A DNA stretch of 33,691 nt, from positions 1 to 33,691 of the forward strand of contig CAYHRM010000002.1 in the NCBI GenBank assembly GCA_964359035.1, given 5' to 3'. The position numbers were made by a program, and so were the translations under genes. Every line of letters begins with the position of its first letter. The first letter of the stretch is position 1. The notes under the pieces were generated by a model. The model was not told where the DNA came from and ran no database searches. It saw only the letters and a list, made by a program, of their open reading frames with translations. The stretch comes from an uncultured Planctomycetales bacterium (GTDB taxonomy: Bacteria > Omnitrophota > Gorgyraeia > Gygaellales > Profunditerraquicolaceae). This document shows, in pieces, positions 1 to 33,691 of the stretch.

Positions 1-17
1 GTATCAAAGAACCACCG
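1..17 (+). repeat. 17-nt direct repeat, copy 1 (GTATCAAAGAACCACCG), truncated by the window edge
   Basis: Identical 17-mer recurs at 2255-2271. The two copies bracket feoAB. Confidence 0.8.
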
Positions 18-164
18 CCAACAAGGATAGGGCGCTGCTTCAAACAATGGACGGAAGGTGCCTTCCGTCGAAAAATTGAGGTGGCGCTCTTTTAAAAACT
101 CGTCATCCGAAGGGGAATAAAGTTCGGATTAGTCTCGATGAGCTTATAGGTAGAAAGTAAAAAA

Positions 165-395
165 ATGAAAAAATCCTTAGTGCAGATGAAGGAAAATCGT
201 AAGGGCAAGGTTATAGAGATTTTGGGAGGCACAAACTTGCAGGAAAGACTGATGAACATGGGCGTGTATAAAGGCAAAGAAGTTACCAAGCTCAGTCATA
301 TCGGCCTACGAGGGCCCGTAGTGATCAAATCAGGCAGAAGCATTTTCGCCTTAGGACACGGTGTAGCGGCTAAGGTGATATTGGAGCAGGAATGA
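165..395 (+). CDS. feoA: FeoA-family small protein (ferrous iron transport accessory)
   Basis: 76-aa ORF with an FeoA-like pattern (GKVIEI..G....RLMNMGVYKGKEV...GPVVIK.G.S.FALGHGVAAKV). Its TGA stop overlaps the ATG of feoB (ATGA). Confidence 0.85.
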   Translation: MKKSLVQMKENRKGKVIEILGGTNLQERLMNMGVYKGKEVTKLSHIGLRGPVVIKSGRSIFALGHGVAAKVILEQE

Positions 396-2122
396 TAAAG
401 AAGATTTATCTAATTGGTAATCCTAATGTCGGGAAAAGCGTGGTATTTTCCCGTCTTACCGGTGTCCACGTAATCTCATCTAATTATCCAGGCACAACCG
501 TAGAGTTCATCAAGGGTTATTTGAGTTTGGGAGATGAGAAGATTGAAGTCGTAGATTTACCGGGAACATATTCATTAGGGCCGACTTCAAGCGCCGAAGA
601 AGTAGCCGTTACCTTATTAAAAGAATATCCTAGAAACGAAATCGCTGTGATTAACATACTTGATTCAACTAATTTAGAGAGAAACCTACTTTTAACGTTA
701 CAATTGATTGAAGAAGGATTCCCGACAATTGCCTGTTTAAATATGTGTGACGATGCTGTTCATAGGGGAGTTCACGTCGATATTAAAAAGTTGGAGGAAA
801 TTTTACATATTCCGGTGATTTCAACCTGTGCCGTAACCGGGGTGGGTATAAAATTATTGATCGATAGAATAAGAGAGGCAGAGCCTGTTTCAAGGGGTAA
901 GCTTCCTAATGAAGAACGATGGAAAGAGATAGGGTATATCATTGATCAAGTTCAACATCTTGAACACCGTCATCACAGGTTAAGAGAGGTGTTAGAGGAT
1001 GCGTCCGTGCGGCCTTTGACGGGCCTGGTAATGGCATCGGGAATCATATATGTATCATTTAAAATCGTTAGGTTTATAGGTGAGTTTATAATCAGTAAAA
1101 TAACGGATCCGTTTTTTTATGGTACTTTCCAGAATTTGCTGGAAAAATTGACGTTTCATTGGCAGGAAAAAAGTTTTCTGTTCCATTTATTAATCGGCGA
1201 TTTGGTTAACGGGAAGATAGATTTTAAACAATCATTGGGAGTATTAACTACGGCTCCTTATATCGAATTCGGTATGGTATTACCATATGTGATATCGTTT
1301 TATCTTGTACTAAGCCTTTTAGAAGACATAGGATACTTACCGCGCCTGGCCATATTATTGGATAACCTGTTGCACCGTCTTGGCCTGCATGGTTATGCCA
1401 TTATACCGGTACTTTTAGGTTTTGGTTGCAATGTCCCCGGAATATTATCGACGCGTGTCTTGGAGTCAAAGCGAGAAAGATTTATCGCCTCAACTATTAT
1501 CTCTATCGGTGTACCATGTGTCCCGTTGCAGGCAATGATCATTGGGTTATTGGGCATATTCGGTGGGTTTTATGTAGGCGGAGTATATCTGGTTTTATTT
1601 TTTATAATTCTGGTATTAGGGTTGATTTTAAACCGCGTTCTACCCGGATATAGCCCAGAATTCTTGCTAGAAATTCCTCCTTACAGATTTCCACCTTTGG
1701 CAATCCTGGGAAGAAAATTATATTTTCGCGTTAAGGGTTTTTTGATTGAGGCGGTGCCGATTGTCTTAATAGGTGTTTTGGCTATCAATACTCTTTTATA
1801 TTTTAAATTGTTTGATATCGTAACAGGGATATTCGCGCCGGTTATTCATGGCTTATTTGGACTGCCAAAAGAAGCGATAGTCGCTCTGGCTATCGGTTTT
1901 TTAAGAAAAGACGTCGCGGTGGGTATGTTGGCGCCGCTGGGTCTTTCCGCTAAACAGCTATTTATTGCAGCAACGTTGTTGGCAATATCGTTTCCGTGTA
2001 TCGCAACGTTTATAGTTTTATGGAAAGAACTCGGCGTGAAAGCCCTGATTAAATCGGCTTTTATTATGATAACCGTTAGCATTATTGTGGGCGCGATGCT
2101 TAATTTTGTGATTCTACGCTGA
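392..2122 (+). CDS. feoB: Ferrous iron transporter FeoB (N-terminal GTPase plus polytopic permease)
   Basis: G-domain motifs GNPNVGKS (P-loop), DLPGTYSL (G3) and NMCD (G4), followed by a long hydrophobic multi-TM region. Translationally coupled to feoA. Confidence 0.95.
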   Translation: MIKKIYLIGNPNVGKSVVFSRLTGVHVISSNYPGTTVEFIKGYLSLGDEKIEVVDLPGTYSLGPTSSAEEVAVTLLKEYPRNEIAVINILDSTNLERNLLLTLQLIEEGFPTIACLNMCDDAVHRGVHVDIKKLEEILHIPVISTCAVTGVGIKLLIDRIREAEPVSRGKLPNEERWKEIGYIIDQVQHLEHRHHRLREVLEDASVRPLTGLVMASGIIYVSFKIVRFIGEFIISKITDPFFYGTFQNLLEKLTFHWQEKSFLFHLLIGDLVNGKIDFKQSLGVLTTAPYIEFGMVLPYVISFYLVLSLLEDIGYLPRLAILLDNLLHRLGLHGYAIIPVLLGFGCNVPGILSTRVLESKRERFIASTIISIGVPCVPLQAMIIGLLGIFGGFYVGGVYLVLFFIILVLGLILNRVLPGYSPEFLLEIPPYRFPPLAILGRKLYFRVKGFLIEAVPIVLIGVLAINTLLYFKLFDIVTGIFAPVIHGLFGLPKEAIVALAIGFLRKDVAVGMLAPLGLSAKQLFIAATLLAISFPCIATFIVLWKELGVKALIKSAFIMITVSIIVGAMLNFVILR

Positions 2123-2254
2123 ACAGTTCTTGAAAGGTGCGGATATGGATAAAAAATTGGTTTTCAAATTCAGAAAGGCGAATTAACCGAGCATAAATCG
2201 GGAGATGTGGAAGCGCCGACAGGCGCGGTAGATTAAACAAAGATCGTTCGAACA

Positions 2255-2271
2255 GTATCAAAGAACCACCG
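2255..2271 (+). repeat. 17-nt direct repeat, copy 2 (GTATCAAAGAACCACCG)
   Basis: Exact match to window positions 1-17. Lies 133 nt downstream of the feoB stop. Confidence 0.8.
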
Positions 2272-2448
2272 AATTAATTTTCATCATTTTGCAACGCAAT
2301 AACACGCAATAAGTTATATTAGTCTCTAAATAAATTTATACACTTTGTGTTCAATTTGTGCTTTTAAAATTTTAGCAAACTTTAGGAATGCTAAATTGCT
2401 TGTAATTGTGAGGGTTAAGCAGGATAATAAAAGTGTTCTGAAAAACTG

Positions 2449-2457
2449 TGGTATATT
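2449..2457 (+). promoter_or_regulatory. Candidate extended -10 promoter (TGgTATATT) for the two-CW gene
   Basis: TG-N-TATATT lies 26 nt upstream of the ATG at 2483. A strong SD (GGGAGGGG) sits at 2471-2478. No good -35 was found. Confidence 0.4.
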
Positions 2458-2482
2458 TAAGAGTGAATGAGGGAGGGGAATA

Positions 2483-2785
2483 ATGACTAAATTAAATTGT
2501 TGGGAATTTATGAAATGTGGTAGAGAAGTTGGTGGCAAAAATGTAGAACAATTAGGAGTTTGTTTAGCTGCAACTGAAATAAAAGCAAGCGGAATTCATA
2601 GCGGGATAAATGGCGGTGGATGTTGTTGGGCAATTGCGGGAACGCTATGTGGAGGAGAGATACAGGGTACTTTTGCTATGAAGTTAGGTTCTTGTATAAA
2701 ATGCGAATTTCATAAACTTGTAATAAATGAAGAAATGGATAAGTTTGTGCAGATAGGTGAAGTTTTTTTAAAACTTAAAAAGTAA
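2483..2785 (+). CDS. Stand-alone cysteine-rich 'two-CW domain' protein
   Basis: 100 aa with 9 Cys. N-terminal NCWEFMKCGRE and central GGGCCWAIAGTLCGG motifs (the two Cys-Trp pairs) plus a C-terminal CIKCEFH. This matches my recollection of the two-CW domain family named in RefSeq. Strong SD. Confidence 0.7.
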   Translation: MTKLNCWEFMKCGREVGGKNVEQLGVCLAATEIKASGIHSGINGGGCCWAIAGTLCGGEIQGTFAMKLGSCIKCEFHKLVINEEMDKFVQIGEVFLKLKK

Positions 2786-3029
2786 TTATGTTAGATTAAG
2801 AATTACACTCAAGGGTTGAACTTAACTGTTTTAGCTCTTTTTGTTTGTGCACAAAATGTGCCCATCCAAGTGAGAAATATCGGGGAACAAAGGGGATAAT
2901 TGAGAAACATCCAGACTCAAAGTTGTGCTTGCAATAAATAGTATATTGTTGTAACTTGTTGATATATCGACGGATGATGAAATTATTTAGGTAGATTCCC
3001 TACCTCCTGATATACTTTTTATTCTGTTT

Positions 3030-3671
3030 ATGAAAAAAATTGCTGTAGTAATTTTATTGTCGGCCATAGTGATATTTCTTTATGCAATCAAGCTTTGGGC
3101 TGAAGAGTATCCTTGGCAAAAGAGAATCAGCGAGGATGGGGTTTCGGTCTATACTCATAAAGTTGAAGGTTCGCCGATTTTGGAATTTAAAGCTGATGTC
3201 ACGGTGAACACGCCTATCAATCAGGCTATTTCATTATTTGAGAATGAAGAGAAAATGCCTGAGTGGTATTATCAGTGCGTCCTGGCAGAACTCATTCGGC
3301 AGGAAACCTCTGAGCAGAAAATATTTTATTTTGTCCTTCATTTGCCCTGGCCGGTGACTGAGCGGGATTCTGTTTTCCGGCGGGTTAGATCGACTAATGC
3401 GATAAGCGGAGTCATAACATATACGTTGAGCGCGCTTCCGGAGCAACTCCCCAGGAAAAAAGGGAAGATTCGTGTTCCTTATATTAAAACAGTCTGGAGT
3501 TTTACACCACTTATAGACGGAAAAACAAAGATTTATTTTCAGCAACATAGTGACCCTGGAGGTTCAATCCCCGGTTTTCTTGCCAATGCCCTCGTAGTAG
3601 ATATTCCCTTTAATAGCTTGAAGAATTTCCGAGCACTGCTAGTCAAAGTTTCATCGGCTAAGGGTAAATAG
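3030..3671 (+). CDS. Secreted or membrane-anchored START/SRPBCC-like lipid-binding domain protein
   Basis: N-terminal hydrophobic signal/anchor (KKIAVVILLSAIVIFLYAI). START-like motifs EWYYQCV and LPWPVTERDSVF. Confidence 0.6.
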   Translation: MKKIAVVILLSAIVIFLYAIKLWAEEYPWQKRISEDGVSVYTHKVEGSPILEFKADVTVNTPINQAISLFENEEKMPEWYYQCVLAELIRQETSEQKIFYFVLHLPWPVTERDSVFRRVRSTNAISGVITYTLSALPEQLPRKKGKIRVPYIKTVWSFTPLIDGKTKIYFQQHSDPGGSIPGFLANALVVDIPFNSLKNFRALLVKVSSAKGK

Positions 3672-3768
3672 TGCTTAGCTCTGTTCTATTCATTGATAAT
3701 AGAATCAGCAATTTTTATTTAATGAAAGCAATTTAATAAATTTTTACGATTTTTGTATACCAAATGAG

Positions 3769-3797
3769 TTGCGTAAGTGTAAGTTGTTGAGTATAAT
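3769..3797 (+). promoter_or_regulatory. Candidate sigma70 promoter TTGCGT-N17-TATAAT
   Basis: -35 at 3769-3774 and a perfect -10 at 3792-3797 with a 17-nt spacer, about 90 nt upstream of the PilZ gene. Confidence 0.4.
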
Positions 3798-3887
3798 AGC
3801 GATTGAAAAGGTGGGGTTTATTTCTCGTCTTTTGGAATAATTTTACTTATTTTGTAATATAATATCTATTAAGGGGAGTTTTCTAAA

Positions 3888-4259
3888 ATGCAAGATAGGC
3901 GAAAATATCAAAGATTTAATTTAGAAGATGCTGTTTTTTTGAAATTTGAAAGTGACCTTGCGAAAATCATCGAGGGTAAATTATTAGATATTAGTTTTGG
4001 CGGGTTAAGTATTTTTTTAAAAGAAAGTATTGAATTAGGTGCGATAGTTCAAGCGATTGTTCAGTTTAATTCTCCTAATGTTTTAGAGAAGCAGTTGGTT
4101 GGTAGGGGTACAGTTGTTCATGCTTCACAGTATAGCTTAAACGGGCAGGATGGTTTTAGAATAGGGTTGGAGTTTATAGAGGTAGATAAAGAGATCGTGA
4201 TTAATATTATTGATAAGCTTCGATCAAAAATTTTACATCAGATAAGAAAAAAAAGTTAA
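3888..4259 (+). CDS. Stand-alone PilZ domain protein (c-di-GMP receptor)
   Basis: Canonical PilZ motifs RRKYQR (RxxxR) and DISFGG (DxSxxG) at the expected spacing. 123 aa. SD AAGGGGAG. Confidence 0.8.
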   Translation: MQDRRKYQRFNLEDAVFLKFESDLAKIIEGKLLDISFGGLSIFLKESIELGAIVQAIVQFNSPNVLEKQLVGRGTVVHASQYSLNGQDGFRIGLEFIEVDKEIVINIIDKLRSKILHQIRKKS

Positions 4260-4306
4260 ATACATAGCTAAGGCATTCTGTACTTTTTAAATAAAAAAAT
4301 TAATCT

Positions 4307-4933
4307 ATGAAAATAAGAATTAAGACGGAAGATGACGATCAGGCAAAAAAGCAACTAATCAGTAAAATAAATTCTTTACAAGCGCAAGTAGATAAATTTG
4401 AGAAGATGAAATTTGGCTTTAATCGTAAAGATAAAGAATTGAAGGAATGTGTTAAGGGCCTTGAGGAGCGTGTGGAATGTCGCACTTTTGCTGAACGAAT
4501 CATTAATAAGCAGCTTCATGGAGAGATCGAAGAGCGTAAAAAATTAGAGTCTGAATTATTCAGAACAAAGCAATTTTTAGAAAATATCGTTAATGGGATC
4601 ACAGAGCAGATTAGCCTTGTCTCTAAAGATTTTAAGATACTTTGGGCGAATAAAACGTTTTTAGATCAATTTGATTGTAAAATGGAAGAGATACCGGGAA
4701 GTTACTGCTACGCGGTTACTCATAATCGGCAATCTCCTTGCCAGTCGCCACACGACACTTGCCCGGTCGCTAAAGTGTTAGAGACAGGAATGCCGATTAA
4801 AGAGATACATACTCATCACGGGCCGAAGGGGGACAGTTTATTAGAGGTCAGCGCTTATCCTATTAAGGATGAAAAAGGTGAGATCGTTGAGTTTGTGCAT
4901 ATAGCGAGAAATATCAGCGTAGTCAAATCGTAA
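4307..4933 (+). CDS. Coiled-coil plus PAS domain protein with a Cys/His cluster
   Basis: The N-terminal ~95 aa are heptad-like and charged. The C-terminal part is PAS-like (NIVNGITEQISLVSKDFKILWANKTF...VSAYPIKDEKGEIVEFVHIARNIS) and contains CYAVTHNRQSPCQSPHDTCP. Confidence 0.7.
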   Translation: MKIRIKTEDDDQAKKQLISKINSLQAQVDKFEKMKFGFNRKDKELKECVKGLEERVECRTFAERIINKQLHGEIEERKKLESELFRTKQFLENIVNGITEQISLVSKDFKILWANKTFLDQFDCKMEEIPGSYCYAVTHNRQSPCQSPHDTCPVAKVLETGMPIKEIHTHHGPKGDSLLEVSAYPIKDEKGEIVEFVHIARNISVVKS

Positions 4934-4948
4934 GAAAAATAGATTGAT

Positions 4949-6817
4949 GTGTCCTCGGAATTACTCGGAATCAAACCCATGATGATCGCCAGAATTTTTA
5001 ATCAAAAGTATAAGTTATTAGTCCTAAGCTCAATCATTTTGTTAGGGGGCCTTATTTATTCCAACACCTTTTATGGTTACTTTCATTTTGATGATAATCA
5101 TTCTATACTGGATAATTTTGCCATAACAAATATCTTAAATTTACCAGCGATTTGGAATTTCTGGCCCTCTCGTTTTATCACTTATCTCTCCATTGCTTTG
5201 AATTATCATCTCAGCCAATTAAATGTCCTAAGCTATCATATTTTTAACTTAATTGTTCATTTAGGTTCAGGAATTTTGGTTTGGTGGTTGATGCTGCTTA
5301 CTTTTTCTACTTCGGCTATGCAGGGGCAGAAGATTACTCAGCATGCCAAATTGCTGGCTTTTTTTGCCGGATTAATCTTTATTGCGCATCCCATTCAAAC
5401 TCAGGGAGTAACTTATATCATTCAGCGGGCAGTTTCTTTAGCCACTTTGTTTTATCTTTTATCATTAAGCCTGTATGTCAAATCCAGGCTCTTGCAACAG
5501 CAGGGGGGAAGCCTGATCGTTTTCAGGAGGTTCTATCATGGTGCATTAATTGCCGCAGTTTGTGCGATGTTCACTAAAGAGATGGCAATAACCCTGCCCC
5601 TGATGATTTTGTTGTATGAATTTTGTTTTCTGAAAACCAAAGAAAAACTTAATTGGAAACAATTTACTCCTTTTTTATTAACTTTATTGATTATTCCCCT
5701 GACGATGTTTTTGACTAAATCTGTTGATTTTATCGGCATGAAAATGACTCGAGGAACATCTCCTAACATTTCTCCTGGGCAGTATCTGCTTACTCAGTTT
5801 AGAGTTATGGTTACTTATATTCGGCTTATTTTTATACCTATAAATCAAAACCTAGATTATGATTATCCCCTAGCCAGTAACTTACTCGCATTACCCATTT
5901 TAGCCAGCCTTACTTTTTTAGCCTCAATTTTAACTATCTCCATGCGGATATTTTCTAAATATAGATTAATCGCTTTTGGTATTTTTTGGTTCTTTTTAAC
6001 ACTTATTCCTGAGTCTAGCGTTATTCCTATCAAAGATGTAATTTTTGAACATCGGCTTTATCTGCCCATGGTAGGGTTTAGTTTTTTTCTAGTAAGTCTT
6101 ATTGATTATCTTTTTGGAAATAAAACCCTTAAATCAATGGTTGTAATGCTGTTGATTATAACTACCTGTTATGCAGTGCTCACTTATAGAAGAAATCTTA
6201 TCTGGAAAGATGAGTTTACTCTATGGAATGATGTAGTGCATAAATCACCTAAAAAGGCGAGGCCTTACAATAGTCGTGGGAATGCCCATGAGGATCAAAG
6301 TGGGCCTCAGAAGGCCTTGTTTGATTATAATAAAGCGATTGAAATCGATCCTAATTATGCAGAGGCTTACAATAATCGTGGTGGTGTTTATTACCAGCAG
6401 GGCAACTTTACTCAGGCCGCCGCTGATTTTAATAAAGCGATTGCAATCAAGCCTAATTTTGAAAAAGCCTATTATAATCGCGGGGTTGGTTATTACGAGC
6501 AAAATAATTTTACTCAGGCTATTGTTGAATATAATAGAGCGATTGAAATCAACTCTAATTTTGAAAAAGCCTATTATAATCGTGGGGGCGTTTATTATCA
6601 GCAGGGTAACTTTACTCAAGCCATTTCTGATTATACCAAGGCGATTGAAATTAATCCTAATTTTGAAAAAGTTTATTATAATCGCGGAATTGTTTATTAT
6701 TTTCTGAAAGAATATGATCAGGCTTGGAAAGATGTGCATCGGGCAGAAGAGTTAGGATCTGTAGTTAATATTAAATTTCTTGAGGCGCTTAAGAAAGCAT
6801 CAGGAAGGGATAAGTAG
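4949..6817 (+). CDS. GT-C-fold (TMTC/PMT-like) membrane glycosyltransferase with C-terminal TPR repeats, paralog 1
   Basis: About 10 TM segments. First-loop FHFDD motif, as for the catalytic Asp pair of GT-C enzymes. FEHRLYLP motif. At least five 34-aa TPR units (AYYNRG..YYQQGNFTQAI.DY.KAIEINPNFEK). Start is uncertain: GTG at 4949 or ATG at 4979, where homology with the paralog begins. Confidence 0.75.
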   Translation: MSSELLGIKPMMIARIFNQKYKLLVLSSIILLGGLIYSNTFYGYFHFDDNHSILDNFAITNILNLPAIWNFWPSRFITYLSIALNYHLSQLNVLSYHIFNLIVHLGSGILVWWLMLLTFSTSAMQGQKITQHAKLLAFFAGLIFIAHPIQTQGVTYIIQRAVSLATLFYLLSLSLYVKSRLLQQQGGSLIVFRRFYHGALIAAVCAMFTKEMAITLPLMILLYEFCFLKTKEKLNWKQFTPFLLTLLIIPLTMFLTKSVDFIGMKMTRGTSPNISPGQYLLTQFRVMVTYIRLIFIPINQNLDYDYPLASNLLALPILASLTFLASILTISMRIFSKYRLIAFGIFWFFLTLIPESSVIPIKDVIFEHRLYLPMVGFSFFLVSLIDYLFGNKTLKSMVVMLLIITTCYAVLTYRRNLIWKDEFTLWNDVVHKSPKKARPYNSRGNAHEDQSGPQKALFDYNKAIEIDPNYAEAYNNRGGVYYQQGNFTQAAADFNKAIAIKPNFEKAYYNRGVGYYEQNNFTQAIVEYNRAIEINSNFEKAYYNRGGVYYQQGNFTQAISDYTKAIEINPNFEKVYYNRGIVYYFLKEYDQAWKDVHRAEELGSVVNIKFLEALKKASGRDK

Positions 6818-6826
6818 ATTAATTTA

Positions 6827-8947
6827 TTGAGTAATTTCATGATGATTATAAGAATTTTAAATCAAAAGTATAAAATATTTGTCTTGAGCCTTATTTTTTT
6901 ATTAGGCACGCTTATTTACTCTAATACTTTTTATAGCCCTTTTCATTTTGATGATATTCATTTTATAGCTAATAATTTCTTAATCAGGGATATTAGTAAT
7001 TTAAGGGGTATCTGGAATTTTTTCCCCGGCCGTTTTATTGTTTTTATTACCCTTGCTTTAAATTATCATTTCCATCAGCTCAATGTATTTGGGTATCATC
7101 TATTTAACTTGGCCATCCATTTAGGTTCGGCAATTTTAGTCTGGTGGCTGGGTATGCTTATTTTCTCTACGCCGGTAATGGAGAAGGATGGGCTTTTTAA
7201 AAATTCTAAATGGGTGGCTTTATTTGCAGCCTTGATATTTTTAGTGCATCCTTTGCAAACAGAGTCTGTCACTTATATATGGCAACGCTGCACTTCTTTG
7301 GGTGGATTTTTTTATCTTTTTTCAATTTGTTTATATATTAAGTCGAGGTTATTGTGGAGACAAAACTCTCTTTTTTCTAAACGGATAATTGTTTATGCTT
7401 TATCTTTGATTTTTGCTGCGATGAGCATGTTTACTAAGGAAAATTCCATCACTTTGCCGGCGATGATTATTTTATCTGAGTTTTGTTTTTTTAAACCGGT
7501 AAAATTTAGTAGTTGGAAATACGCAATGCCATTTTTATTTCTATTGCCTATTATACCTATAATATTATCTTTTCCTCAGCCGCAGTCATTTAATACAGGA
7601 GGGCACTATTTATTAACGCAATTTAGAGTTGTGGTCACTTATATTAGGCTTCTTTTTATACCGTTAAATCAAAATTTAGATTATGATTACCCGGTGGTTA
7701 ATAGTTTAATTAATTTGCCCGCATTAATTAGTTTTGTATTTTTAGTTGTGATTATCGTTAGCGCAATTCGGGTGTTTTATAAATATAGATTAGTTTCATT
7801 TGGAATTTTATGGTTTTTTTTAACCCTATCGCCTGACTCAAGTTTTGTGCCGCTGGATGATGTAATTTTTGAACACCGGCTTTATCTGCCTATTGTGGGA
7901 TCTAGTTTTGCTGTAGTTAGTTTTATATATTATTTTTTTAAGCATAAAACTCTCAAGTTGATGGTTGTTGCGCTGCTTGTTATAATTTCTTGTTATGCGA
8001 TGCTTACTTATAGAAGAAATTTTATTTGGAAAGATAAGATTACTTTGTTGAATGATGTAATCCGTAAGTCGCCTATGAAAGCGAGGTCTTATAATAATCG
8101 CGGGAATGCTTATAAGGAGCAAGGTAACATTCAGCAGGCCATCTCTGATTATACCAAAGGGATCGCCATTAATCCTCGTGATGCAGAGATTTATTCTAAT
8201 CGCGGTAGTGCCTATAAGGATCAAGGTAATATTCAGCAGGCCTTATCTGATTACAATAAGGCGATTGAAATCAACCCGCATTTTTTCGTAGCTTACGATA
8301 ATCGCGGGATTACCTATTATCAGCAAGGCAATTTTATTCAGGCTATTTCTAATTATAATAAAGCTATTGCTATCAACTCCGATTATGCAGGGGCATATTA
8401 CAATCGTGGTACTGCTTATGTTAAACAGGGTAATTTTGTTCAGGCCATTTCTGATTATACTAAGGCTATTGCTATTAATTCTAGATATGCAGAGGCTTAT
8501 AATAATCGCGGGAGTGCCTATAAGGATCAAGGTAATATTCAGCAGGCCTTATCTGATTACAATAAGGCGATTGAAATCAACCCGCATTTTTTCGTAGCTT
8601 ACGATAATCGCGGGATTACCTATTATCAGCAAGGCAATTTTATTCAGGCTATTTCTAATTATAATAAAGCTATTGCTATCAACTCCGATTATGCAGGGGC
8701 ATATTACAATCGTGGTACTGCTTATGTTAAACAGGGTAATTTTGTTCAGGCCATTTCTGATTATACTAAGGCTATTGCTATTAATTCTAGATACGCAGAG
8801 GCTTACAATAACCGCGGGGGTGCTTATTATGTGATAAAGGAATATGATCAGGCCTGGGTAGATGTGCATAAAGCAGAAGGATTAGGATATCTGGTTCATC
8901 CTGGATTCCTTGCAGCACTCAAGAAAGCCTCAGCTAGAGAAAAATAG
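6827..8947 (+). CDS. GT-C-fold (TMTC/PMT-like) membrane glycosyltransferase with C-terminal TPR repeats, paralog 2
   Basis: Same architecture and motifs as 4949-6817 (FHFDD, FEHRLYLP) with a longer TPR array. Start is TTG at 6827 or ATG at 6839. Confidence 0.75.
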   Translation: MSNFMMIIRILNQKYKIFVLSLIFLLGTLIYSNTFYSPFHFDDIHFIANNFLIRDISNLRGIWNFFPGRFIVFITLALNYHFHQLNVFGYHLFNLAIHLGSAILVWWLGMLIFSTPVMEKDGLFKNSKWVALFAALIFLVHPLQTESVTYIWQRCTSLGGFFYLFSICLYIKSRLLWRQNSLFSKRIIVYALSLIFAAMSMFTKENSITLPAMIILSEFCFFKPVKFSSWKYAMPFLFLLPIIPIILSFPQPQSFNTGGHYLLTQFRVVVTYIRLLFIPLNQNLDYDYPVVNSLINLPALISFVFLVVIIVSAIRVFYKYRLVSFGILWFFLTLSPDSSFVPLDDVIFEHRLYLPIVGSSFAVVSFIYYFFKHKTLKLMVVALLVIISCYAMLTYRRNFIWKDKITLLNDVIRKSPMKARSYNNRGNAYKEQGNIQQAISDYTKGIAINPRDAEIYSNRGSAYKDQGNIQQALSDYNKAIEINPHFFVAYDNRGITYYQQGNFIQAISNYNKAIAINSDYAGAYYNRGTAYVKQGNFVQAISDYTKAIAINSRYAEAYNNRGSAYKDQGNIQQALSDYNKAIEINPHFFVAYDNRGITYYQQGNFIQAISNYNKAIAINSDYAGAYYNRGTAYVKQGNFVQAISDYTKAIAINSRYAEAYNNRGGAYYVIKEYDQAWVDVHKAEGLGYLVHPGFLAALKKASAREK
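8207..8818 (+). repeat. Tandem duplication, 2 x 306 bp (three TPR units each), inside the CDS
   Basis: 8207-8512 and 8513-8818 look identical by eye except at three positions (8488/8794, 8500/8806, 8506/8812). All three differences are synonymous (Tyr, Tyr, Asn). Confidence 0.9.
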
Positions 8948-8979
8948 GCTTGGTTATCTTTGTTGCTGTTCATTCGGAG

Positions 8980-9008
8980 TTGACTTACTTATGCTATAGC
9001 GGTATCTT
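8980..9008 (+). promoter_or_regulatory. Candidate promoter TTGACT-N17-TATCTT
   Basis: Hexamers at 8980-8985 and 9003-9008 with a 17-nt spacer, upstream of the ORF at 9032. Confidence 0.3.
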
Positions 9009-9031
9009 ATAGATAAAGTAAACTAATTGTC

Positions 9032-9541
9032 GTGTCCTTAAAAATTAAAGTAAATAGAATGAGCAAAACTGGTATTGTGGTTAAGAAAAAGATATCTAAG
9101 GAGATAATTATTTTGAGTATGGCCGTTATCTTATATTCATTCCAGGGTATGCCCACCATTGATTTTGATTCCTATGCGATTAAGTTTTATCCTTTACCGG
9201 AAAAGTTAATTTTGCTGAGGCATGTTTTCTCGATAGCTTTAAGAATATTTATATTTATTACAGGTTTGGGTATTTTATTGCGTAAAGATATTTTTCGAAA
9301 AAGCGTATTATTTGTCAGCTTATTTACTATTTGTACCGTTTATTGGAAACATCCGTTTCTTTGTTTTAAAAATAGCTTAATGTTTAATATCAGGCAAGGA
9401 GTACTTTCGGTTGATTTGATGCCTAAAATTGATTTTTTGGCCTGGATTTGTGTTGTAACCTGTTATTTAATGGATATTATTATATCTATTTTCTTAATAT
9501 ATTTATTTACGCGCCCTAAAATAAAGGAGCAGTTTAAGTGA
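9032..9541 (+). CDS. Hypothetical small polytopic membrane protein
   Basis: 169-aa ORF with about 4 hydrophobic segments and no recognisable motif. Start is GTG at 9032 or ATG at 9059. Confidence 0.45.
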   Translation: MSLKIKVNRMSKTGIVVKKKISKEIIILSMAVILYSFQGMPTIDFDSYAIKFYPLPEKLILLRHVFSIALRIFIFITGLGILLRKDIFRKSVLFVSLFTICTVYWKHPFLCFKNSLMFNIRQGVLSVDLMPKIDFLAWICVVTCYLMDIIISIFLIYLFTRPKIKEQFK

Positions 9542-9566
9542 TTTTTGGTAGCTACCGATTATTAAA

Positions 9567-11387
9567 ATGAAGATAAAAAACAGGGATTGGTTTATTTTTA
9601 TTCTTTTGGCGGCTTTGTGTTTTGGGTTTTGGTTTAAGCTGGAGTACCCCCGCTTTGCTTTTGTAAATTTAACAGTTAATAAACAAAGCGCATTAACAGT
9701 ATCGGATAAATATCTTAAGGCTAGAGGGGTCGATACAAAAAAATATGTTAAGTCTATAACTTTCGGCTCAGACGCTGGTTTTAACCGGTATTTTCAGCAT
9801 GCTGCTGGTTTAAAAGCAGAAGAAGTGTTTATTGTACAACACGATTATGATTTATTTTATTGGCGGGTTAGATTATTTAAGGAGCTTCAGAAAGAAGAAT
9901 TTTTAGTTTATATCAGCCCCCGTTCAGGAAGGGTGATCAAATTCACGCATTTAATTGAAGATTTGGAACCTAGGGTGGATTTAGGTAAAGATATTGCCAA
10001 GCAAAAGGCGGCCTCATTCTTGGAGAGTAATTTTGGTATAGACTTAGAAAAGTATGATTTTCATGAGGAGAAAGTAAAGCGTTATGAAAAAAGGATAGAA
10101 TATATTTTCTCTTGGGAGAAGAAAAATATCTATATACCCTGGAAGGAAGGCCAGTGTGGAGCAAAATTGTTGACAGAGGTTACGGTATCCGGAGATGAGG
10201 TTAGGGAGTTTTATAAAAATAAATTGGAGTTGCCGGAAAAATTTATTAGGTATGCCCAGAATCAGTTTATTTTAGGGGAGTATTTTTACGGTATTTTTTT
10301 TCTTATCTTCCTTGGGCTGTTGGGGTGGTCGGTGAGTATAGTTTTAAAAAGAAAAAATGATCTGAGCACGCGGTTGGCCAAGAAGTGGTTTTATTATGTA
10401 TCTGGGTTTTTGATAATAGTTAATATAGCGGATATTTTTAATAATTTACAGAGTGTTTTTATGTTTTATCAAACTAGTGCGAGTTTGAGTTCTTTTTTTG
10501 GTTTGGTTATTACAAAATGGATATTTAGTATAGGTTTTTTGGCGCTTGGTTTTATCATGCCGGGCTTGGCTGGAGAATCTTTGCGTAGTGAAGTGTTCCC
10601 GAAAGATAAATTTAGCTCTTTTTTATATTATATTAAATCCAGTTTTTTTAACCGCGGTTTGACGCGAGCGGTTTTATTGGGTTATTTAGTTTGGGTGATA
10701 ATGCTGGGGTTACAGGCGGTTATATTTTATAATGGCCAAAAGTTTTTAGGGGTTTGGAGAGAATTTAATTCTTTAACTGATTTTTCTTCAGCTTATATAC
10801 CTCTGCTTAGTGCTTTTGTTATTGGGGTTACCGCGAGCCTTAGCGAAGAGATTACTTTTAGGCTTTTTGGAATAAGTTTAGCGAAGAAGTATTTACGAAA
10901 TTCAATTTTAGCGATTATTGTTATCTCTGTAATCTGGGGTATGGGGCATACACTATATGCTATATTCCCGGTTTGGTTTCGTATTATTGAGGTTAGCTTA
11001 CTGGGGATATTTTATGGGTTCATTTTCATGCGCTTTGGGCTCATTCCTTTAATTGTGGCGCATTATTTGTTTGATGTATTTTGGTGCAGCGCGGCTTATG
11101 TTTTAGGGCATACCACCTGGTATCTATTCTGTAATGCTATAGGATTATTGTGTATACCGTTAATTTTGGCTATAATTGCGTATTTTTTAAATGCTGGCGA
11201 GCAGGAGAAACAAATTAGTGAGTCTTTGGATAAAATACAGGAATATAATTTGGAGGTTCTGGTTAGTTTTATCTCTGCTAAGAAGTTTCAGGGAGATTCT
11301 GCTGATAACATAAAAGCAGAGCTGATTAATCATAATTGGGACCATTTATTGGTGGATTTAGCAATGGAAAGGGAATTTCATAAGTAG
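9567..11387 (+). CDS. CPBP-family (CAAX/Abi-type) intramembrane glutamic protease with a large N-terminal extracytoplasmic domain
   Basis: N-terminal TM segment, then a ~220-aa soluble domain, then a multi-TM region. CPBP motifs SEEITFRLFG (EExxxR), GMGHTLY and VAHYLFDVF. Confidence 0.75.
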   Translation: MKIKNRDWFIFILLAALCFGFWFKLEYPRFAFVNLTVNKQSALTVSDKYLKARGVDTKKYVKSITFGSDAGFNRYFQHAAGLKAEEVFIVQHDYDLFYWRVRLFKELQKEEFLVYISPRSGRVIKFTHLIEDLEPRVDLGKDIAKQKAASFLESNFGIDLEKYDFHEEKVKRYEKRIEYIFSWEKKNIYIPWKEGQCGAKLLTEVTVSGDEVREFYKNKLELPEKFIRYAQNQFILGEYFYGIFFLIFLGLLGWSVSIVLKRKNDLSTRLAKKWFYYVSGFLIIVNIADIFNNLQSVFMFYQTSASLSSFFGLVITKWIFSIGFLALGFIMPGLAGESLRSEVFPKDKFSSFLYYIKSSFFNRGLTRAVLLGYLVWVIMLGLQAVIFYNGQKFLGVWREFNSLTDFSSAYIPLLSAFVIGVTASLSEEITFRLFGISLAKKYLRNSILAIIVISVIWGMGHTLYAIFPVWFRIIEVSLLGIFYGFIFMRFGLIPLIVAHYLFDVFWCSAAYVLGHTTWYLFCNAIGLLCIPLILAIIAYFLNAGEQEKQISESLDKIQEYNLEVLVSFISAKKFQGDSADNIKAELINHNWDHLLVDLAMEREFHK

Positions 11388-11547
11388 GCCGTGATTGTAT
11401 TTTTGTAAGTTTTCATTGTGGATTGACAGTCGAATAGTTATACTACTAAGATATTGTAGTAACCAGCTTTAGCGGGGCAGAATGATTTGATGGTTTTAGA
11501 GAAGTTAGTAGTTTTTTTAAGGTTAATATAAATAAAAGGACTAAAGC

Positions 11548-12537
11548 ATGAAAAAGTTTAATAGTAATGATTATAAGGTGGTTATTTCAGAATTAGGATT
11601 TGACCCTTTCAGAATATTGAATTCTGTTTTTGTGTTAATTGGGGTAATTCCTTTGTTGGTTTTATTCTATCTCATAATTAGAGGTAATCTTTTACATAAG
11701 TTTTTCTTGGGGGATAATGGTTTTGTTGTGGCTATGGCTATAGTTATCTCACTTTTAGGGTTTTTATATGCGTATATTTTGATCAAGAATTTGCTGATGA
11801 AATTGTTGAAATATGCTCAAGAACGTAAACTCGCGGATAAAGAAAAAACGGAGATTATGTTAGCAGTTACTCATGACTTAAAGAATCCTTTGACGACAAT
11901 ACAAATTTTTATGAATAACTTGAATGCGGGGGTGGGTGGCCAATTAAGCAACTCTCATTCTGGTATAGTGAAGATTTGCTTGCTTAATGTTGAGAGGCTT
12001 TTTAAATTTATAGAGGAAATATTAAATTCTTCTAAAAATGATTTTTTAAGTTTATTTGTTAAGCGTGAATTTATCGATTTTGATCATATAATTAAGAATG
12101 AAGTGGATAATTTTATGCAGCAGGCTAAAAAAGCTAACTTGGATTTGCGGTATCGAGTTTCTTCGGGTAATACAAATTTATGGGGCGATAAAGATAAATT
12201 ATCTAGGGTGGTGATGAATCTTATTTCTAATGCCATAAAATATACTCCTGCCGGTGGCCTGGTCGATGTCTCGCTTTCTTTAGATCAAAATACGGCTATA
12301 TTTTGCGTTATAAATACCGGCCCGGGTATCACTACTGATGAAATGGAGAGATTATTTAAAAAATTCGCTCGATTGGATAAGCATGCCGAGATTGAAGGCA
12401 CTGGATTAGGCCTTTCTATCGCTAAGGATATTGTTGATTTGCATAATGGCCATATCAGTGTGAAGAGTGAACTTGGTAAAAATACAGAGTTTAAGGTAGT
12501 CTTGCCTAGTGATTTGCGTGGGAAAATCCTTAGATAA
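11548..12537 (+). CDS. Sensor histidine kinase (two TM segments, HisKA plus HATPase_c); no cognate response regulator in the window
   Basis: H-box AVTHDLKNPLTT, N-box NLISNAIKYTPAGG, G1 NTGPGI, G2 GTGLGLSIAKDIV. Confidence 0.9.
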   Translation: MKKFNSNDYKVVISELGFDPFRILNSVFVLIGVIPLLVLFYLIIRGNLLHKFFLGDNGFVVAMAIVISLLGFLYAYILIKNLLMKLLKYAQERKLADKEKTEIMLAVTHDLKNPLTTIQIFMNNLNAGVGGQLSNSHSGIVKICLLNVERLFKFIEEILNSSKNDFLSLFVKREFIDFDHIIKNEVDNFMQQAKKANLDLRYRVSSGNTNLWGDKDKLSRVVMNLISNAIKYTPAGGLVDVSLSLDQNTAIFCVINTGPGITTDEMERLFKKFARLDKHAEIEGTGLGLSIAKDIVDLHNGHISVKSELGKNTEFKVVLPSDLRGKILR

Positions 12538-12656
12538 ATTTAAGATAAAAATATTAATCTGTACTAATTTATTATAAGTAATGTGATTTTATGTGTGAAC
12601 TGTATTTTATTTCGCAGTTTTGATAACGGGGTTTTGTTGTAAAGGGGAAAGTAGGG

Positions 12657-13793
12657 ATGAATTTACCGATATTAGCTTTTAAAAATCTTTGGTATAGGAA
12701 AATGCGTACCAGCCTGACAGTATTAGGCGTGGGTACGAGTATTGCTGTTTTTGTTGCTTTAGTTGGCCTGGCAGGGATTTTTAAAGATGCATTTCAGCAG
12801 ATGTATAAGTCACGTCAAACCGATCTGGTCGTACGGGAAAAAGGAAACTTTGATTTTTTATCTAGCGGGATTGATGAGAATTATGCGGATAAGATTATGC
12901 AGATACCGGAAGTTTTAAGTATAAGTAAAATATTAATTGATTTTTCTTCAGCCGGGTCAAAAGATTATTTTTTAGTATTAGGTTGGGATCAAAACTCGAG
13001 TTTATTTTCAAAGCTAAAAATCCAAGGCAATCGTCCAGAGAGCGATGATGAGGCATTAGTTGGAGTGAATATCTCTAAGAAATTTAATAAGAAGATTAAA
13101 GATAAAATAGAGGTAAAAGGTTCTTTGCTGACGGTTGTCGGTACTTTTGAAAGTAAGAGCATGTTTGAGGAGGGCAGTGTTATTATTACGCTGGCGAAGC
13201 TTCAGAAAATTAAAAAAGTTCCCGGTAAGGTTACTTTATTTAATCTGGTGGTTAAGAAAGGTATGTTTTCAGGCGGCCAGCCGGTAAATGATAAGGACCA
13301 GGTTGAGCGCATTCGATCTTTAATTGCTCAACTGCTACCGGATACGGAAGTTAGGAGCGTAGAAGATATTGTCTCGGCGGATAATACAATGACTTCTTTT
13401 TTGAATTTTGCTTGGGCAGTATCTATCGTTGCATTTATTGCGGCCATTTTAGGGATAATTAATACAATGGTTACTTCGGTATTGGAGCAGACCAGTAAGA
13501 TTGGGATTTTGTTGGCGATTGGCTGGAGAAAGTCAAAGATTCTTTGCCTTGTTCTTTATGAATCTATATTCTTAGGCATGTTGGGAGGTGTTTTTGGTTT
13601 AATTTTAGGATATGGAATCATGAATCTCTTGGTGCATTCACCGCAATTGGAGAATATTGGCAGAGTTGATTATAATTTTATTTTTATGATTAAAGTAATT
13701 GTGGTTTCCTTAGGAGTGGGGTTTTTGTCGGGAATCTATCCAGCGATCAGGGCAATCTCGATAAAACCTATTGAGGCGCTGCGTTATGAATAA
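12657..13793 (+). CDS. ABC transporter permease, MacB/LolC/FtsX type
   Basis: N-terminal TM (LAFKNLWYRKMRTSLTVLGVGTSIAVFV), a ~220-aa periplasmic domain, and three C-terminal TM segments ending YPAIRAISIKPIEALRYE, which is typical of the FtsX-like domain. Confidence 0.85.
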   Translation: MNLPILAFKNLWYRKMRTSLTVLGVGTSIAVFVALVGLAGIFKDAFQQMYKSRQTDLVVREKGNFDFLSSGIDENYADKIMQIPEVLSISKILIDFSSAGSKDYFLVLGWDQNSSLFSKLKIQGNRPESDDEALVGVNISKKFNKKIKDKIEVKGSLLTVVGTFESKSMFEEGSVIITLAKLQKIKKVPGKVTLFNLVVKKGMFSGGQPVNDKDQVERIRSLIAQLLPDTEVRSVEDIVSADNTMTSFLNFAWAVSIVAFIAAILGIINTMVTSVLEQTSKIGILLAIGWRKSKILCLVLYESIFLGMLGGVFGLILGYGIMNLLVHSPQLENIGRVDYNFIFMIKVIVVSLGVGFLSGIYPAIRAISIKPIEALRYE

Positions 13794-14451
13794 AGAATTT
13801 TTAATCGAAACGGTTAATCTTTCAAGATATTATAAGGACGGCAAAGTCTTAGCGTTAGATAATGTCAACTTGAAGATTACTATAGGCGAGTTTTTGGCGA
13901 TTAAGGGATCTAGCGGAAGTGGAAAGTCGACCTTATTGCATTTAATCGGGGGGCTAGATCTGCCTACTACTGGAGAAATTTATTTCCAAGGCCAAACGGT
14001 TAGGGAGGTTTATAGAAAAAGAGGGTTTAGGCTTAACCATTTAGGATTTGTATTTCAAGCCTTTTATTTATGGCCGGTACTTAATGTTTTGGAAAATGTT
14101 TTATTGCCCTTAATGGAGTCTGGTTTAGGTAAGCAAAAAAAGCTTCAAAAAGCAAAAGAAATTATTAATTTAGTGGGAATGAATGATAAAATTCTCTCTT
14201 CTGTAAATAACCTTTCTATTGGACAGAGGCAAAGGGTAGCTATTGCCAGAGCTTTGGTCATGGATCCTAAACTGATATTGGCGGATGAACCGACTGGAAA
14301 TTTAGATTCAAAGAATACAGAAAATATTTTGACTCTTTTTAAAACATTGAATAAACGAAAAAATGTGACAGTGGTGATGGTTACGCATGAAGATAAGGCT
14401 TTGGTTTTTTGTGACCGTTGGATACAGTTATCCGATGGTAGAGTTCAATAA
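13786..14451 (+). CDS. ABC transporter ATP-binding protein (MacB/LolD-like)
   Basis: Walker A GSSGSGKST, signature LSIGQRQRVAIARAL, Walker B LILADEPTGNLD. The ATG at 13786 overlaps the permease stop. The ORF track starts at an upstream TTG (13771). Confidence 0.93.
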   Translation: MNKEFLIETVNLSRYYKDGKVLALDNVNLKITIGEFLAIKGSSGSGKSTLLHLIGGLDLPTTGEIYFQGQTVREVYRKRGFRLNHLGFVFQAFYLWPVLNVLENVLLPLMESGLGKQKKLQKAKEIINLVGMNDKILSSVNNLSIGQRQRVAIARALVMDPKLILADEPTGNLDSKNTENILTLFKTLNKRKNVTVVMVTHEDKALVFCDRWIQLSDGRVQ

Positions 14452-14489
14452 GCAAATAATTTAAGGCTATTCTTTAGATAGAAGAGCAA

Positions 14490-15440
14490 ATGCCAAATTT
14501 AAAAGTAATGTTTCAGGTGGCTTTATTATATTTATCTCTGAGTAAGCAAGGAAAGCGTTTTTTAAAAAAAGTTGTTAGAGAGTCCCGCCGGGTAGATAAA
14601 ACATTAGGTAGTGCCATTGTATTAGACCTGCATAAAATTCTATATTTTATTAAGACGCTTAAGGTTTGCGATAAAGTATTTAGTGCTCAGGTATCAGATC
14701 AGTTGTGTTCTGACCTTGGGCGGGAAAAATCTGCGATGTATGCCAGATTTGTATCGTATGGGTGGTTTAGCCTGCTAATCTGGGGTAAGATGCTTGATGC
14801 ATTTAATCTGGCCCATGATGATAGGGCAAAGGAGCGTTGTGTTCTGGTTGCTTTTACGCATCGAGAATGGAATGATCTTTTTGACAACCAGGGATATTCT
14901 TTTAGTGAGTTAGTTGCGGCTTTTGATTATCAGGTAGCGATACCTAAAGAGTTGATTTTTTTAAGGCAACTTAAACAGATGGAGCTTAAGCTTGCTCCTG
15001 CGGATCGCTTTGGTAAATATTATCAGCATTTGCAGGGATTTGATGTTTGCAGCCTTTTTGAATACACGCCGGAAAAAGCTCAGATAATTTTAGATCAGGT
15101 CGCTCCGTTTGTGGCGTTGCTCTTTATGTATATTATGGTTGAGGAAATACCCGAGGGATTAAAAGAGGCGGTTAAGCCAGTGGCGAGATGGTTATACATG
15201 TTGGATGAATTAGCGGATTTAGAGCATGATAAACAGATAAACCGCTTAACTTATATGATTATGGTTAAGAATCCTGAAGAGGTAATGTGGCAGCAATACC
15301 AGGAGTGCTGCAAGGCGTTATTGCATAACGCTCCCAACCCGGATAAATTAATTAAATTTATGGAGATAATTACATCTAGGGTCGTTGAGGCAAAAAAATG
15401 TGGAGCAAATATTGAGAATAGTTTATTTAATATTGGTTGA
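14490..15440 (+). CDS. Squalene/phytoene-synthase-like (class 1 isoprenoid enzyme fold) protein, paralog A, with a degenerate first Asp-rich motif
   Basis: 316 aa, all-helical in appearance. Motifs WNDLFDN (NDxxD) and LDELADLEHDKQINRLTY (DxxxD...R..Y). Paralogous to 17921-18877 (shared LYLSLS..GK+ N-terminus and RC(V/I)L(V/I)AF). The family assignment is from motif memory only. Confidence 0.5.
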   Translation: MPNLKVMFQVALLYLSLSKQGKRFLKKVVRESRRVDKTLGSAIVLDLHKILYFIKTLKVCDKVFSAQVSDQLCSDLGREKSAMYARFVSYGWFSLLIWGKMLDAFNLAHDDRAKERCVLVAFTHREWNDLFDNQGYSFSELVAAFDYQVAIPKELIFLRQLKQMELKLAPADRFGKYYQHLQGFDVCSLFEYTPEKAQIILDQVAPFVALLFMYIMVEEIPEGLKEAVKPVARWLYMLDELADLEHDKQINRLTYMIMVKNPEEVMWQQYQECCKALLHNAPNPDKLIKFMEIITSRVVEAKKCGANIENSLFNIG

Positions 15441-15469
15441 TCGGTTTAAAAATTGGAGTGTTGCTGTTG

Positions 15470-16678
15470 ATGAAAAATAAAAAGAAGAATAAATTGATTC
15501 CGGAATTATCTGAATTATTAAAAAAACAATTCCCGCAGGAATTGGCATTGAATAAGAGCGGGTTAAGGATGCTTGCCGATGATCATATAGCACAACAACA
15601 ATTTTTAGCCCAGATGGTTAAAATTATAGCGATGATTTCTAACTCATATTTTAGAGCTGGTTTTTTTCGCGCTTATCTTAGAATTTATGCGCAGCAGATT
15701 AATAAAGATGGCCGGCATGGATCGGTAATTATGGAGATTACTAAACATTGTAATCAGCAATGCCAACATTGTTATTCTCGGGCTCAGCGTAAGAAAAGTA
15801 TGAAGGTAAAAACAATTAATCAAATAGTGAAGTTAGTGCGGAATAGTTATAAGCATATTTTTATTACCGGTGGAGAGCCGACTTTGGATAAACGTGTTTT
15901 TACTATTGCTCAGGCCAATCCGGATATTATGTTTTTTATGTTTACTAATGGTGGAGCGATTGACCAGGCATATGCGGCTAAACTTTTAAAAGTAGGGAAT
16001 CTTATCCCAATTTTAAGTGTTGACGGAGTTTCGCAAAAACAGCACGATTATTTTAAAGGAAAAGGCAGCTGGCGGCGTTTGATGTGGGCAATTAAAGTAT
16101 TAAATGCCGCTGGGATACCCTGGGGCTATTTATCGATGGTTACAAACATCAATGCTCGCGAGGTTTTGAGTAAAAAATTTGTTAAAGCGATGAAACAAAA
16201 AGGCGCAATTCTTGCCAGGTATTTGGAATTTATCCCGGTGGGTCCGCAAGCTGCTCCGGAGTTGGTGCCTTCGGCAGAAACTTACTATCTGATGGAAAAA
16301 AGAAAGCAGCAGATAATCAAAAATAATGAAATATATATGCAGGAGACGGTGCAAAAGAAATGTTTAGGCCTGATATTCTTTGATGTTGATGGAAATATAA
16401 AATGCTGTCCATTTTTTCATTATTCTAAGCATAATGTTGCTCAAGGAAATATTGAAAGATTGATAAAAGATTCTACTGCAGATTGGTGTCGGGCTAAATA
16501 TCTTGGGGAATGTCCGGTTTATTCTGATGCGGAAGGATTTAAAGGGCATCTTTTAAGACAGTTTTGGAAGCCGACTAGTTCATTTAATCAGGAAAATTCA
16601 ATCACTGCGCAGTTAGCTAAAACGATGTCTAATAACTATCAGTCCTTTTTAAAAATTAAAGCTGCTCGAGGTCTCTAA
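15470..16678 (+). CDS. Radical SAM protein with a reduced C-terminal Cys-rich (twitch/SPASM-like) domain and a ~90-aa N-terminal extension
   Basis: CNQQCQHC (Cx3Cx2C), IFITGGEPTL, FTNGG, SVDG..QKQHDYFKGKGSW. C-terminal Cys pattern: C-x17-CC-x28-C-x8-C (KKCLGLIFFDVDGNIKCC ... WCRAKYLGECP). ATG at 15470 has GGAG 11 nt upstream. The ORF track starts at TTG 15437. Confidence 0.85.
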   Translation: MKNKKKNKLIPELSELLKKQFPQELALNKSGLRMLADDHIAQQQFLAQMVKIIAMISNSYFRAGFFRAYLRIYAQQINKDGRHGSVIMEITKHCNQQCQHCYSRAQRKKSMKVKTINQIVKLVRNSYKHIFITGGEPTLDKRVFTIAQANPDIMFFMFTNGGAIDQAYAAKLLKVGNLIPILSVDGVSQKQHDYFKGKGSWRRLMWAIKVLNAAGIPWGYLSMVTNINAREVLSKKFVKAMKQKGAILARYLEFIPVGPQAAPELVPSAETYYLMEKRKQQIIKNNEIYMQETVQKKCLGLIFFDVDGNIKCCPFFHYSKHNVAQGNIERLIKDSTADWCRAKYLGECPVYSDAEGFKGHLLRQFWKPTSSFNQENSITAQLAKTMSNNYQSFLKIKAARGL

Positions 16679-17919
16679 TGGAAAAACTAGCTCTTCCTAG
16701 CCGCATCACTCCTTGGGGAATATCTAAAACTGTCGGTAATACCTTGAGCGTGAATAAGAAATCTTTAGTTAGATATGTGGAGTTTAATATTACTGGCAGA
16801 TGCCAGGCAGGTTGTATTACCTGCCCGACTCCGTTGGCCTATTCTGATGAAAAAATACTTAAGACCATTAATGATCTTATTCGTGAATTTAAACTTTTTC
16901 GGCAATTCTTTACTAAATTAAAAAAATTAGGCATGGAATTTGTAACTATTTATGGCCGGGAACCCACGCTTTGGGATAAAGAAGCGCCGGAGCCAAATAA
17001 GTTTCTTAAAAACATGATCTCCTGGTTAAGTAAGGATTTAGGGGTCAGGGTTTGTTTAGCTACTTCTGGGATTTCTTTAGATGAATCTGTTTTAAAGGTT
17101 TTATTTGATAATCAGGGTGTGTTATTTATGAAAGATTGGGGGAGTAAAGAGTCTGTGGAGAAATTGATTAAAAATAAAAGTGCTTATAAAAAAATTCGCC
17201 AAAGTTGGAATTTAGTAAAAAATTTAAGTAAACGTTATAAGAAGGTTAGGGTGGTAGCTGAATTTTTATATACGGGTATTAATCGTAGGGATCTTTTAGC
17301 ATTTTGGAGAGGTTGTTACAAAAATGGATTTTTACCTTTTGTGGAAGCTCCGGTGATCAAGGGTAGTTGCGCTAAAAATTATAAACAATTAAATATTTGT
17401 CCAGAGAGATATGTGAGAGATATATATGAACTTTCTCTTTTAAATTTATCTTTGATCTATGGATTAAGTAAAAAGCAAGTTCGGCAAACGGATATCTGGC
17501 AGCCGCCTTATGGTAGTGTTTTTCCTTCTGTTTGTGATAAATTAACTTATGCTAAGGGGGTATTTTTGGAGAGGAACGGCCAGCTTAGTGTTTGTTGCGG
17601 AGTAGATCAACGGTTGGGGAATATAAATGATCAGAATATTAAACGTAAACTGCAGGATAATCTATTACTTAAGCGGATTCGTTTGGTTTATGAGAATTTA
17701 AAAGGATTTTGTAGCGATTGTGATTATAGTAAAAAATTTCATCTTTGTTATGGTTGTCGAGGTAATGGCTATACTTATCAGAGTAGTAGCCAGGGTGTGT
17801 TCGGCCAAGACCCGATGTGTTTTGGTAAGATAGCGTTAGAGTTAGCGATAAAAGGCAAACTAAATAAATTTATGAGTAAGAATCATGTTCAGAAAATACT
17901 TGATTATTTTAAGAATTAA
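16678..17919 (+). CDS. Radical SAM/SPASM domain protein
   Basis: CQAGCITC (Cx3Cx2C). C-terminal SPASM-like pattern SVCCGVDQRLGNINDQ...GFCSDCDYSKKFHLCYGCRGNGY. Its ATG overlaps the TAA of the preceding gene by 1 nt. Confidence 0.85.
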   Translation: MEKLALPSRITPWGISKTVGNTLSVNKKSLVRYVEFNITGRCQAGCITCPTPLAYSDEKILKTINDLIREFKLFRQFFTKLKKLGMEFVTIYGREPTLWDKEAPEPNKFLKNMISWLSKDLGVRVCLATSGISLDESVLKVLFDNQGVLFMKDWGSKESVEKLIKNKSAYKKIRQSWNLVKNLSKRYKKVRVVAEFLYTGINRRDLLAFWRGCYKNGFLPFVEAPVIKGSCAKNYKQLNICPERYVRDIYELSLLNLSLIYGLSKKQVRQTDIWQPPYGSVFPSVCDKLTYAKGVFLERNGQLSVCCGVDQRLGNINDQNIKRKLQDNLLLKRIRLVYENLKGFCSDCDYSKKFHLCYGCRGNGYTYQSSSQGVFGQDPMCFGKIALELAIKGKLNKFMSKNHVQKILDYFKN

Positions 17920-17920
17920 G

Positions 17921-18877
17921 ATGATGCTAGAGATGATTAAAATTTTTGGGTTATATTTATCATTATCCGGTAACGGGAAAAAACTGTTTAGACGTTTAGC
18001 TAGAATGTTAAATGACGCGCGGAATCTGCCGCATTATCGAAAGCTAATGGCAACTATTAGTGATACGATGAGCGCTGATAAGCAGAGGTGGTTTTCTTGT
18101 ATTCGGGCTAGTGATGCAGGATTTAAAGAATTTATACCGAACTGGTACATTGCTGGATCTAAAATTAAGCCGGAGCAACTATACTATCGTTTTTTTAAAA
18201 TGGGAGCTGTTCTTTTGTATGAACATACTAGTTTATTTTTAGCGTATAACATATCCGTTGATGCAAAAGCGAAAAGAAGATGTATTCTTATTGCCTTTCT
18301 AAAACGGGTATATGATGACCTGTTGGATAATGAACATATCGATAAGGGGGCCTTATTTGATCTTCAGCCGAATAAAGATTTACTGGGCAATGCGGATTAT
18401 CGGTTGTTTTTAGATTTAAGAAAAAAAATTAGAAAAATAGCTCCACCGGAGGAGTTCGTAAATTATTACGCTAGGCTTAAGGAAGTAAGTGATGCTCAGG
18501 GAGCATCGGCTGTTGGAGGGGGCATAAAAAATAACATTCCTTATAAAATTAAGAATGGTTTTCTTTTGGATATGTATATTATGATGAATAATCTTCCGGA
18601 GGGGATTATCCGGGCTTTGGATATTACTGCCGAGTTTTTTGCCTACCTGGATGATTTTTATGATTATGATGAAGATTTAGTTAAAGGTAAGATTACTTAT
18701 ATTAATCAAAGCCGGGATCCTCAAGTGGCCCTGGAAATAAAATATGAAGAGGCGGTTGTGTATTTGCGAGGCAATAGCCCCAATCCTGATGGATACCTAA
18801 AAGGGGTGGGGAATTTAATGAAGAATGTACTTTTTACGCGGGAAAATAAATTAAATAAATTGTCGTTATTTATTTAA
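17921..18877 (+). CDS. Squalene/phytoene-synthase-like (class 1 isoprenoid enzyme fold) protein, paralog B, with both Asp-rich motifs intact
   Basis: Motifs YDDLLDN (DDxxD) and LDDFYDYDEDLVKGKITY, which resembles the CrtM/PSY second motif D..ED....R.Y. The ATG at 17921 is 1 nt after the preceding stop and aligns with the N-terminus of paralog A. The ORF track starts at 17885. Confidence 0.55.
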   Translation: MMLEMIKIFGLYLSLSGNGKKLFRRLARMLNDARNLPHYRKLMATISDTMSADKQRWFSCIRASDAGFKEFIPNWYIAGSKIKPEQLYYRFFKMGAVLLYEHTSLFLAYNISVDAKAKRRCILIAFLKRVYDDLLDNEHIDKGALFDLQPNKDLLGNADYRLFLDLRKKIRKIAPPEEFVNYYARLKEVSDAQGASAVGGGIKNNIPYKIKNGFLLDMYIMMNNLPEGIIRALDITAEFFAYLDDFYDYDEDLVKGKITYINQSRDPQVALEIKYEEAVVYLRGNSPNPDGYLKGVGNLMKNVLFTRENKLNKLSLFI

Positions 18878-18986
18878 ATAACGCGATGGTTCAATTTCTT
18901 AAAGCTTTGTTAATATTTAAGGTATACTATAATAATAAAAAAGGTACAATAGGTTTAAGAAAAGGCTAGGGAGCAGCTGAATAACT

Positions 18987-19391
18987 ATGGAAGAGAGCCA
19001 GAGCGATCAAAATCGGCGCAAATCTGAACGTTTGGACACGGCATTTACTCTTATTTATCAGCTAGAGAAGCCGCTGGCCTTAGGCATTCAGATGGGTTTT
19101 ACTAGTGATATTGACGCTCTAATGCTTAATTTAAGTGATTTGGGGATGGCGATTGTCACAAAATATGATTTGCCTTTAGGAATACAATTGAATATTAAAT
19201 TTAATATTATTGATTTACGTTTACAAGGTGAGGCGCGTCGGAGGCAGATGGAGATTACCGGTGAGACTGTTTCTAATACTATTTTGCTAAATTCAAGCCA
19301 TAGAATAGGTATACGGTTTAATAAGATTTCAGATCTAGACAAATTGGCAATAAGTAATTTTGTAAAGCACAATAAGTTGCCCTCGGTTTGA
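18987..19391 (+). CDS. Stand-alone PilZ domain protein
   Basis: RRKSER (RxxxR) and NLSDLG ((D/N)xSxxG) motifs. 134 aa. Confidence 0.75.
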   Translation: MEESQSDQNRRKSERLDTAFTLIYQLEKPLALGIQMGFTSDIDALMLNLSDLGMAIVTKYDLPLGIQLNIKFNIIDLRLQGEARRRQMEITGETVSNTILLNSSHRIGIRFNKISDLDKLAISNFVKHNKLPSV

Positions 19392-19405
19392 TAATTAGTG
19401 AATGT

Positions 19406-19428
19406 CGCTCTTGACAGAGTGTTTTTTT
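19406..19428 (+). terminator. Candidate intrinsic terminator
   Basis: CGCTCT-tgac-AGAGTG stem (6 bp including one G-U pair) followed by T7, 15 nt after the PilZ stop. Confidence 0.4.
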
Positions 19429-19440
19429 ATGGCATATTGT
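19411..19440 (+). promoter_or_regulatory. Candidate promoter TTGACA-N17/18-(A)TATTGT for marR
   Basis: Perfect -35 at 19411-19416 and a -10-like hexamer at 19434-19440. Confidence 0.35.
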
Positions 19441-19533
19441 TAATGTGGTTAATATTTAATATACTTAGATATTAAGATACCTGCGTTATTTAGAATTGCG
19501 CGGGTATTGCCTAGATAGACAAGGAGCTTTATT

Positions 19534-19986
19534 ATGACTGGTATTTCGATTACTGATTTTGCTCAAAAGATGGACCAGATTATGCCTGAGATTATGAAGG
19601 GGTTTGCTCGCAGGCAGAATAATGATGTATTTAAAGGTAAGATTACTTTGCCACAGTTACTTATTTTGGGGTGGTTAAGCCATCAGGGTGCATCTAAAAT
19701 GACAGATTTAGCTAAGTTTATGAAGGTGACTACTGCCGCCTCTACGGGGATTGTGCAGCGGCTTGTACTTTTAGGTTATGTGCAAAGAGAATATGACCAG
19801 AGCGATCGTAGGATAATTAGAATTAAGCTTAGCGTTAAAGGAGCGGAAGTTTTAAAAAAAATAAACCAGCAGCGCACACAGTCGGTGACTAAAATCTTTG
19901 GACAACTATCGCAAGATGACCGCGGAGAATATTTGCGTATACTTATGCAGGTAAAAGATATTTTAGATAAAGAAGAAGGTAAATAA
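19534..19986 (+). CDS. MarR-family transcriptional regulator
   Basis: 150 aa. Winged-HTH pattern LLILGWLSHQGASKMTDLAKFMKVTTAASTGIVQRLVLLGYVQREYDQSDRRIIRIKLSVKG. Confidence 0.85.
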   Translation: MTGISITDFAQKMDQIMPEIMKGFARRQNNDVFKGKITLPQLLILGWLSHQGASKMTDLAKFMKVTTAASTGIVQRLVLLGYVQREYDQSDRRIIRIKLSVKGAEVLKKINQQRTQSVTKIFGQLSQDDRGEYLRILMQVKDILDKEEGK

Positions 19987-21263
19987 TGAAGCGGCTTATT
20001 TTAGTAGTGTTATTCATTAGCTTAGTTACTATTGCCGTGCACGCCGAAGAAGTTCCACTTACTTTTGATGAAGCGGTGGCAATCGGTTTAAGGGATAACC
20101 GTGATTTTTTACTTAAAACAGAGGATGTTGTAAGAGCTAAGTCTGTAATTGCCCAGGCTCAAGCGGGAATCTTTCCTACGCTCGATTTAACCTATAATTG
20201 GTTTTATACTGCTGGCCTTTACACCACAAATTTGAGTGAGCACACGACGCAAATTAGTTTAAGGCAATATCTTTATCGAGGATGAAGGGTTATAAATAGT
20301 ATAAAATATAGTGAATATAAATTGGAGGTAACACAATCAATTTTAGATAAAGTAAAGCTAGAGATGATTTTTGACCTTTCTCGAGCTTATTATACACTGT
20401 CACTTGCAAATTCCTTTGTGCAATTAAATAAAGAGATACTTGATAATAGCCAGCAGCATTTAGATTATATTAATGCACTTTATAAAAATGGCCAGGCTTC
20501 AGAAACTGACATCTTGCAGGCGCAGGCGGCTTTATCTAGTGTACAACAGGCGTATGAAGCTTCTAAAACACAAGTTGAGGCGGCGCGGGCTTTGTTGAAT
20601 AATCTATTATTTTTAGATAAGGATGTTTTGATTGTACCGATTACAGAATTTAAATATACGCCTAAAGATGTGGCTTTTGAGCAAGGTTTTTTAAAAGCTA
20701 TTCAAACTCGCCCAGAGATAAGACAATTTGAGGCACAGCTAAAGGCGGATAAAAGTGCTATTGAGGTGGCTCGCGCAGGAGGCCGGCCGGAAATTTATGC
20801 CGCTTGGGATTATTATGCACGCACACATGGAGCTCCGACTACGACCGTAAATACTAGAAATTGGAACGATTATAATGTTGCGGGGATCACTTTATCTTGG
20901 CCGATCTTTGATGGATGGAAAACTAAGGCTTTGGTGGAGCAGGCGATTGTTGATCTAAAGCAGACGCAGCTAGATAAAGATAAATTTTTTGGAGATATCG
21001 CTCTAGAGGTTAAAAACGCATATTTATCTTTAAAGGATTCAATTGAACAAATAAAAACAAGCCAGGTGGATATTTTACTTTATAAGAATAATCTTTCTAC
21101 GGCAAAAGACAGATATGCTCAAGGATTAGTTAGTACATTAGGTAATAACGACGCGCAGTTAAAATATGCCGTTTCGGTTTTTAACCAACAGCAGGCAGTG
21201 TATGATTATGCTATTGCTAAGTTTAGCTTTGATAAGGCCACAGGAGGTTTCAATGGGATATAA
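19986..21263 (+). pseudogene. TolC-family outer-membrane efflux protein interrupted by an in-frame TGA (20283-20285)
   Basis: ORFs 19986-20285 and 20322-21263 are in the same frame. Read-through gives a continuous OEP-like sequence (...LRQYLYRG*RVINSIKYSEYKLEVTQ...). Signal peptide at the N-terminus. Confidence 0.7.
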
Positions 21264-21301
21264 AAGAATATTATTATGCACGCTGTGGTCAGGTAAGCGG
21301 A

Positions 21302-22633
21302 GTGGGTAGAATGATGGGTGGAGCCAGCGGCACACATGTAATTTCTGCCGGAGCAAAACTTATTGCTAAAGATCAAAGGAAGCGCTCAGTGAAAGAAGTA
21401 GGCCAGGCAATAAGGAATAAGATTAAGCTTATTCCAGGAGTATTAAGGACAGATGTTTCTACAGGGAATCCTTTGGGTAATTTAATTACCGGAGGCGGTG
21501 GTAAAGCGGTGCAGTTAGAAATTATCGGGAATTCTTTTGAGGACACTAATGCTTTAGCGCAGAAAATAAAATTAATTATGGAAAAAACTCCTGGAGCAGT
21601 AGATGTGAGTATTTCGCGCGAAGCCAATAGCCCGGAGTTAAAGATCGACGTGGATCGGGAGAAGGCGGCTAGTTTAGGATTGGATATGAGTACCATTGCG
21701 ACTACTCTAAAATCTTTTATTCAGGGAACGACGGCGACGAAGTATCGCGAAAAAGGTAAGACCTATGATATTTATGTGCGGCTGGAAGAATTTTCGCGCA
21801 CAAAATTAGAAGACATTGAAAATTTAACAATTATGGCGCCATTGCCTGCGGATAATGCTCCTTTTGTGGGAATAGAAAATCTAGCGAGTAGGCAAGGAGT
21901 AAGCCGGACACAGATTAAATTAAGTAATATTGCTAAGATTTATGAAACTAGCGGCCCGGATAAAATTGAACGTAAGAACCGGGAAAGAATGGTGAGGGTA
22001 TAGTGCAATGTTTATAAACGTTCTACGGGAAAGGTGGTAGAGGATTTAAATAGAGAGACCAGTAAGCTGGTATTGCCGGCAAATGTTTCCATTAATATCG
22101 GCGGAGAAGCGGAAGAGCAGAAAAAAGCTTTTGGTGATCTGACGCTTTTGCTTATTTTGGGTATCGGGTTGGTATATATGGTTATGGCGGCGCAGTTTGA
22201 ATCGCTGCTAGATCCTTTTATTATTATGTTTGCCATACCTTTTACTTTTATTGGTGTAATTTTAGGTTTTGTTTTAACCGGAACAACTTTAAGTATTAAT
22301 ACTTTCTTGGGGATTGTTATGTTGATGGGTATAGTGGTAAATAACGCTATTGTTTTGGTGAGCTATATTATTATGTTGCGGGCGCGAGGATATTCTATGC
22401 AGGAAGCGGTAACCATAGGAGGCAAGGATCGTTTACGTCCGATACTGATGACAACGATTACGACGATTGCCGGGCTTTTACCTTTGGCGCTTTCTCGCGG
22501 TGAAGGTTCTGAAGTTTGGCAGCCACTAGGCATTACGATGATCGGGGGTTTAAGTGTTTCTACTTTAGTTACTTTATTGTTTGTTCCTACGCTTTATGCG
22601 GTGTTTCACAGGAAATCAGCTTTACCGGGGTAA
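21302..22633 (+). pseudogene. 3' remnant (~444 codons) of an RND (AcrB/HAE1-type) efflux pump gene with an in-frame TAG (22001-22003)
   Basis: The two same-frame ORFs match the C-terminal periplasmic and TM8-12 part of RND pumps (FESLLDPFIIMFAIPFTFIG, DRLRPILMTTITTIAGLLPLAL). The N-terminal ~55-60% of the pump and the adaptor gene are absent. Confidence 0.75.
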
Positions 22634-22640
22634 ATAAAAA

Positions 22641-22928
22641 ATGAAAATGGTGATGTTGGTGTATAATGAGGCGTTGGACAATGAGGTGATGGAAATTTTA
22701 GATAGTTGTGCAGTGAAAAATTATACTAAGATTACTGAAGTTTTTGGCTGTGGTGCTAGCGGCACGCATTTGGGTACGGATATTTGGCCGGGGAGGAATA
22801 ATCTGTTATATGTTGCCGGTGAAGAAGAAGTGGCGAAAAAAATAATTGCTGCGGTTAGGTTACTGCGTAAAAGTTTAGGTGTTGAAGGCGTTAAGGCTTT
22901 TCTTATGCCGCTGGAAGAGTTAACTTAA
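22641..22928 (+). CDS. P-II-like small transporter-associated protein (PG0541-like)
   Basis: 95 aa. The pattern MVMLVYNEAL...GTHLGTDIWPGRNN...GVKAFLMP resembles the small proteins I recall being encoded after RND pumps. Assignment is from memory only. Confidence 0.55.
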   Translation: MKMVMLVYNEALDNEVMEILDSCAVKNYTKITEVFGCGASGTHLGTDIWPGRNNLLYVAGEEEVAKKIIAAVRLLRKSLGVEGVKAFLMPLEELT

Positions 22929-22938
22929 GGAGTAAAGC

Positions 22939-23496
22939 ATGAGAATTTGTCGGTTTTGTGAAAAAGAAATGTCTGAGCAAAATAAAATTTGTGGTAATTG
23001 TGGTTACAATCCGCAGACCGATACGATGACTACTTCTTTTGTAAAGAAGAAAGAGAAAGCAGTGGTTGGAGGCGAGCAAAGAATAATCGGTTCTCGGGTG
23101 AAAAGTTTTGTGTTTTGGGGAATGGTGATTATTATTGCTTCCTTAGGTGTAAAGTATCAGGGTAAGGTTGGTGATATATTTTGGAAGGTAAAAAATACTA
23201 TTTTTAATGTTAAGATTGATAAATCCGCGCAAGCTTTAGAGAAAGCTAATCAGAACAAATCAGTTGGGCTTATAGATGTGCGTTCATATCGGCCTCCGGT
23301 GGATAAAGCCTCTATTAAGAACAATAAAATAGAAGGAATATTTTATGATCCGCAGGGACAAAGCTATGTGGTGATTAATGGTCAGCTAGTTTCTGAAAAG
23401 ATGAGTTTTGGAGATATGACGATAACAAAAATAAATAATGATTCAGTAGAAGTTGTCCAAGATGGTCAAGAGAAGGTCCTTACGGTTAATAAATAA
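22939..23496 (+). CDS. Zinc-ribbon/TM protein with a C-terminal GspB/PilP-like beta domain
   Basis: N-terminal CRFC...CGNC zinc ribbon, one TM segment (VFWGMVIIIASLGV), and C-terminal IEGIFYDPQGQSYVVINGQLVSEKMSFGDMTITKINNDSVEV, which resembles T2SS GspB-type C-termini. Confidence 0.45.
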   Translation: MRICRFCEKEMSEQNKICGNCGYNPQTDTMTTSFVKKKEKAVVGGEQRIIGSRVKSFVFWGMVIIIASLGVKYQGKVGDIFWKVKNTIFNVKIDKSAQALEKANQNKSVGLIDVRSYRPPVDKASIKNNKIEGIFYDPQGQSYVVINGQLVSEKMSFGDMTITKINNDSVEVVQDGQEKVLTVNK

Positions 23497-23575
23497 TTTA
23501 TAAATTAAAGATGTATTTTATTAAAATAGCATAGTTTTATTCTTATTTTTGAGGCATACTTTAAGTGTTAGGTAG
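23496..23575 (+). promoter_or_regulatory. Conserved upstream element, copy A (precedes pseudopilin cassette 1)
   Basis: ATTTATAAATTAAAGATGTATTTTATTAAAATAGCATAGTTTTATTCTTATTTTTGAGGCATACTTTA... aligns without gaps over most of its length to 26401-26478, with roughly nine mismatches in the ~68-nt core. Contains a -10-like CATACT. Confidence 0.6.
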
Positions 23576-23608
23576 GTAGTTATTGTTCATCAAGATAGCA
23601 GGTAGAAA

Positions 23609-24055
23609 ATGGAAAGAAGATTAAAAAAAGGTTTTGTTTTGATCGAGGTGCTCTTGGCAACAGCGATTGCGGCATTTGCCATATGCGGTATATTGTTTAT
23701 GTATATCGCGGGAATGGATTTAATTAGAACTTCAAAAAATGCCAGTATTGCTACAAGCGCAGCCCAAGGATTAATCGAAGAAATTCGTAATACCTCATTC
23801 CCAGATATTGTTACCACTTATAATCTTTTGAGATTTTCAGTTAATGGTATTGCCTCTAGCAGTGGCATAGTTTACGTTAATGATACGGATCCGGAATTTT
23901 TGTTGGTAACGATTAGTATATGCTGGCGCCAAGGCAATCGGGTTATTGGAGAAGATATAAATCTTAATGGCGCGTTGGATGTCGGAGAGGATGCCAATGG
24001 CAATGGGATCATTGATTCAACTGTGGAGTTAGTCACGCAAGTGGCTAACCGATAA
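23609..24055 (+). CDS. Prepilin-type N-terminal domain pseudopilin (minor pilin) with two EF-hand/dockerin-like Ca-binding loops
   Basis: Class III signal KKG|FVLIEVLLATAIAAF (Glu at +5). C-terminal DINLNGALD and DANGNGIID loops. Confidence 0.8.
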   Translation: MERRLKKGFVLIEVLLATAIAAFAICGILFMYIAGMDLIRTSKNASIATSAAQGLIEEIRNTSFPDIVTTYNLLRFSVNGIASSSGIVYVNDTDPEFLLVTISICWRQGNRVIGEDINLNGALDVGEDANGNGIIDSTVELVTQVANR

Positions 24056-24058
24056 AAG

Positions 24059-24577
24059 ATGAAGGGCTTAACGTTATTTGAGGTTTTAGTTTCGATATTA
24101 ATTTTTTCGATTATTGCGCTGGGTTTAAGTTCAGCGATAGTTGTCGGAAAAAATGCTTTGTTTGTTAGTGATATTCCTACTCAGCTTAGGCAAAATGTAT
24201 TATTTGCGCTTATGCCGATGGCTCGGGAGCTACGTCAAACTGCTCCGGCTAAAATAAATTTGAGTGAAGGTACATCTAGTAGCACAATTACTTTTAAAAT
24301 TCCGCATGATAATAATGCTGATGGCGTGGTTGTAGATAACGTCGGTAGCGTAGAATGGGGTAGCGATATTACTTATGTGCGTGATGGTTTGAATCAGCTT
24401 ACGCGTACTCAAGATGGCGTAACTAAAGTAATTGCGCCAAATGTTACCACTTTACAGTTTAGCCGGCCAGTTGGCGAAGATGCGTTGATACAAATTGATC
24501 TCACAGTTTCTAAAACCGATGGCCAGGGAAACTTGTATCAGGATTCAGAGCAGGCGGTTATAAAAATGAGGAATTAA
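24059..24577 (+). CDS. Prepilin-type pseudopilin (GspJ/PulJ-like minor pilin)
   Basis: MKG|LTLFEVLVSILIFSIIALG N-terminus. 172 aa. 3-nt gap from the previous gene. Confidence 0.8.
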   Translation: MKGLTLFEVLVSILIFSIIALGLSSAIVVGKNALFVSDIPTQLRQNVLFALMPMARELRQTAPAKINLSEGTSSSTITFKIPHDNNADGVVVDNVGSVEWGSDITYVRDGLNQLTRTQDGVTKVIAPNVTTLQFSRPVGEDALIQIDLTVSKTDGQGNLYQDSEQAVIKMRN

Positions 24578-24578
24578 G

Positions 24579-25889
24579 ATGGGGAATTTTACGAGGCTAA
24601 TGATAAATAAAAAAGGAGCCGCGCTAATTACTGTTTATATGGTGGTCGCGGTATTGATGGCTTTCGGTGGGTTTGTGATTGATGTAAGTAATTCTCAAAA
24701 TAAAACCGCCAGTACTTTTAAGAGACAAGCGCAGGTAATCAATATTGCAGAAGCTGGGCTTGACCGAGGATTGGTTTGGTTGAGGACGCAAAGCAGTCCC
24801 CCGATAGGAAGCATTCCCAACATAAATCAGAATCTTCCTCCTACTGGCACTTCAATTGGCAGCTATACCGTGGTTTTTACAGATTTGGGTTCACCCGGAG
24901 GGGCTCCTAGTATAAGAAGATATCGTGTAAGATCTACCGGTACCGTGGGTTCGGTTTCTCAGGTTGTAACAAATTATCTGCAAGTAGATAATTATGCCCG
25001 GTATATTTGGTTTACTGATAGTGAAAGCTACCAGGGTACAAATGTTTGGTTCTGGGACCAGGACCATTTAAATGGGCCTACTCACACCAATGGACATTTT
25101 AATATCAAAGGCGATCCAATATTTGGAGGAGAGGTTCGCTCGGTCGATGATTACATTCGGTATTTTAATAATGGAGTCAATATTAATTCATCTAATTTAA
25201 GTAATCCTCCGCATGATTTACCGGATTTTCAAGATACAGTAACTTTAGGTTCAGATTCAATTAATATGCCTACGCAAGCTTTAAGTTTACGCGCTGCATC
25301 TACTGCCAGCGGTGGTCTCAGGCTTACCGGAAATACAACAGTTGTTTTAAATTCAAATGGCACGATGAATGTTACGAATAACAATCAAAGTCCGAAATGG
25401 AATAATAAGAATATGGCGTTGCCTGCTAATGGCGCACTTTTTGTAAATAGCGGCGATCTTACTATTTCTGGAGTTTTAAATGGGAGGCTTACTGTGGGGG
25501 CATCTCGTGATATTATTGTGCCCAGTAATATAATTTATGCTAATGATCCACGTATTAATCCAGCGTCTACGGATACTTTAGGCCTGATTGCGGAGTCTGA
25601 CGTTATGATCAGTAGAAGCGCGCCTACTAATTTAGAAATTGATGGTTCGATTATGGCTTTAAATACTTCATTTATGTTAGATGAATGGTGGACCAATGGG
25701 GCAAGAGGAACCCTTTCTGTTTTTGGAGGAATAATTCAGAAGCAAAGAGGGCCAGTGGGAACCTTTAGCGGGACAACTAAAGTATCTGGTTATTCCAAAA
25801 ATTATAATTATGATGCGCGGCTATTAAGTTCTCCGCCACCATTTGTCCCGACCACTGGAGATTATATAACATTATCCTGGGAGAATTAA
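24579..25889 (+). CDS. Large PilX-N/GspK-like minor pilin
   Basis: N-terminal KKGAALITVYMVVAVLMAF followed by IAEAGLDRG (PilX_N-like AEAG motif). 436 aa. The C-terminus ends LSWEN, like its paralog at 27496-28401. Confidence 0.65.
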   Translation: MGNFTRLMINKKGAALITVYMVVAVLMAFGGFVIDVSNSQNKTASTFKRQAQVINIAEAGLDRGLVWLRTQSSPPIGSIPNINQNLPPTGTSIGSYTVVFTDLGSPGGAPSIRRYRVRSTGTVGSVSQVVTNYLQVDNYARYIWFTDSESYQGTNVWFWDQDHLNGPTHTNGHFNIKGDPIFGGEVRSVDDYIRYFNNGVNINSSNLSNPPHDLPDFQDTVTLGSDSINMPTQALSLRAASTASGGLRLTGNTTVVLNSNGTMNVTNNNQSPKWNNKNMALPANGALFVNSGDLTISGVLNGRLTVGASRDIIVPSNIIYANDPRINPASTDTLGLIAESDVMISRSAPTNLEIDGSIMALNTSFMLDEWWTNGARGTLSVFGGIIQKQRGPVGTFSGTTKVSGYSKNYNYDARLLSSPPPFVPTTGDYITLSWEN

Positions 25890-26336
25890 GTGATGAAAAC
25901 TAAGTCGTTAATTATTTTATCTATATTTTTTTTGGCAGTGATAATCTTGAGTTTTTTAATTATCCAACAAAGCCAAAGGGCCGTATCTCTCTCGGAGAAG
26001 AAATATCTAATAACTGAGCAAGTAGAAAATAGAGCTCCGGCAGTTTATTCTGTGCCAGTAAGTCCCGCATTAATTACTAGGTTGCCTTCAGGGGGAAGCG
26101 GAATTACTATAATTAAAGCGCCTGCAATTAAACCAGAAGAAAAAAGCATTAGCGTCCCTAAAATAGCAGATAAAGCTGAAAATATTATAGCTAGCCAAAA
26201 TGTTGCACCTAGCCAAAATGTCGTATCAACTAATGAAGTTCAAAATTCCCCGCAGACTGGGATTACCATAACAGGAAAACGGCCTACTCCCAAAGAAGCT
26301 CAGGAAATGAACTCCAGCGGTATAGTTATGTATTAA
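25890..26336 (+). CDS. Hypothetical membrane-anchored low-complexity protein
   Basis: One N-terminal TM segment (LIILSIFFLAVIILSFLII), then a Ser/Pro/Ala/Asn-rich region. Start is GTG 25890 or ATG 25893. No counterpart in cassette 2. Confidence 0.5.
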   Translation: MMKTKSLIILSIFFLAVIILSFLIIQQSQRAVSLSEKKYLITEQVENRAPAVYSVPVSPALITRLPSGGSGITIIKAPAIKPEEKSISVPKIADKAENIIASQNVAPSQNVVSTNEVQNSPQTGITITGKRPTPKEAQEMNSSGIVMY

Positions 26337-26400
26337 ATAAAAGGAATAAAGTGACGAATAAAGTGACCGTTTCTATTTTTTTGCTCACGGTTAGTAAATT

Positions 26401-26478
26401 ATTTATAAGCTAAAGATGTGTTTTATTAAAATGGCATAGTTTTGTTGCCTTTTTTGAGGTATACTTTAGTTGCAGGTA
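26401..26478 (+). promoter_or_regulatory. Conserved upstream element, copy B (precedes pseudopilin cassette 2)
   Basis: ATTTATAAGCTAAAGATGTGTTTTATTAAAATGGCATAGTTTTGTTGCCTTTTTTGAGGTATACTTTA.... Contains a -10-like TATACT at 26460-26465. Confidence 0.6.
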
Positions 26479-26497
26479 AATAAGGTTAGGAGAAACA

Positions 26498-26884
26498 GTG
26501 AAGCTGACACGTAAAGGATTAACATTAATTGAGGTTATGGCTGGGGTGTGTATTTTATTGATCAGCATTTTAGCTGCGTTATCAGGATTCCTGGGGTCTA
26601 TGTTTTTGAATAATTCGAGTCATGATTTGACCACTGCAGTAAATGATGCGCAATATGTAATGGAGCAGATTAAGGGCTTAGATTACAATACTTGCACTCA
26701 GTATCTTCCGAGTGCTTGCTATGAATTACCGACATTTAATAATTTACCGGGGGTTGAGACAGTAACTTTTTATCCTGTCCCTACTTCAGTAGGTACTAAT
26801 CTTCGTAAGATAACTGTAAAAATTAGTTGGCAGGATAAAGGCCAGACAAGGAGTTTTTCACTTGCGTCGTATTTTGGTAGATAA
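26498..26884 (+). CDS. Prepilin-type pseudopilin (minor pilin)
   Basis: GTG start with AGGAG 5 nt upstream. RKG|LTLIEVMAGVCILLISIL class III signal. Confidence 0.8.
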   Translation: MKLTRKGLTLIEVMAGVCILLISILAALSGFLGSMFLNNSSHDLTTAVNDAQYVMEQIKGLDYNTCTQYLPSACYELPTFNNLPGVETVTFYPVPTSVGTNLRKITVKISWQDKGQTRSFSLASYFGR

Positions 26885-27482
26885 AAAAGGTATTAGTCTT
26901 ATTGAAATATTGTTGGTAACTGTAATTATCAGCATGCTGATGGGCGGTGTTTTTTATATCTTAAGCGTAGCGCAGTCCTTGCGTTTGGTTAGTACAGCAA
27001 AGGTCGAAGTGCAGTCAGAAGTAAGGCGGGCGATGGATTGGATAATTAATGATGTGCGTCAGACAGTTAGCTATAGTATTGGAGCCGGTGGGGCCAGTGG
27101 AAACGATCCTTTGAGTACGCATATTAAATTTAAAAAGGTTATTGATTATGATACATCAGGCAGTGGCTCGGCTTTATTTGGTAATTTTATAGAATATACT
27201 TATGATCCTAATGCAGGTACGATTACGCGCACAGATTTGGGTACTAATCAGAGTTGGATTTTTCGTGATATTGTTCTAAATGAGTCTCCGTTTGAGGCTG
27301 GGATTTTTTATACTAGGTTATCTAATGGTAATATTGTAGCGATAGATCCTGTGATTGCAGGAGATAATAGTCCGGTCTATCAGACCGGAAATTTAGTAAT
27401 CGTTATTAAAGGTCAGAAGCAGGCTAATGCTACAGTAAATGTAGATTATACTTTAAGGGAAGAAGTAAAGATTAGGAACTAA
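26862..27482 (+). CDS. Prepilin-type pseudopilin (GspJ/PulJ-like minor pilin)
   Basis: KKG|ISLIEILLVTVIISMLMGG. Overlaps the previous gene. Start is TTG 26862 or TTG 26874. Confidence 0.8.
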   Translation: MRRILVDKKGISLIEILLVTVIISMLMGGVFYILSVAQSLRLVSTAKVEVQSEVRRAMDWIINDVRQTVSYSIGAGGASGNDPLSTHIKFKKVIDYDTSGSGSALFGNFIEYTYDPNAGTITRTDLGTNQSWIFRDIVLNESPFEAGIFYTRLSNGNIVAIDPVIAGDNSPVYQTGNLVIVIKGQKQANATVNVDYTLREEVKIRN

Positions 27483-27495
27483 AAAGGTGCTAATT

Positions 27496-28401
27496 ATGAA
27501 TAATCGGGGAGCAATATTAATCTTTTCTCTTTTGGTTTCTGCGATTTTATCTATTTTATTAGCTGCTTTTTATCTTCAAAGTATTAGTGAAAATCAGCTT
27601 GCTACCAGATATGTGGATTCTACGCGGGCTCTTTGGTTGGCAGAGGCAGGGGTTGCTAAGGTCAAGGATGGTGTGGGTATAGCTGCTGCTAATGATAGTA
27701 GTTTTGATGGTAACCCTCGTCATACTTACAGTGCCGTTCCTACTCAAAAAGGAACAACAGCTTATTATGATGTAGTTTCTACGGGTACTGTAACCTCGCC
27801 CAGCGGTAGAATTATAATTCGTAGAGTAAATGCTACAATGAAGTTGACTCCGCCAAGCGCCTCGCAATTTCAATATGGTGTTGAGACGACAAGTAGTAAT
27901 TTGGATTATAAAGCTAAATGTATTGTGAATACGGAAAATCCAGCTAATGTCGCCAAAACAGATTCAACTCAGACTTTTAATAATCTCTTTGGTTTTAGCA
28001 AATCTGAAATGAAGGCGATATCTCAGGCGCAAGGAACTTATTTGAGTGGAAATTTTGGCAATACAATAAACGCAAGTGGAGTAACTTGGGTGGATGTAAA
28101 TCTAGGGGAAACGTTGGACATACAGCATTTAAATGGTAGTGGTATTGTTATAATAAATGGTAATTTCAAAGTTAATGGAGTTCCCTCTGATGGTTTTAAT
28201 GGGATACTTTATATTGTTGGACAATTACAGACATTGGGAAATTCCACAGTTAATGGTACCGTATTTGTGGAGAGTAGCGCAGAAGTAGGTGCGGATTTAA
28301 CTGGAAGTTCTTTAATAACATATAATTCTACTGAGATTTCTAGTGCTTTACTTGGAGTAGCCACTAAATCCATAGCTTCTTGGCGGGAAATTCAAGAATA
28401 A
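27496..28401 (+). CDS. PilX-N/GspK-like minor pilin
   Basis: MNNRGAILIFSLLVSAILSILLAAF followed by LAEAGVAKV. The C-terminus ends SWREIQE. The ATG at 27496 has AAGGTG upstream. The ORF track starts at GTG 27487. Confidence 0.65.
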   Translation: MNNRGAILIFSLLVSAILSILLAAFYLQSISENQLATRYVDSTRALWLAEAGVAKVKDGVGIAAANDSSFDGNPRHTYSAVPTQKGTTAYYDVVSTGTVTSPSGRIIIRRVNATMKLTPPSASQFQYGVETTSSNLDYKAKCIVNTENPANVAKTDSTQTFNNLFGFSKSEMKAISQAQGTYLSGNFGNTINASGVTWVDVNLGETLDIQHLNGSGIVIINGNFKVNGVPSDGFNGILYIVGQLQTLGNSTVNGTVFVESSAEVGADLTGSSLITYNSTEISSALLGVATKSIASWREIQE

Positions 28402-28430
28402 AGGTTGTAAAAAAATAGAACTATTAATTT

Positions 28431-28491
28431 CGGGGACACGACACTTAATTCTTATTTCAATATTAAGCTAGAATTAAGTGTCGTGTCCCCG
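28431..28491. repeat. Perfect inverted repeat with 21-bp arms and a 19-nt loop (probable strong hairpin or bidirectional terminator)
   Basis: CGGGGACACGACACTTAATTC (28431-28451) and GAATTAAGTGTCGTGTCCCCG (28471-28491). Lies 30 nt after the last pseudopilin gene. No T-tract follows it. Confidence 0.9.
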
Positions 28492-28500
28492 ATTCATGCA

Positions 28501-28529
28501 TTGACAACAAAACAGTTATGTTATACCAT
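28501..28529 (+). promoter_or_regulatory. Candidate promoter TTGACA-N17-TACCAT
   Basis: Perfect -35 immediately after the palindrome and about 60 nt upstream of the ATG at 28591. Confidence 0.35.
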
Positions 28530-28590
28530 GTTGTAGCGACGAGAATTAAGAAGTAACGACCACTACCGATTAAAGACGACAAAATTAAAT

Positions 28591-29361
28591 ATGCAAATAT
28601 TAAAATCCATTAAAGCGCAACTGGTTATTTATTTAGTTTGTTTTGCTATTTATTTAGCGATTAAAGATAAAAGTAGTATATTTTTATTGACTACTGGTTT
28701 TGCCGTATTTAGTGCCTTAAGCGTTGAATCTGTTATATTATATTTTAGAACTAAGGCCTGGAAGTTAACCACAAGCTCTATAATTACGGGTTTAATTGTT
28801 GGTTATGTGCTTTCTAGCGATCAGGCGTGGTGGAAATTTTTTGCCGCTGGCGCATTGGCTATACTTTTTAAGTATTTAATTATTTTTAAGAAAAAACATA
28901 TTTTTAATCCTGCAGCTTTTGGTATTTTTCTGACGCTTATTTTATTCGGTGCCTCTACCCAATGGAAGGGAACATATATTTGGTATATTCTTTTACCAGG
29001 TGGTGTTTATTTTGCCCAAAAAATAGGTAAATTAAGAATAATTATTAGCTATTTTTTAGTTTTTTTTGTTTTATTTGGGGCCCAGGCTATTGTACAGAGA
29101 GTTCCTTTAGTTAATATTTTAGGTTATTTAAGTTATTTTTATATTTTTGTTATGATCATCGAGCCCAAGACATCTCCGGTTAAGCCCAGGGGGCAGATTA
29201 TTTTTGGAGCGGGAATTGCTGTTTTAATATTTATATTTACTGAATTAGGGGCGAGGTTTGATGTGGAGTTGTTTAGTTTATTGATTTTGAATATGGGAGT
29301 TTTATTGATAAATAATGGGACCGTTTCTATTTTTTTAAAAAATAGGGTGGTTAAAAAATAG
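28591..29361 (+). CDS. Stand-alone RnfD/NqrB-family polytopic membrane protein (short form)
   Basis: SSIITGLIVGYVLSS..AWWKFFAAGALAILFKYL....HIFNPAAFGIFL and IIEPKTSPVKPRGQIIFGAGIA parallel the RnfD motifs (TGLLLA..WW..., FNPA, DP.TSP...G..IFG). I saw no SGAT-type flavinylation motif. No other rnf or nqr genes are in the window. Confidence 0.6.
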   Translation: MQILKSIKAQLVIYLVCFAIYLAIKDKSSIFLLTTGFAVFSALSVESVILYFRTKAWKLTTSSIITGLIVGYVLSSDQAWWKFFAAGALAILFKYLIIFKKKHIFNPAAFGIFLTLILFGASTQWKGTYIWYILLPGGVYFAQKIGKLRIIISYFLVFFVLFGAQAIVQRVPLVNILGYLSYFYIFVMIIEPKTSPVKPRGQIIFGAGIAVLIFIFTELGARFDVELFSLLILNMGVLLINNGTVSIFLKNRVVKK

Positions 29362-29377
29362 AAACGGTCCCATTATT
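29311..29377. repeat. Perfect inverted repeat with 25-bp arms and a 17-nt loop, spanning the stop codon of the RnfD-like gene
   Basis: AATAATGGGACCGTTTCTATTTTTT (29311-29335) and AAAAAATAGAAACGGTCCCATTATT (29353-29377). The left arm encodes the C-terminal NNGTVSIF. The TAG stop (29359-29361) lies inside the right arm. Confidence 0.9.
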
Positions 29378-29398
29378 CCTATTATTTAGGAGGGTTGG

Positions 29399-29740
29399 AT
29401 GAAAAGAATAATATTGTTATTCGGATTTTTTGTTTTTTTTGTATTGAGCTCGGTAGCTTACGCCCATCCGCCTTCGGATATCAAGATAACATTTGATCCA
29501 AAAACAAAGATATTAAATGCGGTGATTATCCATGGGGTAAGTAATCCTAGTAAGCATTATATTAAGAAAGTTGATGTTGCTTTAAATGGAAAAGAAATAA
29601 TTGAGCAAAGTATTTCTCAGCAAGATAATTTCAATAATCAGACCGTTAGTTATTTTATTCCGGATATGAAGGACGGTGATTTGCTTTCCGTGGAAGGCTA
29701 TTGTAGTATAAGTGGTAAATTAGAGAAGCAGTTAAAATAA
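29399..29740 (+). CDS. Secreted small beta-rich protein resembling the superoxide reductase (desulfoferrodoxin/neelaredoxin) iron domain
   Basis: Signal peptide ending AYA|H. The pattern HPP...(22)...IIHG..NPSKHYIKKVDVAL...EGYCSISGKLE parallels SOR KHVP...PHP...HHI.YIEL...YCNIHGLWE as I recall it, but Ser replaces the last His ligand. Confidence 0.4.
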   Translation: MKRIILLFGFFVFFVLSSVAYAHPPSDIKITFDPKTKILNAVIIHGVSNPSKHYIKKVDVALNGKEIIEQSISQQDNFNNQTVSYFIPDMKDGDLLSVEGYCSISGKLEKQLK

Positions 29741-29756
29741 TAATTAAGGGGGTAAA

Positions 29757-30674
29757 ATGAACATATTTGTAGGTAATTTATCTTTTGAAGCTAAAGAAAT
29801 AGATGTGCAGCGGGCTTTTATGGCTTTTGGCGTGGTTACTTCTGTAGCCATTGTGATGGAAAAGAAAGGCAAAAAATCCCGGGGGTTTGGGTTTGTTGAG
29901 ATGCCTGATGAGCAGGAGGCGCTGGCGGCGATTGCTCAGTTGCAGGGTAAAGAAATTTTAGGCCGGCCGATTAATGTTACTCCGGCTTTATCTAAGGAGC
30001 CAAAAAGTGGAGCTGATGATAAAAGAAGTAAATATTCAGGCGGGGTTGGGGGCGATCATCAGGAAGGTTTTCGGCAGGGGTACAAAAAAAGTAATTCTAG
30101 GCATGATCCTTCTTTTCAGCGGACAGGAAAATATAAAGAAGGCCGCCGGTCGCTTAGTTATGTAAGGCAACGAACAGAGGCCGGGATTACTACTCCGGTT
30201 CCTGAACGTAGATATAAATCTAATCCGATGCGTTGGCTTAAGAAACCAAGAACGCAGGCACGTTTTGCTAAACCTGAAGGTGAACTTAAGCCTTGGCAGC
30301 GTCCTCAAACTGAATCTAATCCGTGGAAAAAACCTCGCTCTCAATCAGGCGCATGGAAAAAACCGGAAGGCGAACTTAAGCCTTGGCAGAAGCCACGCGG
30401 TGAAGCTGGGGCTTGGAAAAAAGCTGAAGGCGCATCTCGGCCTTGGAAAAAATCTACAACTGAATTTAAACCCTGGGAGAAAAACCGAGGTGGATCCAGG
30501 TCTTGGATCAAGTCAGAAAGTAGTGAAGCTAAGCCTTGGAAAAAAGCCGAAAGCACTGCATCGAGGCCTTGGAAAAAATCTACAACTGAAGCTAAACCTT
30601 GGCGTAAGAGTAGCGCTGATCGCCAGCAGTCTGGATTAAAAAAACGTAGCAGCTTTAGTAAATTGCGAAAATGA
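29757..30674 (+). CDS. RRM-domain RNA-binding protein with a long basic Trp-repeat tail
   Basis: RNP2 IFVGNL and RNP1 RGFGFVEM in the first ~78 aa. The tail has an aromatic residue every 10 residues (W160, F170, W180...W250), then W261, W272 and W282, in a KKP.....PW context. Confidence 0.85.
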   Translation: MNIFVGNLSFEAKEIDVQRAFMAFGVVTSVAIVMEKKGKKSRGFGFVEMPDEQEALAAIAQLQGKEILGRPINVTPALSKEPKSGADDKRSKYSGGVGGDHQEGFRQGYKKSNSRHDPSFQRTGKYKEGRRSLSYVRQRTEAGITTPVPERRYKSNPMRWLKKPRTQARFAKPEGELKPWQRPQTESNPWKKPRSQSGAWKKPEGELKPWQKPRGEAGAWKKAEGASRPWKKSTTEFKPWEKNRGGSRSWIKSESSEAKPWKKAESTASRPWKKSTTEAKPWRKSSADRQQSGLKKRSSFSKLRK

Positions 30675-30916
30675 AATTAAAGCTTAATCTTTTTCCGGTC
30701 GTACCGGATATGGAAGAGAAGATTGCCGCTATTTTACAGGAGGCGGTGGCTGGCCGCGCCAGTATTGTTGAGATCGCTTATGGGACAGCTGCGGAGAGCG
30801 TAAAGAAGCGCATCCTTAATTTTTTAAATAAAAAAGAAAATCGCCAGCTTTATTCCCGGTTAGAAAAAACTGATAAAGGCTGGGGGAGAATTTATTTACA
30901 TTTTAGATGGAAGTAA
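30671..30916 (+). CDS. Small Smr-like domain protein (tentative)
   Basis: 81 aa. The pattern ...ASIVEIAYGTAAESVKKRILNFL......GWGRIYLHF loosely follows the Smr pattern (v.iIhGkG...L+..v..wL....GG.G...v). ATGA overlap with the RRM gene. Confidence 0.4.
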   Translation: MKLKLNLFPVVPDMEEKIAAILQEAVAGRASIVEIAYGTAAESVKKRILNFLNKKENRQLYSRLEKTDKGWGRIYLHFRWK

Positions 30917-30924
30917 AATAGATT

Positions 30925-32934
30925 ATGGAAAAAAATAATTTGATTGATGAATTTTATTCATTGGTGCAGGTTGATGACCTTGATGGCCATTACGCTAAGG
31001 ATATAAAAGAGAGTAATTATTTTGGCATGCCTTTAGAGGCGATTGTTAAGGCGGAAAAAAGATTACGTTTAAGAAGCGAGCGTTGTATTGCCTATTTTTC
31101 GATGGAGTATGGCTTGGCGACTAGCTGTTATAATAAATTATCTAGTCAATTACCGCTTAATCCTTTGAATATGGTTCCTGAAAATGCGGTTTTTTCAAAT
31201 TTTCGCGTGGCGGATTATTTCTTCGCTTTGCATCAGAACAATATTATTGATTTGCCAATTTATAGTGGAGGTTTAGGTGTTTTGGCTGGGGATACGGTTA
31301 AGACCATGGCGGACTATAAACTTCCGGTGGCGGCTATTGGAATACTTTGGAGCTCAGGTTACTTTAGGCAGAAATTTTGGTTTAAATATGGCCAGGCTCC
31401 TGAAAAAATGCATTGGGATCCGTATACTTACCCAGGGCTGATCCCTTTAAAAAATAGAATTAAGGTTTCTCTTAAATCTGAAGATGTCTATCTTCGGTTG
31501 TGGAAATATTATGTTTATAGCCAGGCGCTTGATGCTGTTGTGCCTTTGATATTATTAGATTCTAATGTTGAGTCAAATAGCCAGCGTGCCAAGAATTTAA
31601 CTGATCAACTTTATCGTAGCGATAATGTATTCTTAAAATTATTGCAGAGGGTAATGCTGGGTTTCGGAGGGGTAAGCGCTTTAAATGATTTAGGTTATAA
31701 TATTGATATTTATCATCTTAATGAGGGGCATGCCGTTTTTGCTTTTGTGGCTAAGGCCAGGGGGCTGAGTAAAGATGAGTTGGAGAATTTAAAAAGTAAA
31801 TTTGTTTATACCTGTCATACCCCGGTAGAGGCTGGCCATGACCGGTTCTCTTTTGATGATTTAAATAAGGTGCTTAAGAAAGAGGATACGGAGATTATTG
31901 AAAAATTTGGAAAAGAGCGTTCGGGAATGGCTAATCTTACGTTGCTTTCGATGAATATTTCTTCGGCGATAAATGCGGTTTCTCACAATCATCAGAAAGT
32001 AATGCATATTCAATTCCCTAATTATAAAGATCAAATACAATATGTTACTAATGGTGTGCACGCGTATACTTGGATGTCGCAGGAATTCCAAAAACTTTTT
32101 AATAATTTTCCGGCAATTTTTCCTGATTTTAAGATTAATCCGATGATTTTATCTAAGGCCGGCCAGCTTAAGGCGAACGCTGATTTTCGTGCGCAGTTAT
32201 GGCAGGCGCATCAATTAAATAAAACAGATTTGTGTAAATTCTTAGAGAAATGGAAGCTGGATAAAAATATTTTTACCATTTGCTGGGCCAGGAGAATGGC
32301 AGCGTATAAACGGCCAAGCCTTATTTTGTATGATATTAACAGGTTAATACGCATTTCCGATAAAATTGGACCTTTACAAATTATTTTAGCCGGTAAGGCG
32401 CATCCAAATGATAATTTAGGGTTTACTTATATTAATGAGATGTTAGATAAAGTGGATAAATTAAATGTAGATTATGATAAATTGAAAATTATTGTGTTGG
32501 AGAATTACGATATTTCTTTAGGCAAAAAGCTTACTTCTGGCGTTGATGTTTGGCTAAATAATCCCTTGCCACCTTTTGAGGCTTCTGGCACTAGCGGGAT
32601 GAAAGCGATCTTAAATGGAGTTTTACAGATGAGTACAGTTGATGGCTGGGTAGCCGAGGCTACGGATAGAAAGATCGGGGCATTTTTTGGCTATCAAAAT
32701 AGCGAAGGTAGCGTAGGCAATGAATCTGATTTGCATATGGGTGAGGATTCCGAAGAGCTGTATTCTTCCTTAGAAAATATGGTTAGTTTGTATTATAAAA
32801 CTAATAACCAGGGAAAAGTTAATATTAGCTCTAATTGGATAGATATGATGATTGAGTGTGTTTGCGTTGCTGGCTATTTTAATACTTATCGGATGCTTGA
32901 TCAATATCAACAGCAAATCTGGAAGCTTGCCTAA
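30925..32934 (+). CDS. glgP: Alpha-glucan (glycogen/maltodextrin) phosphorylase, GT35 short 'alpha-glucan family' type
   Basis: PLP-lysine motif EASGTSGMKA, plus YSGGLGVLAGD, HLNEGHA and TCHTPVEAGHD motifs. 669 aa. Confidence 0.9.
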   Translation: MEKNNLIDEFYSLVQVDDLDGHYAKDIKESNYFGMPLEAIVKAEKRLRLRSERCIAYFSMEYGLATSCYNKLSSQLPLNPLNMVPENAVFSNFRVADYFFALHQNNIIDLPIYSGGLGVLAGDTVKTMADYKLPVAAIGILWSSGYFRQKFWFKYGQAPEKMHWDPYTYPGLIPLKNRIKVSLKSEDVYLRLWKYYVYSQALDAVVPLILLDSNVESNSQRAKNLTDQLYRSDNVFLKLLQRVMLGFGGVSALNDLGYNIDIYHLNEGHAVFAFVAKARGLSKDELENLKSKFVYTCHTPVEAGHDRFSFDDLNKVLKKEDTEIIEKFGKERSGMANLTLLSMNISSAINAVSHNHQKVMHIQFPNYKDQIQYVTNGVHAYTWMSQEFQKLFNNFPAIFPDFKINPMILSKAGQLKANADFRAQLWQAHQLNKTDLCKFLEKWKLDKNIFTICWARRMAAYKRPSLILYDINRLIRISDKIGPLQIILAGKAHPNDNLGFTYINEMLDKVDKLNVDYDKLKIIVLENYDISLGKKLTSGVDVWLNNPLPPFEASGTSGMKAILNGVLQMSTVDGWVAEATDRKIGAFFGYQNSEGSVGNESDLHMGEDSEELYSSLENMVSLYYKTNNQGKVNISSNWIDMMIECVCVAGYFNTYRMLDQYQQQIWKLA

Positions 32935-32982
32935 AAAACCAGGTAGATTTATCTTTTAAATGTGGTAAGATAATAAAAATTT

Positions 32983-33056
32983 GCGCCCATAGCTCAACTG
33001 GATAGAGCACTAGCCTACGGAGCTGGTTGTTGCTGGTTCGACCCCAGCTGGGCGCA
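32983..33056 (+). tRNA. tRNA-Arg (anticodon ACG)
   Basis: 74-nt cloverleaf folded by hand: acceptor GCGCCCA/TGGGCGC, D stem GCTC/GAGC, anticodon stem CTAGC/GCTGG with loop CTACGGA, T arm GCTGG-TTCGACC-CCAGC, discriminator A. CCA is not encoded. Confidence 0.9.
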
Positions 33057-33081
33057 TATTTTAGTTTGTAGATACTAAAAA

Positions 33082-33546
33082 ATGCTAAAAGTTGAACAAT
33101 ATTATATGCAAGAGGCCTTGAAAGAGGCTCAACAGGCTTTTTGTGAAGAGGAAGTACCGGTGGGGGCAGTAATTGTTCATCAGGGTAAGATTATTGCCCG
33201 CGGACATAATCAGGTTGAACGTTTAAAAGACCCCACTGCTCATGCCGAAATAATTGCCATTACCAGCGCTGCAAATTATTTGGGGACAAAGTGGTTGAAC
33301 CAGGCGAGCCTCTATGTTACAATTGAACCGTGTAGTATGTGTGCTGGGGCATTGGTTTTGGCGCGGATAGAAAATTTATTTTTTGGTGCTAGTGACCCTA
33401 AAACGGGTGCCTGTGGTTCGATAGTAAATATTGCTAATCATAAGAAATTAAATCATCATATAAAGGTTACTGAAGGAATTCTTGAGGTAGAGTGTAGTTC
33501 TTTACTAAAAGATTTCTTTAAGAAAAGAAGAAAAGAATCTAAATAG
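33082..33546 (+). CDS. tadA: tRNA-specific adenosine deaminase TadA
   Basis: CDA zinc motifs HAEIIAI and PCSMCAGAL. About 150 aa. N-terminal MQEALKEA, which is typical of TadA. Confidence 0.92.
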   Translation: MLKVEQYYMQEALKEAQQAFCEEEVPVGAVIVHQGKIIARGHNQVERLKDPTAHAEIIAITSAANYLGTKWLNQASLYVTIEPCSMCAGALVLARIENLFFGASDPKTGACGSIVNIANHKKLNHHIKVTEGILEVECSSLLKDFFKKRRKESK

Positions 33547-33610
33547 GTTCTCCTTCGTTTGTTTTTAGTGGAGTGGGGGTCGATTATATAGTTTAATAGA
33601 TGGAAATTGA

Positions 33611-33691
33611 GGAGAGATGGCTTAGCGGCCGAAAGCAACTCACTGCTAATGAGTTGACCTGAGTAATCGGGTCCCTGGGTTCGAATCCCAG
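33611..33691 (+). tRNA. tRNA-Ser (anticodon GCT), 3' end truncated by the window edge
   Basis: Acceptor 5' strand GGAGAGA, D stem GCTT/AAGC, anticodon stem ACTCA/TGAGT with loop CTGCTAA, long variable arm GACCTGA-gtaa-TCGGGTC, T arm CTGGG-TTCGAAT-CCCAG. The window ends before the 3' acceptor strand. Confidence 0.85.

Follow-up and report, generated by a model that had tools for sequence, protein, structure and literature searches.

The trans-prenyl diphosphate synthases (FPPS/GGPPS/OPPS) share an all-helical class I fold with two DDxxD motifs at helix ends, a 'K..G' on the intervening helix (as in KTGAL) and a 'D-L-x-x-G-K-x-T' after the second DDxxD. In their heteromeric forms, such as HepS/HepT, HexA/HexB and the small and large subunits of plant GPPS, a catalytic copy is accompanied by a degenerate paralog. 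The SQS/PSY enzymes belong to the same structural superfamily and also occur as paralog pairs, as with HpnC/HpnD. ComQ also has the prenyl-synthase fold, but its substrate is a peptide (ComX). MacB-type extractors such as Lol and DevCA handle lipids and lipoproteins, and one of them, HrtBA, extracts haem from membranes. RiPP clusters that combine a SPASM radical SAM enzyme with a MacB-type exporter include that of darobactin (darABCDE) as well as sactipeptide and ranthipeptide clusters.

Radical SAM enzymes of SPASM/twitch architecture also tailor lipids (Tes/GDGT-MAS, Hbs/Gms, GrsA/B, Mss, HpnH). AhbD relatives whose N terminus is extended by a lipid-pocket region of ~100 aa make C-C bonds in membrane lipids, and Hbs homologs have been reported in Omnitrophota (10.1101/2023.10.20.563219).

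A conserved six-gene unit

The window is the whole stretch of DNA analysed, 33,691 nucleotides of contig CAYHRM010000002.1. The sequence-only reading had described a four-gene cassette in it, and all four of its ORFs are present on the forward strand: paralog A (14490-15440, 316 aa), RS1 (15470-16678, 402 aa from an ATG with GGAG 11 nt upstream; alternative TTG at 15437), RS2 (16678-17919, 413 aa) and paralog B (17921-18877, 318 aa; alternative ATG at 17885). The three junctions, read from the sequence, are as it gave them: 29 nt separate A from RS1, RS1 and RS2 overlap by 1 nt (TAATG), and a single nucleotide lies between RS2 and B. The order of these four genes is conserved, but the cassette is not complete as drawn, because a MacB-type ABC pair (12657-14451) also belongs to the unit. 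This pair, on the same strand, comprises a MacB/LolCE-type (type VII) ABC permease (12657-13793, 378 aa) and an ABC ATPase (13786-14451, 221 aa; alternative TTG at 13771) whose ATG at 13786 overlaps the permease stop. The conserved unit therefore begins at 12657 rather than at 14490 and consists of six genes, permease, ATPase, A, RS1, RS2 and B (12657-18877). The permease lies upstream of A in eight of the first 16 loci, as well as in L015, L028, L031-L033, L042 and the P0082 locus, and a Lentisphaerae locus in which the genes are rearranged still has the MacB-type pair together with the other four.

More than 20 contigs share the cassette gene order, and pN/pS is 0.10-0.45 in all six genes, with synonymous sites close to saturation; the arrangement is therefore not due to chance. 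It is nonetheless rare, since the cassette occurs at 12 loci among 185,579 species and the family comprises 53 clusters among 1.84 billion proteins. We conclude that this is a conserved, rare and undescribed operon of Omnitrophota-type bacteria. As the sequence-only reading had said, it matches neither hopanoid nor carotenoid clusters, and the window ORFs of at least 90 aa that were scanned contain no isoprenoid gene beyond A and B; HpnE, a squalene-hopene cyclase or a desaturase is not found nearby, nor are tes, mss or ether-lipid genes. The window ORFs scanned likewise contain no tetrapyrrole or quinone gene.

The helical paralogs A and B

Proteins A and B, 26% identical over ~300 aa (E = 5e-28), are by their sequences true paralogs. 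The Asp-rich motifs reported earlier were found as described: B bears YDDLLDN and DDFYDYDEDLVKGKITY, A bears WNDLFDN and DELADLEHDKQINRLTY, and both sets are conserved throughout the family. In B the DDxxD (132-136) and the DDxxDxxxD...GKxT (244-259) are intact and every acidic and basic pocket residue is retained. Even in relatives only 16-20% identical to B, D132, D136, D244, D248, D252 and T259 never vary, and R90, D133, K209 and D245 are kept in almost all. B also follows RS2 in every orthologous locus, and is presumed to be the catalytic subunit. A retains N128-D129-x-x-D132 and D239/D243/D247/T254, has lost the K93, K128, Q193, K209, K211 and K274 of B, has a strongly hydrophobic core helix (197-218) and, by comparison of pN/pS, evolves slightly faster. 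L036, L038 and the P0169 locus lack it but keep B, and in L031 it is duplicated. As A has lost most of the basic pocket residues and is missing from some loci, RS1-RS2-B is the core, and A has the look of a degenerate partner to B, much as had been proposed when it was called a possible non-catalytic partner.

The AlphaFold2 model of B is confident (pLDDT 89.4, pTM 0.88) and all-helical. Helices 115-136 and 227-247 each carry an Asp motif at the C-terminal end, the canonical position. When this model was compared with the PDB by Foldseek, the best 50 matches were all trans-prenyl diphosphate synthases making FPP, GGPP or polyprenyl-PP (E 8e-4 to 1.3e-2). The fold match is weak, with a query-normalised TM of 0.27-0.51, mostly ~0.45, and an rmsd of ~8 Å or more. 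These results nevertheless support a class I isoprenoid-synthase fold for the flanking paralogs, as the earlier reading had expected from such a model. The family also carries a counterpart of the 'K..G' (YKIKNGF) and the 'D-L-x-x-G-K-x-T' of the trans-prenyl synthases. Unlike these enzymes, A and B have no recognisable IPP-binding GGKRxR motif, the family has ~10 residues fewer between the second DDxxD and GKxT, and it is always linked to two radical SAM genes.

No isoprenoid-family sequence model is significant on A or B, and searches of the PDB by sequence found no relative of either. None of the 50 members of the A/B homology set matches the polyprenyl_synt HMM, for which weak matches were seen in distant family members (E ~1e-3 in two). 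In a non-significant hhalign alignment, DDFYD...DLVKGKITY was placed onto DDIHG...DIAEGKWTY of a true polyprenyl synthase with a 10-residue deletion. The label "SQS/PSY-like" finds no support. The local A/B patterns R-x-x-D-D-x-x-D and D-x-x-E-D-x-x-x-G-(K/R)-x-x-Y resemble the two SQS/PSY motifs, yet none of the 50 members matches PF00494 at E <= 1, and the best 50 structural matches of B are head-to-tail trans-prenyl synthases with no SQS/PSY chain among them. The only sequence family detected is DUF5685 (PF18937), an uncharacterised family matched by 24 of the 50 members (best E = 2.9e-6); it has no known function, and the single paper that names it does so in a list. A itself falls under the gathering score of 26.7 (21 bits, E = 2.4e-4), two of its orthologs bear a precomputed PF18937 match, and B has none.

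The radical SAM enzymes and the ABC pair

Both middle genes encode radical SAM enzymes, the second with a full SPASM pattern, as had been recognised from their Cys motifs, and Pfam, the Cys patterns, the RS2 model and its Foldseek matches agree on this. RS1 (Pfam Radical_SAM, 72 bits) has Cys 94/98/101 and five C-terminal Cys (298, 312, 313, 340, 348), of which 94/98/101 and 298/313/348 are invariant and 312 and 340 at least 90% conserved. This C-terminal cluster is reduced and twitch-like, and among 11 RS1 orthologs there is no SPASM or PqqD/RRE match. Its N-terminal extension of ~85 aa, which has no Pfam match in these orthologs, recalls the lipid-pocket domain of Hbs/Gms, to which RS1 is further likened by weak AhbD/NirJ and GDGT-MAS similarity. 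In a PDB profile search it matched SkfB (5.7e-12), anSME (2e-7) and GDGT-MAS (1.8e-5).

RS2, with ~30 residues before its Cys motif, has Cys 42/46/49 and the full SPASM set 286, 306, 307, 345, 348, 357, 360 and 381; Cys 42/46/49, 286, 306, 345, 348, 357, 360 and 381 are invariant in 35 homologs. It scores below the Pfam gathering thresholds (Radical_SAM 28.2 bits against 29.5, SPASM 17.1 against 21.5) and has no sequence match in the PDB. The AlphaFold2 model (pLDDT 92.7) finds its closest solved structures among peptide or protein maturases, namely SkfB, anSME, CteB, ChlB, SuiB and EpeE (E 1e-9 to 1e-8, TM ~0.55), with GDGT-MAS absent from the best 50. The best NCBIfam models for the two enzymes are NirJ2, AhbD, NirJ and AhbC. 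For RS1, where NirJ2 and AhbD lead, no score exceeds 64 bits, whereas the cut-offs run from 175 to 725; no NCBIfam equivalog is approached, and the scores on RiPP maturase models are all far under cut-off too. RS1 is a radical SAM enzyme of twitch-like type, RS2 a divergent full SPASM enzyme with two auxiliary-cluster Cys sets, and neither falls into a curated family; membership of a characterised one would have spoken against the sequence-only reading.

The permease has four TM helices and a periplasmic domain (TM-like segments 18-47, 244-277, 294-327 and 337-365) and matches Pfam MacB_PCD and FtsX; its NCBIfam matches to MacB, LolCE and ADOP are every one under cut-off. The ATPase matches Pfam ABC_tran, with LolD as its best NCBIfam model (213 bits, cut-off 308). 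Its scores on the darobactin exporter model DarD (188 bits, cut-off 375) and a bacteriocin-export ABC model (185 bits) nearly equal this; FtsE and DevA match as well, all under cut-off. Pfam and NCBIfam scans found no C39 domain in the ABC pair, and the conserved unit encodes no membrane fusion protein.

A putative pathway and its alternatives

The direct evidence covers gene order and its conservation, folds, motifs and purifying selection, and from these we infer the functional steps. Our leading model, held tentatively and somewhat short of probable, is that the genes of 12657-18877 form one operon whose products turn a prenyl diphosphate into a tailored, exported isoprenoid, a small-molecule rather than a peptide pathway. 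In this model, B would be related to trans-prenyl diphosphate synthases but strongly diverged from them, its two invariant Asp-rich motifs holding Mg2+ for an allylic prenyl diphosphate and its Lys/Arg residues assisting binding, with ionisation leading to a non-standard prenyl product. A could lack catalytic activity or help to shape the pocket of its partner, much as the small subunit does in heteromeric prenyl synthases, and some lineages would do without it. RS1, with one auxiliary Fe-S cluster and a helical N-terminal extension, and RS2, with SPASM and two auxiliary clusters, may then direct 5'-deoxyadenosyl radicals at unactivated C-H bonds of the product to crosslink, cyclise or otherwise tailor it, as do Tes, Hbs/Gms and Grs; the proposed chemistry is that of those systems, in which radicals form C-C bonds on hydrophobic chains. 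The MacB-type pump would export the modified isoprenoid. Support comes from the fold of B and its motifs, conserved out to 16-20% identity, from the weak polyprenyl_synt matches of distant members and the hhalign placement, from the selective loss of basic pocket residues in A and their retention in B, from loci that lack A but keep B, from the lipid and lipoprotein handling of other MacB-type extractors, from the absence of three usual RiPP parts (precursor, RRE and peptidase), from isoprenoid-related neighbours and, by analogy, from the lipid-tailoring radical SAM precedent with the weak RS1 matches to AhbD, NirJ2 and GDGT-MAS. The neighbours are a CrtC-lipocalin/polyprenyl-synthase fusion that adjoins a convergent A-like gene in L016, a single case, and MenD, directly downstream of RS1-RS2 in L019. 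Against it we count the lack of a significant isoprenoid sequence model, the weak fold match, the absence of another isoprenoid gene in the window, the peptide/protein maturases nearest in structure to RS2 and RS1, the DarD-like ATPase score and the RiPP-type neighbours of distant loci.

It is these last observations that lend weight to a RiPP pathway with its precursor encoded elsewhere in the genome, which we regard as unlikely though by no means negligible. RS1 and RS2 would here make crosslinks or other radical changes on a ribosomal peptide, B with A would prenylate it in the manner of ComQ or the helical pair would serve as a non-canonical recognition scaffold, and the ABC pair would be its exporter, in the role that DarBCD has for darobactin. 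SkfB is the best PDB match of RS1 and is among the maturases nearest to RS2, although the ranking for RS2 is biased, since peptide maturases dominate the solved SPASM structures. In L018 and L106 a radical SAM gene of 618 aa runs in the same direction as A; the L018 copy, of B12 type, scores 446 bits (cut-off 282) on TIGR03975, 'RiPP maturation radical SAM C-methyltransferase', and that of L106 is likened to it by layout and size alone. An ScmF-like SPASM enzyme is present in L019 (337 bits, cut-off 400). In L017, two Nif11-leader peptides that share a conserved core containing Cys lie 6.5 kb from RS1-RS2, but unrelated genes on both strands separate them and the RS1-RS2 pair there is IS-flanked and without A and B; no other Nif11-like ORF was found in the window or the other loci checked. 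The claim that no ORF of at least 60 aa resembling a peptide substrate lies within or beside the cassette agrees with both the ORF list and a comparison of 14 loci, in which the only conserved small ORFs in and around the cassette were out-of-frame shadows of its own genes, no conserved short peptide gene adjoined it and the region downstream of B was not conserved. Unlike described RiPP clusters, the conserved unit has no precursor, RRE/PqqD or leader peptidase. However, since precursors of the Nif11/NHLP type are often encoded far from their maturases, the absence of a nearby one is weak evidence, and with RiPP-type neighbours in L017-L019 and L106 the assertion that this is not a RiPP locus is unproven, even if its premise of no adjacent conserved precursor stands.

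A system maturing a protein (cf. anSME, QhpD) or a cofactor of tetrapyrrole or quinone type (cf. AhbC/AhbD, NirJ, MqnC/E), rather than making a secreted metabolite, is improbable. Here a prenyl tail would be provided or attached by A and B, and the lipophilic cofactor would be handled by the ABC pair, for which the haem-extracting HrtBA is a precedent. The NCBIfam models leading for both radical SAM enzymes, anSME among the closest structures and the menaquinone-pathway enzyme MenD in L019 fit this, but the cofactor-family scores are 5- to 10-fold under cut-offs, the MenD linkage was seen once, no tetrapyrrole or quinone gene accompanies the unit and the cassette is far too rare for a core cofactor pathway. 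About as improbable is the proposal that A and B are superficially prenyl-synthase-like helical proteins that serve the radical SAM pair, for instance as its substrates, as chaperones or in immunity. The low TM and high rmsd of the fold match and the lack of a significant terpenoid-family HMM are consistent with it, and the A-RS1/RS2-B layout permits one helical protein per radical SAM enzyme. Conversely, a conserved target segment rich in Cys, Ser or Gly is absent, B having two Cys only, and all 50 best structural matches come from one enzyme superfamily. The residues invariant out to 16% identity are two acidic motifs with Lys, Arg and Thr, the pattern of a metal-diphosphate active site rather than of a scaffold.

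The cassette and its extent

The cassette runs on the forward strand from 12657 to 18877 and comprises a MacB-type permease (12657-13793; MacB_PCD and FtsX in Pfam, four TM helices), an ABC ATPase (13786-14451; ABC_tran in Pfam), the helical protein A (14490-15440; 316 aa), the radical SAM enzymes RS1 (15470-16678; 402 aa from an ATG with GGAG upstream, TTG at 15437 being an alternative start) and RS2 (16678-17919; 413 aa), and the second helical protein B (17921-18877; 318 aa, with an alternative ATG at 17885). The sequence-only reading had described the last four of these as a unit. ORF calling in the window placed all four exactly where that reading had them, and direct reading of the sequence reproduced its junctions (29 nt between A and RS1, a TAATG overlap between RS1 and RS2, and a 1-nt gap between RS2 and B). 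However, the unit does not stop at four genes. Related contigs establish that the permease and ATPase also belong to it, making six. Most Omnitrophota loci keep the order permease-ATPase-A-RS1-RS2-B, among them the one whose A homolog has diverged furthest (42% identity), and on a Lentisphaerae contig RS2-B lie forward with A-ATPase-permease on the opposite strand, rearranged but still together, while the flanks of the cassette vary from locus to locus. Purifying selection acts on each of the six genes, with pN/pS of 0.10-0.45 and synonymous sites near saturation. Scans for promoters and terminators returned counts at background only. Literature searches found no account of the cassette.

Departures from this layout, on related contigs denoted here by L numbers, are informative about its core. 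In one lineage (L018:5751-8603, L106:1027-3875) a 618-aa radical SAM gene co-directional with A takes the place of the ABC pair, the L018 copy carrying a B12-binding domain. RS1-RS2-B occur without A in L036, L038 and the locus of the related protein P0169, two tandem copies of A are present in L031 (L031:963-2941), and L017, L019 and L020 contain RS1-RS2 only. Because these variants lack A, the ABC pair or B, RS1-RS2 is the invariant pair, B its usual partner, and A and the transporter frequent accessories. The core triad RS1-RS2-B is compact, at ~3.4 kb.

The system is rare. When 1.84 billion representative proteins were searched exhaustively with a profile, only 53 clusters of A/B type were recovered at E <= 1e-3, 31 of them at E <= 1e-30, and the RS2 family comprises 67 clusters. 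For comparison of scale, a 2026 preprint (10.64898/2026.06.07.730766) reports 176 complete Omnitrophota genomes. Scanning one genome each for 185,579 species gave 12 cassette loci, labelled as Omnitrophota/Omnitrophica (nine), 'Planctomycetales', Lentisphaerae and Aminicenantes (one each); the named homologs are all from Candidatus Omnitrophota and are annotated 'hypothetical protein' or 'radical SAM protein'. No relatives of RS2 or B were found in a plasmid collection. A metagenome scan also turned up around 60 distant SPASM loci, with 20-27% identity to RS2; RS1, A and B are missing from them, and they were set aside as a different family. The most distant A/B relatives (P0119, P0122 and P0129) lie on contigs too short for informative gene context, and P0081, which joins a GT2 domain to the C-terminal half of A and is encoded on a contig of 1.4 kb, was judged a probable chimera.

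With its FtsX four-TM permease, MacB periplasmic core and separate ATPase, the transporter has the predicted architecture of the MacB/Lol (type VII) ABC family. The pair reaches none of the equivalog cut-offs for LolCDE, MacB, DarD or DevA, no membrane fusion protein adjoins it, and the ATPase is about as similar to DarD and bacteriocin exporters as it is to LolD.

The helical paralogs A and B

A and B were correctly recognised as paralogs in the sequence-only reading (26% identity, E = 5e-28), which labelled both as SQS/PSY-like. This label proved right about the fold and about the resemblance in the pattern of Asp motifs, and wrong about the family, as every family-level test failed. SQS_PSY (PF00494) matches neither A nor B at E <= 1, nor any of 50 family members at the same threshold, and no SQS/PSY chain is found among the best 50 structural neighbours; membership of that family was therefore rejected. 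The polyprenyl_synt model (PF00348) likewise matches none of the 50, and among distant relatives is matched only by P0120 (E = 8.5e-4, 19 bits) and P0129 (E = 8.5e-3), against a gathering score of 27. Alignment of the A/B profile with one true polyprenyl synthase using hhalign was not significant (probability 0.14), although it still places the motifs in register, with DDFYD...DLVKGKITY on DDIHG...DIAEGKWTY across a 10-residue gap. DUF5685 (PF18937) matches A at 21 bits (E = 2.4e-4), below the gathering threshold of 26.7 bits, and does not match B; across the family it gives matches in 24 of 50 members at E <= 1, the best at 2.9e-6, and two A orthologs carry precomputed PF18937 matches. Sequence and profile searches of the PDB with A and B returned nothing useful. 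A likeness of B to Kiwa KwaB in the PDB sequence search (E = 0.005) was treated as spurious because a PADLOC scan was blank for A, B and RS2, and the PADLOC pVip matches of RS1 reflect generic radical SAM similarity.

Structure prediction was more productive. The AlphaFold2 model of B, built on a 50-sequence alignment, is all-helical and confident (pLDDT 89.4, pTM 0.88), and its best 50 Foldseek matches in the PDB are all trans-prenyl diphosphate synthases (FPPS, GGPPS/CrtE, octaprenyl-PP synthase and similar), with E values of 8e-4 to 1.3e-2, probabilities of 0.99-1.00, ~290 aligned columns and query-normalised TM scores of 0.27-0.51, mostly ~0.45. Squalene, phytoene and dehydrosqualene synthases are absent from these 50. 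Modelling of B thus bears out the proposed class I isoprenoid-synthase fold, through similarity that is weak but completely one-sided, and the predicted fold lies nearest to head-to-tail synthases rather than to SQS/PSY.

The Asp-rich motifs that first drew attention to A and B are present and are kept in orthologs, as are the Cys patterns of the radical SAM enzymes. In B these motifs are DDLLD (132-136) and DDFYDYDED (244-252), and in the model each lies where a helix (115-136 and 227-247, respectively) reaches its C-terminal end, the canonical position of a DDxxD motif. Since two such motifs are common to the whole class I superfamily, they do not discriminate in favour of SQS/PSY. In an alignment reaching down to relatives of 16-20% identity, D132, D136, D244, D248, D252 and T259 (B numbering) are invariant, and R90, D133, K209 and D245 nearly so; this pattern is the predicted signature of a metal-diphosphate site. 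A GGKRxR-type IPP motif was not recognised in B by eye. We read the A/B family as a branch of the prenyl synthase superfamily that has diverged very far.

The two paralogs have diverged in a suggestive manner. B retains the basic residues K93, K128, R129, R167, R171, K209, K211, K257 and K274, the expected diphosphate binders. A retains the acidic core (N128-D129-x-x-D132, D239, D243 and D247, in A numbering) and has lost B's K93, K128, Q193, K209, K211 and K274, and the helix of A that corresponds to the K-x-K-N-G helix of B is strongly hydrophobic. A also evolves slightly faster than B and is missing at some loci. This combination of basic-residue loss, a hydrophobic helix, faster evolution and absence from certain loci fits an arrangement in which B would be catalytic and A an accessory, pocket-shaping subunit, by analogy with heteromeric prenyl synthases. 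That A and B are instead helical partners with no enzymatic role of their own strikes us as very improbable.

The radical SAM pair and the proposed product

Both middle genes encode radical SAM proteins, RS2 with the full SPASM set of cysteines and RS1 with a reduced one, as the sequence-only reading had proposed; the two share generic radical SAM similarity only. RS1 matches Radical_SAM (PF04055) at 72 bits. Its N-terminal extension of ~85 aa has no Pfam match in 11 orthologs, so RS1 carries no PqqD/RRE domain, and although it has five conserved C-terminal cysteines, SPASM is matched in 0 of 11 orthologs, suggesting a domain that is twitch-like at most. The best PDB profile matches of RS1 are SkfB, anSME and GDGT-MAS. 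RS2 is very divergent, scoring 28.2 bits on Radical_SAM, just below the gathering score of 29.5, and also falling a little short on SPASM, but C42, C46 and C49 (Cx3Cx2C) are invariant and the SPASM cysteines C286, C306/307, C345, C348, C357, C360 and C381 are all conserved. A profile search of RS2 against PDB sequences gave nothing useful. Its AlphaFold2 model is confident (pLDDT 92.7) and retrieves SkfB, anSME, CteB, ChlB, SuiB and EpeE with Foldseek at E values of 1e-9 to 1e-8, a ranking that cannot decide substrate class because the solved SPASM structures are mostly those of peptide maturases.

The best NCBIfam match of RS1 is NirJ2, at 63.6 bits against a cut-off of 500, with AhbD and NirJ also at ~60 bits against cut-offs of at least 500, and that of RS2 is AhbD, at 28.9 bits against a cut-off of 500. 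Neither enzyme reaches the cut-off for AhbC/AhbD, NirJ, anSME, PqqE, MftC, Tes, SkfB, ScmE/F, HxsC, GeoRSP or ACGX, and both fall outside every curated radical SAM family. We consider a role in cofactor or protein maturation improbable. A useful precedent is provided by the Hbs/Gms lipid bridge synthases, AhbD-like SPASM enzymes in which an N-terminal extension forms a lipid pocket and for which homologs have been reported in Omnitrophota (10.1101/2023.10.20.563219); the comparison does not imply that RS1 or RS2 belongs to the Hbs/Gms family.

Our favoured model, which we hold tentatively and at somewhat below even chances, is that B, together with A, would use a prenyl diphosphate, that RS1 and RS2 would apply radical chemistry to tailor the resulting hydrophobic product, and that the MacB-type pair would extract this product to the envelope. 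Two neighbouring genes lie on the isoprenoid side of the question. An Aminicenantes A-like gene (L016:805-4048) is convergent, with an overlap of ~50 nt, with a gene for a 761-aa CrtC/lipocalin fusion whose other part is a bona fide polyprenyl synthase, a single case in which the fusion scores best, within NCBIfam, on the model for encapsulin cargo polyprenyl transferase but short of its cut-off; and MenD follows RS1-RS2 in L019. Pfam scans of 34 of the window ORFs of at least 90 aa found no squalene-hopene cyclase, HpnE/CrtI-type oxidoreductase, polyprenyl synthase or, apart from A and B, any other isoprenoid gene, upholding the earlier view that the locus matches neither hopanoid (HpnCDE + SHC) nor carotenoid (CrtEBI) clusters.

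The principal competing explanation is a RiPP pathway with a remote precursor, possibly involving ComQ-like prenylation, which we regard as unlikely. Several neighbours speak for it: the B12 radical SAM protein beside A in L018 clears the cut-off of TIGR03975 ('RiPP maturation radical SAM C-methyltransferase') with 446 bits against 282, and L106 has the same layout, its 618-aa protein being matched by layout only; L019 carries a ScmF-like SPASM enzyme; two Nif11-leader peptides lie 6.5 kb from RS1-RS2 in L017; and the likeness of the ATPase to bacteriocin exporters points the same way. Against this, a search for conserved small ORFs (25-200 aa, within 4 kb, 14 loci) yielded only out-of-frame gene shadows and two small membrane proteins, the region 3' of B is not conserved between loci, and L017 aside, no Nif11-like ORF occurs in the window or the other loci examined. 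PqqD/RRE domains are absent from RS1, RS2, A, B and the 11 RS1 orthologs, the conserved unit includes no peptidase, and the ABC transporter has no C39 domain. RRE-independent maturases exist, and the lack of an RRE and a peptidase therefore lowers the probability of a RiPP without removing it. The sequence-only reading had denied that this is a RiPP locus. Its observation that neither the cassette nor its immediate surroundings contain an ORF of 60 aa or more suited to serve as peptide substrate was borne out in the window, and the missing conserved precursor, RRE and peptidase agree with its denial, but the RiPP-type neighbours at L017, L018 and L019 leave that claim unproven.

A bolder form of the isoprenoid model, which we consider doubtful, is that a hitherto undescribed class of isoprenoid lipid or terpenoid is produced in Omnitrophota and a small number of further anaerobic lineages; B, from a new and highly divergent family of prenyl-diphosphate-utilising enzymes, with A as accessory, would build the skeleton, RS1 and RS2 would forge C-C crosslinks or rings, and a dedicated MacB-type extractor would place the product in the outer envelope. 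If true, such a route would parallel in bacteria what radical SAM enzymes do to the membrane lipids of archaea. The isoprenoid reading would, if correct, bring a new enzyme family of the class I terpenoid-synthase superfamily that is invisible to current HMMs, a novel combination of this family with radical SAM chemistry, and a candidate source of unusual lipids, possibly sedimentary biomarkers, in an uncultured and environmentally widespread phylum. A RiPP would also be unusual, as a peptide pathway with prenyl-synthase-fold proteins and no RRE. Under either reading, the RS1-RS2-B triad is small enough for heterologous expression. We rate the cassette as one that joins known kinds of component (radical SAM tailoring, a class I prenyl-fold enzyme and a MacB extractor) around a new, HMM-invisible enzyme family, with all statements on its function inferred from fold, motifs and gene context.

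Neighbouring genes

Small membrane proteins lie upstream of the cassette in six to seven Omnitrophota loci (L006-L014; for example L014:7036-7191 and L014:7476-7802). One, sm52, has ~52 aa with the motif 'LVGYIFYxEFxADSxEPFFKKY', and the other, TM105, has ~105 aa with two TM helices and 'MEEWxFFD...NIYxFHEWCL'; both occur with or without the ABC pair. They were rejected as precursors, being membrane-anchored, lacking a Cys/Gly/Ser-rich core and absent from the window, L003, L005 and L015. The Nif11-leader peptides of L017 (L017:17772-18370) are in tandem, with a conserved 13-aa core, xRGxCxxGYAPLY, after AAGGG, and stand beside a Peptidase_C11 gene; the RS1-RS2 pair of this 7.6-Mb contig is IS-flanked, and the peptides may be either the kind of substrate that is missing elsewhere or part of a RiPP cluster with no connection to the pair. 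In L019 (L019:1139-6633) RS1-RS2 are followed by the ScmF-like enzyme and MenD, and in L020 (L020:2-11994) by citramalate synthase, LeuCD/LeuB-like proteins, an acyl-CoA ligase, an Fe-ADH, an acetolactate-synthase-like TPP enzyme and an ACP. The TPP enzymes of these two loci are not orthologs of each other, one being MenD and the other acetolactate-synthase-like. A lipid or aryl-polyene-like cluster lies 3' of the cassette in L003 (L003:11006-20852), encoding a ketosynthase, an ACP, an acyltransferase, an AMP-ligase, a radical SAM/SPASM protein with an ApeP-like domain, LolA and MMPL.

Directly 5' of the cassette in the window (9567-12537) are genes for a 606-aa multi-TM CPBP/Rce1-like intramembrane protease and a histidine kinase, which are not kept beside the cassette at other loci. 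A PilZ-domain protein is encoded directly after B (18987-19391), followed by a terminator-like hairpin at 19406-19421; a further PilZ-domain protein (3888-4259) and a bacterial START-domain, lipid-binding protein (3030-3671) are encoded near the start of the window. The MarR/TolC/RND module 3' of the cassette is common to a subset of loci only. In the window (19986-22633) two separate ORFs (19986-20285 and 20322-21263) make up its TolC-like OEP, and directly after them come two AcrB fragments covering only profile positions 621-816 and 835-1021. The module has no membrane fusion protein and lacks the N-terminal 620 aa of AcrB, whereas L007 has an intact 1066-aa RND gene, and so the part 3' of MarR looks broken, whether by deletion or pseudogene formation or by assembly collapse. 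Further downstream (23609-28401) is a run of small genes whose products carry prepilin-type N-terminal methylation motifs, together with a DUF4900 protein; the set resembles a pseudopilin or type IV pilus-like cluster and has homologs downstream in L008, L009 and L011. Towards the end of the window lie a tRNA-Arg (ACG) gene at 32982-33057 and a second tRNA gene at 33611-33691, which is cut by the window end.
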